Part shown: one piece after another, positions 1 to 64,000 of the stretch | How the letters are laid out: every line of letters begins with the position of its first letter | Numbering within the stretch: the stretch's first letter is position 1 | Assembly: GCA_041660785.1 (NCBI GenBank) | Contig: JBAZVQ010000001.1 | Span: 689,538-753,537 of the forward strand | Source of the DNA: Patescibacteria group bacterium | Lineage (GTDB): Bacteria > Patescibacteriota > Microgenomatia > UBA1406 > GWC2-37-13 | Direction of reading: 5' to 3' | Length of the DNA: 64,000 bases | The notes under the pieces: model-generated | The model's input: only the letters and a program-made list of their open reading frames with translations | Databases searched by the model: none | What the model was told of the DNA's origin: nothing | Position numbers and translations under genes: made by a program

Positions 1-250
1 CTCGAGGTCGAGCAACGTTAACGACGATTTTTCTTCCTTCAACTTCTTTTTCATGCATCTGTTGAGTAGCAGCAGCGGCTGCTTCTTCAGTTGCAAATGT
101 GACGAAACCGAAACCTTTTGATCGTCCAGACATTCTATCTGTGATGATGACGGCTTCAGTAACTTCTCCAAATTGAGCAAATAATTCTTTTAAAGAATCA
201 TTAGTCATTGTCCAAGGAAGATTTCCTACGTACAATTTTTTAGTATCCAT
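1..250 (-). CDS. RRM (RNP-1/RNP-2) RNA-binding protein; C-terminus runs off the window start
   Basis: Not in the ORF track (window edge). Reverse translation from ATG 250-248 gives MDTKKLYVGNLPWTMTNDSLKELFAQFGEVTEAVIITDRMSGRSKGFGFVTFATEEAAAAATQQMHEKEVEGRKIVVNVARPR. LYVGNL and KGFGFVTF are the RNP-2/RNP-1 motifs. The complement of 261-267 is a GGAGGTG Shine-Dalgarno. Confidence 0.85.
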   Translation of the reverse strand, partial: MDTKKLYVGNLPWTMTNDSLKELFAQFGEVTEAVIITDRMSGRSKGFGFVTFATEEAAAAATQQMHEKEVEGRKIVVNVARPR

Positions 251-461
251 TTATGTTTTTCACCTCCTTTTGATTAAATATGAATGTTATCCAGAAGTTT
301 ACAAACTGAATTGTTTTCCAAGTGCAGTTTTTCTACCATACTGAATTAACTTTAATAAGTATATCATAAATAACCTTTTTTACCATGTCAAATGGATTTT
401 TACATTTTTATTAACATTATTTTTTTCAGCCGGTTTTCAGTAAAAAGATTATAATAACTTC

Positions 462-1136
462 ATGAGAATCTTAGTAGTCGAAGATGAACATCGAATTGCC
501 AATTCAATTAAAAAGGGATTGGAACAGGAAAGATATGCAGTGGACGTTACTTACACCGGTCCGGATGGATATGATCTTGCTTCAACGGAAGATTATGACG
601 GAATTATTCTTGACATCATGCTTCCGGAAATGGACGGAATTGAAATATGCCGGCAACTAAGAAAAAATAAAATTCATATTCCTATTTTAATGCTAACGGC
701 TAAGGGTCAGACAGAAGATAAAGTTAAAGGATTGGATGCTGGTGCCGATGATTACATGACAAAGCCATTTTCTTTTGATGAATTGTTAGCAAGGATCAGA
801 GCTTTGACCAGAAGAAAAGGGACCGTAATAAATACGAGTTTATTTGTAGAAGATCTAAGTCTAGATAAAAAACAATATTTAGTTAAAAGAGGAAGTAAAG
901 AAATAAAACTTTCCAGTAAAGAATTTTCTTTATTGGAATATCTAATTACTAATAAAAATACCATTGTTACTAAAGATCAAATCATTGCTCACATTTGGGA
1001 TTATGATGCGGATATACTTCCAAATACAATTGAGGTATATATAAAAAACTTGAGAAATAAAATTGATAAACCCTTCAACAACAAAAAACCTCTTATAAAT
1101 ACGGTAAGAGGATTTGGATATAAAATAGGGAATTAA
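462..1136 (+). CDS. OmpR/PhoB-family two-component response regulator
   Basis: Receiver domain (MRILVVEDE, IILDIMLPEMDG, LTAK) plus C-terminal winged helix (LSSKEFSLLEYL, TVRGFGYKI). Confidence 0.92.
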   Translation: MRILVVEDEHRIANSIKKGLEQERYAVDVTYTGPDGYDLASTEDYDGIILDIMLPEMDGIEICRQLRKNKIHIPILMLTAKGQTEDKVKGLDAGADDYMTKPFSFDELLARIRALTRRKGTVINTSLFVEDLSLDKKQYLVKRGSKEIKLSSKEFSLLEYLITNKNTIVTKDQIIAHIWDYDADILPNTIEVYIKNLRNKIDKPFNNKKPLINTVRGFGYKIGN

Positions 1137-1141
1137 AACAT

Positions 1142-2143
1142 ATGTTCAACTCTGCTCGAATAAAATTGACCGCTTGGTACCTTTTGATCATCATGGTCAT
1201 AAGCATTTCTTTTAGTTTGGTGATCTATCAGGGTTTGATGAGCGAGGTCCGAAGATTTTCAAAAATGCAAAAATTGAGAATCGAAAGAATTCTTCCACCG
1301 GACCCCATAGAGCTGTTTTCTGCCGACGACGATTTGATCTCGGAAATACAGCAAAGAGTGATAATTGAATTAGGAATCATTAATGTTTTTATTTTTATAA
1401 CATCAGGAGCACTAGGATATTTTTTGGCGGGCAAAACCTTACGTCCTATTCAAGAAATGCTAGAAGAACAAAATCGATTTATCAGCGATGCGTCACACGA
1501 ATTGAGAACACCGTTAACTGCTTTAAAAAGTTCGTTTGAGGTTGATCTAAGAGATAAAAACCTAACTGTGGATAACGCAAAAAAAACAATGAAAGCCAGT
1601 GTTGAAGATGTTAATAATTTACAAAAGCTTTCTGACTCTCTTTTACAGTTATCACAATATGAAAAACCACGTCAAAATGATAATTTCCAAACCGTTTCCT
1701 TAAAACAAATTATCAGTGAGTCGATAAAAAAAATTGAACCGTTAGCAAAAAACAAAAATATCCTAATAAAAAATAGTCCGTTTAATATTAATATTTACGG
1801 CAGTAAATATGGGTTGATCGACCTCTTTGTTATGTTATTAGATAACGCAATCAAATATAGTAAGGAAAGATCATCTATAAATATAGTTACAAAAAAAGTA
1901 GATCGTTCTGTTTTGGTTTCAATTGAAGACCAAGGGGTTGGGATTGATAAAAAAGATATTCCTCATCTTTTTGATAGGTTTTATCGATCCGATAAAGCCC
2001 GTTCGAAAAAAGAAGTTAGTGGTTATGGTTTAGGTTTATCGATTGCTAAAAAAATAGTCGACCAACATAAGGGATTTATAAAAATAGAAAGCAAATTGAA
2101 AAAAGGAACAACAGTGGTAGTTGGCTTACCTATTTACAGTTAA
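1142..2143 (+). CDS. Sensor histidine kinase (HisKA + HATPase_c)
   Basis: H-box FISDASHELRTPLT, N-box LLDNAIKYS, G-boxes DQGVGI and GYGLGLSIAK, N-terminal TM segments. Starts 5 nt after the regulator gene. Confidence 0.92.
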   Translation: MFNSARIKLTAWYLLIIMVISISFSLVIYQGLMSEVRRFSKMQKLRIERILPPDPIELFSADDDLISEIQQRVIIELGIINVFIFITSGALGYFLAGKTLRPIQEMLEEQNRFISDASHELRTPLTALKSSFEVDLRDKNLTVDNAKKTMKASVEDVNNLQKLSDSLLQLSQYEKPRQNDNFQTVSLKQIISESIKKIEPLAKNKNILIKNSPFNINIYGSKYGLIDLFVMLLDNAIKYSKERSSINIVTKKVDRSVLVSIEDQGVGIDKKDIPHLFDRFYRSDKARSKKEVSGYGLGLSIAKKIVDQHKGFIKIESKLKKGTTVVVGLPIYS

Positions 2144-2180
2144 ATTTCAGTATCGATTTGTATTATTCGAACAATAATTT

Positions 2181-3452
2181 ATGAATAAAATAAAAAATTG
2201 GTTTCTGAAAATATCTTTAATAAAAAAAATTATTTTAATTGTTGTAATTTTAGCGGTTGGATACTTTGTTGTTTCAAAATTATTCTTGAATCAAACAGGT
2301 AAAGTTACGTATCAAACAGAGAAAGTTGCTAAAGGAAATTTAATTGTTACAGTTACAGGATCAGGGATAGTCGCATCAACTAATAGTAGTAATATAACAA
2401 CAGAGGCAACTGGAGTAGTTACGAAAATTTATGTCAAAGACGGAGATGTTGTTAAGACTGGTGATAAAATTGCCGAACTTGAGCTAGATTTAGAAGGACA
2501 ACAAAAATCTTCTCAAGCTTGGGCTTCGTATCAATCGGCTAAGAATTCACTCCAAACCGCCAAAGATAATCTTTTTTCGACTCAGGCAGACCTATTTACT
2601 AAGTGGCAAAGCTACTATGATTTATCTACAAGTTCAAAATATGAGAATAGTGATAAGACACCCAATACTCCTGAAAGGCAGTCACAAACTGAATTCAGAA
2701 TTTCTGAAGATAACTGGTTATCATCTGAAGCAAAATATAAAGCCCAACAGAAGGCGATTGAACAATCTCAATCATCTCTTAATTCAGCTTGGTATTCGTA
2801 TCAACAAGCCTCTCCGATTATTTATGCACCAATTTCAGGAACGGTTTCAGGGTTATCATTACAGATTGGTTCAGTTATAAATTCTCAATCAAGTAGCAAT
2901 ACTTCTGCAACAACTAATAAAATTGCAAATATAAAAACTGATGCACTCCCTACTTTATCAATTAATTTAACTGAAATTGACGTTCCCAAAATAAAGATCG
3001 GCGATAAAGCAACGATTACTTTTGATGCTTTTTCTGAGAAAACTTTTACCGGAAAAGTTATTTCTATTGATATGGTTGGCTCAGTTTCATCTGGAGTAAC
3101 AAATTATCCAACGGTCATATTGCTTGATACAAAATCAAATACAATATTGCCTAATATGGGAATTTCAGCGAACATAATTACCAACACAAAAGACGATGTA
3201 TTATTAATATCTTCATCAGCGGTAAAAAGCGATGATAGTGGAAATAATTATGTCCAGATTTTAAAAAACGGAAAACCGGTTAATCAAAATATTGAAATTG
3301 GTTTATCATCAGATATTCAAACAGAAATTACTTCCGGACTTCAAGAGGGAGATGTAGTGATTACCACAACTTCAACCGCAACTACAACAAAATCTTCAAC
3401 TAATACTCAATCGGTCTTTGGTGGTTTAAACAGTGGGAGAAGACCTAATTGA
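2181..3452 (+). CDS. HlyD/MacA-type periplasmic adaptor (membrane fusion protein)
   Basis: N-terminal TM anchor, lipoyl-like hairpin halves (VTKIYVKDGDVVKTGDKIAELE and IYAPISGTVSGL), coiled-coil middle, beta-barrel end. Sits directly upstream of the MacB-type ATPase and permease. Confidence 0.8.
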   Translation: MNKIKNWFLKISLIKKIILIVVILAVGYFVVSKLFLNQTGKVTYQTEKVAKGNLIVTVTGSGIVASTNSSNITTEATGVVTKIYVKDGDVVKTGDKIAELELDLEGQQKSSQAWASYQSAKNSLQTAKDNLFSTQADLFTKWQSYYDLSTSSKYENSDKTPNTPERQSQTEFRISEDNWLSSEAKYKAQQKAIEQSQSSLNSAWYSYQQASPIIYAPISGTVSGLSLQIGSVINSQSSSNTSATTNKIANIKTDALPTLSINLTEIDVPKIKIGDKATITFDAFSEKTFTGKVISIDMVGSVSSGVTNYPTVILLDTKSNTILPNMGISANIITNTKDDVLLISSSAVKSDDSGNNYVQILKNGKPVNQNIEIGLSSDIQTEITSGLQEGDVVITTTSTATTTKSSTNTQSVFGGLNSGRRPN

Positions 3453-3456
3453 CAAT

Positions 3457-4137
3457 ATGATAAAAGTATCAAAACTTTCAAAGATTTATAAAATTGGAGA
3501 AGTTGAAACAGTTGCTCTAGATAATGTTTCTTTTGAAATAAAAAAGGGAGAATTTGTAGCGATTATGGGGCCATCAGGATCGGGTAAATCAACATTAATG
3601 CATATTTTAGGTGCTCTTGATTTGCCAACAAGCGGTCAATATATCTTGGACGGAGAAAATGTATCAAAATTAGATGAAGACCAATTAGCCGATATAAGGA
3701 ATAGAAAAATTGGCTTTGTTTTTCAGTCATACAATCTTTTACCGAGAACAACAACGATGCAAAATGTCATGCTTCCGATGAGCTATGCAGGAATAGTAAA
3801 AATAAAAAAACAAGAAATCGCTAAAAAATATCTGGAAATGGTTGGTTTAGGTAATCGGCTTGAACATACAACTAATCAACTTTCAGGCGGTCAACAACAG
3901 AGGGTTGCAATTGCTCGAGCGCTTGTAATGAATCCTGCAATTTTACTGGCAGATGAGCCGACTGGAAATATTGCTAGCGCCCAAGCTGAAGAAATTATGA
4001 ATATATTTAAAGATTTAAACAAGCAGGGGCACACAATAGTAATGATTACCCATGAGCCTGATATAGCCAATCATGCAAAAAGGATTATACATATTAGAGA
4101 TGGGAAGGTAGAAAAAGATGAAAAAGTTAAACACTAA
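3457..4137 (+). CDS. ABC transporter ATP-binding protein, MacB/LolD family
   Basis: Walker A GPSGSGKST, signature LSGGQQQRVAIARAL, Walker B ILLADEPT. ATG 3457 is preferred over the GTG at 3433, which overlaps the adaptor gene. Confidence 0.93.
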   Translation: MIKVSKLSKIYKIGEVETVALDNVSFEIKKGEFVAIMGPSGSGKSTLMHILGALDLPTSGQYILDGENVSKLDEDQLADIRNRKIGFVFQSYNLLPRTTTMQNVMLPMSYAGIVKIKKQEIAKKYLEMVGLGNRLEHTTNQLSGGQQQRVAIARALVMNPAILLADEPTGNIASAQAEEIMNIFKDLNKQGHTIVMITHEPDIANHAKRIIHIRDGKVEKDEKVKH

Positions 4138-4139
4138 AT

Positions 4140-5363
4140 ATGCAGGACCTATTTGAAACTATTCTTGAAGGCCTTCGAACTTTAACTCTTAATAAAATGA
4201 GGACGGGACTGGCAATCCTCGGAATAGTTATTGGTATTGGCAGCGTCATCACACTCATTTCTTTAGGACAGGGAAGTCAAAAGTCGATAGAGGATCAGAT
4301 TCAATCGCTTGGAAGCAACCTATTAACCGTTAGTCCTTCACGGCAAAGCAGTGGAGGAATTATGGGGGCACAAGGAGGGAACACTAGTTTAATCTTGGCT
4401 GATGCAAAAGCTATTGAAGAAAAACTTTCCTCGACTTTAGTAAGTAAAGTATCTCCTGAATATTCAAGTCGTTCACAGGTGATAGCTGGTCGGAACAATA
4501 CTAATGTCTCAATTGTTGGCGTTTACCCACAATATGCTGAAATAAAAAAAATAACAATGGAAAACGGAGTGTTTATTACAAATAGAGACAATGTTTCAAT
4601 GGGTAAAGTAGCTGTTTTAGGACCAACAACGGCAACAGATTTATTCGGAGAAACTAATCCTATTGGAAAAACAATTAAAATTGGAAGTCAAACATTAAAA
4701 ATTATTGGAGTAACAGTTTCAAAAGGCGGATCAGGTTTTAATAATCCTGATGATATGATCTATGTTCCTTTAACTACCGCTCAAAAACAAATCTTTGGAA
4801 AAACTAATTTAACAAGTATTTCAGTTGAGGCAAAATCTAAAGAAGTAATGGTGCAAGCTCAAGATGAAATCGGATATTTATTACTTAATCAACATAAATT
4901 AAATACTCCGACTGATGCTGATTTTATGATTATGTCACAAAGTGATTTATTAAGTACAGTTTCTCAGGTTACCGGAACCTTAACCGCATTACTTGGAGGA
5001 ATTGCCGCAATCTCACTTTTAGTTGGTGGAATCGGGATTATGAATATAATGCTGGTAACCGTCACTGAAAGAACTAGAGAGATTGGTCTTCGAAAAGCAT
5101 TAGGCGCCAAAAAGAAAACGATCATTACTCAATTTTTAATTGAATCCATCTTATTAACGTTTATTGGAGGTATATTTGGAATGATCTTTGGATTAGCGGC
5201 TTCATTTTTAATATCAAAAGTTATGAATTTAGCTTATGTAATTTCATTCTCATCAATAGCTTTAGCAATTGGAGTTTCAAGTCTAATAGGAATAGTTTTT
5301 GGACTTTATCCGGCACGGAAAGCAGCAAATTTACAACCGATTGAAGCATTGAGATATGAATAA
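4140..5363 (+). CDS. ABC transporter permease, MacB/FtsX family
   Basis: TM1, a large extracytoplasmic domain, then a C-terminal FtsX-type 3-TM bundle (ERTREIGLRKALGA). Confidence 0.92.
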   Translation: MQDLFETILEGLRTLTLNKMRTGLAILGIVIGIGSVITLISLGQGSQKSIEDQIQSLGSNLLTVSPSRQSSGGIMGAQGGNTSLILADAKAIEEKLSSTLVSKVSPEYSSRSQVIAGRNNTNVSIVGVYPQYAEIKKITMENGVFITNRDNVSMGKVAVLGPTTATDLFGETNPIGKTIKIGSQTLKIIGVTVSKGGSGFNNPDDMIYVPLTTAQKQIFGKTNLTSISVEAKSKEVMVQAQDEIGYLLLNQHKLNTPTDADFMIMSQSDLLSTVSQVTGTLTALLGGIAAISLLVGGIGIMNIMLVTVTERTREIGLRKALGAKKKTIITQFLIESILLTFIGGIFGMIFGLAASFLISKVMNLAYVISFSSIALAIGVSSLIGIVFGLYPARKAANLQPIEALRYE

Positions 5364-5460
5364 AACAGTTAAACGGTTAAAACTTAAACAGTTAAAAAAA
5401 CTTTTAAAACTTTAAACATTAAACGTTTATTAGTTTAGTGTTTAATAGTTTTTTTAGGTT
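5364..5460. repeat. AT-rich 7-8 nt periodic repeat / imperfect hairpin spacer
   Basis: AAACAGTT AAACGGTT AAAACTT AAACAGTT followed by partly complementary CTTTTAAAACTTTAAACATTAAACGTTT. Lies just after the permease stop codon. Confidence 0.55.
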
Positions 5461-5508
5461 TTGACAGTTTAATACTTAACAGTTTTTTTAGAAAGGTGGT
5501 GATAATAT

Positions 5509-5934
5509 ATGAAAAATAATTATTTAATAACAGCGATTCTAGTTATCGTTTTTGCCGGGGCTGGCTTTTATGGAGGTATGAAATACCAACAAAGTCAGAG
5601 AGGCAATTTTTCCGGACAATTTGGGAATGAACAGATACCTATGAGAAATGGAAGACAAGGAAATACAGGGGTTAATGGTCGAGGAGGATTCCGTCCAGTG
5701 GCGGGTGAAATTATTTCAGCCGATGATAAATCGATAACCGTTAAATTACAAGATGAGAGTAGTAAATTGGTATTAATCAATTCAAAAACCGTAGTAAATA
5801 AAGCACAAGTCGTTGATAAGACCGAGCTCAAAGTCGGAGAGAAAGTATCAGTTTTTGGAAGTGAAAACACTGACGGATCTGTAACAGCTCAAAATGTTCA
5901 ATTAGGACCAGTTGGCGCCACAGGAATAAAATAA
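5509..5934 (+). CDS. Small membrane-anchored/secreted protein, Gly/Asn/Arg-rich linker plus beta-rich C-terminal domain (DUF5666-like, tentative)
   Basis: N-terminal hydrophobic helix. Strong SD AAGGTGGTGA at 5493-5502. C-terminal SITVKLQDESSKLVLINSKT...KVGEKVSVFG pattern. Confidence 0.55.
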   Translation: MKNNYLITAILVIVFAGAGFYGGMKYQQSQRGNFSGQFGNEQIPMRNGRQGNTGVNGRGGFRPVAGEIISADDKSITVKLQDESSKLVLINSKTVVNKAQVVDKTELKVGEKVSVFGSENTDGSVTAQNVQLGPVGATGIK

Positions 5935-5990
5935 ATTAAAAAATATCAGCGGTTGAAATTAAATATTAAAGATACTAAGATGTTTATCCA

Positions 5991-7634
5991 ATGAACAGCT
6001 CAGAATTGTTCGTTAAATGTTTGGAGAATGAGGGAGTCAAGTATATTTTTGGAGTTCCGGGTGAGGAAAATTTACGACTGCTTCAAGCGATAAAAAATTC
6101 TTCGATTGAATTCGTTGTTACTCGTCACGAACAGGCGGCTGGTTTTATGGCGGCTACCATTGGAAGACTGACTGGTATACCTGGCGTTTGTTTATCCACG
6201 CTTGGACCGGGGGCAACTAATTTGGTGACCAGCGCTGCCTATGCTCAACTTGGTGGCATGCCGGCCTTATTTATCACCGGCCAAAAACCGATAAAAAAAA
6301 GTAAACAAGGTAATTTTCAAATAATCAATACGGTTGAGATGTTTAAACCGATTACCAAATTAACCAAGCAGATCATTAATGGGGAAATGATTCCAATGAT
6401 GGTTCGGGAAGCATTTCGGCTGGCAAAGCTTGAAAGACCCGGGGCCGTTCATCTTGAGCTTCCAGAAGACGTGGCAGAAGAAAAAGTAACAGGTATACCT
6501 ATGGTAAATCAACATACCCGTAGGCCAATTGCCGAAGAAAAAGCTATAAAAAAAGCCGTTGAATTAATAGAAAATTCAAAACGTCCCCTTGTATTAATTG
6601 GCGCCGGAGCTAATCGTAAAAGAACTTCACAAATTTTAACTGAATTTATAGATAAAACCGGTATTCCTTTTTTTACCACTCAAATGGGTAAGGGGGTTGT
6701 GAATGAAAAACACTTACAATATTTGGGAACAGCTGCCTTATCTGAAAATGACTATATTCACTGTGCAATAAATAAAGCCGACTTAATCATTAACATTGGC
6801 CACGATACGCTTGAAAAACCACCCTTTATCATGGACGTAAACGATAAAAGAACAGTAATCCATATTAATTTTTTTCCGGCGATCGTTGATCAAATATATT
6901 TTCCTCAACATGAAGTAGTTGGGGATATCGCGAATACGGTGTTTCAAATAGGCGAGTTAATAAAAAAACAAAAAGTGTGGGATTTTTCTTATTTTTATAA
7001 AATGCAAAAATATTTAAATTCCCATTTTCAGTCAATAACAAAAAAAGAGCGGTTTCCGTACACTCCTCAGCAGATTGTAAAAATCATAAGACAGAATATG
7101 AAGGAAGAAGATATTGTAACTTTGGATAATGGTATGTATAAAATCTGGTTTGCTCGAAACTATCACACATTGAAACAAAATACTTTATTGTTGGATAATG
7201 CCTTGGCCAGCATGGGGGCGGGGTTGCCATCGGCAATAGCAGCAAAGATTGTTTTTCCGGAAAAGAAAGTCGTTGCAATATGCGGTGACGGAGGATTTTT
7301 AATGAATTCTCAGGAGTTGGAAACTGCCAATAGGCTTAAATTAAATTTAATTATTATTATTCTACGTGATAATGGGTTTGGCATGATCAAATGGAAACAA
7401 AGATCAATGGGCTTGGATGACTTTGCTTTAAGCTTTGGAAATCCGGATTTCAGCACATTAGCTAAATCGTATGGTGCTATCGGTTACCGAGTTACAAAGA
7501 GCGGTGACTTAGAAAAATATTTAGAAAAAATTTCCAATAAAAAAGGAATTCATTTGATCGATGTTCCAATAGATTATTCCGACGACTATAGAATTTTAGT
7601 CAAAGAATTACAGGAAAAAACATGTTTATTATAA
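5991..7634 (+). CDS. Thiamine-diphosphate-dependent acetolactate synthase-like enzyme (catabolic AlsS type)
   Basis: N-terminal Pyr domain (GVPGEEN, RHEQAAGFMA). C-terminal ThDP/Mg motif GDGGFLMNSQELET followed by a downstream N. Confidence 0.85.
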   Translation: MNSSELFVKCLENEGVKYIFGVPGEENLRLLQAIKNSSIEFVVTRHEQAAGFMAATIGRLTGIPGVCLSTLGPGATNLVTSAAYAQLGGMPALFITGQKPIKKSKQGNFQIINTVEMFKPITKLTKQIINGEMIPMMVREAFRLAKLERPGAVHLELPEDVAEEKVTGIPMVNQHTRRPIAEEKAIKKAVELIENSKRPLVLIGAGANRKRTSQILTEFIDKTGIPFFTTQMGKGVVNEKHLQYLGTAALSENDYIHCAINKADLIINIGHDTLEKPPFIMDVNDKRTVIHINFFPAIVDQIYFPQHEVVGDIANTVFQIGELIKKQKVWDFSYFYKMQKYLNSHFQSITKKERFPYTPQQIVKIIRQNMKEEDIVTLDNGMYKIWFARNYHTLKQNTLLLDNALASMGAGLPSAIAAKIVFPEKKVVAICGDGGFLMNSQELETANRLKLNLIIIILRDNGFGMIKWKQRSMGLDDFALSFGNPDFSTLAKSYGAIGYRVTKSGDLEKYLEKISNKKGIHLIDVPIDYSDDYRILVKELQEKTCLL

Positions 7635-7653
7635 AGCGTGATACCAAATTATT

Positions 7654-9021
7654 ATGAAAAAAATATTTTCGATTAACCCGGCCACGGAAGAGACATTAAA
7701 AGAGTATTCTTTGCTGACAAAAGACGAATTGGAAAATAAAATTCAATTAAGTTTACAAGCGTTTGAAGCTTGGAAAAAAAGATCCTTTGCCAAGAAAAAA
7801 ATCCTTTTAAATAAAGTCGCCGCAATTCTTCGACGTGATAAAGAAAAATTTGCCAGGACAATAACATTAGAAATGGGAAAAACGATCAAGGAAAGTTTGG
7901 GAGAAGTGGAAAAATGTGCTTGGGGCTGTGGATATTTTGCCGAGCAAGGTGAAATAATGTTGAAAAAAGAGATCATTAAAACTGAAGCGACGGAATCATA
8001 TCTCCGTTTTGATCCGCTCGGTCCAATTTTTATCGTTATGCCTTGGAACTTTCCCTTTTGGCAGGTTTTTCGCGTCAGTGTTCCGGCACTGATGGCAGGC
8101 AATGTGATCCTTTTGAAACATGCTTCAAACGTTCCTCAATGTTCTTTTCTTATTGAAAAAATATTTATTGAAGCAGGCTTCCCAAAAGGAGTTTTTCAAA
8201 GTTTGCTTATCGATCCTTCAATGAGCCAAACTGTGATCAATCATAAAAATGTCAGGGCAGTATCATTAACTGGCAGTGAAAAAGCTGGAGCAATTGTTGC
8301 CGCAACAGCAGGAGCTGTCATGAAAAAATCGGTTTTAGAATTGGGAGGGAGCGACCCCTTTATCATCTTAGATGATGCTGATGTGAAAAAGGCCGCCACG
8401 GTTGCTACATCAGCCAGGCTAAACGTAACTGGACAGGTTTGTATCGCTGCTAAACGTTTTATTGTTCAAGAAAAAATTGCCATCCAATTTGTTGCCGAAT
8501 TGACAAAACTATTTTTATTAAAAAAAATTGGTAATCCCTTATTACTCGATACTGATATGGGGCCGCTATCTAGTCGAAAGATCCTAGAAACTATTGAAAA
8601 GCAAGTTGAAGATTCGGTAAAAATGGGGGCAAAAATCGTCGTTGGCGGAAAGCGACTAATTGGCAAAGGGTATTTTTACCCACCTACAGTTATCACTAAT
8701 ATTACTTCCAAAATGCCGATTTATACCGAAGAAACCTTTGGTCCGGTGGCAGTAATTATTATAGTTAAAGATGATATCGAGGCGATAAAAATCGCCAATG
8801 ATACCCGGTTTGGATTGGGCGCTTCAGTTTGGACAAAAAGTTTAAAAAGAGCTCAAAAATTTATTGAAGAATTAGAGGTAGGGTCAGTATTTGTGAACTC
8901 GATGGTCAAATCTGACCCTCGATTGCCAATTGGCGGTACAAAATCATCAGGTTATGGACGAGAGCTATCTTCATACGGGCTCAAAGAGTTTGTCAATATT
9001 AAAACGGTGTTTGTTGAGTAG
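7654..9021 (+). CDS. NAD(P)-dependent aldehyde dehydrogenase, succinate-semialdehyde dehydrogenase-like
   Basis: INPATEE N-terminus, catalytic Glu in LELGGSDP, catalytic Cys in GQVCIAAKR, EETFGPV. Confidence 0.85.
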   Translation: MKKIFSINPATEETLKEYSLLTKDELENKIQLSLQAFEAWKKRSFAKKKILLNKVAAILRRDKEKFARTITLEMGKTIKESLGEVEKCAWGCGYFAEQGEIMLKKEIIKTEATESYLRFDPLGPIFIVMPWNFPFWQVFRVSVPALMAGNVILLKHASNVPQCSFLIEKIFIEAGFPKGVFQSLLIDPSMSQTVINHKNVRAVSLTGSEKAGAIVAATAGAVMKKSVLELGGSDPFIILDDADVKKAATVATSARLNVTGQVCIAAKRFIVQEKIAIQFVAELTKLFLLKKIGNPLLLDTDMGPLSSRKILETIEKQVEDSVKMGAKIVVGGKRLIGKGYFYPPTVITNITSKMPIYTEETFGPVAVIIIVKDDIEAIKIANDTRFGLGASVWTKSLKRAQKFIEELEVGSVFVNSMVKSDPRLPIGGTKSSGYGRELSSYGLKEFVNIKTVFVE

Positions 9022-9044
9022 ATATCTTCATATAGAATATAGGT

Positions 9045-11597
9045 ATGGGTGAAAAAATTAACCTAGAGTTATTAAAAGGCTTAAGCTCGACAGATGTTTT
9101 AGAAAGATTTAAGCATGACGGCTATAATGAGATCCCTTCACAAAAACAACAGAGCACTTTAACAATTTTTTTAAACGTTGTCCGAGAGCCGATGTTACTT
9201 CTGCTTTTAGTCAGCGGATCGATCTACTTTTTTCTAGGGGAGACCCAAGATGCAATGATGTTGATGACCTTTGTCTTGGTTGTGGTCGGGATCACGTTTT
9301 ATCAGGAAAGAAAAACAGAACGAGCAGTTGAAGCCTTAAGAAACCTATCCAGCCCACGTGCCCTAGTTATCCGTGACGGAGAGCGGATTCGGATCGCCGG
9401 TCGTGAAGTGGTTATCGATGACTTGGTGATTATAAGAGAAGGGGATAGAATCCCGGCAGACGCGGTCGTTATTGAAGCCAGTAATTTATTAGTTGATGAG
9501 TCTTTGTTAACAGGCGAGTCGGTTGCGGTTCGCAAATCCGTTTGGGATTATAAAACAAAACTAAATCATCCGGGAGGAGAAGATTTACCTTTCATTTTTT
9601 CTGGAACGATGGTTACCCAGGGTCATGGAATAGCCAAGGTGTTGTCGGTTGGGGCTAAGACGGAAATGGGGAAAATCGGCAAATCGCTTTCAATCATCGA
9701 AGAAGAAGACTCGCTTCTTAAAAAGGAAACAGGCTTAATTGTTCGTAATTTTGCTATCGCTGGACTTTTTCTTTGTTTGATCGTTATTGTCGTTTACGGA
9801 TCAACCCGGGGTGATTGGTTACAAGGATTTTTGGCTGGGTTAACTTTGAGTATGGCGATGTTACCGGAAGAATTTTCCGTGGTCCTTTTGATTTTTCTAA
9901 CTCTTGGAGCCTGGAGAATTTCCAAGAGACAGGTTTTAACAAGAAGGACCGCGGCGATCGAGACGTTAGGAGCAGCGACAGTTTTGTGTGTTGATAAAAC
10001 AGGAACCTTAACTTTAAACAGACAAACTCTTCATGGATTTATGGCAGGCAATCAATATCTGGAAATTTCCGAAAATTTCAAAGTACTACCGGAAAAATAC
10101 CACAGGCTTTTTGAATACGGAATACTCTCCAGCCAAAGAGATCCGTTTGACCCACTGGAAAAAGAAATAAAAAATAAGGGTGAGGAGTATTTAAAAGGGT
10201 CAGAACATATTCATGAAAATTGGCATTTAGTTAAAGAATATCCATTATCAAAAGAACTATTAGCTCTTTCGCACGTCTTTCAATCGCCAGATAATAAAGA
10301 TTATGTTATTGCTGCCAAAGGTGCCCCTGAAGCGATTGCCGATCTCTGTCATTTTTCAAAAAAACAACATAACGATCTAATTAAAAATATTAAATTAATG
10401 TCTGGTAAAGGTTTAAGAGTTATTGGCGTTGCTAAAGCTTTATTTAATAAAAAGGACCTACCAAATATTCAACATGACTTTCCTTTTGAATTTGTTGGAC
10501 TACTTGGGTTTGTTGATCCAATAAGAGCAGCCGTTCCTCAATCAGTCAAAGAATGTTACCAGGCCGGTATCAGGGTGATTATGATCACCGGCGACTATCC
10601 GGGAACAGCTCAATACATTGCCAGTCGAATAGGTTTAAAAAATCAAGGCAAATTTATTACCGGTATGGAACTCCAAAAAATGGATGAAAAGAACTTGAGG
10701 GAAAAAATAAAAACTATCAACATTTTTGCCCGGGTTGTTCCAGAGCAAAAATTATTAATTGTCAACGCATTAAAATCTAATGGTGAAATTGTGGCGATGA
10801 CCGGGGATGGGGTTAACGATGCTCCGGCGTTAAAGTCGGCTCATATTGGGATTGCAATGGGGGAACGGGGAACCGATGTTGCCCGAGAAACAGCCGACCT
10901 AATTTTATTAAATGATGACTTTTCTTCAATTGTTCAAGCGATCCGTCTTGGCCGCCGTATTTTTGATAATTTAAAAAAAGCCATGGCCTACATTTTTGCT
11001 GTTCATATTCCAATAGCTGGAATGTCGCTTTTACCAATACTTTTTAAATTGCCGATAGTTTTGTATCCTGCCCATATCGCTTTTTTGGAATTGATCATCG
11101 ATCCATCCTGTTCAATCGTTTTTGAATCAGAGAGGGAAGAAAAAGATGTGATGAACCGACCACCTAGGAATCTTAGATCCCCACTTTTTGGTCGGGAAAC
11201 TTTTTTTACCAGTTTAACACAAGGTTTTAGTATTTTAGCAGTTGTCTTTATTGTCTTTTTGTTATCGATAAATAAAGGAGCCAATCACGACCAAGCCAGA
11301 TCTTTAGCCTTCATTAGTTTAGTGTTAACCAATTTACTTTTGATTGTTACCAATTTATCTCAGTCCAATCATTTTATTGACATTCTTAAGGAGAAAAATA
11401 AGGCTTTATATTGGGTACTTGGATCAACTTTTATATTTTTGATCCTTGTTTTTTACATTCCATTTTTCCGAAATCTTTTTCATTTTACCAATCTTCATTT
11501 TAATGATGTGTTTATGGCGGCAGGAATCGCTTTGGTTAGTTTGATCTGGTTTGAAGGAATAAAAAAGATAAAGATGAAAGCGAATTACCAAAAGTAA
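9045..11597 (+). CDS. P-type cation-transporting ATPase (type II, Ca2+/Mg2+-ATPase-like)
   Basis: TGES actuator motif, phosphorylation site DKTGTLT, hinge TGDGVNDAPAL, multiple TM helices at both ends. Confidence 0.92.
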   Translation: MGEKINLELLKGLSSTDVLERFKHDGYNEIPSQKQQSTLTIFLNVVREPMLLLLLVSGSIYFFLGETQDAMMLMTFVLVVVGITFYQERKTERAVEALRNLSSPRALVIRDGERIRIAGREVVIDDLVIIREGDRIPADAVVIEASNLLVDESLLTGESVAVRKSVWDYKTKLNHPGGEDLPFIFSGTMVTQGHGIAKVLSVGAKTEMGKIGKSLSIIEEEDSLLKKETGLIVRNFAIAGLFLCLIVIVVYGSTRGDWLQGFLAGLTLSMAMLPEEFSVVLLIFLTLGAWRISKRQVLTRRTAAIETLGAATVLCVDKTGTLTLNRQTLHGFMAGNQYLEISENFKVLPEKYHRLFEYGILSSQRDPFDPLEKEIKNKGEEYLKGSEHIHENWHLVKEYPLSKELLALSHVFQSPDNKDYVIAAKGAPEAIADLCHFSKKQHNDLIKNIKLMSGKGLRVIGVAKALFNKKDLPNIQHDFPFEFVGLLGFVDPIRAAVPQSVKECYQAGIRVIMITGDYPGTAQYIASRIGLKNQGKFITGMELQKMDEKNLREKIKTINIFARVVPEQKLLIVNALKSNGEIVAMTGDGVNDAPALKSAHIGIAMGERGTDVARETADLILLNDDFSSIVQAIRLGRRIFDNLKKAMAYIFAVHIPIAGMSLLPILFKLPIVLYPAHIAFLELIIDPSCSIVFESEREEKDVMNRPPRNLRSPLFGRETFFTSLTQGFSILAVVFIVFLLSINKGANHDQARSLAFISLVLTNLLLIVTNLSQSNHFIDILKEKNKALYWVLGSTFIFLILVFYIPFFRNLFHFTNLHFNDVFMAAGIALVSLIWFEGIKKIKMKANYQK

Positions 11598-12602
11598 TTA
11601 CTTTAAATATTTATTAAAAAATTCTACCGAACGGTTCATCGCGATTGAAAATGACGGTTCGGAAATATTATGATCAGCTCCCGGATAGGTATAATATTCA
11701 ACGGTTTTTCCCGCCTGTTTTAATTTATTGAATAGCGATTCCGAAAATGCCGGTGGGACTTCTTCATCATTTAAACCCTGATGCAATTGAATGGGAACGT
11801 TAATATCTTTTACAAAATTTGTCGGATCAATCTGGTTCCAAAATTCCGGATTTGTTTTGGGAGTCCCATATTTTTGGACAAGATTTTGTCGAAAGTTATT
11901 TCTTAAAGCCATTTCTGTTGGTGGAGGTCGATAAGGAACCTTTCGTTGCCAATTATTCATCAGATCGTCATAAGATCCAACCACCCCGCCCCAGATCACG
12001 GCCGCTTTAATCCCGGTTTGATCAACGACTAAATCACGTAAAGTAATATTACCGCCCAATGAATGTCCCCAAAGACCAATTTTATTTTTATCAACTCCAG
12101 GATACTTTTTTATCGAGGCAATCGCATTTAGGTCGTCGATCGCATAAGCTGGTGAATAATAGGCGCCTTCAGGCTTACCCTCGGAAAGCCCATTTCCTCG
12201 ATAGTCTGGTTTAAAAACGATATAACCATTTCTGGAGAAGGCATCGGTGTAGGCGATGTATCTTTCGGTAGTTCGGTAAACATCCGGAGGAATATATCCA
12301 TGATTAAAAACAATAACAGGCCACCCATTTTTTGGAATTGTTCCATCTGGGATAGTTAATAAAGCATAGATCTTTAAACCATCTGATAAATATGAAGTAA
12401 CATATCTCTTATAATTGTTTCCCGATTCTAAAGCTTGTTCGACAATAATATTACTGCCGGGATAAGATCTTTTTCTCATACTTTCGATCGAAAGTTGATT
12501 CTGTATTACGGTAGTGGTTACTGTTGGTATATTTGTACGGCTTGAAATCGATTTCTTTTTCTCACTCAAAAAAATAACAGCTATGTAAATAGCTACTAAC
12601 AA
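11598..12602 (-). CDS. Alpha/beta hydrolase, S9 prolyl-oligopeptidase/dienelactone-hydrolase-like, N-terminally anchored
   Basis: Nucleophile elbow GHSLGG and a late GADHNI His. The start is uncertain: a TTG at 12602, and the hydrophobic N-terminus continues in frame upstream without a canonical start codon. Confidence 0.72.
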   Translation of the reverse strand: MLVAIYIAVIFLSEKKKSISSRTNIPTVTTTVIQNQLSIESMRKRSYPGSNIIVEQALESGNNYKRYVTSYLSDGLKIYALLTIPDGTIPKNGWPVIVFNHGYIPPDVYRTTERYIAYTDAFSRNGYIVFKPDYRGNGLSEGKPEGAYYSPAYAIDDLNAIASIKKYPGVDKNKIGLWGHSLGGNITLRDLVVDQTGIKAAVIWGGVVGSYDDLMNNWQRKVPYRPPPTEMALRNNFRQNLVQKYGTPKTNPEFWNQIDPTNFVKDINVPIQLHQGLNDEEVPPAFSESLFNKLKQAGKTVEYYTYPGADHNISEPSFSIAMNRSVEFFNKYLK

Positions 12603-12628
12603 GCAAATAAAATAAATAAAATATTTTT

Positions 12629-13459
12629 TTATATTTTTTTTGTTTGATAATAATTTTTTCTTAAAAAAACCATATATACGATTGCAATATACAAAATCAT
12701 AATAAATAATTTTACAAAACTAAATTCCCGCTCAATTCCAAAAAAGCTTTTCATCATGTGACCAATGAGACTGCTCTTATGTGGCAAAAAGTTTAGTGGA
12801 AAAGACATAATTTTTGCTAAATCTATGTCAAAACCGTGTTCCAATAATTCTGTTACGCCATTTTGAACTAATGAAGCACCAAGAATTACAATCATATATT
12901 CGGTGTATTTAAATACTTTTTCAATTGAAAATTTTACATAAGCAAAAAAAGTCATTACTCCAACGATTGAAGCGGAAACGAAACCCAACATGAGACCAAT
13001 AAAATTTTGAATAAAAACAACAAAGAGGGAAGTGCTCGCAGTAAAAAGAGCAATTTCAAATCCCTCCCTGATGACTAAAAAGGCAATAGTTGAGAATAAA
13101 GAAAAATCAAAAACTTTTTTCTGTAATTTTTGTTGAACTTTAATTAAAGTACTATTACGACTGCGTTGAATGACATCATGTAAGGAAAAGACAACATAGG
13201 CAATGAACAAACCAGAAAATATCATTAGATAGCTCTCAAGTAGCTCAGCATTTTTTTCGGTTAAGATACCATGAACTTGATTTGCAAAAAAATAAGTTAA
13301 AGTTGTAAGCAAAAGGGAAAAAATAATTCCAATTGTTGCGGCCAAGCCAATTTCGAACTCTTTTTTAAGATTTAATTTTCTTGAAATACCTAAGAATACT
13401 CCAATAATCAAAAACGCCTCTAAAAACTCTCGAAAGGAAACAATAGCTGTGGTAATCAT
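12629..13459 (-). CDS. FTR1/EfeU-family iron permease
   Basis: Two REXXE motifs (REFLEA near the N-terminus, REGFEIA mid-protein) in a polytopic membrane protein. Confidence 0.75.
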   Translation of the reverse strand: MITTAIVSFREFLEAFLIIGVFLGISRKLNLKKEFEIGLAATIGIIFSLLLTTLTYFFANQVHGILTEKNAELLESYLMIFSGLFIAYVVFSLHDVIQRSRNSTLIKVQQKLQKKVFDFSLFSTIAFLVIREGFEIALFTASTSLFVVFIQNFIGLMLGFVSASIVGVMTFFAYVKFSIEKVFKYTEYMIVILGASLVQNGVTELLEHGFDIDLAKIMSFPLNFLPHKSSLIGHMMKSFFGIEREFSFVKLFIMILYIAIVYMVFLRKNYYQTKKI

Positions 13460-13492
13460 AGACTAACTAATACTAATTCAGTAATAGTAATA

Positions 13493-13762
13493 TTATAGCG
13501 GATTATTTTTTTTAACCAAGGTCTCTTTTTTTTCTTTTGTTAATTTCTTGATCTCAAACTCTCTCTTTAAAACTTCGTTAATAGTTTTATACTTTTCAAA
13601 ATAAACCAATTTCACCGGACGTCGAGCACGCGTATATTTGGATTTTGAATCGTCGCTATTATGTTCTTTTATTCGTCGTTGGAGATCTTTTGTTTGTCCA
13701 CAGTAAAGCGAGTTATCCGAACAGCGAAGAAGATAGAGATAGTACATATGGATTATAGACAA
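13493..13762 (-). CDS. Stand-alone GIY-YIG nuclease-superfamily protein (UPF0213-like)
   Basis: YYLYLLRCSDNSLYCGQT...RRIKEHN matches the GIY...YIG...R...E core. Start codon abuts the stop of the upstream b5 gene. Confidence 0.85.
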   Translation of the reverse strand: MSIIHMYYLYLLRCSDNSLYCGQTKDLQRRIKEHNSDDSKSKYTRARRPVKLVYFEKYKTINEVLKREFEIKKLTKEKKETLVKKNNPL

Positions 13763-14212
13763 TTATTGTATCAGATATTGTTGCAGCATTGCTTTAGCTG
13801 ATGCCGAATGATCCGCTGGAATCATTGCATCCTTTGTATGAAAACCGTTTGAAGCATCAGTTCCACAATATTTCAAAAGAGTTCCATCGCCTCCCGGATG
13901 TGAGCCGAAAAATGATGTTATGTCGTAAAGTTGGCCGTCAATAATAAACCAACATGAACTTCGGCTATTGTGTTGTGAAAGTTGAGAAGATAAATCGGGG
14001 GGGGAAGTTGGGGTTGGGTCAGTAGTGGTTTTGTCAGTGGTAGAGACGCCCAAATTGGGCGTCTGTACTTCAAGATTTAATATCGGATCAATTACATTTT
14101 TTGTTATGGCCTTTGAGGGGGAAATCTGTTTATTCAGAAAAAATAAAGTAATGAAAAAAAATACAAAATCTATTATGGCCATCCGAGATAAAGTGCGGAG
14201 ATATTTTTTCAT
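13763..14212 (-). CDS. Membrane-anchored cytochrome b5-like heme-binding protein
   Basis: N-terminal TM and Thr/Pro linker. b5 core is CWFIIDGQLYDITSFFGSHPGG...CGTDASNGFH, with HPGG and a second His. ATGA overlap with the NOX-like gene. Confidence 0.75.
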   Translation of the reverse strand: MKKYLRTLSRMAIIDFVFFFITLFFLNKQISPSKAITKNVIDPILNLEVQTPNLGVSTTDKTTTDPTPTSPPDLSSQLSQHNSRSSCWFIIDGQLYDITSFFGSHPGGDGTLLKYCGTDASNGFHTKDAMIPADHSASAKAMLQQYLIQ

Positions 14213-15501
14213 AATCCTGTTGAAAATTCTTCATTGTAGAATTTTTCTTCCGGTAGACCCAACTCTACGAATTGTTTTTTAAAACTTTCCATCATTACCG
14301 GTGGTCCACAACACAAAATTGAATTTATATTATCGATATCTTCCAGTCCAATGATTTTTTTGGCCGTTAATCTCCGATTTTCTTCGGTACACCATTTAAC
14401 AAAAGTGATATTGGGAGTATTTTGGACCAACTGTTCGATTTCACTATTAAAAACGCCTTCTTCTGGGGTTCGGTAGCAATAATATACTTTTGTTGAAGTG
14501 CAATCTTTACAATATGACTCGCTTCGAATCATGCTCAAAAAAGGCGTGATTCCAATCCCTCCCCCAATCCAAATGCTTTTTTCTTTATTAATATTTTGTC
14601 CAAATGATCCATATGGACCAAACAGATAGGTTCGATCTCCCCTTTTTAAATTAGGAAGCTTGAGAGTATAGTCTCCAGTGATCTTTATTGTTAAGCGAAT
14701 CAGGGGGTCAGATGGAGCTGAAGAAAGAGAAAAAGGGTGAGGTTCTGTTCCAACGACTTGATTATTAAAGCGGGCATAGACAAATTGGCCTGGAATAAAA
14801 TTAATTATTTTTTTACCCAAAGGTCTTAAATATATATTTATAATATCTAAAGATCTTTCAATTTTATCAATTTCATACGAAAATTTAGGACCCAAGTGTT
14901 GATAAAAAAATATCGTATACAACGCTGACAATAATCCAATTCCAATCATAAATCCAATCCAAATCTTGAGTGGCGGATAGGCAGAAACGTCACTGACAAT
15001 AATCAGAGAATGAACCGCTCCTAATAAAAAGGCCAACCCAAGGGACTGATGGGTAATTTTCCATATATGATAAGGAAGTTTGATAAAGACCATAAAAACA
15101 AACGAAAGAATCATGACGTAAATTCCGAAAATTCCAAGATTATAAGCAAGGTCAACCCCTGGATACAAATATAATGAGGCAACTTTTAAATTCGGTAATG
15201 ATTGAACAATAAATAACAAAGGATGATTAATAAGAAAGATAAAACTTACGGCTCCAAGAATATGATGTGTCGAATATACCTTATCCATTCCTCCAAATAA
15301 TTCTTCCATTTTTTTTATCCGCGTCGTCATAATCAAAGTCATTGACATCAAAACAATTCCTAGCAACCCAAAAATTTGTCCAAGCGATCGATATGGCTGT
15401 TGAAAAACTATTTTAAAATCAGTTTTCGATAAAAGCCACAAATTGATGGTTAGTAAAAGTGGAAAAAGGATAGCGATGATCGACCTGACATATTTATTCA
15501 T
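14209..15501 (-). CDS. NOX/FRE-family flavocytochrome (ferric-reductase TM domain + FAD + NAD(P)H domains)
   Basis: Paired His in TM helices (STHHILG..INH and ITHQSLG..AVH), FAD motif HPFSLSS, NAD(P)H motif GGGIGITP, C-terminal CGPP. Confidence 0.85.
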   Translation of the reverse strand: MNKYVRSIIAILFPLLLTINLWLLSKTDFKIVFQQPYRSLGQIFGLLGIVLMSMTLIMTTRIKKMEELFGGMDKVYSTHHILGAVSFIFLINHPLLFIVQSLPNLKVASLYLYPGVDLAYNLGIFGIYVMILSFVFMVFIKLPYHIWKITHQSLGLAFLLGAVHSLIIVSDVSAYPPLKIWIGFMIGIGLLSALYTIFFYQHLGPKFSYEIDKIERSLDIINIYLRPLGKKIINFIPGQFVYARFNNQVVGTEPHPFSLSSAPSDPLIRLTIKITGDYTLKLPNLKRGDRTYLFGPYGSFGQNINKEKSIWIGGGIGITPFLSMIRSESYCKDCTSTKVYYCYRTPEEGVFNSEIEQLVQNTPNITFVKWCTEENRRLTAKKIIGLEDIDNINSILCCGPPVMMESFKKQFVELGLPEEKFYNEEFSTGL

Positions 15502-16246
15502 CTATTTCAAAGAATGAATTTGAATTAAACTCGGTTTCTTGTTGTGTTCGATGTTCTCTAATTTCGCTTTCATCGCGATCGTCGTCAATGTTACTGTCAT
15601 CATCATCGTCATTAGACCCGGATCCAAATCGTGCTCCTTCGGTGCTTCCTGTTCCGGTTGTGGCCGTACTACCTGTAATTCTAGTACTTCCCGTGGCCGT
15701 GGACCCGGTTCTTGTTCCATTACTATACGCCGTTCCCGTTGACGCAACTAAATATTTTTGCATTCTGCTAACATCGGCGCCATGTCTGGTTTGATAAGTA
15801 CTGGTCATATCAGAATTACAGGTAAAAATATTTCCTCCGGAATGAGTTGTTTGAAGTGAAAAAACATCGTATTCTTTGCCAAATAATGTAATAAGACACG
15901 AATTACTATTTTGAGCCACGTTATTATTGACTGCTGGAGCCAAGGTCGGAGATATCATTGCAATTATTTTTTTGGCGATATTACCTGCTGGACTAGGAAT
16001 ACTATTGGTTAATTTAGTTCCACCTGCGCTATTTGTCTTCGCGATGGATATTGTTTTTTTTGTCTTATCAGTATTGTCAACCGCCTGAACACCTCTTACC
16101 TCGGGAACACTAGGTTTAAAAGAATTCATACTTCCTAATAACTTAGCCGTTCCGGCTGCAGAAGTTGTTACTGTTATCCCGGTTAATACCGTTACCACGA
16201 TCGCCGAAACAATATTTTTTGAAATATATTCGATTATGTTTTTCAT
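15494..16246 (-). CDS. Membrane-anchored divergent b5-like protein with Gly/Ser/Thr linker and poly-acidic tail
   Basis: Core CLITLFGKEYDVFSLQTTHSGGNIFTCNSDMTSTYQTRHG is a paralog of the core of 16828-17418. Tail is GSNDDDDDSNIDDDRDESE. Confidence 0.55.
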   Translation of the reverse strand: MKNIIEYISKNIVSAIVVTVLTGITVTTSAAGTAKLLGSMNSFKPSVPEVRGVQAVDNTDKTKKTISIAKTNSAGGTKLTNSIPSPAGNIAKKIIAMISPTLAPAVNNNVAQNSNSCLITLFGKEYDVFSLQTTHSGGNIFTCNSDMTSTYQTRHGADVSRMQKYLVASTGTAYSNGTRTGSTATGSTRITGSTATTGTGSTEGARFGSGSNDDDDDSNIDDDRDESEIREHRTQQETEFNSNSFFEIDE

Positions 16247-16327
16247 AGGAAATAAATTAAAAAAATAATAATAAATACATAGAGACTGTTTAAAGAATCT
16301 ATCATATTAATTGCAGTCTAATATATT

Positions 16328-16350
16328 AGACATTAACAACAGATTAAGAA
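16328..16350 (-). promoter_or_regulatory. b5-cluster direct-repeat box, copy C
   Basis: Coding-strand TTCTTAATCTGTTGTTAATGTCT, 82-104 nt upstream of ATG 16246. Confidence 0.4.
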
Positions 16351-16355
16351 AATCA

Positions 16356-16727
16356 TTAGTTGTTAATAACTGATAATTTCCCAACAATAGGATATTTTCG
16401 TTTAATGATATCTCCACCAACCAAATGAAGTTCAATACTCGAATCTTTTCCGGCCAGATAATGGTATGGACCTCCAACCTTATAAAACTCTTTTCCTTTT
16501 GTAACGTCATAAATATTTCCATCAAGAGACAAGTAAATCGGAAGCTTTGGTTCGGTTCCGTTAAAACGGCCGAGCTCTTGAAGAGTAAATATTTTTAAAT
16601 TTTGTTTACTATCAATATTTTTGAGAGATGCTGCTTTTGGATTTAATTCCACCACTTGAAAATATATAAATCCAAAAATTATCCCGGTCATGATTGCCAC
16701 CAATAGGAAATATATTTTTGTTTTCAT
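16356..16727 (-). CDS. MAPR-type (PGRMC-like) cytochrome b5 heme/steroid-binding domain protein with N-terminal TM
   Basis: FTLQELGRFNGTEPKLPIYLSLDGNIYDVTKGKEFYKVGGPYHYLAGKDSS parallels the eukaryotic MAPR core (F..EL..FDG....I..A..G.V.DVT.G..FYG..GPY..FAG.DAS). It lacks the b5 HPGG histidines. Confidence 0.75.
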   Translation of the reverse strand: MKTKIYFLLVAIMTGIIFGFIYFQVVELNPKAASLKNIDSKQNLKIFTLQELGRFNGTEPKLPIYLSLDGNIYDVTKGKEFYKVGGPYHYLAGKDSSIELHLVGGDIIKRKYPIVGKLSVINN

Positions 16728-16747
16728 ATAAAAAATTTAGCAAAAAT

Positions 16748-16769
16748 AAGATTAAGAGAGGATTAAGAA
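16748..16769 (-). promoter_or_regulatory. b5-cluster direct-repeat box, copy A
   Basis: Coding-strand TTCTTAATCCTCTCTTAATCTT (TCTTAAT twice, 11-nt phase), then 5 nt, TGC, TAAATT and 6 nt before ATG 16727. Confidence 0.5.
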
Positions 16770-16777
16770 GCAAATAT

Positions 16778-16810
16778 AAAAAAAGCCAAGAGTCTCATAA
16801 ACTCTTGGCT
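16778..16810 (-). terminator. Rho-independent terminator of gene 16828-17418
   Basis: Minus strand reads AGCCAAGAGT-TTATGAG-ACTCTTGGCT followed by TTTTTTT. Confidence 0.75.
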
Positions 16811-16827
16811 TATCAATTATCACTAAT

Positions 16828-17418
16828 TTAGTCATCGTGTTCTGAGACTATATCGTCATTTATCTCGACATGGGCTCTTTGATTAATATGACTATCATTT
16901 CGTGTCTCGTCGCTTGTTTCTTTTTCATGAATTTCAGCTTTTTCATGAATCTCCACTTGAACATTTTCATGAATTTCTTCTGGGCTTTCATTTATGTCAT
17001 CAGAATCATGATCTACCTCATCAGAATCATGGTCGTTATTTACGGGAGGTGTTGGGCTGATAGATGGTGTAACGCTAGGATTAACAGTCGGCGTGGGCGT
17101 TGGTGTGTTAGTCGGAACAGTTGTTGGCGTTGGCGTTGCCGCAACTATGTACGGGGCTATTCTTGACACATCAGTCCCATGTTGGGATTGATAGACAGCT
17201 GTCATATCCATGCCACAAACAAAAACATTTCCTCCAGTATGGTTTGTTTGAAGTGAAGTAACATCATACTGTATGCCAAAAATTGTAACAATGCAAGGAG
17301 TCGCTGCTTCAGTAGTTTTTATACCACCGGCAGAAGTCCACGCAACAAATCCTAAAATTAATACCGCTCCCAAACCAACAAACACTTTTCTTATTACCGA
17401 CGGAAAAACATTTTTCAT
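16828..17418 (-). CDS. Membrane-anchored divergent b5-like protein with Pro/Thr linker and His/Asp/Glu-rich tail
   Basis: Core CIVTIFGIQYDVTSLQTNHTGGNVFVCGMDMTAVYQSQHG. Tail is DHDSDEVDHDSDD...EEIHENVQVEIHEKAEIHEKE. Confidence 0.55.
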   Translation of the reverse strand: MKNVFPSVIRKVFVGLGAVLILGFVAWTSAGGIKTTEAATPCIVTIFGIQYDVTSLQTNHTGGNVFVCGMDMTAVYQSQHGTDVSRIAPYIVAATPTPTTVPTNTPTPTPTVNPSVTPSISPTPPVNNDHDSDEVDHDSDDINESPEEIHENVQVEIHEKAEIHEKETSDETRNDSHINQRAHVEINDDIVSEHDD

Positions 17419-17460
17419 ATGAATTTATTTAATTAATAACAAACCGATGGTAGCACTTAG

Positions 17461-17482
17461 AAGATTAAGAGTGGGTTAAGAA
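17461..17482 (-). promoter_or_regulatory. b5-cluster direct-repeat box, copy B
   Basis: Coding-strand TTCTTAACCCACTCTTAATCTT, then 5 nt, TGC, TACCAT. This is the same geometry as copy A. Confidence 0.5.
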
Positions 17483-17500
17483 CGGGTCTTTTTAAAAATA

Positions 17501-18448
17501 TTAAAAAAGCCCTTCTTTTAATTCGTTTAGGGAAAATTCAACTTCGAAGGTGGCCCGGTCACCGACGTTAACATACAGAGATAAGGAATCTTGCTTGCTT
17601 TTATTAATTATCCCTCCGCAAGAATATATGACCCGTCTGGATTCAGGATGAAGCTCTTGAACTAAAGGCGATCTATCTTTATTCAAAAAATCATCGGGAG
17701 TTAAGATTGGATCGGGTGCAACCTCTACCTGAAATTGATTATTTTTGCGGGTTAATTTTGCCCGACCGATACTATAGATATATTTTTCTATTCCATCGAT
17801 ATTTTTCATTGTAATTCCGTGAATGAAAAAAAGAGCTTCATTGGGAGTTATCCAAATCGGCGGCATAGTTGTACCAATTTTATGTTTAGCCCAAGGTAAA
17901 TCTTTTGGGAATTCTATATCACCAATTTTTTTTGGTACCTGAGAATCAAGCGAAAAAACTAAGATTTTATGTTGATAATCTTCTGAGTCGGGACGAAACA
18001 GATAGGTGCTTTTATCAATCGGAGTAATATTTTTTCCTGGTCCAAAAGAATCTATGACAAGAAAAGGTGGCAAATGCTGTTTCCAAGAATTAAGATAGTC
18101 TATCTTTACAATGGCCGGAAAGACAACCGGCTGTCCCTTTTTATCTCGCAGAACGCAAGTTAAACCGATAATTAAGTTTTCATTTGGTAGTTGTAATGCT
18201 CTTGGATCTTCTAAATTTATTCCATCATATAACGGCTTCCAGATAACTCTTTCGTGAATTATATTTCCATCATTATTTATCTCAAAAAGCTTTAATATTC
18301 CATTATCGGGTTCACCGATATCTCCGGCTTGGGCAACTTCCCGGCCAATAAAACAAAGCGAGTTTTCTTTAGAATTTTGCCAAACTCCCAGATTGTAACG
18401 AGCGAGTTGGATATCTGGAAAGATATTTTTAATATGATTGATTTTCAT
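17501..18448 (-). CDS. Hypothetical protein; possible beta-propeller glycosidase/phosphorylase (GH130/DUF1861-like, tentative)
   Basis: Long ORF abutting the glycosyltransferase gene. INLEDPRAL resembles the EDPR motif of GH43/GH130-type propellers. No other motif recognised. Confidence 0.45.
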   Translation of the reverse strand: MKINHIKNIFPDIQLARYNLGVWQNSKENSLCFIGREVAQAGDIGEPDNGILKLFEINNDGNIIHERVIWKPLYDGINLEDPRALQLPNENLIIGLTCVLRDKKGQPVVFPAIVKIDYLNSWKQHLPPFLVIDSFGPGKNITPIDKSTYLFRPDSEDYQHKILVFSLDSQVPKKIGDIEFPKDLPWAKHKIGTTMPPIWITPNEALFFIHGITMKNIDGIEKYIYSIGRAKLTRKNNQFQVEVAPDPILTPDDFLNKDRSPLVQELHPESRRVIYSCGGIINKSKQDSLSLYVNVGDRATFEVEFSLNELKEGLF

Positions 18449-20407
18449 TTATTGAAATTTTGTAATTATATAATTTGACATAAGATAAGAAACAAGCGAT
18501 TCAGCCCCTTGATTTAAATTGATGCGATCTGGGCGTATGCCATCGTAACATCCGCCGGTTTTTTCATCATACAGTGGTTTATTTAAACTGTTATTTCCCA
18601 AAAACCAGCTGAAACATTTTTTTGCAAGATTTTTATATTCTTCATTATGCGTTATTTTGTTTGCATATGATAGGGCAAGGATCATTGAGGCGGGATCTTC
18701 CGGTTGTTGGTCATACTGACTTCTTTTCTCATTATTTTTATACCATTGAGATTGCCCAATCGGCATATACATATCCGGAGTAAAAGTTTTTTTAATTAAA
18801 AAATTAAGAGATTGGATACCCTTATTAATATATTCCGGGTTTTTTATACTAGAGCCAGCTATAAGCAAACTTTCTGAAAGTAGGGCATTGCTATAATTTA
18901 AGTCTTTTTCAAACCAAACCCAAGATTTATAGGAGTTTTTTTTTATTGAAGAAATAAGCGAATCGGCATAATTTTTTATATATTCTAAAAGTACCTTTTG
19001 ATAATCAGGTAAAACATTTAAAGCCAAAGCAAATGATTTTATTGCAAAAGCTTTAGCACGTAAATGGTTTAACTTTGATCCCATTTTTAAAGACATAAGA
19101 AACATTTTTTTTGCTTGTTTTTTAATTTCGTCAGAAAGTATTTGATTATTCATAACTTCACTCAGTGCCCACATTGTTCTTGATTGTGTGTCTGACAAAT
19201 CTTCATGGTTATTTTGATCTGCTGGTAAATTGTCTTTGTATCCAATGTAGTTTGTAAAAGAACCATCTTTGTGCTGGCACTTTTTTATAAAGTTGAGATA
19301 AATCTTTATCAAAGAAAGAATTTTTTTGGAATATTTTTGTTCAATTAGCCAACTACAAGTAATTAGAGCGCGGGTATTATCGTCTAAGGTATAACCTAAA
19401 TCTTTGTTAGGTGTAGAAAATTTTGCAAACTGGAAAAGTCCAACTTTATCGGTCATATCATATAGATGATTTAAGTTTATCGGCGGGATAATTGTCCGGG
19501 AAAGTAAATTAGTATATTTTTTTGCAACATTGCTCCAGAGCATTGGACGAGTTTTATCATAAGCATTTCGAGCCATATGTTTCAATTTTTCTTGATCGTT
19601 GAGTAAATCAAACAATGCTGAGGTTAATGCAGGCGAATCTTTTATAGGGACAAGTTTTCCGATATTGGGGGTGACGATTTCTTTTGCCTGGGGAAATTCG
19701 GTACTTATTACCGGTCTCCCTGTTCCCAGAGCATACGAAAGGGTTCCACTGACAGCCTGGTTAGGATTAATGGAAGTTGAAATATAGATATCAGTTGCTT
19801 GTAAAAATTCCAATAAATCAGGAAGACTTAGATATTGATCATAAAACTTAACATGATTTTTTAAACCTAAAATTTTAATTAATTGTGCTAATTCCAAACG
19901 ATATTTTTCGCCTTCACGTCTTCGGATTACTGGATGGGTCTCACCTAAAATTAAGTAAATTATTGAAGGATATTTTTTTATAACCTCAGGAAGAGCTTTC
20001 AAAACATATTTAATACCTTTATTACGGCTTAAAAGCCCAAAAGTACTTAAAACAATATGATTGTTAAGTTCAAGTTTAGTTTTAAATTCTTTCTGAAGCG
20101 AAAATTTTATGTCATGTATACCGTGGGGTATTATAAATATTTTACCGCTTGATTTTGGATAGACATTTTCTATAATTTCCTTTGAACTTTTTGTGAGAAC
20201 GACGATATTACTTGCTAAATCAATAATCTTTGCGGTCACTTCTTTCATTTTCGGGCTTGGGGAAGGTAGGGTGGTATGGAGAGTTACGAGCATAGGTTTT
20301 TTACAGTTTTGCATAAAAAAAAGAATTTTTTCTCCTTCTGTGCCACCAAAAATACCATACTCGTGTTGGAGAATTACACCTGAGATATTTACATCATCAT
20401 TTGCCAT
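18449..20407 (-). CDS. Family-4 glycosyltransferase fused to a C-terminal helical (alpha/alpha-barrel-like) domain; true N-terminus probably upstream (to about 20641)
   Basis: GT4 C-lobe motifs (STSINPNQAVSGTLSYALGTGRPVIS). The frame stays open to 20647 and encodes LTENKPTIVFLSTYPPRECGIATFTQDLL, a typical GT4 N-terminus, but contains no ATG/GTG/TTG. Confidence 0.8.
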   Translation of the reverse strand: MANDDVNISGVILQHEYGIFGGTEGEKILFFMQNCKKPMLVTLHTTLPSPSPKMKEVTAKIIDLASNIVVLTKSSKEIIENVYPKSSGKIFIIPHGIHDIKFSLQKEFKTKLELNNHIVLSTFGLLSRNKGIKYVLKALPEVIKKYPSIIYLILGETHPVIRRREGEKYRLELAQLIKILGLKNHVKFYDQYLSLPDLLEFLQATDIYISTSINPNQAVSGTLSYALGTGRPVISTEFPQAKEIVTPNIGKLVPIKDSPALTSALFDLLNDQEKLKHMARNAYDKTRPMLWSNVAKKYTNLLSRTIIPPINLNHLYDMTDKVGLFQFAKFSTPNKDLGYTLDDNTRALITCSWLIEQKYSKKILSLIKIYLNFIKKCQHKDGSFTNYIGYKDNLPADQNNHEDLSDTQSRTMWALSEVMNNQILSDEIKKQAKKMFLMSLKMGSKLNHLRAKAFAIKSFALALNVLPDYQKVLLEYIKNYADSLISSIKKNSYKSWVWFEKDLNYSNALLSESLLIAGSSIKNPEYINKGIQSLNFLIKKTFTPDMYMPIGQSQWYKNNEKRSQYDQQPEDPASMILALSYANKITHNEEYKNLAKKCFSWFLGNNSLNKPLYDEKTGGCYDGIRPDRINLNQGAESLVSYLMSNYIITKFQ

Positions 20408-20739
20408 ATTGGCTAAATTTAAATAATCTTTTTTACTATTTTCATCGATTTCCCAGGCAACTTCACGTGGATATTTATAGGTATCTAAAGGAGATAAATT
20501 AAATGCAGCAACTTTATATCTGAATCCACTATTTAAAATCTTTTGGCTAGAGTGAAGTAAGTCTTGTGTAAATGTTGCAATACCGCATTCACGAGGGGGG
20601 TAGGTACTTAAGAAAACAATAGTAGGTTTATTTTCAGTCAGATGTGCTCATTATACTCTTATTTACTTATTGACTTATTAATGTAATTTATATATACATT
20701 AATTAAATTAATAAATTATAAAAACTAATTACGAGAAAA

Positions 20740-21447
20740 TTGTTAATTTATTCAGTACTAATTCTCTTACTTCTAATAACTCCTAAAAATACTTATGCTT
20801 TATCAAAGGCCGATACAAGAATTGTTGAGACGATGATTAATACAGCAATTCGTCCAATAAATACGGCCATAACTAATATACGGGCCGCTGCTTTATCCCT
20901 CAAAAATAGAGTAACGGATGTTGAAACGAATATAGCGGGGATGTTAGATCGGTTGATCGCAGCTGAATCTAGTATTAACTCTATACAGCTTACTACTTTA
21001 AATCTTCAAAATAGAGTAGTAGATGCTGATACGATCACAACAGGAATACTCGATCGAGTAGCAACATCAGAAGCAAATATAGCGAGTAATGAAGTAAAGC
21101 TTACTGATTTTGGTAATAGAATAAATAACTTGGAAAATGCTGGTCCTGATTTTCAGCCACCTGTTAGTTGGCTGCCAATTTTTTCATCAACAAACCGAAC
21201 TTTAACTATAGCCACATCTAAAACTGACAAATGTAATTGGAACGGGGTGAGTTTAACTCAACAGGTTCAAGTTAGAGGGACCGCTCATTTTCCTGGATTG
21301 GATTCTTTTGCCGTAGGCAACTGCGATGTTATTGTATTCACTAATATAGTCAACTATCCTCCTCCAGGTACAAATATTTCGGTCGATCTGAATCTTTTTT
21401 GGCAAGAAAAAATAAGACACGTCCAGCTTAATCTTACCGTTATTTAA
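20740..21447 (+). CDS. Secreted protein with tandem coiled-coil-like repeats (tail-fibre-like) and beta-rich C-terminus
   Basis: Signal-like N-terminus (TTG start). Repeats: LKNRVTDVETNIAGMLDRLIAAESSI, LQNRVVDADTITTGILDRVATSEANI, FGNRINNLEN. Confidence 0.55.
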   Translation: MLIYSVLILLLLITPKNTYALSKADTRIVETMINTAIRPINTAITNIRAAALSLKNRVTDVETNIAGMLDRLIAAESSINSIQLTTLNLQNRVVDADTITTGILDRVATSEANIASNEVKLTDFGNRINNLENAGPDFQPPVSWLPIFSSTNRTLTIATSKTDKCNWNGVSLTQQVQVRGTAHFPGLDSFAVGNCDVIVFTNIVNYPPPGTNISVDLNLFWQEKIRHVQLNLTVI

Positions 21448-21451
21448 TTTT

Positions 21452-22288
21452 TTATTCTTTCGATAGAAAGTTAAGTAACTCATGATTTATCTTTTCTGCG
21501 TGTGTCCATGGAATACCATGGGGTCCGTTTTTAATAACTACTAATTTACTTCCATTGATTTTTTCGTGTAGGCGTTTTCCAGTAATGGGAAGAGGAAGAA
21601 TCCGATCAGCATCGCCTTGAATAATAAGAGCGGGGATATTAATTTTAGGTAGATCTTTACGAAAATCAGTCAACCAGGTTGGAATACAAGATAGGATAGC
21701 AGTAGGTGAAGCATGGGCTGCAATATCCATATTAGATCGGACAACTTCTTTGCTCACCAGCTTGTCCAAATTGACATCAAGGTTATAAAAATCTGAGAAA
21801 AATTTTGCCAAGTAGTTGAGCTGATTGACTTTAATACTTTTCATAATCGCATCAAAGACGCTTTGATCTATTCCTTCTGAGTTGTTTTCTGTTTTTAAAA
21901 TGAATGGAGGAATTGGTGCAATAAATACAGCTTTTTTTACGCGTTTAGAACCGTAAGCGCTTAGGTATCGAGCAATTTCACCAGTGCCCATTGAGTGACC
22001 AACTAAAACAACATCCTTGAGATCGAGTTTTGTCATTAGCGTATTTAAGTCAGCGGCGAAAGTATCGTAGTCATATCCGGTTTTCGGTTGGCTTGATTTA
22101 CCAAATCCACGGCGATCATAAGTAATGGTTCTGTAGCCTGCCTTAATTAAAGCCGCCACTTCTTTTTCCCAGGCGGCACCACTTAGGGGAAAACCATGAA
22201 TAAGGACGACCGGTTTGCCTAATCCGCGGTCTTCAAAATAGAGATCGATATTATTAGAATTTTCCTTACCAACGTTAATATAATTCAT
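21452..22288 (-). CDS. Alpha/beta hydrolase (non-heme haloperoxidase/arylesterase-like)
   Basis: MNYINVGKEN...VVLIHGFPLS, nucleophile GHSMGG, late His in GPHGI. Start moved to ATG 22288 because the family begins there; the 30-aa upstream extension looks spurious. Confidence 0.85.
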   Translation of the reverse strand: MNYINVGKENSNNIDLYFEDRGLGKPVVLIHGFPLSGAAWEKEVAALIKAGYRTITYDRRGFGKSSQPKTGYDYDTFAADLNTLMTKLDLKDVVLVGHSMGTGEIARYLSAYGSKRVKKAVFIAPIPPFILKTENNSEGIDQSVFDAIMKSIKVNQLNYLAKFFSDFYNLDVNLDKLVSKEVVRSNMDIAAHASPTAILSCIPTWLTDFRKDLPKINIPALIIQGDADRILPLPITGKRLHEKINGSKLVVIKNGPHGIPWTHAEKINHELLNFLSKE

Positions 22289-22611
22289 ATTATTTTGCTT
22301 TTTCGCCAAATGTCTCATCTTGAAGATCTTTGTCTGCGTCTTTTTTTGTGACGTGAATACAGCTATAACTATTATCAATATGAGGAAAAATATTTTTCAC
22401 CATCATAAATCCATCATAACACGATTATGTTTACAAGAAGTACAAAATATTTTAAAGTTATATGTTAGGGAGCAAGGATTTAAACTTCTGCTGGATACTC
22501 CAAAATCTATTATGTGAAATTAGTTTGATGTATAGTTAATATTCAAGCCAAGGGATATAAGTGATGGGAATATATTTACAAAAAAAATAAAAGTGAGATA
22601 ATAATCTTATT

Positions 22612-23277
22612 ATGAAAAAATTATTTATTTTCTTGTTCGTTTTGGTGGTTTTAGTTATTGCTGGTCTAAGTTATGTTGGAGTCATGCCGTTTTTTTCAAA
22701 ATTTGTAGCAAAGCAGGTAGATCTGGGGATGAAGGCCGATCCGGCGCTTGTGACAACATTTGAAACCAAGTATGGTAAACCAAACGGGACGGGAAAAGTA
22801 AAACTAAACGTAGATCTTTCAAGCCAGGAAATCACTTCAGTTTTTGCAGTCTGGGGAATGAGAAATAAATATTTTCCGTTATATAATGTTCAGGTGCGTT
22901 TTAATCCTGACGGTACAGGGGAAGCTTCAGGAATGCTCAAAATTGCTACAGGGATAACTTTCGCAAAAAATCTTGGATATTCCAACTCAGAAATCGATAA
23001 AGGAAAGCAATATATAAAATATATTGCCGGAGATTTGCCGTTTTATATAAAGGGTACCGGCGGAATGACAGATAATATACTTTCGGTCAATCCAGCCACT
23101 ATTCAAATCGGACGAGTCACCGTTCCGGAATCAATCGCTAAACCGGTAGCAGGACTAGTTGAGGACATGATAGAACGGAGAATAGCTCAAATAGGCGGTG
23201 CAGATATTAAGGATGGAAGTTTCAAAACTGGAAAATTTCATCTTGATGGTACAGTCCCGGAGACGATTAAATACTAA
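22612..23277 (+). CDS. Hypothetical membrane-anchored protein
   Basis: N-terminal TM helix. TGaGATAAT box 9 nt upstream of the ATG. No recognisable motif. Confidence 0.6.
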   Translation: MKKLFIFLFVLVVLVIAGLSYVGVMPFFSKFVAKQVDLGMKADPALVTTFETKYGKPNGTGKVKLNVDLSSQEITSVFAVWGMRNKYFPLYNVQVRFNPDGTGEASGMLKIATGITFAKNLGYSNSEIDKGKQYIKYIAGDLPFYIKGTGGMTDNILSVNPATIQIGRVTVPESIAKPVAGLVEDMIERRIAQIGGADIKDGSFKTGKFHLDGTVPETIKY

Positions 23278-23300
23278 CCCCAATTTTTAACAAACATTTG

Positions 23301-23373
23301 TTGGGGAGCAAGGATTCGAACCTTGAGTCGCGCTGCTCCAAAGGCAGGCGTGTTACCGTTACACCACTCCCCA
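23301..23373 (-). tRNA. tRNA-Gln (anticodon UUG)
   Basis: Minus strand TGGGGAG TG GTGT AACGGTA ACAC G CCTGC CTTTGGA GCAGC ... CAAGG TTCGAAT CCTTG CTCCCCA A. Shows a cloverleaf, T-loop TTCGAAT, and the U1-A72 pair typical of bacterial tRNA-Gln. CCA is not encoded. Confidence 0.85.
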
Positions 23374-23427
23374 AAAGTATTATATTTTACCAAATAAGCC
23401 GGGCTTTAGGTTTGCTATAATTTCTCT

Positions 23428-24585
23428 ATGAATGATATCATCGAATGCCCTCATTGTCACAAAAAATTTCCGTTAGATCAAGCATTCTCTCATGAAATAA
23501 AAGAAAAACTTCAAGTAGAGAACGATAAAAAATTAGAAGAGGAAAAAAAACGATTAAATGAAGAGGCGCGCAGTTGGAAAGAAAACCAATCGATCAAACT
23601 TAAAGAAAAAGCAAAAGAAGAAATGGAAATGCAACTAAAGGACAAGTCAAATGAATTAGAAGAATTAAAAAAACAAAAAAATACTCTACAAGAACAGACG
23701 TTGGAGCTGAATAAATTAATGCGTCAGATAAAACAGGAAAGTGACAATCAAAGAATTGAAATGGAAAAAAAACTAACGATCTCTCAAGAAAAAATTAGGG
23801 AAGAGGAAAAAAGAAAGTCGGACGAAGAAAATAAACTAAAGATCTTGGAAAAAGATAAAAAGATATCGGACGCGATGAAAATGGTCGAAGAATATAAAAG
23901 AAAATTAGAACAGGGCTCTCAACAATCACAAGGAGAAGTAATGGAAGATGAACTGAAAAAAATTTTGAGCGAGGAATTTCTTTACGATGAAATAGTTGAT
24001 GTGCCAAAAGGTATTAGAGGAGCTGACCTAATTCAGATAGTAAAAAACAATGTTGGAAAAAAATGTGGAACGATCCTTTGGGAATCGAAGCGAACTAAAA
24101 TATGGACGGAGGGATGGGTTTCTAAATTAAAACAAGACCAAAGAGAAATAAAAGCGGAGTTGGCGATTATCGTCACTCAGGTATTACCTCAAGACATAAA
24201 TGGCTTTGGGATAAAAGACGGGATCTGGATAGTTGATTACAAAACAGTTGTTGGAGCCGCTATTTCTTTGAGAAATAATTTGATGGAGCTTTTTAGTCTC
24301 AGGTCAGCCAATAAAGGAAAGGAAGAAAAAAAAGAAATATTATGGAACTATTTAACGAGCGTTGAGTTTAAACAGCGGGTTGAAGCAATCTATGAATCTT
24401 ACAACAGCTTACGTGATGAACTACACAAAGAAAAAGATTGGTTTATAAAAAAATGGGCTCGCGAAGAAAAAAGTATTGATCGTGTGAAAGATAATCTTCT
24501 AGGTATGCATGGTGACTTGGAGGGGATCGTTGGGAAAACTCTTCCAGAATTAGAAAAATTAAAGCAAATAGAATCAGGCGATTAA
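23428..24585 (+). CDS. DUF2130-like protein (N-terminal zinc ribbon, long coiled coil, C-terminal nuclease-like domain)
   Basis: CPHCHKKF start, Lys/Glu-rich coiled coil, C-terminal DVPKGIRGADLIQ...ILWESKRTK pattern. TGcTATAAT box 6 nt upstream of the ATG. Confidence 0.65.
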   Translation: MNDIIECPHCHKKFPLDQAFSHEIKEKLQVENDKKLEEEKKRLNEEARSWKENQSIKLKEKAKEEMEMQLKDKSNELEELKKQKNTLQEQTLELNKLMRQIKQESDNQRIEMEKKLTISQEKIREEEKRKSDEENKLKILEKDKKISDAMKMVEEYKRKLEQGSQQSQGEVMEDELKKILSEEFLYDEIVDVPKGIRGADLIQIVKNNVGKKCGTILWESKRTKIWTEGWVSKLKQDQREIKAELAIIVTQVLPQDINGFGIKDGIWIVDYKTVVGAAISLRNNLMELFSLRSANKGKEEKKEILWNYLTSVEFKQRVEAIYESYNSLRDELHKEKDWFIKKWAREEKSIDRVKDNLLGMHGDLEGIVGKTLPELEKLKQIESGD

Positions 24586-24587
24586 AA

Positions 24588-25142
24588 ATGAAAACTAATT
24601 TTACAGATAATGAAAGTCTTCACGGCTTCTTTTTTTTCGTTTCCAAGGCTGTAATAATTATTCCGATTTTTATTTTTATTTTTTCATTATTTTTAAAATT
24701 GAATGTGCCAAAAACGGACTCGGAAAATAAAAAATTGGGCTTGATAAATAAAGCCCCTACAGCAATACCAATTGTGCAAAAAAATGAATTTAAATTTGAT
24801 CTTAAGGGGCCGATTGTTTGCGACGATCTGTTTATCCATGACAAAAAAGTTTTATTTAAAAATAAATCAAGTAATTATTTATTGAATGGCGACTGTGTAT
24901 ATATTTGGGAGGTCGGTAAATTAAATGGTGAAAAAAAATGCGGTTTATCAAACTATGTTAGTATGGCGGAAAATTATATGGGGCTTTTGAATATAAACGA
25001 CTTGGTTGATAATAATTTGGTTAAAGACTTTATCAAGGATAAAAACATAGATCTAACGAATGTCGCGAAGAGCTGTAAAAGGGAAGAGATCAAAGATAAT
25101 TTAACGTTTGAAGTGCCTAAGAAGATAATTTTTAAATCATGA
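24588..25142 (+). CDS. Hypothetical membrane-anchored protein
   Basis: ORF 2 nt after the previous stop, with one TM helix. No motif recognised. Confidence 0.5.
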   Translation: MKTNFTDNESLHGFFFFVSKAVIIIPIFIFIFSLFLKLNVPKTDSENKKLGLINKAPTAIPIVQKNEFKFDLKGPIVCDDLFIHDKKVLFKNKSSNYLLNGDCVYIWEVGKLNGEKKCGLSNYVSMAENYMGLLNINDLVDNNLVKDFIKDKNIDLTNVAKSCKREEIKDNLTFEVPKKIIFKS

Positions 25143-25154
25143 AAGTAAAAAAAT

Positions 25155-25274
25155 GCCCCGGCTACGACCTACTTTCCCTTCATCTTTCGACATTAGTATC
25201 ATCGGCGCTGACTCGTTTCACGACCTTGTTCGGGATGGAAAAGGGTGGTACCAAGTCGCTCAAGTAACCAGGGC
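25155..25274 (-). rRNA. rrf: 5S ribosomal RNA
   Basis: Minus strand CCCTGGTTACTTGAGCG...CCATCCCGAACAAGGTCGTGAAACGAGTCAGCGCCGATGATACT...GTAGGTCGTAGCCGGGG. Contains the universal CCGAAC...GTGAAAC...GCGCCGATG core. Helix I pairs the two ends, and a U-tract follows. Confidence 0.88.
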
Positions 25275-25299
25275 GAGTAATAGTATATAATATATATGG

Positions 25300-25851
25300 A
25301 TGGAAAACAATAATAAAAAAAGTTCGGTCCTACGATCTTATTGCCTTAATCCGGATATTAATTTCGAAACTCATGAGGAAGGCGAAAAAGTATTTTTACT
25401 ACTTCGCAGTCATCCTTTTACTCAAATCGGTTGGATTTTTAGCTCAATCTTGATTTTTATTCTTCTTTTTGTTCTAAATATCTTTATTAAAGATATATTA
25501 AGTTCTGGACAAATATTTATTATAAATATATTTTTTGTCGTTTTTATTCTAAGTTATATCTTGTTTAATATTCTAAATTGGTACTTTAACGTAGGGATAG
25601 TGACCAGTAAGCGAGTAATTGATATCGATTTTTATGCTGTTTTGTACAAAGAGATTACCGTTGCCCAATTGGGAAAGATCGAAGACATAACGGTCAAAAG
25701 TGGGGGATACTTTGAGTCACTTTTTGATTACGGATCAATCGAAATTCAAACTGCGGGAACAACAGAATATGTTGAATTTAACGATGTTCCATATCCTACC
25801 GACGCAGTTCAGTTAATAAATAAATTGTTAAGTAAAAAACATGGACTTTAA
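25300..25851 (+). CDS. Membrane protein with bacterial PH (bPH_2/YdbT-like) domain
   Basis: Two TM helices, then VTSKRVIDIDF...ITVKSGGYFESLFDYGSIEIQTAG, typical of bPH_2. Confidence 0.7.
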   Translation: MENNNKKSSVLRSYCLNPDINFETHEEGEKVFLLLRSHPFTQIGWIFSSILIFILLFVLNIFIKDILSSGQIFIINIFFVVFILSYILFNILNWYFNVGIVTSKRVIDIDFYAVLYKEITVAQLGKIEDITVKSGGYFESLFDYGSIEIQTAGTTEYVEFNDVPYPTDAVQLINKLLSKKHGL

Positions 25852-26089
25852 AAATATTTTTTCATCCATAAATGACATGGGAATAGTTAATATCTTTTTC
25901 AAAATCGTTATTTCTTTTTTTGCCATTTTTTACTATTTTTACGCCTTAGTAATAGCTAAACAGGTAAAAACCATGGATAAAGCTTTGCAAGATAAATATA
26001 ACTGGCTGATCCTTTTTGTCAGTTCTTTTCAGGTGACGGTTTCATTGATATTGCTGATACTATTAGTAATAGCGGTATTTTTGGTATAA
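25841..26089 (+). CDS. Small two-TM membrane protein
   Basis: Overlaps the previous gene by 11 nt. Two hydrophobic helices. Confidence 0.5.
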   Translation: MDFKNIFSSINDMGIVNIFFKIVISFFAIFYYFYALVIAKQVKTMDKALQDKYNWLILFVSSFQVTVSLILLILLVIAVFLV

Positions 26090-26093
26090 AAAT

Positions 26094-27818
26094 ATGTTTA
26101 AACAAGACATTGGATTTTATTTAGGACATGAGAAGGCTGATGGTTTTTCCGGTTTTGTTGACGAAAACAACTTATTTTTGGCGATCGAGATCGAAACGGG
26201 AATCACTCCGGATAAGGGAAGAGAACTAACCTCATTTATAAGAGAGAAGATCAGCGCGATTGTCATCGAGAATTTACAACAATTTGACACCTTTATTTCA
26301 AATATTATCAAGGAAAAAAATCTTCCCTTGGGATTTTCTCTTTCGGCCGGCTATTTAAAGGGAAACATTTTTTATTTAAAATCAATTAATCAAGGCAAGG
26401 TTTATATACGTCGAAATAATAAACTGGCCCTTATAGCCGAAGGTGATCAATCAGCCTCAGGATATATTAAGGAAGAGGATATTTTTGTCTTTACATTTGT
26501 CAAATTTATGAATTTGTTGGGTGAAGAATCAGGTCTAAACCAAAAAATCGACCACAGGCCAATTTCAGAAATAATTGATGAAATTACTCCGGCATTATTG
26601 GCTAAAGATGATCAAGGTACAGCGGCATTGTTTATTAAACTAAAAAAATTAGAGGAGGATGTTAAACCGGTCAATGATTTTTTTGAAAAACCGGGAATTA
26701 AAATGCCCGCATTTAGCTTAAAAGAATTTTATAACCGATTCGGTCAACAAAAAATTCTGACATTCATCACAGTTTTTATTCTGGGGGTAATTTTATTTTG
26801 GAGCGTCGGTCTAGGGTATATGCGTCGCTCACAAGAAAGCAATCAGAAAAAGATTAGCTTAACCCGAGAACTTATAAGTCAAAAATTAGACCAAGCGGAA
26901 CAGGTGTCGTTTTTAAATATGTCTAGCGCTTTGAGTTTGATTGCCGATAGTAAAGATGAAGTTAATAAACTAAAAAAAGAAGTGGGGACAAAGAACGAAA
27001 GGATTATTGGGTTGGATAAAATGATCTCGGATGCCGAAAATAAAATTTTGAAAAAAGAAGAGAAAAATTATACGGAATTTTTTGATCTAACGGTTGATGA
27101 TAAAAATGCCAAGGGAGACAAAATGTATCTTAATGACGGCCGTCTTCTGGTTAGTGATAAAAATAGAGGGGTGTTATATGAGCTCTCACTAGATAAAAAG
27201 TCTTTGGATAAAGACCAGTCTAGTGGAATCAAAACATCTTCTCTGATCGCTTTGTTTGAGGATAAAAAATATTTTTATGTAATGGGCGAAGGTCTTTATC
27301 AAATGGTTGATGGTAAAGTAAAAAAAGTGATTGAGTATGATAAGGATTGGGGAAAGATCGTGGACATGGCAGTTTTCAACGGCAATATCTATTTATTGGA
27401 CCAAGGGAAGGATGGAATTTGGAAATATATGAGCGCGCAGTCTGGGTTTGGTGGCAAGAACTCATATTTTGAACCGGGTCAAACGATTGATCTGTCTCAA
27501 GTCAATTCTCTATCGATAGATGGTTCAGTTTATTTGGCCGGGGATTCGGTTATGTTCAAATATACTTCAGGTTTAAGAGATGAGTTTAAAACCAATCTAC
27601 CGGATAGCAATGTTAACATAAATAAAATATTCACCAACAAGGATTCGGGAAAAGTTTATGGGTGGGATAAAAGTCGGGGGACGATTTATATAATGGGTAA
27701 GAATGGAGATTATCAAGAGCAGGTGAACGCGAAAATATTATCTACTGGGACAGACTTCGTGGTATATAAGGATGAGGTTTATATACTTCTGGGAAGTAAA
27801 ATTTATAAGATAAAATGA
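26094..27818 (+). CDS. Hypothetical single-pass membrane protein, C-terminal repeat/beta-propeller-like ectodomain
   Basis: Central TM ILTFITVFILGVILFWSVGLGY. C-terminal repeated hydrophobic-Gly/Asp strands (YLLDQGKDGIWKY, VYLAGDSVMFKY, IYIMGKNGDY). Confidence 0.55.
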   Translation: MFKQDIGFYLGHEKADGFSGFVDENNLFLAIEIETGITPDKGRELTSFIREKISAIVIENLQQFDTFISNIIKEKNLPLGFSLSAGYLKGNIFYLKSINQGKVYIRRNNKLALIAEGDQSASGYIKEEDIFVFTFVKFMNLLGEESGLNQKIDHRPISEIIDEITPALLAKDDQGTAALFIKLKKLEEDVKPVNDFFEKPGIKMPAFSLKEFYNRFGQQKILTFITVFILGVILFWSVGLGYMRRSQESNQKKISLTRELISQKLDQAEQVSFLNMSSALSLIADSKDEVNKLKKEVGTKNERIIGLDKMISDAENKILKKEEKNYTEFFDLTVDDKNAKGDKMYLNDGRLLVSDKNRGVLYELSLDKKSLDKDQSSGIKTSSLIALFEDKKYFYVMGEGLYQMVDGKVKKVIEYDKDWGKIVDMAVFNGNIYLLDQGKDGIWKYMSAQSGFGGKNSYFEPGQTIDLSQVNSLSIDGSVYLAGDSVMFKYTSGLRDEFKTNLPDSNVNINKIFTNKDSGKVYGWDKSRGTIYIMGKNGDYQEQVNAKILSTGTDFVVYKDEVYILLGSKIYKIK

Positions 27819-28585
27819 ATTATTTAGTGAAAAAACTGATCTTAATTAAATTAGGTGGGTCGTTGATCACCGATAAAACAAAGATCAACGTAGCAAGACA
27901 TGAAGTCATAGAAAACCTGGTAAAACAGGTAAAGGAAATTATTGAAAATAGTAAAGACCTGTCATTAATTATTGCCACAGGTGCAGGGGGATTCGGGCAT
28001 CCGGTGGCCAAAAAATACGAAAATAATTTGGAAGAGGGGTTACCTTTTATTAAAAAAGCCGTCAAGGAAATCAATCAGATCGTTGTTGATTCATTAAATA
28101 GCGAAGGGATAAAATCAGTGTCAATTGAACCATCAAAAATAGCCGAGTATGAAAATGGGAAGATTGTTTCATTGTTAGATTGTTCAATTGTTAAATTGTT
28201 GGAGAATAACATTGTTCCTGTATTTCATGCCGATTTGGTCAATGACAAAAAATTAGGAATTTCAATTTTATCGATGGATAGATTTATGGTTGATATGGCC
28301 ATTGATCTAAAAAATAGTGGTCATGCTGTTGAAAAAGTTATTTTTTGTGGAACGACCGATGGCGTCCTTGATAATAATGGAAAAACTATCGATAAAATTA
28401 ATAGAGAAAACTATTTAAAGATAAAATCATACTTTTATGACAATAAAGAAGTCGATACTTCTGGAGGAATGAAGAGTAAGGTTGAAGAATGCCTCAAACT
28501 GATCGATGAAAAAATTCCTTGTGTGATTATAAACGGACAAAAAATAAACGAATTAACAGGAAGGACTCTTATTGTCCAAGAGTAG
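27815..28585 (+). CDS. Isopentenyl phosphate kinase (amino-acid-kinase fold)
   Basis: IKLGGSLITDK, GAGGFGHPVAKKY and DTSGGMKSKV match the archaeal IPK signature (LGGS..DK, GGG.FGHP.AKKY, D.TGGM). ATGA overlap with the upstream gene. Confidence 0.85.
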   Translation: MNYLVKKLILIKLGGSLITDKTKINVARHEVIENLVKQVKEIIENSKDLSLIIATGAGGFGHPVAKKYENNLEEGLPFIKKAVKEINQIVVDSLNSEGIKSVSIEPSKIAEYENGKIVSLLDCSIVKLLENNIVPVFHADLVNDKKLGISILSMDRFMVDMAIDLKNSGHAVEKVIFCGTTDGVLDNNGKTIDKINRENYLKIKSYFYDNKEVDTSGGMKSKVEECLKLIDEKIPCVIINGQKINELTGRTLIVQE

Positions 28586-28955
28586 GTAATTTGATTTCAA
28601 ATCCGTTTCCATCAGGATCAGGGCGAATTATTTTCAAAACATCTCCAGCTAAAACATTGAATATAGTCAAAACGATAAAAACCAAAAGTATTCCAATTAA
28701 TGCATTGGTAATTTTAGCCTGAGCTTTAGTTAGTCTTTCTTTATCTCCATTAGAAACAATCCAATCAAATGCTCCCCAGAGGAGATAAAGGATCAAAAAC
28801 ATCCCGGCGACGAGGATGAACATTTGGATCCCAAAACCGATAAAGTTTCCCAATCCCTGAGCGGGATCATTACCACCAAGATTCATGGCGGCTGGTGGAG
28901 AGATACCGCCAAACAAGGCGTCAATTGCAGGGTCATTTTGTGTTAGTAATTTCAT
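28569..28955 (-). CDS. TrbC/VirB2-like (T4SS-type) pilin paralog P1
   Basis: Two-TM hairpin with the shared motif WGAFDWIVSNGDKERLTKAQAKITNALIGILL. Confidence 0.65.
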   Translation of the reverse strand: MKLLTQNDPAIDALFGGISPPAAMNLGGNDPAQGLGNFIGFGIQMFILVAGMFLILYLLWGAFDWIVSNGDKERLTKAQAKITNALIGILLVFIVLTIFNVLAGDVLKIIRPDPDGNGFEIKLPTLGQ

Positions 28956-29248
28956 TTCGGTAAAATATTAGTTTTTAGGACAACTCCTAATAATTGGACG
29001 GCTAAAAAACTGGCTACAACAATGATCAGGCCTAGGACAGCATTTGTAATTGCGGCATAGGCTTTTTTTAAGGCATCAGGATTATCTCCATTCGTCAAGA
29101 TATCAAAAGCAGCCTTAAGGGTGATTACTAAAAAAATCAACCCGGCACCAGTCAATGCCAAAGGCAAAGCAAGATTTAAAAGTTGACCAACATTCGCCAC
29201 TTTAGCAGCCGGAAAACTGGTGGAATTAATGGTAAAAGCGTAGACCAT
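28952..29248 (-). CDS. TrbC/VirB2-like pilin paralog P2
   Basis: KAAFDILTNGDNPDALKKAYAAITNAVLGLII. ATG 29248 preferred over TTG 29254. 4-nt overlap with P1. Confidence 0.65.
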   Translation of the reverse strand: MVYAFTINSTSFPAAKVANVGQLLNLALPLALTGAGLIFLVITLKAAFDILTNGDNPDALKKAYAAITNAVLGLIIVVASFLAVQLLGVVLKTNILPK

Positions 29249-29275
29249 GATCAAATTATAAGCTATAATTATTCT

Positions 29276-30319
29276 ATGTTCAATCCTACTTTTGTCATTA
29301 CCAATAAAATATTAATCAACATTTCCAAAATCGAAGCAGCAGAAGAAGTGATCAAGCATTCTCCTCTTTTACCGCTCTGGGAAAAACAGTTTAAAGAAGA
29401 AGCTCTTATTAGATCGGCTTATCACGGGACACATATTGAAGGTAATAATCTTCACAAAGATGATGCTAAGGATATTCTTATGGGAAAAGACGTTATCGGT
29501 CGACCACGTGACATTCAAGAAATTATCAACTATCGAAAAGTAATCGAGTTTATCGATGACGAGGCCAACAAAAAAATTGATAAAATTTCCGAGCAAATAA
29601 TCAAGAAACTTCATCGGATCTTGACCGATAAAATTTTACCGCCGGATGGACTGGGAGAATATAGAACTAAACAAGTAATTATCAGGAATTCAGCCAATGG
29701 CGAAGTGACCTTTCGACCCCCGCCACCGATTGAAGTACCATTTTTGATGAGGGAATTTATCTATTGGTTGAACCGTGATGACAAAGATAAATTACATCCG
29801 GTTTTGAAAGCGGGGATCGCCCATCATGAACTGGTTCGTATTCATCCATTTTTAGATGGTAATGGTCGAGCTTCTCGAGTTTTGGCCACTTTAATTTTAT
29901 TTTTGGGGGGCTATGATATTAGACGATTTTTTTCTCTTGAAGAATATTATGATAAAGATGCGATCACCTATTATCAAAACTTACAAAAGGCTTCGGCGGG
30001 GGATCTGACCAGTTGGCTAGAATATTTTACGTCTGGTGCAGGGATAGAATTTGAAAAAGTAAAAGAAAAGATCTTAAAATTATCTAAAGACGTTAAATTA
30101 AAGGAAAAATTTGGTGGTCAACAGATATTTTTAACGGAAAGACAGATGAAGATGATCGAATATATTCAGGAAATAGGTTATATACAAAATCAGACTTTTG
30201 GTGATGTTTTTCCTGATGTTTCTGAAGATACAGTTTTGCGGGATCTTCAGGATTTGATAAAAAAGGGTTTACTTAAAAAAATCGGCAGCACTAAATCGGC
30301 TCGTTATGTTATGGTTTAA
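29276..30319 (+). CDS. Fic-domain protein (AMPylase family) with C-terminal winged-helix
   Basis: Canonical Fic motif HPFLDGNGRASR. Start moved to ATG 29276 (MFNPTFVITNK), which has a TATAAT 6 nt upstream. The longer ORF from 29183 overlaps P2. Confidence 0.88.
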   Translation: MFNPTFVITNKILINISKIEAAEEVIKHSPLLPLWEKQFKEEALIRSAYHGTHIEGNNLHKDDAKDILMGKDVIGRPRDIQEIINYRKVIEFIDDEANKKIDKISEQIIKKLHRILTDKILPPDGLGEYRTKQVIIRNSANGEVTFRPPPPIEVPFLMREFIYWLNRDDKDKLHPVLKAGIAHHELVRIHPFLDGNGRASRVLATLILFLGGYDIRRFFSLEEYYDKDAITYYQNLQKASAGDLTSWLEYFTSGAGIEFEKVKEKILKLSKDVKLKEKFGGQQIFLTERQMKMIEYIQEIGYIQNQTFGDVFPDVSEDTVLRDLQDLIKKGLLKKIGSTKSARYVMV

Positions 30320-30322
30320 TTT

Positions 30323-32062
30323 ATGAAATTTTCAGAACTTGCTAAATATTTTGAAAGGATTGAGAAAAACTCGTCCCGCCTGGAAATCACGAGAATTTTA
30401 GCAGAATTATTTAAGTCGTTAAGCGCTGATGAAATAGGAAAAGTGGTTTATCTGCTTCAGGGAAGAGTCGGACCTGCTTATGAAGGAATAGATTTTGGCA
30501 TGGCAGAGAGAACTATCATTAAATCGGCCATGTCCGCCCTCAACATTGACCGAAATTATTTTGAAAAAGAGTTTAAAAAGAGTGGAGATCTTGGGGCAAC
30601 GGTTGAAAACTTCAAAAAGCTATATACTTCTTTTGAAGAAAAAGATATGGAAGTGTTGGTGGTTTATAATTATTTTTATCGATTAGCAACGGCTTCAGGT
30701 AACGGCTCCCAGGAAATTAAGACTAGTTTACTGTCACAACTTATTCGTCAGCTTGATCCACTATCCGGACGTTATTTGGTCCGCCTACCGACCGGGATAA
30801 TTCGTCTGGGATTTTCCGATATGACTATATTGGATGCCTATTCTTGGATGTTAAAGGATGATAAAAGTTTACGTCCCACCATTGAAACTGCCTATCATGT
30901 TAGGCCAGATCTGGGATTTATTGGAAAAACTTTAAAGGAAAAAGGGATTGAAGGATTAAAAAAAATAGAGCCGAAAATTTTTACCCCAATCATCATGATG
31001 AAGGCAGAAAGAATGTCATCGGCCAAGGAAATAATTAAACAAATAGGTAGATGTTTGGTCGAGCCAAAGTTTGATGGATTTAGGTTACAAATACATTATT
31101 TAAGGTCCGACCCTAAAGGGACGGACCTTCCTAAAGTTAAATTATTCTCCAGAAGTCTTGAGGATGTGACTTTTATGTATCCCGATATCGTTGAAGGGGT
31201 GAAAAAAGAAGTTAAAGCGGATGAATTAATAATTGAAGGAGAGGCGATTGGTTATAATCCAAAGACGGGTGAGTTTCTTCCGTTTCAAGAAACTGTTCAA
31301 CGTAAACGAAAATATGATATTGGAGCGAAGGCAATAGAAGTACCTTTAAAACTTTTTGCATTTGAACTTTTATATTTAAATGGAATAAATTTTATTAAAC
31401 TTCCGTTTATTGAACGCCGACACGCACTTGAAAAGGTGACTGTAAAAAATAAAGATATTAGTAAGCAAATAATTGTCGTTGACCACCAGGAAGAGGTGGA
31501 TAAAGAAGATAGGTTAGAACAAATTTTTGATAAGGCAATTGCCAAAAAACTAGAAGGGGTGATTGCCAAAAAAATTGACGGGATCTATCAACCGGGTGCC
31601 CGGGGGTGGAACTGGATTAAATACAAAAGAAGCTATTCTTCTAAGATTAATGACACTATCGACTGTCTTGTGATGGGATACGACTTTGGGAAAGGTAAAA
31701 GAACAGATTTTGGTCTTGGAGCGTTTTTGGTTGGAGTAAGAGATGAAAAACAGGATAAGTTTGTAACAGTGGCAAAAATTGGAACAGGATTAACAGATGA
31801 GGAATGGAAAGAATTAAAAATTAAGAGTGAAAAGTTAATAGTTAAAGAAAAACCGAATAATTATTTAGTTGATCATCAAGCTAATTGTGATATTTGGATA
31901 GCGCCTAAAATTGTCGTAGAGATCAAGGCCGATGAAATAACTAAATCTCCGACTCACACCGCAGGTTTAGCACTGCGTTTTCCAAGACTCGAACGATTCC
32001 GTGACGATAAAAAACCAGAAGACGTGACTACGTTGGAAGAACTTCAAAATATGACTCGTTAA
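30323..32062 (+). CDS. lig: ATP-dependent DNA ligase, archaeal/eukaryotic Lig1-like three-domain type
   Basis: N-terminal DNA-binding domain, adenylation motif I EPKFDGFR, EGEAIG, LEGVIAKK, OB-fold domain with LRFPR. Confidence 0.9.
   Translation: MKFSELAKYFERIEKNSSRLEITRILAELFKSLSADEIGKVVYLLQGRVGPAYEGIDFGMAERTIIKSAMSALNIDRNYFEKEFKKSGDLGATVENFKKLYTSFEEKDMEVLVVYNYFYRLATASGNGSQEIKTSLLSQLIRQLDPLSGRYLVRLPTGIIRLGFSDMTILDAYSWMLKDDKSLRPTIETAYHVRPDLGFIGKTLKEKGIEGLKKIEPKIFTPIIMMKAERMSSAKEIIKQIGRCLVEPKFDGFRLQIHYLRSDPKGTDLPKVKLFSRSLEDVTFMYPDIVEGVKKEVKADELIIEGEAIGYNPKTGEFLPFQETVQRKRKYDIGAKAIEVPLKLFAFELLYLNGINFIKLPFIERRHALEKVTVKNKDISKQIIVVDHQEEVDKEDRLEQIFDKAIAKKLEGVIAKKIDGIYQPGARGWNWIKYKRSYSSKINDTIDCLVMGYDFGKGKRTDFGLGAFLVGVRDEKQDKFVTVAKIGTGLTDEEWKELKIKSEKLIVKEKPNNYLVDHQANCDIWIAPKIVVEIKADEITKSPTHTAGLALRFPRLERFRDDKKPEDVTTLEELQNMTR
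31100..31129. repeat. Hairpin mini-repeat copy 1, in frame inside the ligase gene
   Basis: TTAAGGTCCGACCCTAAAGGGACGGACCTT. AAGGTCCG and CGGACCTT are exact complements. Encodes LRSDPKGTDL. Confidence 0.7.
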
Positions 32063-32092
32063 TTAAGGTCCGACCTTAAAAGAACGAACCTT
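32063..32092. repeat. Hairpin mini-repeat copy 2, intergenic (terminator position)
   Basis: TTAAGGTCCGACCTTAAAAGAACGAACCTT, 26/30 identical to copy 1. Starts 1 nt after the ligase stop and touches the stop of the convergent GT2 gene. Confidence 0.65.
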
Positions 32093-32777
32093 ATACTAAA
32101 TGACGGTGGGAGTAGAACATTTTAAAGAATCTGATCGTGTATTCCCCAAAAAATGAAGCTGGGTTGTTTATAATTCTTCTCGCCGAAGAAGCAACAACAG
32201 TGTTTCCGTCATGATAGATCTTTCCGTATTTTCTTATATGTAGAGTAAGGTCGATGTCTTCATGAACGTTTTTATCTTCAAAACAAATATCATCTTTTAC
32301 CTTATTCCAAATGGTTTTTTTGATTGCAAGCCCCGGGCCAATCATGGGATAAACGCCTATCAACAACCTTGGAACAAGCATGTAGATATAAAAAAGCATT
32401 TTAAAATGTTTTAGAACTGGAACGCTGTTTAGCCTAATAGGCATAGATATTGCCACTATTGAAGTGTCTCGATAAAAATCATTTTTAATATTTTTTATCC
32501 AATTTGAGGGTAGTACCGTATCGGCATCACAACGGGCAATAATATCTCCAGAAGCTTTATTAAAGCCTGCATTGCGAGTAGGAGTAATCCCTTGTTTTTT
32601 TTCTTGGATTAATATAACTTTTTTATATTTTTTTACGATTCCAATTGTTTTATCTGATGAGTTATTGTCAACAACAATTATTTCGTCAGGTTTTTCTTCT
32701 TGACTCATCAAAGAATCAAGGCAATTTGCAATTCTTTTTTCTTCATTATAAGCCGGTATAACAACCGATATTTTCAT
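32091..32777 (-). CDS. Family-2 glycosyltransferase
   Basis: ISVVIPAYNEE, VVDNNSSDKT, DAD motif (RCDADT). Confidence 0.88.
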   Translation of the reverse strand: MKISVVIPAYNEEKRIANCLDSLMSQEEKPDEIIVVDNNSSDKTIGIVKKYKKVILIQEKKQGITPTRNAGFNKASGDIIARCDADTVLPSNWIKNIKNDFYRDTSIVAISMPIRLNSVPVLKHFKMLFYIYMLVPRLLIGVYPMIGPGLAIKKTIWNKVKDDICFEDKNVHEDIDLTLHIRKYGKIYHDGNTVVASSARRIINNPASFFGEYTIRFFKMFYSHRHLV

Positions 32778-32812
32778 ACTCTAATTTTACCAAATGTTAT
32801 AATATAAGCAGT

Positions 32813-33640
32813 ATGAAACCATTTTTTTCTGTAATTATTTCCACCCTCAACGAAGAGAAATGTTTGCCAATATTACTTGAAGATCTGAACAAACAAAAAA
32901 CAAAGGATTTTGAATTAATAGTTGTTGATGGTGGATCTTCTGATAAAACCGTTTCCGTGGCAAATAAGAACAAAAATAATTTTATTAAATATAAACTTAT
33001 TAAAAGCGATAAACAGAACCTAAGCTACCAAAGAAACTTGGGTGCACAAAAAAGCGCTGGAAGATTTCTGATTTTTCTCGACGCAGATATCAGAATTAAA
33101 ACTGACTATTTATCAACTATAAAAAAAGTGATAGAAAAGAAATCCTTTTTATTTTTGACCACATACCAATATGATGATTCAGACAACTTAAACAAGTTTT
33201 TAGTACAAGTAACTAATTATTCTTTAGAACTATTAAAATTAATCGGTAAGCAAATGGCCCCAGGGTATAACTTTATAATCCTAAAAGAGGTTTTTGAGAG
33301 GTTGGGAGGTTTTAATGAGAAAACAACCATGAGCGAAGATCATGATTTGAGTATCAGGATTCAACAGGCAGGAGTAAAAATTAACATTATTCCAAAACAA
33401 CTACTTAAATGGTCGTTTAGAAGAATCAAAAAGGACGGATATATACCAATATTGTTTAAGTATGGGATTGCGACATTTCACTCTTTGGTTCTTGGAGAGA
33501 TAACAGATAAAAAATTAGGATATCAAATGGGAGGTCAATATTTTATCGCTGAAGAAGAAGTTAAATCAAACAAAAAAATACAAAAAGAAATAAAAAAATA
33601 TTATTCAAAAATAACCAAGGCATTCAATAAAATTTTTTAA
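32813..33640 (+). CDS. Family-2 glycosyltransferase
   Basis: FSVIISTLNEE, VVDGGSSDKT, FLDADI, SEDHDL. TGtTATAAT box 9 nt upstream of the ATG. Confidence 0.88.
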   Translation: MKPFFSVIISTLNEEKCLPILLEDLNKQKTKDFELIVVDGGSSDKTVSVANKNKNNFIKYKLIKSDKQNLSYQRNLGAQKSAGRFLIFLDADIRIKTDYLSTIKKVIEKKSFLFLTTYQYDDSDNLNKFLVQVTNYSLELLKLIGKQMAPGYNFIILKEVFERLGGFNEKTTMSEDHDLSIRIQQAGVKINIIPKQLLKWSFRRIKKDGYIPILFKYGIATFHSLVLGEITDKKLGYQMGGQYFIAEEEVKSNKKIQKEIKKYYSKITKAFNKIF

Positions 33641-34422
33641 ATTTCAAAATTAGAAATAATAGGGTAGTGGTCAGAGAAACGAACTTCAATTCGTTCTGTT
33701 TTGGAAAGCTTTATTCCCCGGTAATAGATATAGTCATATTTCATCTGATTTCCAAAAAAATGATTAATATTTCTAGCTAAAAAACCCTGTAAAAAAGAAA
33801 AGTTTTCCTTTTTACCATGAGGAGAGAAATCAACAGTCTGCTTAATATTTTTTGTTGCTTCTATTAAATTGTATTTTTTCATAATATTATCTAGTTTTTT
33901 ACGTTGATACGGTACGTAATTGAAATCTCCAGTAATAATTAATGGAATTTTAGAGTTGATATTTAATGAACTCAGTGCTTTGTCAATATGAAAGACTCGG
34001 ACTGAATTTGGTGCAGCAACAATCAAATGAGAGTTGCAGATGGTAATTTTTTTGTTATCAATTTTACTAATAAAATCAGTTCGAAGGAAAGTCTTAGGTT
34101 TATTAATTCGTAAAATTAGCTGAGGAATCATAAATAATAATTCCAACAGATTGGATCCAATTTTTAATGAATTGGAATTTACAAATTTAAACTTTTTTGG
34201 ATTAAAGTAAGTAGCAACACCAAAAGCATTTCCAAATTTTATAAACGTTCCTGAATAATCAGCCAATTCATAGCCAAATTGTTTAATTATTTTAAGGTTT
34301 TTCATTGAGATATCAACCTCTTGTAAACAAATGATATCTGGAGAACACTGTTTAATTATCTGGTCTAGTTGTTTATATGCCTTATTAAAGAGGGTGTTGT
34401 AGGTAAGAATTGAGAAATTCAT
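33637..34422 (-). CDS. Endonuclease/exonuclease/phosphatase (EEP) family protein
   Basis: ILTYNTLF, CLQEV, GDFNY, SDHYPI. TATAAT box 6 nt upstream of the ATG. Confidence 0.85.
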   Translation of the reverse strand: MNFSILTYNTLFNKAYKQLDQIIKQCSPDIICLQEVDISMKNLKIIKQFGYELADYSGTFIKFGNAFGVATYFNPKKFKFVNSNSLKIGSNLLELLFMIPQLILRINKPKTFLRTDFISKIDNKKITICNSHLIVAAPNSVRVFHIDKALSSLNINSKIPLIITGDFNYVPYQRKKLDNIMKKYNLIEATKNIKQTVDFSPHGKKENFSFLQGFLARNINHFFGNQMKYDYIYYRGIKLSKTERIEVRFSDHYPIISNFEI

Positions 34423-34460
34423 ATATTTATTATACTAAACCTGACCTGAAGTAATTAAAT

Positions 34461-34491
34461 AAAAGTTATCCACCGACTTTGGATAACTTTT
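34461..34491. other. 12-bp perfect stem-loop (AAAAGTTATCCA-N7-TGGATAACTTTT)
   Basis: The arms are exact complements. Contains TTATCCACC, a near DnaA-box 9-mer. Confidence 0.6.
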
Positions 34492-34571
34492 ATTGTTTTG
34501 TTGTAATAATCTAAAACAGTAACTCAATACTATAAGTTGTCCTATAGACTATACCTTTTTACCTATAGGTC

Positions 34572-34600
34572 TTGACAAACAAATTAACTTTGTTTATAGT
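34572..34600 (+). promoter_or_regulatory. Near-consensus sigma-70-type promoter TTGACA-N17-TATAGT
   Basis: TTGACA 34572-34577, 17-nt spacer, TATAGT 34595-34600. Flanked upstream by two CCTATAG elements (34541, 34562). Confidence 0.6.
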
Positions 34601-34607
34601 AAGAGAT

Positions 34608-34760
34608 ATGAATAACATTTTCTTTTCCCAGAAGCCTAATTCGTTTAGTTTTAAAACTAAATATCAAAAGAAGAACGAGTTAATTAGTTTTGTTGCTGAT
34701 CAATTCAAAAAATTAGCTAAGAAGAACTTAAGTATTCCGGTAACCTTATATCATTTATAA
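34608..34760 (+). CDS. Small basic protein (50 aa), candidate leaderless ORF
   Basis: ATG lies 7 nt after the -10 box. Product MNNIFFSQKPNSFSFKTKYQKKNELISFVADQFKKLAKKNLSIPVTLYHL. No homolog recognised. The track ORF from 34572 starts inside the -35 box. Confidence 0.4.
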   Translation: MNNIFFSQKPNSFSFKTKYQKKNELISFVADQFKKLAKKNLSIPVTLYHL

Positions 34761-34853
34761 GGACAAAAAAGAGCATCACTACCGCTCGTATTTGAGGGAA
34801 CGACGTATAGTAATGCTCGGTATTACGATAGCAAAAAAAAATCGGTTTGTCAA

Positions 34854-34874
34854 CCCCGCCACAAGCGGGGTTTT
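34854..34874. terminator. GC-rich hairpin terminator (CCCCGC-CACAA-GCGGGG + TTTT), possibly bidirectional
   Basis: T-tract follows on the plus strand. An A-run lies upstream at 34832-34840. It is 8 nt beyond the stop of the minus-strand gene 34882-37038. Confidence 0.7.
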
Positions 34875-34881
34875 GCGTATA

Positions 34882-37038
34882 TTAATTAACTTGATACAAA
34901 GCCCCAAAGCCATTAGCAGACTTAAAAATTAACTTGGCAATTTTAGTCCATTTTTCTTCATTCAAATTAGGGTATTTTTGGCGTTCCAACCGCGAGATTA
35001 TCACATATTTTATTTGGTATTTGTTAATAAGCGACTTAGTTTCGTCAACGTCCTTTGATTCATAAAGGGAAACAACTTCCGGGATTCTTTTCCCAACAAT
35101 ATCTGACGATCCTCGCCATAACCATTCATGCACCCACCAACCAGCGACCGTTGGTAGCCCAGTGAAGGCGGAGATCCTTTCATAGTCAGTGTACGAGTCT
35201 CCTTGGGCCTCCAAGATGACCGGCTGTCCCTTTTCATTTTTATTTAAATAGTCAATAATTTCACTATCTTCTGGATAAGTCTGTTTTAACCAAGCCTGTC
35301 CATTAAGTTCAATAGGACGATTAAGTTGACCGTAATATGAAGGAACCGAAAAGAAAGGGTAGATAGACGGAAAGAGAATAAAAATAATAAAAATTGTTAT
35401 AAACATATAATAGACAATCGATTTTTTGATATTTTTTAACAAATAGAATGTGACAATTGAGGCGATCCCCATCATGGTAAAAGCCTGATAACCAAGCTTA
35501 AACATAGTATTGGCTCGGAAGTGTTGAGGATAAATGTCTTTGATGTAGAAGAATTCCGGAATGATGGTTAAGAATACGCTGAATGAAAATAATATCAAGA
35601 GAAAATTGTTCAATTGTTTCATTGTTCCATCGTTCCTCTGTAGGGGCGAATCCTGCCTGCCGGCAGGCAGGGCGTGATTCGCCCTTTTTTTAATATATAA
35701 AAATATCAAAAATGAAATCCAAAAAAATCCCCATAAAATAAAAAGCATCCAAATGGGAGATATTTGACAGTTACCCGCCTCGAAAATAAATGGTCCAATT
35801 TTGCCGATATCGGTCAGGAGTTTAGGAGCGCAGTTTACCCCTATACCACTGACAAACGGTTTAAAAAACCAGGAAAAAGGTAAAGAAAAAATGATAAACG
35901 AAGCAAATAAAACCGCCGTATTAATAACAAATTTCAATGAAAAACCATATATAAAAAAGAAAAGAATTAAAGTTAGCAAAATATAAATTGGGCCGTCAAA
36001 GGCATTGGTCATGTAGTGAATTGCAGCCATGAAACCGAGGAAAATAGTATTAAGTATTAAGTATTTAGTATTAAGTATTCTTGACTTATTTAATTTATTG
36101 GTAAAAAATATGAAAAGTAAGGCTAAAGTTAATAATACAAATGGAATATCAAACACATGTCCATGCAAATCCGCAACTACGTATGAATATGATGGAAACT
36201 CGTGAATCGTGAAAGGAATAAATCGGGTGGCATTGGGATACCAAATGGAGGCTGGATTAAATTTTGCGAGTATGGTCCAAAAAGGGATCGGCGGTTTTTC
36301 TGTCGGATAGCCGGTTGTAAAGAGATAAATAGTATACAGATTACCACCGAGATTGACTAAATAAGCTCCAATCAAACCATAGATTACAGCTTTGAATTGG
36401 TTTAATTTTTGATCATAGCGTTTAATAATATTGATGATAAGCGAAAATACTTGAGTCACTCCTTGAGCAAAAATGGTGGCGAGGATAAGATTATAACCAA
36501 TTGAAGCTTTAACGTTACTAAGTTTTATAAGTAGAGCGCCGGTCAGGTGACCAAAGTAATAATAATTAATTGATTCGAGGCTATACCAAATATCTTTTGG
36601 AGGAAAAAATTTAGTTCGCAGTATCGAATTTATAAATCCAAAATCCATAAATTTTTCCAAGCCATGAATAGAAGGTTCTTGGGAGCGGATGAAAGTCCAG
36701 AAGAAAAGACAAAATACGAATAATAATTCTTCGAAAAAAATAATTCGTAATTCGTATTTCGTAATTCGTAATTTTTTGTTTTTTATATAAATAACCCAAT
36801 TAATAATTGCAAAAAGGCAGAGAGAAAATATTAACCCAAGACGACTAAAAGGCAGAATTTTGACAATTCCTAAAACAAAAACAAAATAACTGAGCAAAAT
36901 AATTCCTAAAGTTTTTGCAAAAGGATAGCCAAAATCAAAGCTAAAACTTTTAAAGACCTTTTTAGTTAAGGGGGTAAAAACAATACCGATAACGAGTAAT
37001 GCTAAATACCATTGAAGCGTAATTAAAATCCAGTTCAT
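34882..37038 (-). CDS. DUF2298 / Chlor_Arch_YYY-domain polytopic membrane protein (GT-C-like)
   Basis: About 20 TM segments, INYYYFGH motif, soluble C-terminal domain. Carries three embedded repeat elements (listed below). Confidence 0.75.
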   Translation of the reverse strand: MNWILITLQWYLALLVIGIVFTPLTKKVFKSFSFDFGYPFAKTLGIILLSYFVFVLGIVKILPFSRLGLIFSLCLFAIINWVIYIKNKKLRITKYELRIIFFEELLFVFCLFFWTFIRSQEPSIHGLEKFMDFGFINSILRTKFFPPKDIWYSLESINYYYFGHLTGALLIKLSNVKASIGYNLILATIFAQGVTQVFSLIINIIKRYDQKLNQFKAVIYGLIGAYLVNLGGNLYTIYLFTTGYPTEKPPIPFWTILAKFNPASIWYPNATRFIPFTIHEFPSYSYVVADLHGHVFDIPFVLLTLALLFIFFTNKLNKSRILNTKYLILNTIFLGFMAAIHYMTNAFDGPIYILLTLILFFFIYGFSLKFVINTAVLFASFIIFSLPFSWFFKPFVSGIGVNCAPKLLTDIGKIGPFIFEAGNCQISPIWMLFILWGFFWISFLIFLYIKKRANHALPAGRQDSPLQRNDGTMKQLNNFLLILFSFSVFLTIIPEFFYIKDIYPQHFRANTMFKLGYQAFTMMGIASIVTFYLLKNIKKSIVYYMFITIFIIFILFPSIYPFFSVPSYYGQLNRPIELNGQAWLKQTYPEDSEIIDYLNKNEKGQPVILEAQGDSYTDYERISAFTGLPTVAGWWVHEWLWRGSSDIVGKRIPEVVSLYESKDVDETKSLINKYQIKYVIISRLERQKYPNLNEEKWTKIAKLIFKSANGFGALYQVN
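35644..35684. repeat. GC-rich nested palindrome embedded in frame in the DUF2298 gene
   Basis: GGGCGAATC CTGCCTGCCGGCAGGCAG GGCGT GATTCGCCC followed by TTTTTTT. Encodes ANHALPAGRQDSP on the minus strand. Confidence 0.8.
36046..36080. repeat. Heptamer tandem repeat (AGTATTA x5, third unit AGTATTT) inside the DUF2298 gene
   Basis: Read directly from the sequence. Encodes LNTKYLILNT on the minus strand. Confidence 0.8.
36742..36773. repeat. Heptamer tandem repeat (AATTCGT x4.5, third unit ATTTCGT) inside the DUF2298 gene
   Basis: Read directly from the sequence. Encodes LRITKYELRI on the minus strand. Same TTCGTAA family as 41191-41236 and 57287-57313. Confidence 0.8.
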
Positions 37039-37057
37039 AAGAAATTATTATATAATA

Positions 37058-39169
37058 ATGAACAATATTATGGATTCAAAATATAGCCCACAACTAGTCG
37101 AAGAAAAAATCTATAAAGAATGGGAGGAACAGGGTTTTTTTACGGCAAAAATTAATAAGGGGAAAAAACCATTTTCTATCATTCTTCCTCCTCCAAATGC
37201 TAACGGTAATCTTCACTTGGGGCACGCCATGTTTACTTACGAAGACATCATGATCAGATTTAATAAAATGATGGGAAAAGAAACTCTTTGGTTACTTGGT
37301 CTTGATCATGCAGGTACGGAAACTCAGTTCGTGTTTGAAAAATATTTGAAGAAACAAGGAAAGAGCCGATATGACTACAAACGGGATGAGCTTTATAAAA
37401 TGATCTGGGATTACGTGGCAGAAAATAAAATCAACATTAAGAATCAACTAAAACGACTGGGATTTGCTCTCGATTGGTCTCGCGAAAAATTTACCATGGA
37501 TCCGGCTATTGTAAAAATAGTTTACAAAACTTTTAAAGATTTGTTTGATCAAGGCTTGGTTTATCGAGCCAATAAATTAATTAATTATTGTACAAATTGT
37601 GGAACGTCATTTTCTGATTTGGAAGTAGTTTATACGGAAAAAATTGATTCACTATATTACATAAAATATCAGATTAAGGAAGGCGGTTTTATTGAAGTGG
37701 CAACGACCAGGCCAGAAACATTATTTGGAGATACGGCTATTGTAGTCAATCCAAAAGATAAGCGATACAAGGACTTGATTGGAAAAACTGCAATCGTGCC
37801 ATTTGTCAATCGGGAGATTCTGATAATAGCCGATTCTTCAGTTGAAATCAAGTTCGGGACGGGCGCTGTCAAAGTAACACCAGCTCATGATTTTAATGAT
37901 TACGAGGTTTCTAAAAGACATAATTTGCCAATGATCCAAGCGATTGGCTTTGATGGCAAACTAAACGAAATAACTGGTAAATATCAAGGGTTGAGAATCT
38001 TTTCTGGAAGGCAACAAGTGGTGTCCGACCTTCAAACGGCTGGGTTAATGGTAAAAATAAAAGAAGATTATGCCCATCGTGTTGGGACTTGCTACCGCTG
38101 TGGTAAGGTTCTTGAGCCTCTCCCTAAAGAACAATGGTTTATAAAAGTGAAGCCATTGGCTGACAAAGCAAAAGAACTGATTGAAAAAAAAGAAACTGAA
38201 GTTTTACCAAAAAGATTCAAAAAAAGACTGACTACGATATTGGATGATTTTATCGACTGGAATATATCCCGTCAGGTTGTTTGGGGGATAAGGATTCCGG
38301 CATATAATTGTCGGTCAACCGGCAAATGGTTTATTTCGACTGAAAAACCAGAAAAGTGTTTAATTTGTGGAAAATGTACTTCTGAGCAAGATGAGGACAC
38401 TTTTGACACCTGGTTTTCGTCTGCCCAGTGGCCCTTTGCAACTCTCAAGACGGAAGGAAAAGAATTTTACGATTATTTTTATCCGACCTCGGTTATGGAA
38501 ACAGGCCATGATATTTTAAGAGCTTGGGTAGCACGCATGATGATGATCGGCTATTTTTCTACAAAAAAAACTCCTTTTAAAACAATATTTCTGCATGGTA
38601 TGGTTAGGGACCCTAAAGGGCAAAAAATGAGTAAAAGTAAGGGAAATGTGATAGATCCGATCCTGATGATCGATAAATATGGCGCCGATGCCCTTCGAAT
38701 TGCCCTTATTTTTGGAACTAAAGAAGGGGGGGATGTGTCCTTGTCTGAACAAAAAGTAGTTGGAATGAGAAATTTTATCAATAAGATATGGAATATGGGA
38801 AGGTTTATTGAGATGAATCAAAATCAAAAATCAAATATTAAAAATCAAAATGACAAAGAAAAAATTAAAATTTTAAAAGATCTTAAGAAAGAGTTTGAAA
38901 AAGAAAAGAAGCAATATTTAAAATATATGGATTCTTATCAGTTTTCAAAGGCATTGGGGTTGGTGTATGAGTTTATTTGGCATAGGTTTGCCGATTATTA
39001 CATAGAGCAATTGAAAGATGAGGTAATTAATGGTAATATAGAAGCTCTCGGGAAACTAAAAGAAGTGTATCTGGAAAATTTAAAGATGCTTCACCCGTTT
39101 ATACCGTTTGTAACTGAAGAAGTGTGGAAAGTGTTTAATGGCGAATCTATATTATTAAATAAATTATAA
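37058..39169 (+). CDS. valS: Valyl-tRNA synthetase (short form, no C-terminal coiled coil)
   Basis: HIGH motif [18 protein letters not shown] motif KMSKSKGN, editing domain [12 protein letters not shown]. An alternative ATG lies at 37070. Confidence 0.93.
38816..38858. repeat. ATCAAAA-type heptamer repeat embedded in frame in valS
   Basis: AATCAAAATCAAAAATCAAATATTAAAAATCAAAATGACAAAG encodes [14 protein letters not shown]. About 29/33 identical to 49226-49267. Confidence 0.8.
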
Positions 39170-39173
39170 AATT

Positions 39174-39308
39174 ATGAAAAGAACATGGCAGCCGAAAAAG
39201 GCAAAAAGAAATAAAGTTCATGGATTTTTGAAAAGAATGGCCTCAGCAAAGGGGAGATTGGTTTTAAAAAGAAGAAGAGGAAAAGGTAGAGCAAAATTAA
39301 CTGTGTAA
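39174..39308 (+). CDS. rpmH: Ribosomal protein L34
   Basis: Below the ORF-track length cutoff. [44 protein letters not shown]. Confidence 0.92.
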
Positions 39309-39365
39309 TTTCTAATTTCAAATTTTTAGTCAATTTTTAAACTTAATTTCTAAACATTTAATATT

Positions 39366-40169
39366 ATGCAATTCTTCAGTCAGTATATATTTGATCCTAT
39401 TTTTGCTCACCCTATTCAAAATCTTCTCGTCATGTTCTATAAGTTATTTTTATTCTTAAGGATTCCAGGAGCTTTGGGATTTGCGATAATTGCACTCACA
39501 GTATTTATCCGCTTGCTTTTTCAGCCTTTTTTTCAGAAACAGATAGAGACAGCCAAGAAAATGCAGGAATTGAAACCTCATTTGGACAATCTATCAGTCA
39601 AACATAAAAATGATCAAAAGCAGTTACAAGCTGAACAATTAAAGCTTTATCAACAGCATGGTATTAATCCAACTTCCGGTTGTTTGGTTATGATCATTCA
39701 ACTGCCGGTCTTTATTGCTTTATATAACACTTTGAACCTTTTCTTGTTAAGCGGACATACTGATAAGACGATTGCCACGATCAATAAAGTTTTGTATTTT
39801 TCTTTTCTAAAGATCGACACGATCAATTCCTGGTTTTTCGGTTTAGATCTGGTCAAATCCCCAAAAATGGCCGGTGCTTGGTATTATTTATTAATTCCAT
39901 TGATAACAGGAATTTTGCAATATTTTCAAGCTCAGGCTTCAATGCCTCCAGTTAGCACAACCAAAACAGTAGCAAAGGTTGATGATAAAGGCAAAAAAGT
40001 AGAGGGTCAGGGGGATTTCCAAAAAGCCATGAACACACAGATGAAATATATGTTCCCACTGATGATCGGTTGGTTCTCGTATTCGTTGCCTATCGGACTA
40101 GCTTTATATTGGAATATTTTTTCTATTATGGGTATAATGCAATACAAGAAAGTAAACTCAAAAAAATAA
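39366..40169 (+). CDS. yidC: Membrane protein insertase YidC (short form)
   Basis: TVFIRLLFQPF, KPHLDNL, QLKLYQQHGINP, CLVMIIQLPVFIALY. Synteny rpmH-yidC-jag. Confidence 0.9.
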   Translation: MQFFSQYIFDPIFAHPIQNLLVMFYKLFLFLRIPGALGFAIIALTVFIRLLFQPFFQKQIETAKKMQELKPHLDNLSVKHKNDQKQLQAEQLKLYQQHGINPTSGCLVMIIQLPVFIALYNTLNLFLLSGHTDKTIATINKVLYFSFLKIDTINSWFFGLDLVKSPKMAGAWYYLLIPLITGILQYFQAQASMPPVSTTKTVAKVDDKGKKVEGQGDFQKAMNTQMKYMFPLMIGWFSYSLPIGLALYWNIFSIMGIMQYKKVNSKK

Positions 40170-40286
40170 ATTCTTAATTTAAAATTTTTAATTTTTAATC
40201 AATTTTAAATGTTTAAAAATTTAAATTTAAAAATTAAGATTTGAATAAAAATTTCAAATTTAAAATTAAAAATTAATTAAAACAAT
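40170..40286. repeat. AT-only heptamer-periodic spacer with hairpin potential
   Basis: CTTAATTTAAAATTTTTAATTTTTAA ... TTAAATTTAAAAATTAAG inverted arms. Similar TAATTTC TAATTTC AAATTTT units occur at 39309-39365. Confidence 0.5.
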
Positions 40287-40742
40287 ATGGACAAAATAGC
40301 TACAATCAAAACCGAGACGGAAGAGCTTTTGGGGAAAATGATTACTAAGTTTGAAGTAGAAGTTGCTGATGATGGTGGAGTTTTTCAGGTGATAATTAAA
40401 ACTGATGAAGAAGTTTCAACTGTGATTGGTCGACACGGAGAAACGATCCGAGCCATCCAAAAAATATTGGAAGTAATTCTTTATAAAAAATTTAATGAAA
40501 GGGTTGAGATCTTGGTCAACGTCAACGACTTTCGAGAAAAGCAAAAAGAAAGATTAGAAACGATGGCGCGTGAATATGCCGACCAAACTAAAGAAACTGG
40601 AACAGCTGGATACATAAGATCACTTTCATCTTATGAGCGAAAATTGATCCACGAATTTATCACCGCCAACTATCCAGAACTGACGACTTCGTCTGTTGGA
40701 GAAGGTAGAGAGAGACAGTTGGTTATTGAGGTTAAGAAATAA
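40287..40742 (+). CDS. jag: Jag/KhpB-type RNA-binding protein (KH + R3H domains)
   Basis: GRHGETIRAIQ (KH GXXG) and the R3H region ERKLIHEF. Confidence 0.85.
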   Translation: MDKIATIKTETEELLGKMITKFEVEVADDGGVFQVIIKTDEEVSTVIGRHGETIRAIQKILEVILYKKFNERVEILVNVNDFREKQKERLETMAREYADQTKETGTAGYIRSLSSYERKLIHEFITANYPELTTSSVGEGRERQLVIEVKK

Positions 40743-40798
40743 TACGAATACTGCGAATAAAGAAATGCGAATATAGCAAATTATGCTCATATTTGGTT

Positions 40799-41185
40799 AT
40801 GGGGAAAATCATATACCCAGAACTTTCGTATACTATTAATGGAATTTTGTTTAAAACGCATAATACGTTGGGAAAAAATTGTAGTGAAGGCCAATACTCA
40901 GATTTTGTTGAAAAACTTCTTAAAGAATCCAATGTAAAATATGAACGCGAAAAAATACTTCCGCCAATTTTTGATGGAGAAAAGTCAGGGAGAAATAAAG
41001 TCGACTTTTTAATCGATAATAAAATTATTTTAGAATTAAAATCAAAAAAAGTTATTTCGAAAGACGATTATTATCAGGTAAAAAGATATTTGACAACGTT
41101 AAGTAAAAAATTAGGAATAATAGTTAATTTTAGGTCTTCATATATCTATCCAAAAAGAATTTTAAATTCTTCAGCGAAAGAATAA
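40799..41185 (+). CDS. GxxExxY-family protein (PD-(D/E)XK nuclease fold)
   Basis: YPELSYTINGILFKTHNTLGKNCSEGQY ... VDFLIDNKIILELKS ... NF. ATG 40799 preferred over TTG 40793. Confidence 0.8.
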   Translation: MGKIIYPELSYTINGILFKTHNTLGKNCSEGQYSDFVEKLLKESNVKYEREKILPPIFDGEKSGRNKVDFLIDNKIILELKSKKVISKDDYYQVKRYLTTLSKKLGIIVNFRSSYIYPKRILNSSAKE

Positions 41186-41190
41186 GTTTT

Positions 41191-41236
41191 TATTCGCATA
41201 ATTCGTAGCATTTGCATAAATTCGTAGATTCGTATT
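41191..41236. repeat. ATTCG(C/T)A repeat block, inverted relative to block 40742-40790
   Basis: TATTCGCATAATTCGTAGCATTTGCATAAATTCGTAGATTCGTAT downstream, versus ATACGAATACTGCGAATAAAGAAATGCGAATATAGC upstream of the GxxExxY gene. Confidence 0.65.
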
Positions 41237-41278
41237 TTATGAGTTGTTTAGCTTGCCTAAAATTGATATATTTTTAAT

Positions 41279-44200
41279 ATGGATGCCAGTAACTCGCCCG
41301 AACAACAAAATAATCAACAGCAAGCCAGAGAAGCAGCTAGTCGTATAGCCGCTGAAGTCAGGGATAGTAATAATGCACGATATGCTGCCGTCGATAAGAT
41401 TTCAAATGATGCGGAAAGACAAAGACAAAGAGATCTTTTGGACGCAGAGATATCAAATAGTATTAGAGCGAGAATGAGAGATCAAATTGCTCGTGATAAG
41501 GCAGACGTAGGTACGACTGACAGCCCGGAAAACATCAAAGCAAAAGCAGATGATGCAAAAAGATCGCTTCTTGAAATTAAAGATTTAAATGAAAAAAATA
41601 GGGTCAACGTGGTTGATAGAAGGTCCCAGTTTTTGTTAGATAAAATAGTTGAACAAATAAAAAATGGCGAAATCACCGATCAGGGTGTCCTAGACGTTGA
41701 ACGAATACTTGGTAAACATCTGATTGACGGAATAGTGTTTTCACAGCCAGGTGAACAAATGAGTGATTTCGAAAAAGACCTAAAAACCTATTATGAAATA
41801 AACCCGATCGCAGCAACTCCTCTCGTGAGAAATTTATTACAAAATCCTGAGACTTATGGTTATGGGGACCCTAAAAGTTTATCTGATAAAATTAGTCCTT
41901 CAAAACAGGAAGAAACTCCAACTGAACAGGAAGATGATCAAAAAAATAAACCGCAAAAAGAAATGACTGAAGCGGACATGGATATGCAGCGCTTTCAAGC
42001 TGATTATCAATACTATCAAAACCGCTTTACAAACGAACAGTTGAAATTAATATCAGCTTTTTATTCGCCTGAAGCGATTGTCAACTATATGGAAAAGTTG
42101 AGTATCGGTGACGATCAAGATAAAAGTTTTCTAACAACACAACAAGTCAAGGAGAGAAAAGAGCAATTAAAAAAAGATATTGAAGAATATTATCAGAAAA
42201 ATAACAAAACATTTGAGCCAGGGAATAGTTTGGAAGATCAGGTTGAAAAACATTGGGGAGAAGAAGTATCAGAAATGATGAACTGGAGAATGTCAGATAT
42301 TGTCAATCAACTATTTTTGGAACTACAACAGAAGTCGCCGCATAAATTTTATGAGCAGATCATGCAAGAAGATATTTTTACAGGACCTTCCATGATCCAA
42401 AAAAAAATCCAGACGGCTATTAACGCGTTGATGACAAGGGTCGATCAGCTTGAAGGAAAAGACGCAAATAGTACCGAATTGACTCAAAGGATGGCAAAAC
42501 TTCAGTTATATAGATATGCGACCAAAGGGCATGAAATCGAGGAAAGAAGCGATGATCCAAATGACAAAAACAAAAAGATATATCCAAGAATTAAACCAAT
42601 TCCTTATGGTGAAAAAATCAATTTAGGCGTATTTATTGAATATGTAAACATGACAATTGATCAGACCATCCACAAAACCGAATATTTTCACAACGCTCGC
42701 GCAATATATAAACATCCCCCCGGTGAAAAAGGATTTTATCAAAAACTGGGAGATTTTGCTGAACAGCTTCAGGGAACCGATATCGAAGAAATTTTGATGT
42801 TACCGGATGGTCAATATGTATTGGAAGCATATCAACTTTACGAAAAAATGCTCCAGGAAGATTTTGCTCAGATGGATCATCGTCACCGGCCGGATCAATT
42901 GACCAATAAATTGGAACGGGTTAACAGTGAAATTGAAGAAGAGGTGATTGCACAGTTAATAAAATTTTATCCCGATCTGTCAAGACAAAGAGTAAAAAAT
43001 ATTGTCAATAACGCAGTCGGAGTTAGTCGTGGAATGTTTTTGACCGAAGCAGAACAGTCAGCGTATGCCGATCCAGTTGATTCGGAAGGAAAAGGAATGG
43101 TCGCTTCTTACTCGACCAACGATGCCGGATCCTTAAATGCTTTCAATCCGATGCACACGATCATGAGATGGCAGGGAGAACATAATTTTAATGCAATGTA
43201 TTTTATGCCAGTTAAGGGAGAATCAGGACCATGGGATCACCGTAAAGCCTGGAAAAATATGCAAAAATATATGGACTCATTTTATGTTGGTAAAGGTCGA
43301 GGAGTGGGCAAAAATGGTCTTCCGGAAGAAGTATTTGCAGATTCGATGATGAATATAGGAAAGATCGGTGGACCGGGGATAAGAAAAGGCTGGAGGATGA
43401 AACAAGCGCTTGAAGGTCATTTTGTTTATGATGACGATGGTACTATTGACGCTCCTAATACTTTTCAGGCAATGGAGGCGATCGGTTATGAGGCGCTCTA
43501 TAATTTTGTGAATTTGAAACAGGCAGGACCAGGTCTAATGAAAGCAACGGAAAAAATCAACCCAAAAGAGTTAAAGGAAAGAAAAAAGCTTTTTACATAT
43601 ATTTATAAAAAATATTTTTATACTGGTGACTCTCAAGATTTTCAGGAATCGGAATTTGACAATTATATGACGGAATTACAAAAAAAAGGAGAAGAAAAAG
43701 CCTTAAAAGCAATGAAAGGTGAGGTTAGGGGAAGGGAGAATGAAAAGGGTTCCCTGTCAGCCGGTAGTTGGGAAGAACAGGTAGCCTACGAAACTTCCCA
43801 AATGTTTTTGGAAAATATGTTGGCTCATTATACTGCTGCCAGGATGCCGACTAAATTTTTAAGAATTGATAAAAATAGACTACATAAAGATGGTATTGGC
43901 AATTGGGAGCGAGTCTGGAGAGAGTTTAGAGATAGAAAAGACAATCCATGGCAACGTAAGGATTTCGATCATGTTATGAAAGATTTGGGAACCGCCGAAA
44001 TGCTTTTACGACGGCAGATAGGAAAAATAATTAGAGATCAAATAAAATTTGATAAAGATTGGACCTTGGATAAGATAGATGAGATCAGAGATCTCCCGCA
44101 TAGGTTAACCTCCAACAAAATCAGGGAGCTACTTTCTGAGAATTCATCGGAGAACCCAAATAGAGAAAATAAAACTTTTAAAAATAAAGATGAAATTGAT

Positions 44201-45034
44201 AGAGTGGTTGAGCTTTATGAGCATATCATGAAAGACTTTGAAAATAACGAATATTTGGATAATAAAGGATATAAAGAAATAAGTGATTTCAAATTTACGT
44301 TTGGTCTGGAAGATACCGATCTTTCTTTAATGGCATTCCGAGGGACTGGTCCAAGAATGGCGGCGCGGGCGATCAAAGATACTGCGACGATAGAAACCGT
44401 AATAGTCCCTTGGATTATCAATATGCCATTGGTTTTAAATGAGATCGCCATCAGTGGGAAAAACGATTTTACTCCAATTATAAAATATATGAGAGAAGCA
44501 CAAAAGGCTATTACCGATGTCAATGGAGTCGAGGACACTTATGAATTTATGTATAAATTGGCTGGGACTGCCATTAATTACTTTAAAAAAGACGCAATGG
44601 CGAAGCCTTTATTTGGACTTTTTAGACTTGGAAAAATAAATTCAATAGCTGGTCAATATGCCGGCCGATCTAGTGCCGTCGTCGAATGGGATTCAAGAGA
44701 TATCGATCGGTTTATTATAACTATGGAGTCATATGGTTTATTAAAAAATAGCCCTTATAATCTCCAGGCAAAAGGAAATAATGATGAATTCTCAGGTGGT
44801 CTATGGGAAGATAGATGGGTGATCAATCCCTTAACCAAAAAACCAATGAAATGGGGGAAAAAAAGGCACGTTGATTATAAATATAACTCTTTGAGGCTCA
44901 GGAAAGAGCATGGGGCCGATGGGAAAGCAATCATGTGGGATTACGTAAATCAATTCTTGCCGCTAGCTGTAATACTTTTGTTATGGAAATATATCAAGGA
45001 TGCACTTGACGAAACAGAGGGGAAGAAAAAATAA
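41279..45034 (+). CDS. Giant orphan protein (1251 aa), C-terminal tail anchor
   Basis: Uninterrupted ORF. Gln/Arg/Asp-rich N-terminus, no signal peptide, single C-terminal TM (FLPLAVILLLWKYI). TGaTATATT box 6 nt upstream of the ATG. No catalytic motif recognised. Confidence 0.75.
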   Translation: MDASNSPEQQNNQQQAREAASRIAAEVRDSNNARYAAVDKISNDAERQRQRDLLDAEISNSIRARMRDQIARDKADVGTTDSPENIKAKADDAKRSLLEIKDLNEKNRVNVVDRRSQFLLDKIVEQIKNGEITDQGVLDVERILGKHLIDGIVFSQPGEQMSDFEKDLKTYYEINPIAATPLVRNLLQNPETYGYGDPKSLSDKISPSKQEETPTEQEDDQKNKPQKEMTEADMDMQRFQADYQYYQNRFTNEQLKLISAFYSPEAIVNYMEKLSIGDDQDKSFLTTQQVKERKEQLKKDIEEYYQKNNKTFEPGNSLEDQVEKHWGEEVSEMMNWRMSDIVNQLFLELQQKSPHKFYEQIMQEDIFTGPSMIQKKIQTAINALMTRVDQLEGKDANSTELTQRMAKLQLYRYATKGHEIEERSDDPNDKNKKIYPRIKPIPYGEKINLGVFIEYVNMTIDQTIHKTEYFHNARAIYKHPPGEKGFYQKLGDFAEQLQGTDIEEILMLPDGQYVLEAYQLYEKMLQEDFAQMDHRHRPDQLTNKLERVNSEIEEEVIAQLIKFYPDLSRQRVKNIVNNAVGVSRGMFLTEAEQSAYADPVDSEGKGMVASYSTNDAGSLNAFNPMHTIMRWQGEHNFNAMYFMPVKGESGPWDHRKAWKNMQKYMDSFYVGKGRGVGKNGLPEEVFADSMMNIGKIGGPGIRKGWRMKQALEGHFVYDDDGTIDAPNTFQAMEAIGYEALYNFVNLKQAGPGLMKATEKINPKELKERKKLFTYIYKKYFYTGDSQDFQESEFDNYMTELQKKGEEKALKAMKGEVRGRENEKGSLSAGSWEEQVAYETSQMFLENMLAHYTAARMPTKFLRIDKNRLHKDGIGNWERVWREFRDRKDNPWQRKDFDHVMKDLGTAEMLLRRQIGKIIRDQIKFDKDWTLDKIDEIRDLPHRLTSNKIRELLSENSSENPNRENKTFKNKDEIDRVVELYEHIMKDFENNEYLDNKGYKEISDFKFTFGLEDTDLSLMAFRGTGPRMAARAIKDTATIETVIVPWIINMPLVLNEIAISGKNDFTPIIKYMREAQKAITDVNGVEDTYEFMYKLAGTAINYFKKDAMAKPLFGLFRLGKINSIAGQYAGRSSAVVEWDSRDIDRFIITMESYGLLKNSPYNLQAKGNNDEFSGGLWEDRWVINPLTKKPMKWGKKRHVDYKYNSLRLRKEHGADGKAIMWDYVNQFLPLAVILLLWKYIKDALDETEGKKK

Positions 45035-45052
45035 ATTTGGTATCATGAAACT

Positions 45053-45841
45053 ATGAAGAAAATATTTTTGGTTTTATTTATTTTAGTAAGTTCGTTTTTA
45101 TTCTTTTCTTTAATTAAAGTTGAGGCTCAAATAACACCAACACCAATACAACAGTCTTTTCAGATGCCGGGAGTGACCTGTGGTGACGCCGAGTCAAAAG
45201 ATCCAAATATTCAAAAATGTTGTTTATCAGGCAACTTATCATTGAAAGATAAAATAGTAGTCCCGGAAGTTTTTTGCGTTAGTGATTTATTGGGTAGTCC
45301 AGTGAAGGCTGGTTGCCCAGGCAATGTAATAAATGGAATAGTCGGCTATTTTTTTTCAGCTTGGCCAATAAAAAATATTGAGGAATATTATACCGGTATA
45401 GCTCAAAAAGTAAATCCGTGTGTTACTGGAAATCCTTCCACTTTGGATTATTCTAACCCAAGTTGTGTCTGTAAAGTAGCTCTGGCTACGACAAAAGTTT
45501 TATGTGATAAATATTTAGCTAATAGTAGAGATTATGGAAGTTGTGTAACTTGTGCGGATAAAGGAGTCTGGACAAGTATCGGTTGCGTAAAAAATGATCT
45601 GAATAGCTTTATTGGAGAGACGGTATTTGGGACAGGGATAGGTTTGGCTGGTGGGCTTTCGTTGCTTTGTATAATCTATGCGGCCTTTATGATGCAGTCA
45701 TCGGAAGGTAATCCGGAAAAACTGAAGAAAGCTCAAGAGATGATTACGAGCTGTATAATGGGATTAATGTTGATAATATTTTCAGTCTTTATATTAAGAT
45801 TAATCGGAGTGAATATATTGAAGATTCCTGGTTTTGGATAA
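45053..45841 (+). CDS. Secreted Cys-rich protein fused to a C-terminal TrbC/VirB2-like pilin module (P4)
   Basis: Signal peptide and a domain rich in cysteines, then IIYAAFMMQSSEGNPEKLKKAQEMITSCIMGLMLII, matching the pilin paralog motif. Confidence 0.65.
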   Translation: MKKIFLVLFILVSSFLFFSLIKVEAQITPTPIQQSFQMPGVTCGDAESKDPNIQKCCLSGNLSLKDKIVVPEVFCVSDLLGSPVKAGCPGNVINGIVGYFFSAWPIKNIEEYYTGIAQKVNPCVTGNPSTLDYSNPSCVCKVALATTKVLCDKYLANSRDYGSCVTCADKGVWTSIGCVKNDLNSFIGETVFGTGIGLAGGLSLLCIIYAAFMMQSSEGNPEKLKKAQEMITSCIMGLMLIIFSVFILRLIGVNILKIPGFG

Positions 45842-45854
45842 CAAACGATTTTTA

Positions 45855-47495
45855 TTATTTATCATATTGACTAGTACTGGCCTGGGCGTTAGGTGTTGAT
45901 CTTCTTAGTTTAGATACGCCTTCCTTAAATAATTTACCGATACCTTGATCACCAGAAAGTGCCGATAAACCAAGACTGATACTTCCAACCTGTCCAAGTA
46001 ACCCTAGCCCACCGCCAACGGCCGCACTGGTCCCGCCAAAATATGTCCCAAGACCGACTTGGATAGGTAACGGTTTTAATCCAATCGCCTCTTTTATTAA
46101 CTTAATAAAATCAGGGATGAGAAACATTATCCCGATCCCGATCAGTGTCCCGAAATATGCCGAGCCCATCTGAGGTAAAAGCGGAGGACTCCAAATATTA
46201 GCTCCACTATTGGACGATTCGATCAAAATAGTGGCAATAAGCATAAAGCAGATGACTAAAGGAAATGAGATTAGATCACCGAGCAAATTTTTAAGCCACC
46301 AACCGAAAACATTTTTACCCGGAATTGCTTCAAATAAAAGTAATATTGGCGAAAATATTATAAGGAGAATAATTTCAATATAAGATTTGAATAAAAGAAA
46401 AGTAATCCTAAAAAATAGAAATATCACTGTAAACCAGACAAAAAGAGAAATTACGGCGGGCAATAATATAAATGTGGAAAGAAAAAGAATAATAACCCAG
46501 ATTGGAAATTTAAAAATTGCTTCCACAGCATTTTTTGTCCAATTACCTAGAGCTGAAAATTTACCGATGTCACCAGTAAAAAAATCACCAAGAACAGGAA
46601 TTCCTTGTACTAAGAAACTGGTAATAAAAGCAACAATAACAGTAAAAATAATTCTCGCTATAGTAGGTAAAAAACTTAATAAAGCTTCGCCGATCCCCCA
46701 AATATTACCCAACTTACTGAAAATAAACCAACTATTTCCTCCTAAAAAAGCATTTTGATATGTTTGAACATCGATATGGACATCGGGATTTTTACTGAGA
46801 ATGGAAATAATTAAGACAATTAGTACATACATTAAGTCGATCATAAATCCGGCTATAGCAAAAGAAAAAGTAATTAATATTAAAGAAATAACTATTTTAG
46901 GAAGCGCATTTTCAACGGAGATGACGGTTTGAGGATTGATCTTAGTTCGAAACATTACCATAAATCCTATCGCGATCAAAATGACTACAAGAAGCATATA
47001 AGAAAGGTCCCGGAAGATCTTCCAAAGATTGGAAAACGGCTTGATCGCAGCAAAACCAATACCCTCGGCAGCCATAGTCTTTGGTATAAAACCGGCCTGT
47101 TGAAGGCTATCGGAAACCCATGCTATACCTGAAGCAGGTGGATTTGAATAGGGCATAGCTATCAAATTACCCACAAAACCAAAAAAACTTTTACCATAAT
47201 TTTTATCAGCGTCAGCAGGGTTTTTAGTACAGGCTTCACCAAGCATAATGCACATTGATGTTTTGTAAACTGCAATAGTTAGTTTTCCTTGCTGAGTCTT
47301 ATTAAGCTCTTTGTCGTTAATAACCTTGTAAATTTCTATACGGTTTTGTTTGATCGGGTCTGATTTAGTGGAGGATAAGGCGATTTTATCTTTACCAATA
47401 AAATTGGAAAATAGAGTAATGACGATAAAGAAAACAGCTACGACGAGAAAAGCCTTTTTTAGAAAACTAAATGCAGGATTCAAAAATAAGAACAT
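45855..47495 (-). CDS. Polytopic membrane protein (about 10 or more TM), VirB6/TrbL-like by architecture only
   Basis: Signal anchor, about 130-aa ectodomain, then a dense TM bundle and a Gly-rich tail. Functional call rests on context with the pilin genes. Confidence 0.5.
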   Translation of the reverse strand: MFLFLNPAFSFLKKAFLVVAVFFIVITLFSNFIGKDKIALSSTKSDPIKQNRIEIYKVINDKELNKTQQGKLTIAVYKTSMCIMLGEACTKNPADADKNYGKSFFGFVGNLIAMPYSNPPASGIAWVSDSLQQAGFIPKTMAAEGIGFAAIKPFSNLWKIFRDLSYMLLVVILIAIGFMVMFRTKINPQTVISVENALPKIVISLILITFSFAIAGFMIDLMYVLIVLIISILSKNPDVHIDVQTYQNAFLGGNSWFIFSKLGNIWGIGEALLSFLPTIARIIFTVIVAFITSFLVQGIPVLGDFFTGDIGKFSALGNWTKNAVEAIFKFPIWVIILFLSTFILLPAVISLFVWFTVIFLFFRITFLLFKSYIEIILLIIFSPILLLFEAIPGKNVFGWWLKNLLGDLISFPLVICFMLIATILIESSNSGANIWSPPLLPQMGSAYFGTLIGIGIMFLIPDFIKLIKEAIGLKPLPIQVGLGTYFGGTSAAVGGGLGLLGQVGSISLGLSALSGDQGIGKLFKEGVSKLRRSTPNAQASTSQYDK

Positions 47496-47530
47496 AATTT
47501 GATTATAGCAAGAATTTAGAATAGAAAATT

Positions 47531-47974
47531 TTATTTTAATAAGAACTGTTCTGCACCTAATCCCGGGTAGTTTGCCGTTCTCCAGCTCTCAAATTCTTTC
47601 TGGGCCTGATCTTTTGGGTCGTGCAGCGTGACTACGAATTTATCGGTGCCGTAGTCAAAATCGATCGTAAAGGTAGAAAGGTTGAGCGGAGTTTTTAGAC
47701 GGAGATCTTTTTTTTGGATGGAAGTATTAAGGACTTGGGCGGGTAACTGCTCCTCGGCAACTCCGGTAAAGTCGGAGGCCGGAACAGTCGCTTGTTGATT
47801 ATTTGTTATTGACTGTTGACTTGTGTCGATCGAAGTAGGTGTAGGAAGAGAACCAGTTGAAGGACTTTGTGGATTGGTGGTTTTTTTAGAAAAAGGAATA
47901 ATGAGAATAAGTATAAATAATACTATTAACGCGAAGGAAATTCCGAGATAAACTTTAATGTTCGAATTGTCCAT
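47531..47974 (-). CDS. Membrane-anchored protein with Pro/Ser/Thr/Gln linker and small C-terminal domain
   Basis: C-terminal FTIDFDYGTDKFVVTLHDPKDQAQKEFESWRTANYPGL resembles FKLQYSSRLQKIVVEKKTPQAETEFVNWANQNSFPQL in the next gene. Confidence 0.6.
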   Translation of the reverse strand: MDNSNIKVYLGISFALIVLFILILIIPFSKKTTNPQSPSTGSLPTPTSIDTSQQSITNNQQATVPASDFTGVAEEQLPAQVLNTSIQKKDLRLKTPLNLSTFTIDFDYGTDKFVVTLHDPKDQAQKEFESWRTANYPGLGAEQFLLK

Positions 47975-47979
47975 AATTA

Positions 47980-49068
47980 TTACTTTTTAACTCCAAATGC
48001 TAATCGGTACAACGGGTATGGGTAACGAGTATTTTCATTATAGGGGATTTCATAACGGCCGTAGGCAGGATCATAGGCATATATGTTCCCTTTAGCATCT
48101 ATATCGGTGATCCAAAAATAGTGACCGCAACCTCCATCACAAAAACTGGCCAAAGTAAAGAAAGTCCAGCCCGCCGCTAAATATTTCTTCAGGTCAGGAA
48201 CAACCGTATCGGACCTTTCGGCATTAAAGACAAGATAATCGGTAGTTTTTAAACCTAAATCTTGCAGGATCTGTTTGGCATCGGAGTAACGTGAACCATC
48301 ACAACCGAGCAAATATCCTTTAGATTGGTACATATTAACAATAGTTTTTGGTGTGTAGCTGTTTCCTAAATAACTGGCAGCGATCATAGAGACGGTTGTT
48401 GGTCCACAACCAGCCTGACACAAGTTACAACCATCGGGAAGAGGGAGGTCGCCCTGATCTCCACATTGAGGATAGTAGGTGAAAGAGGGGCTAGGGGCTA
48501 GACTGTTAGGGGCTAGGGAGGAAGGGCTGGGAGATTGGAGGGTAGAAGATGGGTTAGCTTGATTATTATTTGAGGAAGGATTGCCCTGCCCCATGTTCAT
48601 AAAGATGTTCAGGAAATCAATGACGGGATTAAAATCGTCAGGATTTTTTCCCTGATCAACGATCAAGGTCAAATTCTGATTACCGATGAGTTGGGGAAAA
48701 CTATTTTGATTGGCCCAGTTAACAAATTCAGTTTCAGCCTGAGGTGTTTTTTTTTCAACGACAATTTTTTGAAGTCTGGAAGAGTATTGAAGTTTAAAAT
48801 CAGCGGTTTCGACCGGTGTGATAGCTGAAAGTTTAGCTAAAACGTCTGGAGAAACGTCTAGAGAATTGACGATGGTAGTTGGGATCGGAAGTTGGTTAGG
48901 GGATTGTGAAGGTAGCGATTGTAGCGATTGATCGGTAGGAATACTGGTTGGAAAAGGGGTATTTTTTTGAGTTGTCGTCGTTGATTTTTTCCCAAGAGAA
49001 AGGATTATAGAAATTATTACCAAAAGGATTAGGAAAGCTCCTGCAAGAACAATATATATTTTTTTCAT
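47980..49068 (-). CDS. Membrane-anchored protein with C-terminal peptidase-C39-like (papain-fold) domain
   Basis: QAGCGPTTVSMIA (catalytic Cys context) and GGCGHYFWITDID (His context). Linker rich in P/S/Q/N. Confidence 0.6.
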   Translation of the reverse strand: MKKIYIVLAGAFLILLVIISIILSLGKKSTTTTQKNTPFPTSIPTDQSLQSLPSQSPNQLPIPTTIVNSLDVSPDVLAKLSAITPVETADFKLQYSSRLQKIVVEKKTPQAETEFVNWANQNSFPQLIGNQNLTLIVDQGKNPDDFNPVIDFLNIFMNMGQGNPSSNNNQANPSSTLQSPSPSSLAPNSLAPSPSFTYYPQCGDQGDLPLPDGCNLCQAGCGPTTVSMIAASYLGNSYTPKTIVNMYQSKGYLLGCDGSRYSDAKQILQDLGLKTTDYLVFNAERSDTVVPDLKKYLAAGWTFFTLASFCDGGCGHYFWITDIDAKGNIYAYDPAYGRYEIPYNENTRYPYPLYRLAFGVKK

Positions 49069-49077
49069 AAAAAACTC

Positions 49078-49097
49078 GGGTTTGATGAATCAAACCC
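49078..49097 (-). other. Perfect 9-bp hairpin plus U-tract immediately upstream of start codon 49068
   Basis: Minus strand GGGTTTGAT-TC-ATCAAACCC GAGTTTTT ATG. Confidence 0.6.
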
Positions 49098-49112
49098 CTA
49101 CATTTAAAACAT

Positions 49113-49141
49113 TTGACTTTTAATGCTATTTTCTTGATAAT
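49113..49141 (+). promoter_or_regulatory. Promoter TTGACT-N17-GATAAT for the Clp ATPase gene
   Basis: TTGACT 49113-49118, GATAAT 49136-49141, ATG 49148 six nt later (leaderless geometry). Confidence 0.55.
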
Positions 49142-49147
49142 GAAAAT

Positions 49148-52069
49148 ATGGCCGACTATTTTGATTTTATTAAAAAACCACAGAACAATGCAACAGGTAA
49201 TTCGAATGTGAGCCCAGTTGGACAAGATCAAAAATCAAATATCAAAGATCAAAACGACAAATCAAACATTCCTTCTCCCGCTCCCACTATTCAAAATCCC
49301 ACAAAACCCGAAGTTAAAGTTCCCAACCAAGTAACCAAACAACCAACTAACCAAGCTACTAACAATTTAGATTTGATGACTCACTTGACTCAACGATCCA
49401 ATCGGGTCATGATGGCCGCACAAACAAAAGCAAAAGAATTAAAATCAGAGCTAGTCGATAGTGAGCATCTTTTATACGCTTTGACAACCGATAGTGAAAT
49501 ATACAACTTATTGGTTGAAATGAAGATCCAACCACAGTTAATTACCGATGAATTAACAAAAATTTATAAACGCGGAACAGTCGATCGAGTAGTCCAATTT
49601 TCTCCGAGAATAAAAAAGATTCTCAATGACGCTTTGGTAATAGCCAGAAAATTAGGATTTGAATTTATTGCTCCGGAACATTTATTACTATCGATATTTG
49701 AAGAAGGTGAAGGAGTAGGAGCACGAGTTTTGGTTAAATTAGGTTTAAATAAAGAAGACCTAAATAAAAAAGTCGTCGGAAAAAAGGAAGGGTTAAACGA
49801 AGAGGAAAAGAAAGCTGAAAGTAAGAAAAAATCGTTAGAACAGTTTACGATCGATTTAACCGCCAAGGCTTCTCAAGGGTTACTTGATGCGGTAGTTGAA
49901 AGATCGGCCGTTATCGAACGAGTTATTCATATTTTATCCCGTCGAACCAAAAATAATCCGTCGTTGGTTGGTGAAGCTGGAGTAGGAAAAACTGCCATAG
50001 TTGAAGGTTTAGCTGAAAAGATTGTTGCCAAAGAAGTACCTGAACCATTATTAAATAAAAGAATCCTTCAATTGGATCTAATGAGTATGTTGGCCGGTGC
50101 TTCTCACCGTGGTGAGTTTGAAGAACGAATGAAGGATTTGATTGAAGAAGTAAAAGCCAGCCAAGGTCAGATTATTCTTTTTATTGATGAAATCCACAAT
50201 ATAGTTGGGGCAGGTGCGTCAGGCGAAGGATCTCTTGATGCATCTAACTTTTTAAAACCGGCGCTTGCTCGCGGAGAAATTCAAATTGTTGGAGCAACAA
50301 CCTTAACTGAATATAGAAAATATATTGAAAAAGATCCGGCGCTTGAAAGACGATTTCAACCTGTTTTGGTCCCAGAACCGACAGTAGAGCAGGGAATAAA
50401 AATGCTTAAAGCCATAAAAGATAAATATGAAGCTTTTCATCGAGTTAAGATCCCGGATGATGCGATTGAGGCAGCTGTCATTTTATCGAAGCGTTATGTG
50501 GGTGACCGGTTTTTGCCAGATAAAGCCGTTGATCTTATTGATGAGGGCGCGTCAGCAGTTCGACTGCCTTTAATTTCACTGCCCGAAGAGATAAAATCTT
50601 TAGAAACAAGAATTGCTCAACTCAATCAAGAGCTAAAAGAATCGGAAAAGAAAACCGATAAAGTTAAGTCGAGAATATTGCGATCAAAAATAGATGAAAT
50701 CAACTCCGGTTTAAAGGAGAAAAAAGAAGAGTTTAGTCTTAAAAAAAGTCAGTCAACCGGGGTTGTAACAGTCGATATTATTAAGGACATTATTGCCCGT
50801 TGGACGGGAATACCTGTTGCAAAAATTTCGTCTACTGAAACAGAAAAGTTAGCTCATTTGGAAGATATTATTCACAAAAGGTTAATCGATCAGGAAGGTG
50901 CGGTAGCTTCTGTCTCCCAAGCGGTTCGCCGTGGTAGGGCGGGGTTAAAATCGGCAGTCCGACCAATCGGGAGCTTTATTTTTCTTGGTCCAACTGGAGT
51001 AGGAAAAACTGAGCTCGCCAAAGCGCTCGCCGACATTTTGTTTGGAAGTGAAGATTTGATGATTAGATTTGATATGACCGAGTACATGGAGAAACATGAA
51101 GTAGCCAAATTACTTGGTGCTCCTCCAGGTTATGTTGGTTATGAAGAAGGTGGAAAACTGACAGAACAGGTAAGACGAAAACCCTACAGTGTTGTTCTTT
51201 TTGATGAAGTTGAAAAAGCTCATCCGGATATTTTTAATATTCTTCTCCAGATCTTGGATGACGGAAGGTTGACTGATAATAAAGGTCGTACAATTTCTTT
51301 TAAAAATACTGTTGTGATTTGTACATCAAATTTAGGAACAAAATTGATTCAGGATGAAATGTTAAAAGATCAAATCAAAAATCAAAAATCAAAAATCAAA
51401 ACGACAAATCAAAAATCAAAAATTGAAGACGAAAATGACAAAAATAAATTCAAGATTGTAAAAGAAAAAGTCATGGTGGAGTTGACCAAGTTTTTTAAAC
51501 CGGAGTTGATCAACCGTTTTGATGAGGTGATTGTTTTTGAGCCACTAAGGTTTCAAGATATGGTCGAAATAGTCAAATTGCAGATGAAGGGGATAATTAA
51601 ATTAATTGAGGAACAAGATATGGGATTTGCCTATACAGACGAAGTGATTCAAGAAGTTGTCAAGACAGGTTTTGATCCATTATATGGAGCTCGACCTTTA
51701 AGACGGGCAATTCAAAAATTAATTGAAAATCCGATTTCCAATTTAATTATTGAAGGCAAAGTCAAACCAGGGGATTTAATTAGAGCCAGAGTAGATAAAG
51801 ATGAATTAATCTTTGAAATAGAAAAAACTGTTTATCTACCAAAAAATGTTAAAAATTATCATTGCCAGGCCTGTGGATGGGATTTTGAAAATGAATTAGT
51901 TATTAATTCAACAATTATTTGTCCAAAATGTTTAAAACACGGTGAAAAAATTTTAATAGTGGAAAAACCAAAATTACAAGATTTAAAAGTACCCGAACCC
52001 AGTGTCAAAGAAGTTGGTAAAACCACCGATTTAAAACCTCAGGAGAATGTTGACAAAAAAGTTGTATGA
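49148..52069 (+). CDS. ClpC-like class-I AAA+ unfoldase with low-complexity N-terminal extension and C-terminal zinc ribbon
   Basis: Two Clp_N repeats, NBD1 [12 protein letters not shown]2 GPTGVGKTE, short M-domain. C-terminal CQACG...CPKC. An alternative start is ATG 49376. Confidence 0.88.
49226..49267. repeat. ATCAAAA-type heptamer repeat, copy in the Clp N-terminal extension
   Basis: GATCAAA AATCAAA TATCAAA GATCAAA ACGACAA ATCAAAC encodes [14 protein letters not shown]. Confidence 0.8.
51368..51448. repeat. ATCAAAA-type heptamer repeat, copy inside Clp NBD2
   Basis: GATCAA (ATCAAAA)x4 CGACAAA TCAAAAA TCAAAAA TTGAAGA... encodes [26 protein letters not shown]. Confidence 0.8.
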
Positions 52070-52383
52070 AAAATTTACTCGCCCAATCACTTAACTTAGG
52101 TGCGCAAACGATTAATGGCCCTCTTGATTCCAGTGTCGACTCACTAGGTGCGATAATTACAAAAGCCCTAAATTTTATCATGCCAATGGCAGGAATCATC
52201 CTTTTATTTGTTTTAATTTCCGGAGGTTACGACTACATGATGTCTCAGGGAAATGCCGATAAAATAAAAGCCGGTCAGGCAAAAATTACATCCGGTATAG
52301 TTGGCTTTATTCTTTTAATTATTTCCTTTCTTATCACGAGATTAATTGCTGCTATCTTTGGTCTTGGTGGCGGAATCTTTTAG
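52066..52383 (+). CDS. TrbC/VirB2-like pilin paralog P3
   Basis: SGGYDYMMSQGNADKIKAGQAKITSGIVGFILL. ATGA overlap with the Clp gene stop. Confidence 0.65.
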   Translation: MKNLLAQSLNLGAQTINGPLDSSVDSLGAIITKALNFIMPMAGIILLFVLISGGYDYMMSQGNADKIKAGQAKITSGIVGFILLIISFLITRLIAAIFGLGGGIF

Positions 52384-52399
52384 GGTATAATATATTCAT

Positions 52400-53095
52400 A
52401 TGCAAGAATCTCCGATTGTCATTTCCGTTGGTGGTAGTTTAATAGTTCCCAACGGTGGTATAAATACCGACTTTTTAATTAAACTAAATCAATTAATCAG
52501 AGAAGAAGTTGCAAATGGAAAAAGGTTTATGCTGATTGCTGGAGGTGGAAAGTTAGCGCGACGATATCAGGAAGCAGGGTCAGCGGTCATTGGAAAGTTA
52601 ACCAAGGAAGATCTTGATTGGTTGGGTATTCATTCAACCCATCTTAATGGTCAGTTACTTAGAACAATATTTCAAGATATCTCAAATCCCCGTGTCATGC
52701 AACACTATGATCGAAAACTAGAAAATTGGACAGAGCCGGTCGCAATCGGTGCTGGCTGGATGCCGGGTTGTTCAACCGATTATGATGCAGTAATTTTGGC
52801 CCGTGATCATAAGGCAAAAATAATAATTAATATGTCAAATATAGATTATGTTTTTGACAAGGACCCCGGTAAATTTTCTGATGCTAAACCTTTAAAAAAT
52901 ATCACCTGGAAAGAAATGGAGGAATTGGTTGGAGACAAATGGTTGCCTGGCCACAACTCACCATTTGATCCCATTGCAACAAAACTTGCTAAAAGTTTAA
53001 ACCTAACGGTTGCGATAGCTAATGGAAACGACATGGAAAATATAAAAAAAATTATTAATAATGAATCTTTCAAAGGAACCGTCATAAGCCCATGA
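52400..53095 (+). CDS. pyrH: UMP kinase, archaeal type
   Basis: VISVGGSLIVP, AGGGKLARRY, GCSTDYDA and a C-terminal GT.I.P ending parallel archaeal PyrH. TATAAT box 8 nt upstream of the ATG. Confidence 0.85.
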   Translation: MQESPIVISVGGSLIVPNGGINTDFLIKLNQLIREEVANGKRFMLIAGGGKLARRYQEAGSAVIGKLTKEDLDWLGIHSTHLNGQLLRTIFQDISNPRVMQHYDRKLENWTEPVAIGAGWMPGCSTDYDAVILARDHKAKIIINMSNIDYVFDKDPGKFSDAKPLKNITWKEMEELVGDKWLPGHNSPFDPIATKLAKSLNLTVAIANGNDMENIKKIINNESFKGTVISP

Positions 53096-54159
53096 TTCTC
53101 AAATCAATTTCTTTCCATAACTTTCGCAATTTTAATAAAAAACAGTTTAAAATAAATCCTTATTTGACGGCAATATTTGGAGATAATGCCCGCGGGAAAA
53201 CTAATTTACTTGAAGGAATTTATTTTATATTGCATGGCGAGGGATTTCGAGAAAGTCGCGAGGAGCAGCTAATTATTTTTAATGAAACTAATGGTAATGT
53301 TGAGGCAAAATTGGAAGACAAAAAGACCAAGGATATCAACTCTATAAGAATAGATTTAACTATAAATGATCTTGGATTCAATAAAACTTATTTTTTAGAA
53401 AAGACAAAAAAAGGTCGCTATTCTTACTTGAAAAATTTAATACCAGTAGTACTATTTTCCCCGGAGCAAATTGAGATAATCGATCGGACAATGTCCATCC
53501 GCCGCGAGTATTTTGATAAGTTTTTATCAGGAATAGATCTGGAATACAAAAAACGTTTGACCAATTACAATCAAGCTTTACGAAAAAGAAATAAAATCTT
53601 AGAAACGGGTTTTAATAGTCAAAATCTTGATGCTGAACTAGATTTCTGGAATAAATTACTTATAGATCACGGATCATATCTAATTACAAAAAGAAGAAAA
53701 TATATTGGCTATCTAAATTCCAATAAAGTTATTGATTCAAAAAAATTCGAAATTAAATATACAGAAAATGAAATTAGTCAGAGACGCTTTACCGAGTCAC
53801 TCCAAAAGGAATTATTAATTAAACGAACTTTAGTAGGTCCTCATAGGGATGAATATCATATTTTTATGAATAACGGATCAACAGTAAAAAAGGATATTCA
53901 TATGTATGGATCGAGAAGTGAACAACGATTAGGCCTATTTTGGTTGAAGATAAACGAATTAAAATATTTAGAAGATTTTTTTAACAAAAAACCAATTTTA
54001 TTACTTGATGATATTTTTTCAGAGTTGGATCATAATAATCAGAAGTTAATTTTTGATCTGATTGGCAACTATCAGACGGTTATTACCTCAACTGAAAAAG
54101 AATTGATAAAATTAATTGATCTTTCGGATAACACCTCGTACGATACCATAGATCTGTAA
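53092..54159 (+). CDS. recF: DNA replication/repair protein RecF
   Basis: Walker A GDNARGKTNLLE, SMC-like signature region, Walker B LLLDDIFSELD. Confidence 0.88.
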   Translation: MILKSISFHNFRNFNKKQFKINPYLTAIFGDNARGKTNLLEGIYFILHGEGFRESREEQLIIFNETNGNVEAKLEDKKTKDINSIRIDLTINDLGFNKTYFLEKTKKGRYSYLKNLIPVVLFSPEQIEIIDRTMSIRREYFDKFLSGIDLEYKKRLTNYNQALRKRNKILETGFNSQNLDAELDFWNKLLIDHGSYLITKRRKYIGYLNSNKVIDSKKFEIKYTENEISQRRFTESLQKELLIKRTLVGPHRDEYHIFMNNGSTVKKDIHMYGSRSEQRLGLFWLKINELKYLEDFFNKKPILLLDDIFSELDHNNQKLIFDLIGNYQTVITSTEKELIKLIDLSDNTSYDTIDL

Positions 54160-54681
54160 ATCGTTTATAGGATAAAATGGAGGATATTTTGGATTGGCCG
54201 CTTCTAAATAGTTTATATGCTTTTTTCGATCGGTTTTTAAAATCTTCAAAGTCCATTCATTATCAATTTGAGCTAATACAATAGTTCCAATATTAGCATT
54301 TTTATTTCTCTCAATAATAACAATATCACCTTCAAATATCCCAACTCCGGTCATTGAGTCGCCAGATACCTTTAAAAGAAATGAAGTTTGCGGATTCTCA
54401 ATTAGGTAATCATCAATTGTTAAGTAATCTTTATTTTCTTCAGCAAGAATTGGGAAACCGGCCTTAATAACTCCGAGTAGAGGAAGGGCAAAAAATTTTT
54501 TTGTGGGTGATAGTTTTTTGCTATCTTTTTCAATAAAGCCGAGATCGATCAGCTTATTGATGATTTTAAAAACAGCGTTTTTTGAGGAAATATTAAAGAG
54601 TTTTAACATTTCCGAATATGAGGGAAGTCTGCGGTTTTTTCGGAAAAATTTTTTAATAGCTGAAAGTCTGTCTTCGATCAT
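54112..54681 (-). CDS. lexA: LexA repressor (S24 peptidase)
   Basis: N-terminal wHTH, cleavage site VIKAGFP, catalytic VSGDSM and a downstream Lys. The 3' end overlaps recF by 48 nt (convergent). Confidence 0.88.
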   Translation of the reverse strand: MIEDRLSAIKKFFRKNRRLPSYSEMLKLFNISSKNAVFKIINKLIDLGFIEKDSKKLSPTKKFFALPLLGVIKAGFPILAEENKDYLTIDDYLIENPQTSFLLKVSGDSMTGVGIFEGDIVIIERNKNANIGTIVLAQIDNEWTLKILKTDRKKHINYLEAANPKYPPFYPINDLQIYGIVRGVIRKIN

Positions 54682-54689
54682 AGAGAATT

Positions 54690-54719
54690 ATTATAGTAAA
54701 CACTTGTTCACTATGTCAA
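54690..54719 (-). promoter_or_regulatory. lexA promoter TTGACA-N18-TATAAT with an SOS-box palindrome filling the spacer
   Basis: Minus strand TTGACA TAGTGAACAAGTGTTTAC TATAAT AATTCTCT ATG. The box TAGTGAAC-AAGT-GTTTACTA (54694-54713) resembles the GAAC-N4-GTTC Cheo-type LexA site. Confidence 0.7.
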
Positions 54720-54777
54720 GAGTAAATATATAAATATTTTAACTTTGTATAGAGGTTCTAATAAAGATATTTGGTGA

Positions 54778-55803
54778 CTAGTTAGGTATGATTGTTGGTA
54801 GAGCCCAAGAAGGCGGCGTACCAACATAATTACCACTGTTTGCAACAACTCTAATGTTGTAAAAAATCAAGTTAGTATATAAAGATATATCAGTAAAATA
54901 TGAATAAAATTCTCCAACATTTTCTTGTGAAGGTTCAACTTTTGCAGATATACCTATTAGATTCCATTTATTATTTTTCCAAATTAGTAATGGTCCTCCA
55001 GAATCACCCGTGGCAATTCCTTTACGATATGCGTTTACAATAATATAACCGTCATATTTACTTAGTCCGGTTTTTGGCTTATCAAGTGAGCTTTGAGGCT
55101 TAATATTTAATGTAATGTTTTTGAGTAAACCTAAAAAATTGGGGATAAAATATTGAGTATCTCCATAACCTAATGTCATAACGCTTGAATTACTATTACT
55201 TAAGGAAGAATTACTTATGAAGGAAATTGATTTAAATTTATTTAAATCAATAGTTTTATTAATTTTTATTAAAGCAAATTCCTTTTTAAAATGCTTAAAG
55301 TCTTGAGGTAAGTCCAATTCAGGATCTCTTATAATTTCACTTCCAAATACTAAAATATGATCCTTGTTTATTAAATCAGTTTTTAAATTATTAAACCCTA
55401 AAGCAATTCCAATAGAATTAGGATTTAAATTCTTATTAATAAATCTTCCTGTTTTATGATCCCACTCAACAACGCAGTGACTTGCTGTTACAACATATCT
55501 TGAAGATATTAGTGAACCTGTACAGTAAGTCACATCATATAAATTTGATTTACCGTTTTTTTTGTCAAATTTAAACTTTGTTGTATCGAAAATAGCCACA
55601 ACAAATGGATAATCTGCTACATCGACTACGTCACCGCCGACTATTCTGTTAGGTGCTGCTTTTGTATTTATTGATAATATTTTGGAAGACTTAAGACTAT
55701 ATAAAACTAGTACAATTAAAATTGTTAAGATAATCAAAGACAAAATAAGAAAAGCAGGATTTTTATTTGATTTTTTTATTTTTTTTGCCACTTTAACCAC
55801 CAT
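54778..55803 (-). CDS. Secreted trypsin-like serine protease (S1 family)
   Basis: TM/signal anchor, IVGG activation-type N-terminus, TASHC His, GDSGGPL Ser. Confidence 0.85.
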   Translation of the reverse strand: MVVKVAKKIKKSNKNPAFLILSLIILTILIVLVLYSLKSSKILSINTKAAPNRIVGGDVVDVADYPFVVAIFDTTKFKFDKKNGKSNLYDVTYCTGSLISSRYVVTASHCVVEWDHKTGRFINKNLNPNSIGIALGFNNLKTDLINKDHILVFGSEIIRDPELDLPQDFKHFKKEFALIKINKTIDLNKFKSISFISNSSLSNSNSSVMTLGYGDTQYFIPNFLGLLKNITLNIKPQSSLDKPKTGLSKYDGYIIVNAYRKGIATGDSGGPLLIWKNNKWNLIGISAKVEPSQENVGEFYSYFTDISLYTNLIFYNIRVVANSGNYVGTPPSWALPTIIPN

Positions 55804-55921
55804 TGTATCATAAGCAGAGTCGATTTCCGACCTCTTTCGGGTGCACTAATGACAAAGCTACTATATTTAGACAGCGTAATTATGAGATGTCATTATATTA
55901 ATAAATATTTTAATTAACTGC

Positions 55922-55939
55922 ACTTTAATTAATTAAAGT
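55922..55939. promoter_or_regulatory. 18-bp perfect palindrome ACTTTAATTAATTAAAGT, copy 1
   Basis: Exact self-complementary 18-mer, 119 nt upstream of the protease start. Confidence 0.7.
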
Positions 55940-56071
55940 ATATATATGGGTTTTTATGTTATTTTCTTAAAAATATATGAACTGATAAAACGAGGTATGT
56001 ATCAATAAAAATATATTGTCCTATTGACCCAATATATAGGTTTTGTAGGTTATAAGCGGTTGACATGAAAA

Positions 56072-56089
56072 ACTTTAATTAATTAAAGT
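56072..56089. promoter_or_regulatory. 18-bp perfect palindrome, copy 2 (between a TTGACA hexamer and ATG 56097)
   Basis: Identical 18-mer. TTGACA at 56060-56065. Start codon 8 nt downstream. Confidence 0.7.
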
Positions 56090-56096
56090 TATCAAT

Positions 56097-56528
56097 ATGA
56101 CTAGAATTTCTAAATATCGGGTTGAAGATAAGGTTTTGAAAAAACTTTATTTTTTAATGTTTGAGATTATTTCTAATATGGACGAGGAGGAAAGATTTAC
56201 TGCAATAATTAGTGAATTATTATCTCCAACAGAAAAAATAATGATTGTAAAACGGGTGGCTATCATTTATCTGCTAATGAAAGAAATTGATTATCTTGTA
56301 ATATCAGATGTTCTTAAAGTTTCTTCAAGAACGATTGCCAAATTTCATTCAATAATGGATGAAGGTAAAGAAGTTATGAGTATATTAGAAGCTGTTGTTG
56401 GAAATGAAAAAATTAAAGATTTTTTTGAAGAATTATTATTTCGTGAACCGGGAACTTATGGAGTAAACTGGAAATCGGCTTGGAGGCAGAAATTTGAAAT
56501 CGAGCGCAAAAAACAAAGAGGGATTTAA
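56097..56528 (+). CDS. TrpR/YerC-YecD-like helix-turn-helix regulator
   Basis: LLSPTEKIMIVKRVAIIYLL...ISDVLKVSSRTIAKF parallels the YerC/TrpR-related fold pattern. Confidence 0.6.
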   Translation: MTRISKYRVEDKVLKKLYFLMFEIISNMDEEERFTAIISELLSPTEKIMIVKRVAIIYLLMKEIDYLVISDVLKVSSRTIAKFHSIMDEGKEVMSILEAVVGNEKIKDFFEELLFREPGTYGVNWKSAWRQKFEIERKKQRGI

Positions 56529-56535
56529 TCGACAT

Positions 56536-56553
56536 ACTTTAATTAATTAAAGT
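56536..56553. promoter_or_regulatory. 18-bp perfect palindrome, copy 3 (between convergent stops)
   Basis: Identical 18-mer, 8 nt after stop 56528 and 6 nt before stop 56559. Confidence 0.7.
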
Positions 56554-56558
56554 ATTAT

Positions 56559-57233
56559 TCATTTGTACCATTCTTCATGAAGGGTGATTTTGGCGGTCTT
56601 GTAGTCGATAGTTAAATATTGTGCAAAGCCGTAAAGAATCATACCCGAAACGGCGAAGTGGTTTTTTTCATCTATTTCGCCAAAATGATTATGTCCAATG
56701 ACATAAAACTCGTTATTTTTTGGTTTATATAATTTTTTAATTATTTTTTTTGAACCTTTATTTAATCTGCCAAATGTTAATTGGATTATAAATTTTCCAA
56801 ATATTTTTATTAATAAATTACGGACAAAGTGAACAAGAATTATTCCATAGTGTTTGAACTTCCAGTTCATTTTAAATAACATATCTGGAGTTGGCCTGGT
56901 CTTGTGACCGTGTTCAAAAATATAAATTTTATTATTCAAATTTATTTTATATCTTTCTGTTTGTATTTCTGAAAAAAGATTAACTTGATTATCTGTTGAT
57001 TTTTTCTGATCATGATTTCCATAGATATAAACAGTCTTTTTAGTTTTGAGTAAGGAAAATAATTTATTCCAAGGCGATTTGATAAATTCTTCAAATGAAT
57101 TCATATAACTGTCAAAAAAATCACCATTTATTATTACCTGATCAGAGTTAGAAATTATTTTTTTAAGAAAGTTGAACTTTTTTTGATCAAAAGGAAGATA
57201 GAGGTGAGTGTCGGAAAACACTAGGATTTGCAT
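56559..57233 (-). CDS. Calcineurin-like metallophosphoesterase (LpxH/YfcE-like fold)
   Basis: VFSDTH, INGDFFD, YGNHD, GHNH metal-ligand motifs. Confidence 0.8.
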   Translation of the reverse strand: MQILVFSDTHLYLPFDQKKFNFLKKIISNSDQVIINGDFFDSYMNSFEEFIKSPWNKLFSLLKTKKTVYIYGNHDQKKSTDNQVNLFSEIQTERYKINLNNKIYIFEHGHKTRPTPDMLFKMNWKFKHYGIILVHFVRNLLIKIFGKFIIQLTFGRLNKGSKKIIKKLYKPKNNEFYVIGHNHFGEIDEKNHFAVSGMILYGFAQYLTIDYKTAKITLHEEWYK

Positions 57234-57256
57234 TAGTTTTAATTAAACAATTTTTT

Positions 57257-57313
57257 AATTACGGATTACGTATTACGGATTAAAAATAATTCGTAATTCG
57301 AAATTCGTTAATT
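57257..57313 (-). terminator. Long imperfect hairpin of inverted heptamer repeats downstream of fusA
   Basis: AATTACGGATTACGTATTACGGATTA AAAA TAATTCGTAATTCGAAATTCGTTAATT. The arms are complementary apart from C/T differences. Confidence 0.55.
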
Positions 57314-57330
57314 CTTTAATTATTTAATTG

Positions 57331-59430
57331 TTATTTCTTGAGCATGAGAGCAATGACATTCTTTGGCACTTCTTCATAGTGAGATGGTTCCATGTAGAAA
57401 ACACCACGTCCCTCGGTCAAAGATCGGATCATCGTTGCGTATCCGGAAAGTTCTGATAGTGGGACATTGCTTTTTATGACAACAGCGCGACTTCTTTTTT
57501 CAGTTCCCAAAATTTTTCCTCTTTTTGAAGAAATATCACCGATGACAACACCCATGAAAGGTTCAGGAATGGTTACTTCAAGCTTCATGATCGGCTCAAC
57601 TAAAGTTGGACCAGCCTGTTTGACGGCGTCGTGGAGAGCCATTGACCCGGCAATTTTAAAGGCGATATCGGAAGAATCGACATCATGATAACTTCCATCA
57701 ACTAAAGTTACTTGTAAATCTGTAATAGGATAACCTAAAAGAACACCTTTTTCCGTGGCTTCCATGACACCTTTTTCAACTGAAGGAATGAATTCTGATG
57801 GAATTGAACCACCTTTAATTTTATTGATAAATTTAATTCCTTCACCTCGGGCTAGCGGTTCAACATTGATAACACAGTGTCCATATTGTCCATGTCCACC
57901 GGTTTGTTTTATATACTTTACTTCAACATCGACCGCCGGTTTGGTAATGGTTTCCTTATAGGCAACCTGAGGTTTACCTACAGTGACATTCATACCCATT
58001 TCCCGTTTCATACGATCAACTAAAATTTCCAAATGAAGTTCTCCCATTCCAGACATAATTGTTTGATTGGTTTCATGATTGACCTTGACTCTAAACGTTG
58101 GATCTTCTTCGGCTAATCTTTGTAGAGCATAAGACAATTTTTCTTGGTCAGCTTTGGTCGTTGGTTCAATTGCTAAAGAAATAACCGGTTCTGGGAAAAC
58201 AATTTGCTCAAGTATGATTGGATGATCTTGGTCAGATAGAGTATCTCCGGTCTTCGAATCTTTTGGTCCGATGACGGCAATAATTTCACCGGCATAGGCT
58301 CGATCAATCTCTTCACGGCTATTTGCGTGCATGAGTAAGATACGACTGACTCTTTCTTGTTTGTTACGATTGACGTTATAAACATAAGAACCGGATTCCA
58401 AAACGCCAGAATAAATTCTGACATAAGTCAATTTTCCGACGTGTGGGTCAAGTTGAATCTTAAAAGCTAAACCAGTAAATGTTTCCTGTTGATTAAGGGT
58501 TCTTTTTTCCTCAAGCTTTGTTATTGGATTGATACCGGTAATTTCTTTTAAATCGAGAGGGGACGGGAGAAAGTCAACAATGGCATCTAGAACTGGCTGA
58601 ACGGCTTTATTGCGAAGTGAAGTTCCACAGTAAACAGGGACAATCTTATAGGCAACCGTGGCTTTTCTTAAAGTTGCTTTCAGTTCATCAATTGAGATCT
58701 CCTCACCATTCAAATATTTATTTAGCAAAGCATCATCGTGTTCAGCAATCTGTTCTACCATCTTTGATCGGGCTTTGGTCACTTTATCTTTTATATCAGC
58801 AGGGATCTCGTCTGAAACTGTATATTTGATACCTTGAGAATCTTGATCCCAAACTTTTGCTTTTAAAGTTAAAAGATCTATCACTCCCTTAAATTCAGAT
58901 TCTTTTCCAATTGGAACGGTCATTATTATCGGATTGGCACCCAATCTTTCTCTGATTTCTTCGACCGTTGCCTCAAAATCGGCGCCTAATTTATCCATTT
59001 TATTGATAAAACATATACGAGGAACTTTATATTTATCAGCTTGACGCCAAACAGTTTCTGATTGACTTTGGACACCCTCCTCAGCATCAAAAACAACCAC
59101 TCCGCCGTCCAAGACCCGAAGAGATCTTTCGACTTCGGCTGTAAAATCCACATGTCCAGGCGTATCAATGATATTTATTCTTGTTCCATTCCAAAAGGTA
59201 GTAGTTGCGGCAGAAACGATAGTTATTCCTCTTTCTCTTTCCTGAGGCATCCAGTCTAGCTGCGTATCACCGTCATCAATATCTCCAATTTTATAGGTTT
59301 TACCCGTATAAAAAAGAAATCTTTCACTAGTAGTAGTTTTACCTGAATCAATATGAGCGATCACGCCAATATTGCGTATTTTATCCAAAGGTACATTACG
59401 ATTTTTTGTGACAACTGGTTGTTGGGCCAT
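57331..59430 (-). CDS. fusA: Elongation factor G
   Basis: [21 protein letters not shown], and full EF-G domain order. Confidence 0.97.
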
Positions 59431-59443
59431 AATTATTGAGGGA

Positions 59444-59917
59444 TTACCACTTCAAATGACTGAATGCTTTGTTGGCATCGGCTAATTTTTCAGTTTGAGC
59501 TTTTTTTGCAACGGCAGCACCCTGGTTTTTGGAAGCTTCGACTATCTCAACCAATAATTTTTGGTCAAATGTGTGATATTCTTTATTCGTTCTAGCTTTT
59601 GCAGCGTCAATAATCCAATTTAAAGCCAGTTTAAGTTTTCTTTCTCTTCGGACTTCGATTGGAACCAAGTATGAAGCGCCTCCGAGACGGCGAGGTTTAA
59701 CTTCGTGGATAGGGGAGACATTTTCAATAGCCAAATGCAATAGTTTTAAAGGTTCGTCAGACTGTTTTTTTAATTCATCAATCATTTTGTAAACGAGTCC
59801 CTCAGCAACGGATTTTTTTCCGTTAATCATCAAATAATTGATTAGTTTGGCCACTTCAAGACTATTGAAAAGTTTGTCTTTTTTAAATACTCTTTTTTTG
59901 TAACTGTGTCTAGGCAT
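59444..59917 (-). CDS. rpsG: Ribosomal protein S7
   Basis: [10 protein letters not shown]...GKKSVAE...[15 protein letters not shown]...HLKW. Confidence 0.96.
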
Positions 59918-59922
59918 AAATA

Positions 59923-60345
59923 TTAAGCACTTTTAACTCGTGGTTTTTTAGTTCCGTATTTTGATCTTGAACTGGTTCTTTTATCGACTCCAGCAGCATC
60001 AAATTTTCCTCGGACAATATGATATTTAACTCCTGGTAAATCCTTTACTCTTCCACCTTTTACTAAAACGATTGAATGCTCAGCTAAATTGTGACCAACA
60101 CCTTGGATATAGGCGGTCACTTCCATCTTATTTGACAATCTAACTCTCGCGACTTTTCTTAGAGCAGAATTAGGTTTCTTTGGCGTCATGGTTTTAACAA
60201 TCGTACAAACACCACGCTTTAATGGATTATTAGTCTTGTTATATCGTCTTTTCAATGAGTTAAAACTCATCTTAAGGGCAATAGACTTAGATTTTTTAAT
60301 CCTGTTTTTTCTCTTCCTTTTTATCAGTTGGTTTATCGTTGGCAT
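59923..60345 (-). CDS. rpsL: Ribosomal protein S12
   Basis: Conserved start MPTINQLI at ATG 60345 (the track ORF begins 4 codons earlier). [23 protein letters not shown]. Confidence 0.95.
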
Positions 60346-63300
60346 ATTGATTTGCAAACTTACCGTAATATTTAGTAATTAACTCGCTTGTGACGGGTAT
60401 TAACCTGCCAATTATAACATTTTCTTTCAGTCCTAACAAGTAATCTGTCTGACCTTTGATAGCGGCTGAGGAAAGAACACTGGTTGTCTGTTCAAATGAT
60501 GCGGCCGATAACCAAGAGTCGGTGTGAATAGCCGCTCGAGTTATGCCAAGGATCGATACTTTTCCAGAGGCTGGTCTTTCGCCTTTTGATAAGACTCTTT
60601 TATTTTCTTCACCAAAGCGAATCTTTGAAACGACCTCATCTTTAATGAGTGAAGTATCGCCTTCGTCTTCAATAATAACCTTATCACTCATTTTTCGAAT
60701 GATAACCTCAAAATGTTTATCATGAATAGCAATTCCTTGGGATTCGTAAACATCTTGGATTTCATCCAATAGATATATTTGGGCTGATCGCAAACCTTTA
60801 ATGGCAAGAACATCATCGATATCGAGATATCCCTCTGATAAAGCTGTTCCAACGGTTATCAAATCGCCATCTTTAATTTTTAGCTTTTGAGCTTTTGGAA
60901 TCGTGAATTTTTGTTCCTGAATTGTAGATTCCTTATTCAATGATGATATGGTAATATCATAAATTTCTTTTTCTGTGTCTTCGACAATGGCTACTTTACC
61001 GGAAATCTCGGCGATTGGGGAGACTATTTTTGGTGTTCTGGTTTCAAACAGTTCTTCGACTCTAGGCAAACCTTGGGTCACGTCTGAAATAACAATTCCT
61101 CCAAAGTGTCGGACTCTCATTGTCAATTGTGTGCCTGGTTCTCCAATTGATTGCGCAGCCATAACTCCGACCGGGACACCAATTTCAACGATTCTGTTGG
61201 TTGAAAGATCGGTTCCGTAACATTTTTGACAGACTCCATAAGGAGAAGCACAGTAAAGTGGTGAACGAACAGTGACCTTGGTAATATTATTTTTTTCTAT
61301 TAAAGCAATTTTTTCGTTATCTATCAACTCGTTAGCTTTGATTATGACCTCTTTATTTTCATTGACCAAATCATTGAGAATAAAGCGATTCTTGATCCTT
61401 TCTTTGAATTTTTCACCTCGAGACATGGTTGTTGAAATTGTTAGACCTTCTTTTACCAAACAGTCTTCTTCACGGACAATCATGTCATGAGAAGTATCAA
61501 CCAATCTTCTTGTTAGGTATCCAGCATCAGCTGTTTTTAAGGCTGAATCGGTCAAACCTTTTCGGGCTCCTCGAGCAGAAATCACATATTCGAAAATCGA
61601 AAGTCCTTGACGATAGTTTGATTTGGTTGGGACTTCGATAATTTTACCTAATGGATCAACAACCAAACCTTTCATAGCGGCTAATTGTTTTAGTTGTTCT
61701 TTTGAAGCTCTAGCGCCTCCCGATTTGATAATTATCTTAACTGGATTTTCTTCATCCAAGGCATTCCAAGTTTTATCAGCTAAATTTTCGGTAACATCGA
61801 TCCATAGCTTATTTGAATATCGTCTTTTTTCATCAGAAGTAAGCAAGCCCTGTTCAAAATTTTTAGTGATCTTTTTAATCTCTTCTTCGGTTTCGTTGAT
61901 AATTTTTGTTTTTTCAGGAATAATTTGACAATCAAAAATTGAAAGAGATAGACCACCGGCAATTGTTGAAGCCCAAAATCCAATTTCTTTTAATTTATCA
62001 ATCAACTCTCCAACTTTTTCATTTTCAAAGATCTTCATGGCAGCAACAACAATGTTCTTTAAATCGGAGGCCTTGACTTCTTCATTAACAAATCGAAGTT
62101 CATTTGGTAGAGCTTGGTTAAATATTATTCGACCAACAGTAGTTTTTATTACTTTGCCACCAACTCCAACATTGATTGGTTGTCTCAATTGAATTTTTCC
62201 AACGGCCTGAAATCTCATTGCTTCATTTTCCGTGGCAAAAAACTTCAAATCTTCAATTTTTTCAGTATCCAAATGGCTATCAATTGTTGTTAGATAGTAA
62301 CAACCCAAAGCCATTTCTTTATTTGGAAGAACGATAGGCGAACCATCCGATGGTTTCAATAAATTATGGTAAGGAAACATTCTTTGTTTGACTTCTTCTA
62401 TAGCTTTATTTGATAAAGGCAAGAATACACCCATGGCGTCTCCATCAAAATCAGCATTGTATCCTGAACAAACGGCTGGATGAAGCTTTATAGCATTATC
62501 ATCAGTAAGAACCGGATAAAATCCTAAAATAGAAAGCTTATGTAAGGTAGGAGCACGGTTAAGCAAAACCGGATGGTTTTTAGTGATTTCTTCCAAAATA
62601 TCATAGACAACGGGATCCTTTTTTTCTAAGAACAACTTGGCGCTCTTAATATTTGGAGCCAATCCTCGAATTATTATTTCGTGCAATAGATATGGTTTAA
62701 ATAACTCTAAAGCCATTTCGCGTGGTAAACCACATTGGTTAAGTTTTAATTCCGGCCCGACAACAATGGTAGAACGACCCGAATAATCAACTCTTTTTCC
62801 CAACAAGTTCTGTCTAAATCGACCTTGTTTTCCTCTTAAAATATCTGACAATGATTTTTGTACTTTAGTATTGGCTCCGGTAGAACGGCTTTTGCCTCGA
62901 GATTTTTGTAAATCAATTAACGAATCAACCGCTTCCTGAAGCATTCTCTTCTCATTTCTTAAGATAATTTCTGGAGCTCCAAGATCAATCAACTGTTTTA
63001 GACGATTATTTCGGTTGATAACTCTTCGGTAAAAATCATTTAAGTCGGAAGTGGCAAACTTGCCTCCTGGTAATTGAACAACCGGACGAAGGTCTGGTGG
63101 GATAACAGGTAGAACGGTGAGAACGATCCATTTAGGATCAATCTTTGCCTTAATAAAAGCTTCAAGAACTCGAGCTTTTTTAAGAAGCTTGTTTCTTTTT
63201 TCTCCCTTAGTTTCATTTAACAATTCCAAAGTATGAGCATATTGTTTTGGGAGGTCATAATTTGAAAGAATTTCATATAAAACTTCCGAACCCATACCAA

Positions 63301-64000
63301 CATTTAAGAAGTCAGCTACATTATTTTCTTTAAAAAATAAGTAATCATCTTCTTCAATGACATCAAAAGGTCTTATTGATCGAGCTATTTTCAAAACTCT
63401 CTCAAAATAAGCTGATTTTTTGGTTTTTGTGTCAGTCTGTTCATTTGATAACAATTTTAGTTGTTCTCTTTTTTTGAATTCAACTTCTTGTTTCGCGATC
63501 TCCCATTGTTCTTTATGGGCGATCTTTTTCTCTAATTGTAGATATTGTTTCTCAAAATTATTATTTATTTCCTCTTCTTTTTTAACAAAATCTTCTTCAA
63601 TTTTCTTTAATTCGGTTTTTTGAAGTTCATCAATCGCCTTCAGAGTCTTTTTTTGATTCTCTTTGTCAACTTCTTTTACTAGGTAAAGAGCGTAATAAAT
63701 AATTCTTTCTAGGGCTTGTGGAGGAACGTCTAAAATAATACTTAAAGTTGAAGATGTCCCTTTAAAATACCAGATATGAGCAATAGGGGAGGCTAATTTA
63801 ATATGCCCCATTCTTTCTCTACGGACTGCAGAAGTTGTAATCTCAACTCCACAGCGATCACAAACAATTCCCTTATAACGCATTCTTTTATATTTTCCAC
63901 AGTAACATTCATAGTCTTTTGTTGGCCCAAAGATTCTTTCATCAAAAAGTCCATCTTTTTCGGCTCGGAATGTTCGATAGTTGATAGTTTCCGGTTTAAT
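60296..64000 (-). CDS. rpoC: RNA polymerase beta-prime subunit, N-terminus beyond the window end
   Basis: NADFDGD active site and zinc-finger CDRCGVE. The frame continues open from 63884 to 64000 ([39 protein letters not shown]). Confidence 0.96.

Follow-up and report, generated by a model that had tools for sequence, protein, structure and literature searches.

What is the function of a minus-strand gene island in which four anchored b5-fold genes are combined with the genes of an SpNOX-like flavocytochrome and an FTR1 permease? The island is located in a 64,000-nucleotide stretch of Patescibacteria DNA (the window); the source is an uncultured groundwater bacterium. A sequence-only reading had proposed reductive iron uptake or outward electron transfer. 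Based on the anatomy of the island and on the conserved pairing of NOX and b5 genes, an outward electron-transfer module is the best reading, with the island as one instance of the Patescibacteria (CPR) 'pFre / cytochrome b5' gene cluster; a probability of roughly 0.6 is assigned to it. The flavocytochrome and the anchored b5 proteins of the earlier proposal are thus retained by inference, while the FTR1 permease is not retained as a module part.

Organization of the Gene Island

An ORF check reproduced the coordinates and the minus-strand orientation of all island genes, as well as the junctions described before. The b5B and NOX genes overlap by 8 nt (15494-15501), the NOX and b5A genes by 4 nt (14209-14212), and a 33-nt gap separates a GIY-YIG gene from the FTR1 gene. 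This GIY-YIG ORF (13493-13762) is the partner of b5A in the 0-nt junction, which had been counted earlier without naming the gene; gene callers place its start at 13747, which leaves a gap of 15 nt instead. A terminator-like hairpin with a 13-bp stem and a subsequent T-run (16783-16811, minus strand; consensus scan only) lies 17 nt past the b5D stop and suggests that b5D forms its own transcription unit. A b5 profile search of the 64 kb matched four ORFs only, all of them in the island.

The NOX-Type Flavocytochrome

The gene at 14209-15501 (minus strand) encodes a flavocytochrome with six TM helices carrying two bis-His haem sites, followed by a FAD/NAD(P)H dehydrogenase domain. Pfam matches to Ferric_reduct (45.8 bits), FAD_binding_8 (29 bits), and NAD_binding_1 (41 bits) all exceed the curated cut-offs. 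The haem ligands are the pairs H79/H93 (spacing 13) and H151/H164 (spacing 12), all four of which are invariant in 27 homologues, and the cofactor motifs HPFS, GGGIGITP, and CGP are found at residues 255, 313, and 398, respectively. The NOX/FRE identity read from the paired histidines, HPFS, and GGGIGITP is thereby confirmed. The closest solved structure is the NOX of Streptococcus pneumoniae (SpNOX; PDB 8QQ7, 8QTA; E ~1e-33, residues 47-415). Though the match is distant, both proteins have the same six-TM bis-haem and FAD/NAD(P)H build, lack regulatory domains, and have short outer loops, with the outer TM5-TM6 loop of the window's NOX comprising about 7 residues according to hydropathy. Unlike the window's NOX, SpNOX is without a b5 partner, none being present at the Streptococcus locus L084.

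With a full NOX catalytic core, the enzyme could be a true NADPH oxidase, producing extracellular superoxide as a weapon or signal against a host, with the b5 proteins in an accessory or protective role. SpNOX does consume O2 and NADPH in vitro, but a functional centre for O2 reduction eluded its authors, who call into question whether O2 is the physiological acceptor (PMC5676040, PMC11564096). A translationally coupled b5 partner would be left unexplained by an oxidase. Since the potentials of classical b5 proteins, at around 0 mV, are too high for the reduction of O2 to superoxide, b5 would divert electrons from O2. In addition, the related loci originate from groundwater metagenomes, and the oxidase reading is regarded as quite improbable.

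Pairing of NOX and b5 Genes

Conserved synteny, proposed as a check in related genomes, was found for the NOX-b5 neighbourhood: among the loci of 80 species, 22 have a b5 gene no more than 1.5 kb from the NOX homologue. Of the 29 b5 ORFs at the 80 loci, 28 lie within this distance and on the same strand, although the zone makes up only 19% of the flanking DNA, which speaks against a chance association. The starts of most of these 28 overlap the NOX stop by 4 nt. The NOX-adjacent slot is filled by either the classical or the short b5 class. The pair also occurs in DPANN archaea and in cultured Nitrincola. At the other 58 loci, the NOX homologue has no b5 neighbour and heterogeneous genes surround it, which means that many organisms use this reductase family without b5. 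What is conserved as a unit is NOX together with b5 genes.

The Four b5-Fold Proteins

The product of b5A (13763-14212, minus strand) consists of an anchor, a Pro/Thr/Ser linker, and a classical bacterial b5 domain (HPGG…HS, two Cys) that matches Pfam Cyt-b5 with 68.7 bits. The HPGG motif and the second His can be aligned with those of classical b5 proteins and of the prokaryotic soluble b5 cytochrome b558 of Ectothiorhodospira vacuolata (1CXY). This structure is also the top match in the PDB (E 1.5e-13), and b5A has both aligned Cys and an extended loop before the second His in common with it; b5A differs in being membrane-tethered via its N-terminal anchor and linker, and in being encoded with a NOX-type reductase.

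The b5B gene (15494-16246, minus strand) encodes a signal/anchor, a linker of about 85 amino acids, a short (class-2) b5 domain (HSGG…HG, two Cys), a Gly/Ser/Thr linker, and finally a poly-acidic tail. In b5D (16828-17418, minus strand), a signal/anchor precedes a short (class-2) b5 domain with HTGG…HG and two Cys, which is followed by a Pro/Thr linker and a tail rich in His, Asp, and Glu. A Pfam scan gave no match for either protein. In a clean-set profile-profile comparison, the short class nevertheless aligned to the classical class with both His and both Cys (Prob 98%, E 1.3e-13), and C8, H26, C34, and H46 are invariant among 90 family members. AF2 modelled the b5D domain with a pLDDT of 89, and the top 50 Foldseek matches of this model in the PDB are all cytochrome b5 (TM 0.62-0.69). 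As judged from profiles and model, b5B and b5D are b5-fold proteins of the short class despite the Pfam miss.

The fourth protein (16356-16727, minus strand) combines an N-terminal anchor with a Tyr-type haem domain and is MAPR-like (cytb5MY type). Its Pfam Cyt-b5 score is 29.7 bits (cut-off 23.7), and its best PDB matches are plant MAPR (1T0G/1J03), PGRMC1 (4X8Y), and archaeal cytb5M (6NZX), with which the FY..GGPY and KY residues are conserved; the domain contains neither His ligands nor Cys. Each of the four proteins has one N-terminal hydrophobic segment. The claim of four anchored b5-fold genes hence holds, for two by Pfam and for two by profile comparison and AlphaFold model; the hmmscan proposed as a check recovers NOX, FTR1, b5A, and the MAPR-like protein and misses b5B and b5D.

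Several haem-binding domains on long stalks resemble surface haem relays, and MAPR-type Tyr ligation is tight for ferric and weak for ferrous haem (bioRxiv 10.1101/2021.11.17.468889). The tethered b5 and MAPR-like domains might capture exogenous haem at the cell surface for a bacterium that cannot make it, and the reductase, which itself requires two haems, would reduce the bound haem and so trigger its release or transfer. Against this, bis-His ligation, invariant in both the classical and the short class, is a usual trait of electron carriers rather than of exchangeable haem sites, and no haem transporter recurs in 28 neighbourhoods, which makes a haem relay very improbable.

Location of the b5 Domains and Proposed Electron Path

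Several indirect features point to an extracytoplasmic location of the b5 domains. A single N-terminal hydrophobic segment is found in 48 of 51 b5 ORFs, and Pro/Thr-rich linkers are present; K+R counts on either side of the anchors (1.71 versus 1.52), by contrast, favour neither orientation. The Cys pair occurs in every member of the short class and in nearly all classical ones, and eukaryotic cytosolic b5 lacks it. It aligns with the pair of 1CXY, which we take to be periplasmic and disulfide-bonded. In some members of the family, b5 is joined to Big_2, Big_7, or fn3 surface domains, and others consist of three to four tandem domains. In Nitrincola, the gene next after NOX encodes a signal, a b5 domain, and FMN_bind (2 matched stretches), the flavinylated domain of extracytosolic electron-transfer systems including the 'MsrQ-like' PF01794+PF00175 type (PMC8238504).

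In the outward electron-transfer module, electrons would pass from cytoplasmic NAD(P)H via FAD and two stacked b haems of the SpNOX-type flavocytochrome to the external side of the membrane. There, instead of or besides O2, the flavocytochrome would reduce membrane-tethered extracytoplasmic b5-fold haem proteins, namely the classical bacterial b5 that is translationally coupled to the reductase, the two short bis-His b5 proteins with their long linkers and acidic tails, and the MAPR-like Tyr-ligated protein. The tethered b5 proteins would then hand electrons onward, off the membrane, to an acceptor outside the cell. Fe(III) might be among such acceptors, and iron reduction would be possible.

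The FTR1 and GIY-YIG Neighbours

The gene at 12629-13459 (minus strand) encodes an FTR1/EfeU-family permease (Pfam FTR1 62.3 bits, cut-off 25.3) with about 7 hydrophobic segments. The two REXXE motifs attributed to it were located as REFLE at residue 10 and REGFE at residue 131; towards the NCBIfam EfeU equivalog, it scores 83 bits, far under the 255-bit cut-off. The adjacent GIY-YIG gene (minus strand) encodes a small stand-alone protein (Pfam GIY-YIG 70 bits) and is a neighbour outside the module.

Dedicated reductive iron uptake would be an alternative reading: NOX and b5 would reduce extracellular Fe(III), FTR1 would import Fe(II), and the b5 proteins would replace Fet3 or EfeO/EfeB. As in fungal Fre1-Fet3-Ftr1 and in EfeUOB/FtrABCD, a reductase of the FRD superfamily is accompanied by an FTR1-family permease with both REXXE motifs, here 33 nt past GIY-YIG. 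No terminator is predicted from b5A to FTR1, and the permease is possibly cotranscribed here. The loci of L089 and L090, the closest two relatives that carry the module, also contain FTR1; b5B and b5D could bind cations through their poly-acidic and His-rich tails; and clusters of FRD-type reductases with a ferrous transporter are known, VIT1 being included in 153 MsrQ-like clusters (PMC8238504).

However, the 22 other b5-coupled NOX loci of the 80-species set all lack FTR1, and so do the loci of relatives with 40-55% NOX identity. The companion of FTR1 is GIY-YIG rather than NOX: in 20 metagenome FTR1 loci with 47-90% identity (19 of them at 77-90%), GIY-YIG is directly upstream in 17. In the five of these loci with 6-10 kb of upstream sequence (L095, L096, L097, L098, and L106), the pair occurs with no NOX or b5 upstream. 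In L089 and L090, a response regulator, a histidine kinase, and GIY-YIG lie between b5A and FTR1, the FTR1 proteins are short of the last ~65 residues, and the first motif in L089 reads KEFFE. The tight b5A-to-FTR1 spacing of the window is due to loss of the two-component genes, and FTR1 adjoins the module because of lineage-specific gene order. Different from the fungal and bacterial systems, the reductase-permease linkage is not conserved among relatives, and a range of 10 kb to each side of the island shows no record of a multicopper oxidase, EfeO, EfeB, P19, or cupredoxin; the reported lack of Fet3, EfeO, and EfeB partners holds for this range. Furthermore, SpNOX is a poor ferric reductase (PMC5676040, PMC11564096). 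A role of FTR1 as a conserved module part is not supported; it is a lineage-specific neighbour, and dedicated iron uptake appears unlikely.

A Shared Upstream Direct-Repeat Motif

The three transcription units of the module share an upstream direct-repeat motif, TTCTTAACCCACTCTTAAT, located 46 nt upstream of the b5D start (17464-17482, minus strand), with a second copy upstream of the MAPR-like gene (16751-16769, minus strand) and a third 86 nt upstream of b5B (16332-16350, minus strand). The pattern TTCTTAAYCNNNTNTTAAT has only 3 matches in the 64 kb (0.12 expected by chance); as it was derived from these same three sites, independent support comes from recurrence at other loci only. The motif is likewise found upstream of orthologous genes in L089, L090, L006, L007, and L011. 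In 1.5 Mb, 13 of 18 matches to a relaxed motif are located 40-102 nt upstream of module genes, and such matches occur at five of the six loci encoding the cluster two-component system. The motif is a candidate operator, probably that of the OmpR-type regulator encoded inside the clusters of relatives, which was lost from the window's locus with the two-component genes. Speaking further against dedicated iron uptake, no copy precedes GIY-YIG or FTR1, and the window contains no Fur-box-like site.

Relation to Known Systems

The supposition that the composition was undescribed does not stand. A putative CPR operon of cytb5MY, pFre, and two cytb5-like genes (CBLA, CBLB) with a two-component system, of unknown function, was reported in a 2021 preprint (bioRxiv 10.1101/2021.11.17.468889, section 3.5). 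Both that operon and the window belong to Patescibacteria and encode a ferric-reductase-domain protein, a MAPR-like b5 with haem tyrosines, and other atypical b5-like proteins, all with TM segments; the two-component system is also found in the window's closest relatives. The window differs by loss of the two-component genes, by a fourth b5 gene (b5D), and by the adjoining GIY-YIG-FTR1 pair. The preprint contains no topology, disulfide, cis motif, FTR1, or SpNOX link and confines the pairing to CPR. New are the evidence for an extracytoplasmic location of the b5 domains, a direct-repeat motif conserved ahead of three transcription units, and the same gene pair outside CPR, in DPANN archaea and in cultured Nitrincola with b5 fused to FMN_bind.

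A ferrous-iron transporter is associated with some of the 'MsrQ-like' flavinylated systems (Méheust et al. 2021, PMC8238504). In contrast to these and to E. coli MsrPQ, the acceptor in the window would be a b5 haem domain instead of an ApbE-flavinylated FMN_bind protein, and no apbE was seen here. The Nitrincola b5-FMN_bind fusion bridges the two designs.

Patescibacteria and DPANN are without electron transport chains and O2 reductases (PMC7507113). If the outward electron-transfer reading is true, the module would provide an electron sink for NAD(P)H and/or an extracellular reductase in a group without respiratory chains.

Gene Organization and Prior Description

The island is encoded on the minus strand and is transcribed in the order b5D (16828-17418), MAPR-like b5 protein (16356-16727; 123 aa), b5B (15494-16246), NOX-like flavocytochrome (14209-15501), b5A (13763-14212), small stand-alone GIY-YIG protein (13493-13762), and FTR1 (12629-13459). 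The overlaps and gaps that the sequence-only reading had given between these genes are correct; the GIY-YIG gene is included in that spacing but had been left unnamed. The window belongs to a Patescibacteria (CPR) metagenome contig (ENA ERZ27249449); two further sequencing runs also contain the assembled locus, and its closest homologues are labelled "Patescibacteria group bacterium" in NCBI. The island is real and non-random, as had been observed at the outset. Its composition, thought at that time to be undescribed, is already on record, since a cluster of this type (cytb5MY/pFre/cytb5-like, from CPR) was reported in section 3.5 of a 2021 preprint (bioRxiv 10.1101/2021.11.17.468889). There, two atypical b5-like types, CBLA and CBLB, were defined, PF01794 was found in 1427 of 7645 CPR genomes, in 185 with PF00173 at a distance of at most 10 kb, and an adjacent two-component system was present in 22 of 36 genomes, which makes it frequent, not obligatory; FTR1, topology, cysteines, and archaea are not mentioned. 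The window matches the reported Patescibacterium cluster in its pFre, cytb5MY, and atypical b5-like genes, all membrane-anchored, but has no two-component system between b5A and the GIY-YIG gene. A later functional study of the cluster was not found in the literature. The window locus is, thus, a member with variant features of a functionally uncharacterised cluster type.

On the FTR1 side, the island is followed by plus-strand genes of a P-type cation ATPase (9045-11597), an aldehyde dehydrogenase (7654-9021), and a TPP enzyme (5991-7634). This block is syntenic with four of the loci fetched for comparison (L089, L090, L096, L101) and represents a conserved backbone, beside which the NOX/b5 cassette may or may not be found. 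Elsewhere in the window, a lone 5S rRNA gene (25156-25272, minus strand) is found, with neither 16S nor 23S within the 64 kb, and a single tRNA (23301-23373, minus strand) lies 1.8 kb from it. In CPR genomes, rRNA genes are commonly unlinked.

The Reductase

The assignment of the fourth gene to the NOX/FRE flavocytochromes is confirmed by Pfam, with Ferric_reduct (PF01794) at 45.8 bits against a cut-off of 28 and both FAD_binding_8 (29 bits) and NAD_binding_1 (41 bits) above their cut-offs, while NAD_binding_6 just misses (21.9 versus 22.2). The transmembrane Ferric_reduct domain carries two predicted bis-His haem sites, H79/H93 and H151/H164, which are invariant across 27 homologues and whose spacings of 13 and 12 residues are those of the NOX haem ligands. 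It is followed by a C-terminal FAD (HPF[ST]) and NAD(P)H (GxGxxP, CGP) domain, as in the long form of the FRD superfamily, with the motifs HPFS at residue 255, GGGIGITP at 313, and CGP at 398; the HP of HPFS, the GIG..P segment, and CGP are invariant in the 27 homologues. The closest solved relative is the NOX of Streptococcus pneumoniae (SpNOX; 8QTA/8QQ7), with an E value of ~1e-33 over almost the full length. Hydropathy analysis predicts six transmembrane segments and an outer loop of only ~7 residues between TM5 and TM6, so that the outer haem would be uncapped, a trait shared with SpNOX, whose outer haem is likewise without a capping structure. By cryo-EM, the outer haem of SpNOX is highly solvent-exposed; the enzyme reduces cytochrome c directly under anaerobic conditions, no O2-reduction site has been validated in it, and a possible protein acceptor has been suggested explicitly by its authors (PMC11564096). 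Two divergently transcribed NOX-like paralogues, at 8435-9733 (minus) and 9932-11332 (plus), are present in the Saccharimonadales locus L045, which is without a b5 gene.

The b5 Proteins

All four genes assigned to the b5 superfamily in the sequence-only reading belong there, two by Pfam and two by profile comparison and structure prediction. b5A is a clear Cyt-b5 protein (PF00173, 68.7 bits), and its best PDB match is a prokaryotic b5, cytochrome b558 of E. vacuolata (1CXY; E 1.5e-13), to which both His and two Cys residues align. The MAPR-like protein also passes (29.7 bits) and matches structures of plant MAPR, human PGRMC1, and archaeal cytb5M; its segments EFYKVGGPYHYLAGKD and KRKYPIVGKL align to 4X8Y and 1T0G. 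It keeps the haem tyrosines of the MAPR type (FY…GGPY, KY; equivalents of PGRMC1 Y107/Y113 and K163/Y164), and His ligands are absent from its domain. Neither b5B nor b5D reaches the Pfam threshold or has a Pfam match, and yet both share C, G, YD, H-x-GG, C, D, and H with b5A in alignment. The b5 fold with two axial His residues (HPGG-type and HS-type) is found in b5A, b5B, and b5D, for which haem binding is predicted.

After the b5 domains from all loci had been sorted into clean classes, the short class (b5B, b5D) and the classical class (b5A) were related by hhalign with a probability of 98% and an E value of 1.3e-13, both His residues being aligned, and reciprocal HMM searches gave E values of ~1e-10. 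Word-indexed searches with the short domain returned 1 and 4 matches only, which made an exhaustive HMMER scan necessary; it yielded 749 short-class representatives, 381 of them at E ≤ 1e-10. Invariant in a 90-sequence alignment of the class are two Cys, two His, GG, D, and G. From this alignment, AlphaFold2 produced a model of the b5D domain with pLDDT 89 and pTM 0.72, whose top 50 Foldseek matches in the PDB are all cytochrome b5 (TM 0.62-0.69, ~2.3 Å rmsd, 58 columns); a model from a shallow 6-sequence alignment gave the same matches.

The short-class proteins typically possess poly-acidic C-terminal tails, with at least 30% D/E over the last 40 residues in 88 of 148 (P0126-P0273) and at least two D/E residues at the very end in 99/153; the tails of b5B and b5D are encoded at 15494-15700 and 16828-17040. 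A threefold EIHE in the b5D tail was considered as a conserved ExxE-type metal motif and rejected, as it occurs in 5 of 153 family members only. Across the family, the tails share their acidic composition and a run of Asp/Glu at the C-terminus, but nothing else. Relatives of the short b5 domain with two to four tandem copies and Pro/Thr linkers, or with fusions to Big_2, Big_7, and fn3, were also encountered (P0126, P0127-P0143, P0241, P0246, P0198); of these, the 1252-aa protein P0198, eukaryotic in appearance, has 10 b5-like repeats.

Pairing of Reductase and b5 Genes

The comparison covered loci around NOX homologues of 80 species and several metagenome contigs, whose ORFs were scanned with the window proteins and a b5 profile. 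In 22 of the 80 species, the NOX gene has a b5 gene at a distance of no more than 1.5 kb. In those loci, 28 of 29 b5 ORFs are located in the 1.5-kb zone, which makes up 19% of the flanking DNA, and all are on the NOX strand. Usually, the b5 start overlaps the NOX stop codon by 4 nt, as in the window, and the slot after NOX is filled by either the classical or the short class. Conservation of the gene neighbourhood among relatives, on which the sequence-only reading had been made to depend, is thus found for the NOX–b5 part.

According to the record titles, the 22 species comprise 12 Patescibacteria, 3 DPANN archaea (two Pacearchaeota and one Woesearchaeota; loci L015, L020, L050), 5 "uncultured Gammaproteobacteria/Pseudomonadales" MAGs, 1 "uncultured bacterium", and the isolate Nitrincola sp. 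In this cultured gammaproteobacterium (NZ_CP176580.1; L088, 9971-12459), NOX is accompanied by a signal–b5–FMN_bind gene, next to a LysR regulator and MgtE. Contrary to the preprint, the NOX–b5 pair is therefore also found outside CPR, in DPANN MAGs (by record title) and in Nitrincola. Clustering of the neighbours of 28 b5-coupled loci retrieved as recurrent families, apart from NOX and b5 (28 each), only MAPR-like b5 in 9, ABC-transporter genes in 8 and 5, a response regulator in 6, and a histidine kinase in 5. Downstream of b5-less NOX homologues, no shared alternative partner was found; the neighbours there are STAS, cytochrome b561-type, glyoxalase, or dioxygenase genes, or have no Pfam match.

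Location of the b5 Domains

Several independent hints would place the b5 domains outside the cytoplasm. A single N-terminal hydrophobic segment after a short N-terminus is present in 48 of the 51 b5 ORFs from the loci and in 128/148 short-class representatives; simple K+R counts flanking the anchors (1.71 versus 1.52, positive-inside rule) do not decide between the two orientations. The linkers are rich in Pro/Thr/Ser, which account for 20 of 25 residues in b5D and 16 of 25 in b5A. Two Cys residues, strictly conserved in the short class and almost so in the classical class, align with those of 1CXY. They are not haem ligands and would rather form a disulfide, which in turn points to an oxidising compartment; 1CXY we take to be periplasmic and to contain a disulfide. 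Surface domains (Big_2, Big_7, Big_13, or fn3) are attached to some short-class members, and others consist of 3-4 b5 domains in a row. Finally, the Nitrincola gene overlapping the NOX stop encodes a signal, Cyt-b5, and FMN_bind (two matched stretches). From these hints we infer that the b5 domains are extracytoplasmic.

In extracytosolic electron-transfer systems, ApbE attaches flavin to the FMN_bind domain, and flavinylation is strikingly under-represented in CPR (PMC8238504). Clusters of MsrQ-like flavinylated systems include apbE and a gene for an FMN_bind protein, whereas no such family is recorded at the window locus, and FMN_bind was encountered solely in the Nitrincola fusion. Seen in this light, the b5 proteins of CPR and DPANN look as though they take the place of the flavinylated acceptor.

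FTR1 and the GIY-YIG Gene

The permease gene bears the features of FTR1/EfeU proteins, as had been read from its two REXXE motifs: FTR1 (PF03239) scores 62.3 bits against a cut-off of 25.3, REFLE is found at residue 10 and REGFE at 131, and there are ~7 hydrophobic segments. It differs from EfeU proper in scoring 83 bits against the equivalog cut-off of 255. The EfeUOB, Fre–Fet3–Ftr1, and FtrABCD systems have oxidase-type partner genes beside the permease; the lack of these partners, pointed out earlier, holds for the Pfam families of genes within 10 kb on either side, among which there is no EfeO plus EfeB, multicopper oxidase, or P19/cupredoxin partner.

On synteny, FTR1 was rejected as a component of the module. 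Among the 28 b5-coupled neighbourhoods, FTR1 is confined to the window's own lineage, and it is absent where NOX identity is 50-55% (L004, L091). The two closest relatives, L089 and L090 (NOX 80-81% identical), show the order b5D–MAPR–b5B–NOX–b5A–RR–HK–GIY-YIG–FTR1, RR and HK being the response regulator and histidine kinase of the cluster. In both (L089, 7939-8577; L090, 12105-12728), the last ~65 residues of FTR1 are gone, including the final TM helix, and in L089 the first REXXE motif is KEFFE and the ORF runs into the convergently oriented gene of the P-type ATPase, which may be signs of decay. In a set of 20 metagenome loci with FTR1 47-90% identical (19 of them 77-90%), the GIY-YIG gene is immediately upstream of FTR1 in 17 (within L093-L111), independent of the NOX/b5 module. 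The five among them whose upstream DNA extends over 6-10 kb (L095, L096, L097, L098, L106) contain neither NOX nor b5 and have the order DUF2130…S9 peptidase…GIY-YIG–FTR1; the cassette is, therefore, present or absent beside a pre-existing GIY-YIG–FTR1 pair. A Fur box (19-bp consensus, up to 3 mismatches) has no match anywhere in the 64-kb window. The NOX–b5–FTR1 iron-uptake system proposed from the sequence is, thus, not supported, because the neighbourhood is not conserved for the FTR1 part. Fe(III) reduction feeding FTR1 as a special case in this lineage is unlikely, both for this reason and because SpNOX is a weak ferric reductase with a kcat of 0.05 s-1 (PMC11564096).

Two-Component System and a Shared cis Element

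A two-component system follows the b5 gene in L089, L090, L006, L007, L011, and L014. At the b5A/GIY-YIG junction of the window (13748-13762), RR and HK are cleanly absent in comparison with L089 (5590-7658) and L090 (9743-11811). Judged by this distribution, which includes the closest relatives, the cluster possessed the system ancestrally and the window locus has lost it, and it is this loss that brings FTR1 within 350 nt of b5A. The only OmpR-type pair of the window (462-2143) was rejected as a relocated cognate system, being 48% identical as against 58% for a far more distant cluster orthologue; its response regulator (462-1136) is a paralogue.

The direct repeat TTCTTAAYCNNNTNTTAAT occurs on the minus strand in the intergenic DNA upstream of b5D (17464-17482), the MAPR-like gene (16751-16769), and b5B (16332-16350). 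With up to one mismatch, these are the only three matches in the 64 kb, where 0.12 would be expected by chance, a circular figure insofar as the pattern was derived from the same three sites. Independent support comes from other loci, distant CPR lineages included: the exact pattern also precedes module genes in L089, L090, and L011, a WS6 locus. Relaxed to CTTAAY-N5-NTTAAT, the pattern matches 18 times in the 1.5 Mb of loci fetched, and 13 of these matches are on the sense strand 40-102 nt upstream of module genes; the 13 are distributed over the window and five of the six loci with the cluster two-component system (L089, L090, L006, L007, L011), and the relaxed motif was not found upstream in five loci examined that are without that system. 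No copy precedes the GIY-YIG or FTR1 gene. OmpR-family regulators typically bind direct repeats with a periodicity of ~11 bp, and the repeat is a candidate operator of the cluster's OmpR-type regulator, retained in the window though the regulator genes are missing. This shared cis element is newly reported here. Considering the shared repeats and a terminator-like hairpin (13-bp stem) after b5D, the module looks like three co-regulated units, namely, b5D, the MAPR-like gene, and b5B–NOX–b5A, the last possibly with read-through into GIY-YIG–FTR1 in this genome only. In a promoter scan, matches were no more frequent than in shuffled sequence.

Proposed Route of Electron Transfer

The part of the sequence-only reading that is supported is outward electron transfer. 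As a general mechanism, and the one with the best support, transfer from NAD(P)H to the b5 proteins is assigned a probability of about 0.6. Electrons would pass from NAD(P)H via FAD and the inner haem to the outer haem of the NOX-like reductase and from there onto a tethered b5. The first acceptor would be b5A, as suggested by its translational coupling and its having the shortest stalk. From b5A, electrons would proceed to the further b5 and MAPR-like proteins and, eventually, to an external acceptor. NOX haems are of low potential, and classical b5 is near 0 mV; the step from NOX to b5 would accordingly be downhill and superoxide formation from b5 uphill. This argues for acceptors of higher potential, such as Fe(III) chelates, quinones/humics, or a partner protein, and against a pure ROS role, so that ROS production by the reductase is deemed improbable. 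Haem capture is considered more improbable still.

Patescibacteria and DPANN archaea are described as without respiratory chains and O2 reductases (PMC7507113), which makes an NAD(P)H-oxidising electron sink a plausible selective value of the module. A more far-reaching proposal is put forward tentatively, as one that we think may well prove wrong: the protein acceptors that bacterial NOX homologues serve physiologically, and that have long been sought, would be the tethered extracellular b5 proteins. NOX homologue and b5 proteins would make up a minimal extracellular electron-transfer chain, haem-only and free of quinones, from NAD(P)H via FAD and two haems b to a b5 "wire" (up to four tandem domains in some bacterial relatives), used by respiration-less episymbionts (Patescibacteria, DPANN) to dump fermentative reducing power on external acceptors or hosts under dedicated two-component control. 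The question is testable: E. coli is a good expression host for SpNOX-type enzymes, the b5 domains are of small size and soluble, and Nitrincola with its NOX–b5–FMN_bind pair is cultured. If the proposal is true, a concrete candidate would be at hand for what bacterial NOX homologues reduce physiologically, a question raised explicitly by the structural work on SpNOX, and a conserved, regulated haem route for electron export would change the view of redox balance and host interaction in Patescibacteria and DPANN.

Follow-up and report, generated by a model that had tools for sequence, protein, structure and literature searches.

Three A-rich tracts in two protein genes of this Patescibacteria genome, one in valS and two in a Clp ATPase gene, are probably copies of one dispersed element of ~50 nt, which matches the terminal arm of a PF05635 hairpin cassette and would be carried neutrally in linkers. 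The window, i.e. the whole 64,000-nt stretch of DNA analysed here, holds solo arms only. All of them are sense and keep the frame, and each occupies a structurally permissive site, one in the inter-domain linker of ValRS, one in the disordered N-terminal extension of Clp and one in a loop of its second ATPase domain.

Results

A-rich tracts of the valS and Clp ATPase genes

The first-pass annotation had reported an A-rich, heptamer-built tract common to valS and found twice in the Clp ATPase gene, which was confirmed in the sequence. The host valS gene (37058–39169, + strand) encodes a protein of 703 aa without the C-terminal coiled coil, whose best homologues are valine--tRNA ligases of Patescibacteria and which matches PDB 1GAX with E 3e-176. 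Its solo A-rich arm was placed at 38814–38873 (+) on profile and contig evidence. The tract begins at 38816 as annotated and reads AAT CAA AAT CAA AAA TCA AAT ATT AAA AAT CAA AAT GAC AAA; these 14 codons end at 38857, the annotated end of 38858 being one base too long. In the 1GAX alignment the copy stands as SRE---GFQAKEDTPTLAD in the linker that joins the catalytic/stem-contact part to the anticodon-binding helices. The location before these helices thus holds, whereas the notion of a pure insertion does not, as the tract takes the place of an existing linker with a net gain of 3 residues relative to Thermus thermophilus ValRS. In KsgA, compared by eye with the proteins of E. coli and B. subtilis, the tract likewise presumably replaces a loop of similar length. 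Replacement of a loop in valS (and KsgA), rather than its lengthening, fits conversion better than insertion.

The second host gene (49148–52069, +) encodes a ClpC/ClpB-type AAA+ ATPase of 973 aa, with the protein on record; an alternative start call giving 897 aa also exists. The first solo arm, Clp1 (49222–49271, +), lies in the N-terminal extension, which is hypervariable; it belongs to the C variant (AACGACAAA) and has the codons GAT CAA AAA TCA AAT ATC AAA GAT CAA AAC GAC AAA TCA AAC at 49226–49267. The peptide blocks on its two sides (11 and 14 residues) are conserved in orthologues, which argues that this region is translated. The second solo arm, Clp2 (51368–51423, +), lies in the NBD2 loop between TSNLG and FKPELINRF and is read in the other open frame than valS and Clp1, so that its GACAAA unit gives IKTTNQ. 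A partial tandem copy (…ATCAAAAATCAAAAATTGAAGACGAAAATGACAAAAATAAATTCAAG) follows at 51409–51456 (+; nhmmer E 0.004), a period-34 repeat was found by TRF over 51371–51442, and the longer relative annotated at 51368–51448 is real.

The 33-nt cores of valS and Clp1 differ at 4 positions and share the same frame relative to the repeat, in agreement with the earlier count of 29/33, and in local alignment their similarity stretches to 41/48. The tracts had been described as ATCAAAA heptamers with one variant unit; instead, more than one was found, namely ATATT/CAAA, xGACAAA and then a phase-shifted TCAAAAT..AAAAAT tail. TGACAAA is itself not a degenerate heptamer but matches the start region of the PF05635 cassette gene.

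A 32-nt degenerate pattern gave 3 matches in the window and 0 in 100 dinucleotide shuffles. The 56-nt profile built from copies of other genomes matched only the three sites (E 6e-10 to 4e-8) and the partial tandem copy within the window. Against the element profile (nhmmer), the valS copy aligned at 38821–38871 (E 3.5e-8), Clp1 at 49225–49267 (E 4e-9) and Clp2 at 51372–51423 (E 6e-10). The same type of search with the 56-nt profile returned no minus-strand copy within the 64 kb; the window copies are therefore solo arms, and, lacking an inverted partner, they cannot form a stem.

Two groundwater runs from different studies (2018 and 2022) yielded contigs over 38700–39000, 49137–49420, 51217–51400 and 51372–51700, each with 0 mismatches to the window. 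The valS copy is bridged by one contig of run X1 with 0 mismatches, at a depth of 1500 compared with 97 in the flanks; in one aquifer run, the valS flanks had no depth at 90% likeness. Loose contig ends at 49227 and 49266 mark the edges of Clp1, and tens of metagenome contigs end loosely at 51372 and 51421–51424 in Clp2, the depth of which is 40–400x that of its flanks. A search for RNA runs containing the Clp gene found none.

A dispersed element across genomes

The element has the consensus aaAATCAAAtATCAAAaATCAAAaATCAAAATGACAAATCAAAATtyAAAAAT (~50 nt). With a 28-nt degenerate pattern we found at least 126 copies at at least 119 loci in 66 assemblies, whose record titles span more than 12 phyla, a breadth that rests on MAG record titles, some of them doubtful. 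The 'Gammaproteobacteria' locus L015 and the Roizmanbacteria locus L017 have homologous flanks. The sequence is almost unchanged across loci of 24–59% GC, and its conservation reaches past the searched pattern, with T/C before GACAAA followed by TCAAAAT..AAAAAT and a sharp right edge. Of the 28 bases of the pattern, 24 were fixed by the search itself, and A makes up about 75% of the element; at unforced positions, identity between assemblies was 0.59 versus 0.26 in control flanks, with composition accounting for part of this. Words of the element reached 15–400x the depth of the flanks in four aquifer runs, and genome-specific subfamilies are present.

Approximately two thirds of the copies are intergenic, and these often supply the 5' side of a long A/U hairpin. 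Of the 126 copies, 37–42 have an inverted partner on their downstream side and 0–1 on their upstream side; when folded, 27–43 of 120 took the 5' position in a long hairpin. Within long ORFs lie 25 of the 126, and 24 of these are in sense orientation (18 in frame +1, 6 in frame +2 and never in frame 0), while the sole antisense copy lies in an apparently spurious ORF at a locus of ~51% GC. The third sense frame closes at the TGA of the element itself, where at least five genes end, and on the T-rich strand every frame contains a TGA, so that a copy inside a gene would be expected to survive in sense orientation only. Pfam families were matched by 19 of 20 scanned host proteins; the hosts include YchF, MetRS, IleRS, AlaRS, GyrB, KsgA, MnmA, GatB, transketolase, PurL and UvrD among others, and several coding copies are located between Pfam domains. 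The intergenic majority, the use of two reading frames and the GC range of the loci support the earlier proposal of a dispersed DNA element over convergent peptides.

Clustering of 1085 ORFs from the 119 loci revealed no recurrent protein family beside the copies, only housekeeping families. No Rfam family was found for the element, as 14 hairpin-bearing loci searched at the gathering threshold gave only tRNAs. Viruses were rejected as the main home, with only 5 matches in 2.9 million viral contigs, all intergenic and at 54–56% GC. A promoter or terminator reading was also set aside, given mixed gene-orientation statistics and a noisy distance heuristic. Look-alikes of sigma-70, sigma-54 and Fur boxes were seen by eye. 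Literature searches with DNA strings and peptides gave nothing relevant, and searches on CPR repeats turned up no description of the element.

Orthologous sites

Comparison with orthologues, which the first-pass annotation had proposed for showing presence or absence of the insert, also supports a dispersed DNA element: Clp orthologues of 85–87% aa identity have empty sites. One empty Clp orthologue (L123) is shorter by a net 48 nt at the Clp2 site, and no target-site duplication was visible at one Clp filled/empty pair. For valS, an orthologue of 64% aa identity contains a stretch that is 37/37 identical to the Clp copy of the window, compared with 69% identity for the gene overall, and in the closest orthologue this position is taken by a heptamer tract that has diverged. 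A low-complexity segment occupies this linker in nearly all ValRS orthologues, many of these segments being related (IKDQRSKIKDTNKKSKI and similar). Overall, the orthologous sites of the window copies are empty, diverged or filled with other repeats, and shorter alleles are present in the same aquifer. As most orthologues have some repeat-derived segment at these loops, the sites are recurrent spots of landing or turnover.

The PF05635 hairpin cassette

PF05635 is the 23S-rRNA-intervening-sequence family and is related to Avd of diversity-generating retroelements, a four-helix bundle. Complete cassettes were seen outside the window, at L044, L134 and other loci. Their left arm starts as a heptamer array and runs on through the start codon into the gene, taking in its first ~10 codons (MQNDKSKFKN). 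It pairs with a T-rich right arm directly after the stop codon, and the arms enclose a PF05635 gene of ~120 aa. At L044, both arms bracket a PF05635 ORF (E 3.7e-21), and in the predicted fold of the complete L134 cassette RNA the two ends pair and enclose the ORF. Uncultured bacteria of many phyla, by record title, contain a scatter of complete cassettes, of arm pairs that lack the gene (long intergenic A/U hairpins) and of solo arms.

Among 80 metagenome homologues of PF05635, the core AA[TC]GACA stands at the 5' end of the gene in 29 of the 40 that share 55% identity or more, in 2 of 16 at 45–55% and in 0 of 22 below 45%. When the 5' ends of 19 cassettes (−45 to +33) were made into a profile, it matched only three sites within the window: 38814–38870 in valS (E 2e-4), 49209–49266 for Clp1 (E 3e-5) and 51368–51422 for Clp2 (E 4e-4). 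L044 is the only cassette that matches the strict pattern, and the rest of the link consists of profile similarity (E 3e-5 to 4e-4). No PF05635 homologue was detected by jackhmmer among the window ORFs, every one of 80 aa or more being included. What the window shares with an IVS-type PF05635 cassette is homology to the terminal arm, while an enclosed ORF and paired arms are absent from it.

Discussion

Comparison with known repeats

Intervening sequences of 23S rRNA carry a PF05635 / S23p ORF in Coxiella burnetii and Leptospira (PMC4990558), and PF05635 ORFs also occur in CPR rRNA insertions (PMC11270868). The cassettes resemble 23S IVS in having a small ORF of the same Pfam family between inverted repeats whose pairing at the termini gives a long stem, and in a scattered bacterial distribution that suggests horizontal transfer. 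Unlike those, the present cassettes lie between ordinary genes rather than in rRNA and have A/T-only heptamer arms that include the start codon, and the window contains solo arms in protein genes, with neither ORF nor stem.

Rickettsia palindromic elements, reported by Ogata et al. in 2000, are short dispersed repeats tolerated in frame in essential genes, where they are translated as surface segments, and found also between genes. These palindromes of 100–150 nt are known only from Rickettsia. The element shares with them in-frame copies in protein genes alongside intergenic ones, but its coding copies are non-palindromic half-elements of ~50 nt, it occurs in Patescibacteria and other phyla, and it has an ORF-bearing parent form. 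The cyanobacterial STRR heptamers are another case of dispersed heptamer direct repeats. TAACTGA heptamer repeats occur in Beggiatoaceae, cyanobacteria and Bacteroidetes (PMC4679880); they are similar as short tandem 7-nt arrays, often directly upstream of start codons, with a unit common to distant phyla and no evident transfer mechanism. Their unit is a different one that contains stop codons and is mostly non-coding, whereas the element has a core and tail that are fixed and not repeated, and in addition a partner for hairpin formation and a cassette as its parent form. Borg tandem repeats reportedly create fast-evolving intrinsically disordered regions in genes and are independent perfect tandem repeats at each locus, compared with one defined sequence across unrelated genes and genomes here (PMC9879509). 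A simple slippage microsatellite was rejected on account of the conserved TGACAAA core, the phase-shifted tail and the presence of the same sequence in 66 assemblies.

REP/REPINs (PMC3116915) and MITEs (PMC3184786) are comparable as non-autonomous, mostly intergenic, hairpin-forming inverted doublets with singletons as derivatives and genome-specific subfamilies. However, the consensus lacks the GTAG head of REP/REPIN, and neither RAYT nor transposase was found nearby at the 119 loci. Terminal inverted repeats as in MITEs exist for the intergenic arm pairs only; the parent encodes a four-helix-bundle PF05635 protein rather than a known transposase, and no target-site duplication was seen in the one pair compared.

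Alternative explanations

That low-complexity k-mers joined unrelated reads into an assembly or sequencing artefact has practically no likelihood. Logan contigs do break within the Clp2 copy, which means that k-mers are repeated there, but single contigs of two independent studies bridge valS and Clp1 at the depth of the organism itself and with 0 mismatches, no copy disrupts the frame of the essential gene that it lies in, and related tracts occur in orthologues from many other samples. Ancestral low-complexity linkers, in which heptamer slippage and gene conversion within the genome act without any mobile element, would account for the segment present in nearly all ValRS orthologues, for the relatedness of many of these segments and for the diverged tract in the closest one, and slippage by three heptamers (21 nt) keeps the frame. 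Such an origin is nevertheless very improbable: contradicted already by the intergenic and cross-genome copies, it leaves unexplained the intergenic majority, the hairpin partners and the loci of 50–59% GC, as well as the conserved non-repeat TGACAAATCAAAAT..AAAAAT tail and its identity to the starts of PF05635 genes, and it conflicts with the empty sites in close Clp orthologues.

Somewhat less remote, yet still unlikely, is a conserved cis-acting module, in which the heptamer array and the TGACAAA core would be a selected binding array or RNA signal, functional and not selfish. Candidates are a site for a ribbon-helix-helix or four-helix-bundle protein, RNase III, an UP-element or a 5'-UTR signal, a role that would cover the arms of the cassettes and the intergenic hairpins and perhaps extend even to intragenic copies. 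The conservation of the sequence across very different genomes and the strict hairpin polarity, in which the A arm always precedes the T arm, speak for such a module, as do the 17 of 98 copies that abut the stop codon of the upstream gene and one genome of 50–55% GC in which an element-containing repeat of at least ~120 nt lies 30–100 nt upstream of the unrelated housekeeping genes purS, pdxJ, pgk, mscL and sdhA, resembling a portable promoter or leader. However, neighbour-gene orientation is mixed (L+R+ 29, L−R− 20, L−R+ 6 and L+R− 4), the genome-specific subfamilies resemble amplification, coding copies have no partner arm and decay fast between close orthologues, and no Rfam family matches.

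Proposed origin and meaning

We thus favour arms of the PF05635 cassette dispersed into linkers. Copies may arrive by copy-and-paste or by gene conversion between heptamer tracts, and those that have arrived would then decay or be replaced fast. Judging from the sequence, the tracts would be translated as hydrophilic K/N/Q/S/I/D linker peptides, and in ValRS and Clp the element is most likely no adaptation but filler of a neutral, 'selfish' kind. A broader proposal, which we consider doubtful though conceivable, is that the PF05635 gene and its heptamer inverted arms constitute a distinct cross-phylum class of mobile cassette whose ends are copied alone into new sites, loops of essential genes among them, a single process yielding 23S IVS, gene-less A/U hairpins and in-frame linkers. 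Such a process might involve either a reverse transcriptase supplied in trans or binding of the encoded protein to the array of heptads.

The preferred reading would give the K/N/Q-rich tracts in essential proteins of Patescibacteria a concrete origin as half-copies of a hairpin cassette rather than home-grown low complexity, and would tie them to the long-unexplained PF05635 'intervening sequence' genes. One short sequence almost unchanged across aquifer phyla and GC contents implies an unrecognised route of horizontal spread. In practice, metagenome contigs break at the tracts, and pipelines for homology search and annotation can be misled by them; the tracts also mark permissive insertion sites in ValRS, IleRS, MetRS, Clp, GyrB, GatB, KsgA and other enzymes.

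In-frame heptamer tracts in valS and a Clp ATPase gene

The window (GC ~35%) derives from a genome near the Microgenomates/Roizmanbacteria group, its best ValRS match (85% identical) coming from Patescibacteria, and it carries three copies of a ~50-nt A-rich element composed of ATCAAAA heptamers, a TGACAAA core and a tail. One copy (38814-38873) lies in valS (37058-39169, + strand) and two lie in a Clp-type AAA+ ATPase gene (49148-52069, + strand), at 49222-49271 and at 51368-51423, the latter with a partial tandem extension to 51456. The first-pass annotation, which had recognized a heptamer repeat in frame in both genes, located these tracts correctly; its count of 29 of 33 identical bases in the same frame between the valS and the first Clp copy was reproduced, and the second Clp copy is the longer relative it described, with the GACAAA unit in a different frame (IKTTNQ, not DQNDK). 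A 32-nt degenerate pattern gave three matches in the window versus none in 100 shuffles. All three copies are coding and on the + strand, and no further copy was found on either strand of the 64-kb window. An alternative call of the Clp ATPase gene, P0123 (897 aa), begins at M77 (region 49148-49378); because an 11-letter N-terminal block is kept in all orthologues, sequence comparison favours the long form.

Assembly artefacts had been named as a rival explanation for the repeats. The window is present in two groundwater runs, one from a 2018 and one from a 2022 study, and single contigs at the depth of the organism itself bridge the valS and the first Clp copy with 0 mismatches, which argues strongly against such an origin; the second Clp copy is covered by two overlapping contigs. 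Depth in the valS flanks was ~97 and ~57 in the two runs, while summed word depth at the copies reached up to 15-400 times that of the flanks, the smallest rise being ~3-fold at the first Clp copy in runs X1 and X2. Depth also rose at the copies in run X3, though at 90% likeness the valS flanks had no depth there. At 51372 and 51421-51424, in the second Clp copy, tens of contigs whose flanks are unrelated start or stop, and further such break points occur at 49227, 49266, 38820 and 38850-38870. Depth rise and shared break points, the latter marking its edges, therefore indicate that a unit of ~40-52 nt is massively repeated in these aquifer communities.

Distribution and sequence of the element

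A scan of a species-representative genome collection with the pattern ATCAAANATNAAANATCAAAANGACAAA returned at least 119 loci with at least 126 copies in at least 66 assemblies, although this pattern is biased and left out most complete cassettes (A arm, PF05635 gene and inverted T arm), because these read ATGCAAAATGACAAA. Among the matches listed, record titles named many Patescibacteria classes as well as Omnitrophota, Planctomycetota, Dehalococcoidia, Elusimicrobia, Nitrospirae, Actinomycetota, Latescibacterota, Edwardsbacteria, Chlamydiae, Aminicenantia, Deltaproteobacteria and WOR-3; several of these copies lie on contigs of 80-417 kb, and GC of the listed loci ranged from 24 to 59%. Judged by MAG labels, from which this breadth is taken, the element appears dispersed and crosses phyla. 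Seven loci (L015, L018, L039, L044, L085, L090, L091) come from 'uncultured Gammaproteobacteria' MAGs of 26-44% GC; the last six have gene content resembling Microgenomates, and L015 has flanks homologous to those of the Roizmanbacteria locus L017. The NCBI 'Gammaproteobacteria' labels of all seven are probably wrong.

Past the pattern-forced bases, conservation comprises a T, less often a C, before GACAAA, followed by a phase-shifted TCAAAAT..AAAAAT tail with a sharp end. Other heptamer runs of these loci do not fit the exact pattern; most of them are followed by near variants such as TGACAGA, TGACAAT or TTACAAA. Genome-specific subfamilies are present, with identity at unforced positions of 0.63-0.72 within an assembly versus 0.59 between assemblies, the latter value being partly just A-richness. 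At one locus of a Dehalococcoidales MAG (L010, 593-708), a 44-nt unit with the element occurs in three tandem copies (ATCAAACATCAAACATCAAAATGACAAATCAACTAAAATYAAAW). The assembly CAKKPE01 (Hainich-H32-bin143-1; GC 50-55%) has the element at L002, L012, L033, L048, L080 and ~20 more loci as part of a ~300-nt inverted-repeat unit, whose conserved left ~120 nt lie 30-100 nt upstream of unrelated housekeeping genes (purS, pdxJ, pgk, mscL, sdhA, Nramp) with the T-rich strand as sense; by its position, this unit looks like a portable promoter or leader.

Hairpin polarity, reading frames and host genes

About two thirds of the copies among the matches listed lie outside any long reading frame. An inverted partner follows 26-174 nt downstream in 37-42 of the 126 listed copies and precedes upstream in 0-1 of 126; on folding, 27-43 of 120 copies form the 5' arm of a long A/U hairpin, some with a central GC hairpin. 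Of 25 listed copies internal to long ORFs, 24 are in sense orientation, since the reverse strand (TTTTGAT repeated) carries TGA in all three frames. The sense copies use frame +1 (..QNDKSK..; 18) or frame +2 (..IK[MT]TNQ..; 6) and never frame 0, which is closed by the element's own TGA, a stop codon used by at least five genes.

Pfam families were matched by 19 of 20 host proteins scanned, the 20th, a large Chlamydiae protein, giving no match. Hosts include YchF, MetRS, IleRS, AlaRS, GyrB, KsgA, MnmA, GatB, transketolase, PurL, a 2-oxoacid oxidoreductase, a radical-SAM enzyme, a class II aaRS-like protein, fumarase, a 5'-3' exonuclease, a UvrD-type helicase, an M16 peptidase and glycosyltransferases. 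MetRS and IleRS carry the copy in the linker between catalytic and anticodon domains, the same place as in the window's ValRS, and in GyrB and transketolase it falls at or between Pfam domain boundaries.

A probable parent cassette with a PF05635 gene

L044 has a 123-aa ORF (PF05635, E 3.7e-21) immediately behind the A arm, with the T arm next, and in the L063 homologue the N-terminus MQNDKLKFKNEF is encoded by ATGCAGAATGACAAATTAAAATTTAAAAAT, the right half of the element. An alignment of these PF05635 proteins, scanned against metagenomes, yielded 80 loci, the typical cassette reading ...AAATCAAATATTAAATATCAAA ATG CAA AAT GAC AAA TCA AAA TTT AAA AAT GAA TTT ... stop, TTTTGATTTTGAATATGTCATTTTAATTTTTGATATTTGATT. 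Among homologues with at least 55% identity, 29 of 40 have the AA[TC]GACA core at the 5' end of the gene; the figure is 2 of 16 at 45-55% and 0 of 22 below 45%, so the arm accompanies a single PF05635 gene subfamily. Of 42 close homologues searched with the element profile, 14 showed the A arm where the gene begins, 11 showed the T arm behind the stop codon and 9 showed both. A complete cassette RNA is predicted (MFE and centroid) to pair its arms around the ORF, so that the start codon is buried. Among the loci retrieved, further PF05635 genes are flanked by arms built of different heptamers (TTCATGC, GGGACAA, CACGAAT, GTAAGCT).

A profile of 19 cassette 5' ends alone matched exactly the three sites in the window (E 3e-5 to 4e-4) and nothing else there. 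Coding copies most often use the frame (+1) of the cassette ORF itself, the valS peptide of the window resembles MQNDKEKFKN, the N-terminus encoded at L144, and L144 also has the AACGACAAA variant present in both Clp copies. As they have no ORF and no partner arm, the window copies are not complete cassettes and, on sequence grounds, are most aptly described as solo-arm derivatives.

The RPEs of Rickettsia are a known case of in-frame selfish repeats, and REPINs one of hairpin doublets; no publication describing this element's sequence, the arms, or solo arms within genes was found. The Coxiella 23S rRNA IVS (428 nt) has a 28-bp terminal stem with a PF05635 (S23p) ORF in the loop and is excised by RNase III, and its scattered distribution was taken as suggesting horizontal transfer (PMC4990558). 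CPR rRNA insertions contain PF05635 ORFs (PMC11270868), PF05635 is similar to the Avd protein of diversity-generating retroelements (PMC10053308), and TAACTGA repeats form cross-phylum heptamer arrays (PMC4679880).

A second heptamer family in the window

Between jag and the next gene, a PD-(D/E)XK_3 gene (PF13366, 'GxxExxY'; 130 aa; 40793-41185) is enclosed by inverted ACGAATA/TGCGAAT-type heptamer arrays (40740-40775 and 41190-41236), so that 40735-41240 is a second hairpin cassette with a small gene, built on different heptamers. A DUF2298 gene (34882-37038, minus strand) contains two in-frame arrays, TAATTCG x4.7 (36741-36773) and AGTATTA x4.9 (36046-36079). Its TAATTCG/ATTCGTA unit matches the PDDEXK_3 cassette arms, thus giving the window a second heptamer family with a solo in-gene copy. 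A gene-less inverted pair (57258-57314; ATTACGG/ATTACGT facing TAATTCG units) between two minus-strand genes folds as a hairpin (-19.8 kcal/mol, z -4.2).

Turnover at orthologous sites

The first-pass annotation had weighed a dispersed DNA element against an ancestral low-complexity peptide shared by all orthologues, and valS and clp orthologues support the former. Close orthologues (85-87% aa identity) show several states of the Clp NBD2 loop: it is short and 'empty' (QDEMMKKKYKDDKDKNSF) in some, the L123 orthologue being without a net 48 nt; others carry copies of the ATCAAAA type; L126 has an ATCCAAA variant in which the ATGACAAATC core is unchanged and a GC hairpin comes next; and still others contain different repeats (PASAKASAGKQKSK, NVGVGRDRPxQKSK), found also in the ValRS linker of other genomes, or ~280-aa folded-looking domain insertions (P0191, P0193, P0197 and other 1250-1490-aa forms). 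Related populations of the same aquifer have NBD2 loops 66 and 90 nt shorter. At the Clp N-terminus, two 14-letter blocks that flank a hypervariable segment are conserved in both protein and DNA, from which we infer that the extension is translated; at this site, a co-occurring relative carries another segment, 203 nt long.

The ValRS linker is hypervariable across 120 orthologues, with related tracts in some (P0113; P0120, IKNQRSKIKTTDQKSKI) and, among the rest, quite different repeat-derived peptides. Relative to T. thermophilus ValRS, the tract takes the place of the linker and lengthens it by just 3 residues net. In the 64%-identical orthologue L120, valS shares 37 identical bases with the window's Clp1 copy, and its element region matches the window's valS copy at 46 of 58 positions (whole gene 69%). 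In L122, the closest valS orthologue (79% nt identity), the tract has diverged further, with 45 of 62 identical positions versus 250 of 300 in the flanks.

Recurrent repeat-derived peptides, several encoded by GC hairpins with a GTAG-like head, were also observed in the loops of both proteins in different genomes (PASAKASAGKQKSK, NVGVGRDRPxQKSK, VVEQFIAP..NGAMNRTTT, RHSGE..DSGQARMT, PDQVRNDK; orthologues P0004, P0061, P0072, P0075, P0128, P0131, P0135, P0169 and others).

Origin and consequences of the copies

No recurring gene was found beside the copies in the neighbourhoods of the loci listed, the element is rarely carried by viruses, and no target duplication was seen at the Clp filled/empty site examined. 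The copies may arise by copy-and-paste or by conversion. That reading frames are kept in essential genes suggests that the tracts are translated, the encoded peptides presumably being neutral, and the ValRS and Clp loops seem to accumulate dispersed repeats of many kinds.

Follow-up and report, generated by a model that had tools for sequence, protein, structure and literature searches.

Organization and conservation of the locus

The DNA analysed here (the window, 64,000 nucleotides) is part of the chromosome of a member of Candidatus Roizmanbacteria (Microgenomatia, Patescibacteria) with an ultra-small genome. Between positions 41279 and 49068 it carries five ORFs, all of which proved to be real. 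The initial annotation had described them, with the coordinates that are also used here, as five consecutive genes; consecutive they are, but they form two convergent units rather than one: On the forward strand, the gene for a giant protein of 1251 amino acids (41279..45034) is followed after 18 bp by the gene for the pilin fusion protein PILFUS (262 amino acids, 45053..45841), and on the reverse strand the genes for an anchored C39-like cysteine peptidase (362 amino acids, 47980..49068) and for P147 (147 amino acids, 47531..47974) precede the gene for the polytopic membrane protein MEM546 (546 amino acids, 45855..47495), with gaps of 5 and 36 bp, respectively. The stop codons of the PILFUS and MEM546 genes are separated by 13 bp. 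Given the distance of only 18 bp, the genes for the giant protein and PILFUS are probably co-transcribed.

The order rpmH-yidC-jag-giant-PILFUS, with the MEM546 gene converging on the latter, is kept at the identical insertion site in about 85 related loci from many species. The genes had been regarded as parts of one apparatus that should be co-localized in relatives, and they do stay together: PILFUS adjoins MEM546 in 77 of 82 loci, and the giant gene lies beside these two in 74 of 79. The arrangement survives even where the identity falls to 29-40% for MEM546 and to 18% for the giant protein. The side of the peptidase and P147 is variable, and about half of the loci have other genes in their place, whereas PILFUS and MEM546 are constant. 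The genes rpmH, yidC and jag are the usual neighbours of the bacterial replication origin, and the synteny of the housekeeping flank LeuRS-rpmH-yidC-jag equals that of the cluster itself. Thus, the conserved order alone does not prove a joint function. The clpB gene is also conserved beside the cluster, and its product has the canonical ClpB domains in a Pfam scan.

The fixed position bears on the idea that the cluster might be left over from an integrated conjugative element. The pilins and relatives of MEM546 match mycoplasma ICE families weakly, and a small PD-(D/E)XK gene changes its place within the cluster among the relatives. However, neither the insertion site nor the gene order differs among these loci, which come from many species, no integrase, relaxase or coupling protein was found at the locus, and the GC content of the cluster is indistinguishable from that of the remainder of the window. 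We regard such an origin as very improbable.

PILFUS and other pilins

PILFUS consists of three parts: (i) a hydrophobic signal peptide (residues 1-25, 45053-45127, forward strand), (ii) a cysteine-rich ectodomain (residues ~26-185, 45128-45607, forward strand), and (iii) a VirB2-like hairpin of two hydrophobic helices at the C-terminus (residues ~186-262, 45608-45838, forward strand). About 12 of the 14 cysteines of the protein are conserved at a level of at least 90% across 78 relatives. The assignment of the C-terminal part as a TrbC/VirB2-like pilin hairpin, made from the sequence, was borne out by its relation to a second protein of the window, PIL105 (105 amino acids, 52066..52383, forward strand), a stand-alone VirB2-like pilin: The PILFUS hairpin is 41% identical to PIL105 (E = 1e-9), and the family HMMs of the two proteins match each other reciprocally at about 1e-8 to 1e-16. 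PIL105 is a bona fide PF18895 pilin (27.4 bits, cutoff 26.6), and PILFUS itself stays under this cutoff (18.2 bits, E = 0.0027). Both proteins match the NCBIfam family NF045849 below its curated cutoff, with E values of 4e-5 for PILFUS and 2.7e-8 for PIL105. The start of the PIL105 gene overlaps the stop codon of clpB by 4 bp, and the gene is kept downstream of clpB in the relatives.

A tandem pair of VirB2-like pilin genes is located at 28569..29254 on the reverse strand (28569-28955, 128 amino acids; 28952-29254, 100 amino acids, with a TTG start). The pair matches PF18895 with 28.4 bits and the PIL105 family HMM with E values of 2e-15 and 1.2e-14. Together with PIL105, these are three more pilin genes in the window that the initial annotation had missed.

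MEM546 and its possible relation to VirB6

MEM546 has about 8-10 membrane helices and a helical ectodomain of about 100 residues with the conserved cysteines Cys82 and Cys89; its family comprises 3,647 clusters at 50% identity (E ≤ 1e-3). The suggestion of a VirB6/TrbL-like architecture is weakly supported. The protein is polytopic, but MEM546 itself gave no match in the direct Pfam scan and no T4SS match in NCBIfam, and it was not found in a sequence search with a custom VirB6 HMM. Among 85 diverse relatives, TrbL was the top Pfam family, with two matches (best E = 1e-4), and membrane protein families of Mycoplasma ICEs in NCBIfam matched 2 of the 85 relatives at about 1e-3, which is under the curated cutoffs. 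The comparison of the MEM546 and VirB6 profiles with hhalign resulted in P = 0.005 over 98 columns, the best score among 10 cross-family control profile pairs, at a probability of only 7%. The aligned segment (residues 367-465, 46101..46397, reverse strand) corresponds to the conserved core of VirB6 and contains the family-invariant residues Pro383, Gly393 and Trp400; in this alignment, the invariant Pro…Trp motif P383…W400 of MEM546 is paired with P181…W199 of VirB6. Single-sequence hhalign comparisons with PrgH and Tn916 Orf15 yielded matches no better than the controls. With the AF2 model of MEM546 (pLDDT 77.7) as the query, DotA and the R388 TrwI/VirB6 chains headed the Foldseek list, at non-significant values (E 0.5-1, TM-scores ≤0.42). 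Weakly but consistently, these comparisons point to MEM546 as a very divergent VirB6-type protein.

The anchored peptidase and P147

P147 and the C39-like protein each have a single N-terminal transmembrane helix. In P147, this anchor is followed by a linker rich in Pro, Ser, Thr and Gln and by a small extracytoplasmic domain (~60 residues). The peptidase is composed of an N-terminal anchor module (residues 1-~140, 48649-49068, reverse strand) and a papain-fold domain (residues ~196-362, 47983-48483, reverse strand). The initial annotation had noticed a small domain common to the two proteins, and this was confirmed: The N-terminal modules match in BLASTP (E = 0.005), and the family HMMs cross-match at 1e-8 to 1e-16. 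The same module is present in other neighbouring proteins among the relatives. Similarly, the C39-like assignment holds, as the domain matches Peptidase_C39_2 with 26.5 bits (cutoff 24, E = 1e-5) and Cys221 (QAGCGPT), His316 (GHYFWI) and Asp333 are conserved at a level of at least 90% in 38 relatives. The further proposal that this domain might process pilins is speculation.

A C39-family peptidase next to a secreted protein with 14 cysteines and a polytopic membrane protein could suggest a different function, i. e. the maturation and export of a bacteriocin-like or other cysteine-rich exoprotein, with the peptidase processing the precursor and the polytopic protein serving as the exporter or immunity protein. 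However, as judged by eye from the sequence, the leader of PILFUS is a normal Sec signal without a double-glycine motif, and the protein terminates in the conserved pilin hairpin. Moreover, the Pfam scans detected no ABC ATPase, the family matched is C39_2 rather than the C39 domain that is linked to transporters, and a protein with the catalytic domain is encoded upstream of MEM546 in just 37 of 75 loci, whereas PILFUS and MEM546 are constant. We find an export system of this kind hardly credible.

The giant protein

The giant protein contains no cysteine and no signal peptide, and it is mostly alpha-helical. It had been called an orphan, which is wrong: The protein belongs to a fast-evolving, lineage-confined family of about 70 members, with 72 syntenic proteins that form one BLAST-linked family and 53 homologues in the database, all on Roizmanbacteria-type contigs; the latter number comes from a word-index search and may partly be so small due to the fast divergence. 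Only five residues are invariant or nearly invariant in the family. The description as a tail-anchored protein is clear at the level of the family but less so for the copy in the window. In 69 full-length members, a C-terminal segment is the sole hydrophobic segment (median KD19 1.70), N-terminal signals are lacking throughout, and GKKK or a similar sequence terminates the tail. In the window, the corresponding anchor (residues ~1220-1240, 44936..44998, forward strand; with the core FLPLAVILLLW ahead of a charged tail ending with GKKK) stays under the KD threshold of 1.6. An AF2 model (pLDDT 76, pTM 0.71) shows the anchor as a single long helix. The protein had no match in Pfam, NCBIfam, PHROG or the PDB, its model had no Foldseek match in the PDB or BFVD, and no similarity was detected to any of 34 T4SS proteins. 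Reading of the sequence by eye revealed no P-loop or other NTPase signature. In these searches, the giant protein had no recognisable relatives outside the lineage.

These properties raise the question whether the giant protein belongs to the cluster at all. Perhaps the T4SS-type apparatus includes only PILFUS, MEM546 and possibly the anchored peptidase, and the giant protein is an unrelated lineage-specific cytoplasmic protein that is kept in place by the frozen yidC-jag neighbourhood, or a tail-anchored protein that is inserted by YidC and has another role. In addition to the equally syntenic housekeeping flank and the lack of similarity to the T4SS proteins compared, the pace of evolution fits this idea: The median identity across the loci is 30.6% for the giant protein as compared to 44.8% for MEM546 and 42.7% for PILFUS. 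Moreover, the extent of the MEM546 family and the restriction of the giant family to Roizmanbacteria suggest that MEM546 probably occurs without the giant protein elsewhere, although, as stated above, the hit counts behind this comparison may be biased by the search method. On the other hand, the giant gene precedes that of PILFUS on the same strand at a distance of 18 bp and remains next to it even at 18% identity. We consider an unrelated giant protein unlikely.

VirB4 and the T4SS context

The statement that the window encodes no VirB4- or VirD4-type ATPase was corroborated by a Pfam scan of every ORF of at least 545 amino acids and by phmmer searches with PrgJ, TrwK, PcfC and TrwB. Similarly, VirB4, VirD4, VirB3 and VirB8 are absent within 10 kb in all 85 loci; the cluster is thus not physically linked to the ATPase. 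Of 56 Roizmanbacteria assemblies, 41 were scored as VirB4-positive, among them every single-contig one; several genomes that carry the cluster were likewise scored as positive. The 15 assemblies scored as negative are all drafts, and two of them carry the cluster.

In principle, the giant protein, PILFUS and MEM546 could therefore form a T4SS-derived but self-contained and VirB4-independent surface filament or attachment organelle specific to Roizmanbacteria, in which the cytoplasmic assembly function of VirB4 is taken over by the giant protein or by the ClpB-type AAA+ protein next to the cluster. The lack of a linked ATPase, the two VirB4-negative drafts and the invariance of the three genes among varying neighbours agree with such a scenario, as do the conserved clpB gene with its overlap with PIL105 and the position of the giant protein, with its large cytoplasmic mass and membrane anchor, upstream of the pilin. 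Yet the giant protein has neither an NTPase signature nor a fold match and so few conserved residues, ClpB is canonical and may just be the housekeeping disaggregase, and most Roizmanbacteria do have VirB4. An autonomous organelle seems distinctly unlikely to us.

The Patescibacteria possess a monophyletic MPF_FATA-like VirB4 as well as VirB2-like pilins that are detected with PF18895 (PMC12102498). The same study describes the T4SS components of the Microgenomatia as dispersed and their pilin arrays as abundant, and it calls VirB6 "scarce… suggesting extreme sequence divergence" (PMC12102498). Both the T4SS and the pilin array are essential in Southlakia (PMC10633639; PMC12857230). In the light of these reports, the locus is less exotic than the initial annotation had judged. 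The general idea of that annotation, i. e. parts of a T4SS-related envelope or filament apparatus, is supported.

A model for the function of the cluster

On balance, we think that the cluster is probably a chromosomally fixed satellite module for the pilus or stalk of the patescibacterial (monoderm, MPF_FATA-derived) T4SS in its Roizmanbacteria form, with VirB4 encoded elsewhere. MEM546 might provide a very divergent VirB6-type platform for pilin assembly. PILFUS would be a VirB2-type pilin with its N-terminus facing outward, where about 160 residues would form a globular head rich in disulfides; a lysine-rich loop between the two helices suggests this orientation, together with the signal peptide and the conserved cysteines. 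Its role may be that of a minor pilin, a tip pilin or an adhesin, similar to VirB5, and the plain pilins, i. e. PIL105 and the two tandem proteins encoded at 28.6-29.3 kb, could serve as bulk subunits. Both the C39-like peptidase and P147 are likely to be extracytoplasmic accessory proteins on a shared membrane-anchor module, and the most likely task of the peptidase would be a local opening of the cell wall, in functional analogy to the VirB1/CHAP hydrolases. The literature on sister genomes suggests that a VirB4 ATPase whose gene lies at another place in the genome may supply the energy. The weakest link is the giant protein: By its position, this protein, with its cytoplasmic bulk and C-terminal anchor, could be a scaffold that is specific to the lineage and sits on the cytoplasmic side of the platform.

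Comparison with known systems

The closest parallel is the T4SS of Southlakia epibionticum (SEML1_0006-0019; Quinonero-Coronel et al. 2025, PMC12102498; Wang et al. 2023, PMC10633639). Both systems belong to monoderm CPR hosts and have several divergent VirB2-like PF18895 pilins, a polytopic VirB6-type component (a candidate in the case of MEM546) and peptidase or lysozyme-type accessory enzymes, neither includes a relaxase, and SEML1_0006-0019, like rpmH-yidC-jag, is a neighbourhood of the usual origin-flanking kind. In contrast, the Roizmanbacteria cluster lacks VirB4, VirB3 and TrsD within 10 kb, one of its pilins bears the N-terminal cysteine-rich domain, its VirB6 candidate escapes the standard profiles, and its conserved order includes the giant tail-anchored protein without a known counterpart. 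T4SS pilus parts as such are already known from related bacteria; the cysteine-rich head of the pilin is unusual. With the MPF_T stalk (R388 TrwL/TrwJ/TrwI, i. e. VirB2 pilin, VirB5 tip and VirB6 platform; PDB 7O3V, 8RT9, 8RTD), the cluster shares the two-helix hairpin pilin and, as judged from the hhalign alignment, the Pro…Trp core segment of VirB6; VirB6 chains also lead the Foldseek list, and neither the sequence nor the structure scores are significant alone. However, it contains no VirB5 homologue, for which the head of PILFUS may stand in, MEM546 is larger than TrwI (546 versus about 340 residues) with an extra N-terminal ectodomain, and the monoderm host has no outer-membrane core complex.

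Pam pili are also CPR-specific surface filaments, and they have homologues in the Microgenomatia; their pilins are Ig-like and assembled by donor-strand exchange with chaperone-usher-like factors (bioRxiv 10.64898/2026.03.03.709456). Nothing of this kind is present in the cluster, and the two systems are thus unrelated.

The Ced DNA import system of the Crenarchaeota, with the VirB6-like CedA, the VirB2-like CedA1/A2 and the VirB4-like CedB, is a T4SS-derived machine that does not perform classical conjugative export. By description, it resembles the cluster in that the cells lack an outer membrane and VirB2-like pilins are paired with a polytopic protein of the VirB6 kind (a putative one in the cluster), but its VirB4-like ATPase belongs to the same system.

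The mycoplasma ICEs are likewise of the MPF_FATA type. They are mobile elements equipped with VirB4/VirD4 and a DDE transposase, whereas the Roizmanbacteria locus is fixed and has none of these. The locus-tag numbers that form part of the family names suggest that, in these elements, a small two-helix pilin-like protein (NF045849, Mbov_0395/MMCAP2_0565) is encoded beside a polytopic protein (NF045889, Mbov_0396; NF045848, MMCAP2_0566). Since the pilin-like family matches PILFUS and PIL105 (E 3e-8 to 4e-5) and the membrane protein families match relatives of MEM546, all under the curated cutoffs, the same gene pair may recur in the Roizmanbacteria cluster.

Organization and conservation of the cluster

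The five genes occupy exactly the positions given in the initial annotation. The giant, a protein of 1251 amino acids, is encoded at 41279-45034 (+) and is followed after 18 bp by PILFUS (45053-45841 (+), 262 amino acids), a Cys-rich pilin fusion that ends in a pilin hairpin. On the minus strand lie the genes for the polytopic membrane protein MEM546 (45855-47495, 546 amino acids) and for two anchored proteins, P147 (47531-47974, 147 amino acids) and the peptidase-like C39 (47980-49068, 362 amino acids), with spacings of 36 bp between P147 and MEM546 and of 5 bp between C39 and P147. The genes form two convergent units whose ends are 13 bp apart, not one co-directional string. A scan for promoters and terminators gave no more sites than in shuffled sequences, and the GC content of the cluster (0.36-0.39) is unremarkable compared to the rest of the window (0.29-0.41). 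The upstream genes encode a DUF2298 membrane protein, a class I tRNA synthetase, RpmH (39174-39308), YidC, Jag/KhpB, and a small PD-(D/E)XK protein; downstream are clpB, the gene for the stand-alone VirB2-like pilin PIL105, an amino-acid kinase gene, and recF. The closest relatives of all five proteins come from metagenome-assembled Candidatus Roizmanbacteria/Microgenomates (Patescibacteria, CPR), and identical proteins are found in the database under the locus tags WC744_03890 and WC744_03900.

We consider it somewhat probable that the cluster is a satellite pilus or stalk module of the known patescibacterial monoderm-type type IV secretion system (T4SS). In such a module, MEM546 would be the divergent VirB6-type platform, PILFUS would be a head-bearing VirB2-type pilin with plain pilins encoded nearby, and P147 and C39 would act as anchored extracytoplasmic accessories, a papain-fold peptidase among them. 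The giant would be a lineage-specific, tail-anchored component of undefined role, and the VirB4 protein serving the module would be encoded elsewhere in the genome.

The conservation of the cluster was studied in 85 related loci and one added later, some of them overlapping fetches of one contig, with the ORFs annotated by BLAST and family HMMs. The order tRNA synthetase-rpmH-yidC-jag-giant-PILFUS, facing MEM546, is practically invariant: PILFUS is at most two ORFs away from the MEM546 3' end in 77/82 loci, the giant lies beside PILFUS in 74/79, and the arrangement is kept even where the identity of MEM546 to the window protein drops to 29-40%. More variation is seen on the 5' side of MEM546, where the P147-type N-terminal module is encoded in 61/75 loci and the C39 catalytic domain in only 37 of the 75. 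The giant, PILFUS and MEM546 form a near-constant triad, of which the catalytic C39 protein is not a part. Since the housekeeping flank is conserved to the same degree as the cluster, synteny supports a joint function without proving it.

The pilin fusion and further pilins

The initial annotation had assigned a TrbC/VirB2-like hairpin to PILFUS. In the direct comparison with T4SS_pilin (PF18895) the protein scores 18.2 bits (E 0.0027), below the gathering cutoff of 26.6, which is exceeded by PIL105 (52066-52383 (+), 105 amino acids; 27.4 bits) and by the pilin encoded at 28569-28955 (28.4 bits). Several sequence similarities point to common ancestry: the hairpin (residues 198-251) shares 41% identity with PIL105 over 54 residues (E 1e-9), the PILFUS and PIL105 family HMMs match reciprocally in every relative (~1e-8 to 1e-16), and the NCBIfam family NF045849, a "pilin-like conjugal transfer protein" of mycoplasma integrative and conjugative elements (ICE), matches both PILFUS (E 4e-5) and PIL105. 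Judged from these similarities, the assignment of the hairpin to the VirB2-like pilin family holds in spite of the sub-threshold Pfam score.

PILFUS starts with a Sec-type signal, followed by a domain of about 160 residues ahead of the hairpin, and about 12 of its 14 cysteines are conserved among 78 relatives. The hydrophobic segments of the hairpin (190-216 and 227-261) are joined by a Lys-rich loop. This fits the topology of VirB2-type pilins, with the N-terminus outside and the Lys-rich loop inside, and if a filament forms, the head would therefore lie on its outer face. A folded, disulfide-rich head is not known to us from any described VirB2-type pilin. If present in a filament, a head-bearing pilin would suggest adhesin display without VirB5.

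Besides PILFUS, the window contains three further pilin genes, i.e. that of PIL105 and a tandem pair encoding VirB2-like pilins (28569-28955 (-) and 28952-29254 (-), overlapping by 4 bp). The tandem genes adjoin an amino-acid kinase gene (27815-28585, +), and likewise PIL105 is followed by an amino-acid kinase gene (52400-53095). Directly upstream of the kinase and the tandem pilins, an ORF of 574 amino acids (26094-27818 (+)) encodes a protein with one internal hydrophobic segment that matches no Pfam or PHROG family; due to its position it could be one more component of the envelope, as yet uncharacterised. A Fic ORF starting with TTG (29183-30319 (+)) overlaps the second tandem pilin gene and therefore probably begins at a start codon farther downstream. 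The clpB gene (49148-52069 (+)) encodes a long ClpB protein (973 amino acids) with a weak C-terminal zinc-ribbon match; its stop codon overlaps the start of PIL105 at 52066 by 4 bp, and this neighbourhood is kept in relatives. In 25 related loci (e.g. L028:4585-5247 (-) and L036:3490-4182 (-)), a polytopic protein of about 220 amino acids is encoded between clpB and PIL105. A tblastn search of the window gave no match to it. The protein is a putative intramembrane metalloprotease because of an HExxH motif inside a transmembrane helix, and it could be a pilin-processing enzyme.

MEM546 as a candidate VirB6 protein

MEM546 has about 8-10 transmembrane helices, and its gene adjoins that of a VirB2-like pilin in 77/82 loci; adjacency to virB4 was seen in none of the 85 related loci. 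The family is large, comprising 3,647 cluster representatives (50% identity) at E<=1e-3. The VirB6/TrbL-like architecture proposed initially is borne out as to the polytopic nature of the protein; several weak profile and fold signals point towards it, but no direct family match does: the window protein matches TrbL/VirB6 (PF04610) neither in Pfam, even at E 0.1-1, nor in NCBIfam, it has no match among PDB sequences, profile search included, and an HMM built from an alignment of 11 VirB6 sequences from conjugative plasmids finds no MEM546 relative in sequence searches.

The weak signals are of three kinds. First, when 85 diverse relatives (29-42% identical) were compared to Pfam one by one, TrbL was the commonest family, matched by two of the relatives with E down to 1.1e-4, a level at which about 0.01 matches are expected by chance over 85 proteins. 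Moreover, the recurrent NCBIfam matches of these relatives include the mycoplasma-ICE membrane families Mbov_0396 and MMCAP2_0566 (~1e-3), whose locus tags carry numbers next to those of the pilin-like family matching PILFUS. Second, hhalign aligned the MEM546 family with the 11-sequence VirB6 profile at P=0.005 over 98 columns, but with a probability of only 7%, pairing the invariant Pro383…Trp400 of MEM546 with the invariant Pro181…Trp199 of VirB6. When five polytopic families were compared with one another in ten cross-family pairs, this pair ranked first, and the second had a P of 0.056. Third, in a Foldseek search of the PDB with the AlphaFold model of MEM546 (pLDDT 77.7), which gave nothing at E<=0.001, Legionella DotA and chains of R388 TrwI/VirB6 took ranks 1-3 and 7, none of them significant (E 0.5-2.2, probability <=0.72, target-normalised TM 0.33-0.42); the TrwI chains were at ranks 2, 3 and 7 with E 0.9-2.2. 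Matches of the relatives to PrgH and Tn916 Orf15 in single-sequence hhalign comparisons (EAIP…WW motif) were not counted because controls gave similar P-values. A role as GT-C enzyme or flippase was discarded, as no such fold is among the Foldseek matches.

Taken together, MEM546 is a candidate member of VirB6, and membership is somewhat probable. The Patescibacteria, whose members live attached to other cells, account for a large part of bacterial diversity. In a published survey, VirB6 was hardly found at all in the large class Microgenomatia, a scarcity "suggesting extreme sequence divergence" (PMC12102498). A VirB6-like MEM546 fits this scarcity, and with more than 3,600 sequence clusters its family is a concrete candidate for the missing VirB6 of the Microgenomatia.

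The matches to mycoplasma-ICE families bring to mind an ICE remnant. Given the unremarkable GC content and the constant position of the cluster, we regard this origin as very improbable.

The giant protein

The giant is not the orphan that it had first appeared to be: it has 53 database homologues, all of the Roizmanbacteria type, and all 72 proteins found at its position in the related loci are linked by BLAST into one family. Its sequence changes faster than those of its neighbours, with a median identity to the window copy of 30.6% (lowest value, 18%) as compared to 44.8% for MEM546 and 42.7% for PILFUS. The 69 family members analysed lack an N-terminal hydrophobic segment and contain almost no cysteine; their only hydrophobic segment lies at the very C-terminal end (median KD19 1.70) and precedes an acidic/basic tail of about 15 residues, the last of which are usually GKKK. 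In the absence of a signal and with this lone C-terminal segment, the bulk of the protein is therefore predicted to be cytoplasmic and the protein tail-anchored. The tail anchor is thus confirmed at the level of the family; in the window copy, it stays below the threshold of the KD scan.

The AlphaFold model of residues 52-1251 (pLDDT 76, pTM 0.71) is almost wholly helical, and Foldseek searches of the PDB and BFVD returned only long-helical noise (TM ~0.08). The window protein matches nothing in Pfam, NCBIfam, PHROGs or the PDB sequences, Pfam revealed no recurrent family among 29 divergent giants, and no P-loop was seen on reading the sequence. Profiles of the giant, PILFUS and P147 were also compared by hhalign to 34 T4SS proteins of pCF10, R388 and Tn916 with negative results, the giant matching nothing. 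The match of P147 to the VirB8-like PrgL (P 0.003 over only 18 columns) was rejected as non-significant because 34 tests had been made. Among the closer relatives of the giant (alignment A2, 45-70% identical), conservation is strictest in the stretch …ASYSTNDAGSLN…RWQGEH… at residues ~600-640, in and next to a segment with an AlphaFold pLDDT <50. This stretch may act as a functional loop or take part in interactions instead of belonging to the structural core.

With its position as the basis, the giant might tentatively be regarded as a scaffold. Alternatively, only PILFUS and its VirB6-like partner would be functional and the giant a bystander; its rapid divergence can be set beside its constant place next to PILFUS, and we judge this to be unlikely. 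Being conserved in place, fast-evolving and tail-anchored, the giant offers a clearly defined object for work on structure and interactions.

The anchored proteins P147 and C39

P147 and C39 each begin with a transmembrane helix, a Pro/Ser/Thr/Gln-rich linker and a small domain. That they share this domain was suspected before and is substantiated by the C39-family HMM, which matches every P147 relative over the first ~110 positions (1e-5 to 1e-16); in related loci, the same N-terminal module also heads differently tailed proteins. The papain-fold, C39-like domain is likewise corroborated: the C-terminal domain of C39 matches Peptidase_C39_2 (PF13529) over the full model length with 26.5 bits (cutoff 24, E 1e-5), and Cys221, His316 and Asp333 are at least 90% conserved among 38 relatives. 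The protein has no close solved structure among the PDB sequences, and a match to DotF was dismissed since it covers merely the transmembrane helix and the low-complexity linker.

Like the CHAP/NlpC hydrolases of monoderm T4SSs, the outward-facing peptidase domain is a member of the papain-like superfamily. Since, in addition, peptidase and lysozyme genes adjoining virB4 are essential in Southlakia (PMC12102498), the opening of the cell wall would, by analogy, be the most economical role for C39. A role in pilin processing is possible and purely putative. A C39-like peptidase might also belong to a bacteriocin-like maturation system; with a conserved pilin hairpin at the end of the Cys-rich protein and the catalytic protein present in about half of the loci, we give this idea very little credence.

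VirB4 and the relation to the secretion system

As observed initially, VirB4 and VirD4 are absent from the window, and they were found neither in its 64 kb nor in the 85 related loci with flanks of up to 10 kb. VirB4 is not encoded there, and the locus is not a canonical T4SS locus. By the entries of Table S1 of PMC12102498, VirB4 is present in 41/56 Roizmanbacteria assemblies, among them every single-contig genome of these 56 and several genomes that carry the giant-PILFUS-MEM546 cluster; two drafts in which the cluster occurs are entered there as VirB4-negative. T4SS components of Microgenomatia are often distant from virB4 (PMC12102498), and the T4SS with its pilin array is essential in Southlakia, the only member of the Patescibacteria amenable to genetics (PMC10633639, PMC12857230). 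The Pam pilus system was also considered for the cluster and was excluded.

The lack of a local VirB4 and the two negative drafts can be set against the VirB4-positive genomes with the cluster when the triad is regarded as an autonomous, VirB4-independent organelle, which we think rather improbable. The more specific version is more doubtful still: a self-contained filament or contact organelle unique to Roizmanbacteria, with the giant as an assembly/anchoring factor or a substrate delivered to the host. If true, a T4SS pilus module would have been cut loose from its secretion ATPase, and the giant would be either a novel-fold protein and a new kind of cytoplasmic assembly/anchoring factor or a fast-evolving substrate for the host cell. 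Among the alternatives to the satellite module, the giant as a bystander carries the most weight, followed by the autonomous organelle and then by bacteriocin-like maturation and an ICE remnant. For the satellite module, the locus shows that the pilus part of a T4SS can be encoded away from virB4. As the patescibacterial T4SS is already known, a moderate interest remains in the head-bearing pilin, the VirB6 candidate and the giant.

Variation among the related loci

In three assemblies, two contigs each carry a MEM546-PILFUS pair (related loci L019/L027, L047/L072 and L062/L065); these could be genuine paralogues, or the bins could contain more than one strain. Many TPA assemblies with a Roizmanbacteria-type locus (among L006-L085) are titled "uncultured Gammaproteobacteria" or "Saccharibacteria", and these labels are evidently wrong. 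The PDDEXK_3 gene of the window (small PD-(D/E)XK, 40793-41185 (+)) lies between jag and the giant; in several relatives (e.g. L012, L014, L018, L021, L030) a PD-(D/E)XK gene is instead located between P147 and MEM546, and in others (e.g. L002:9520-9888) the gap between jag and the giant is filled by a gene of the 23S_rRNA_IVP family. Both look like small mobile or selfish genes that hop among the intergenic sites of the cluster.
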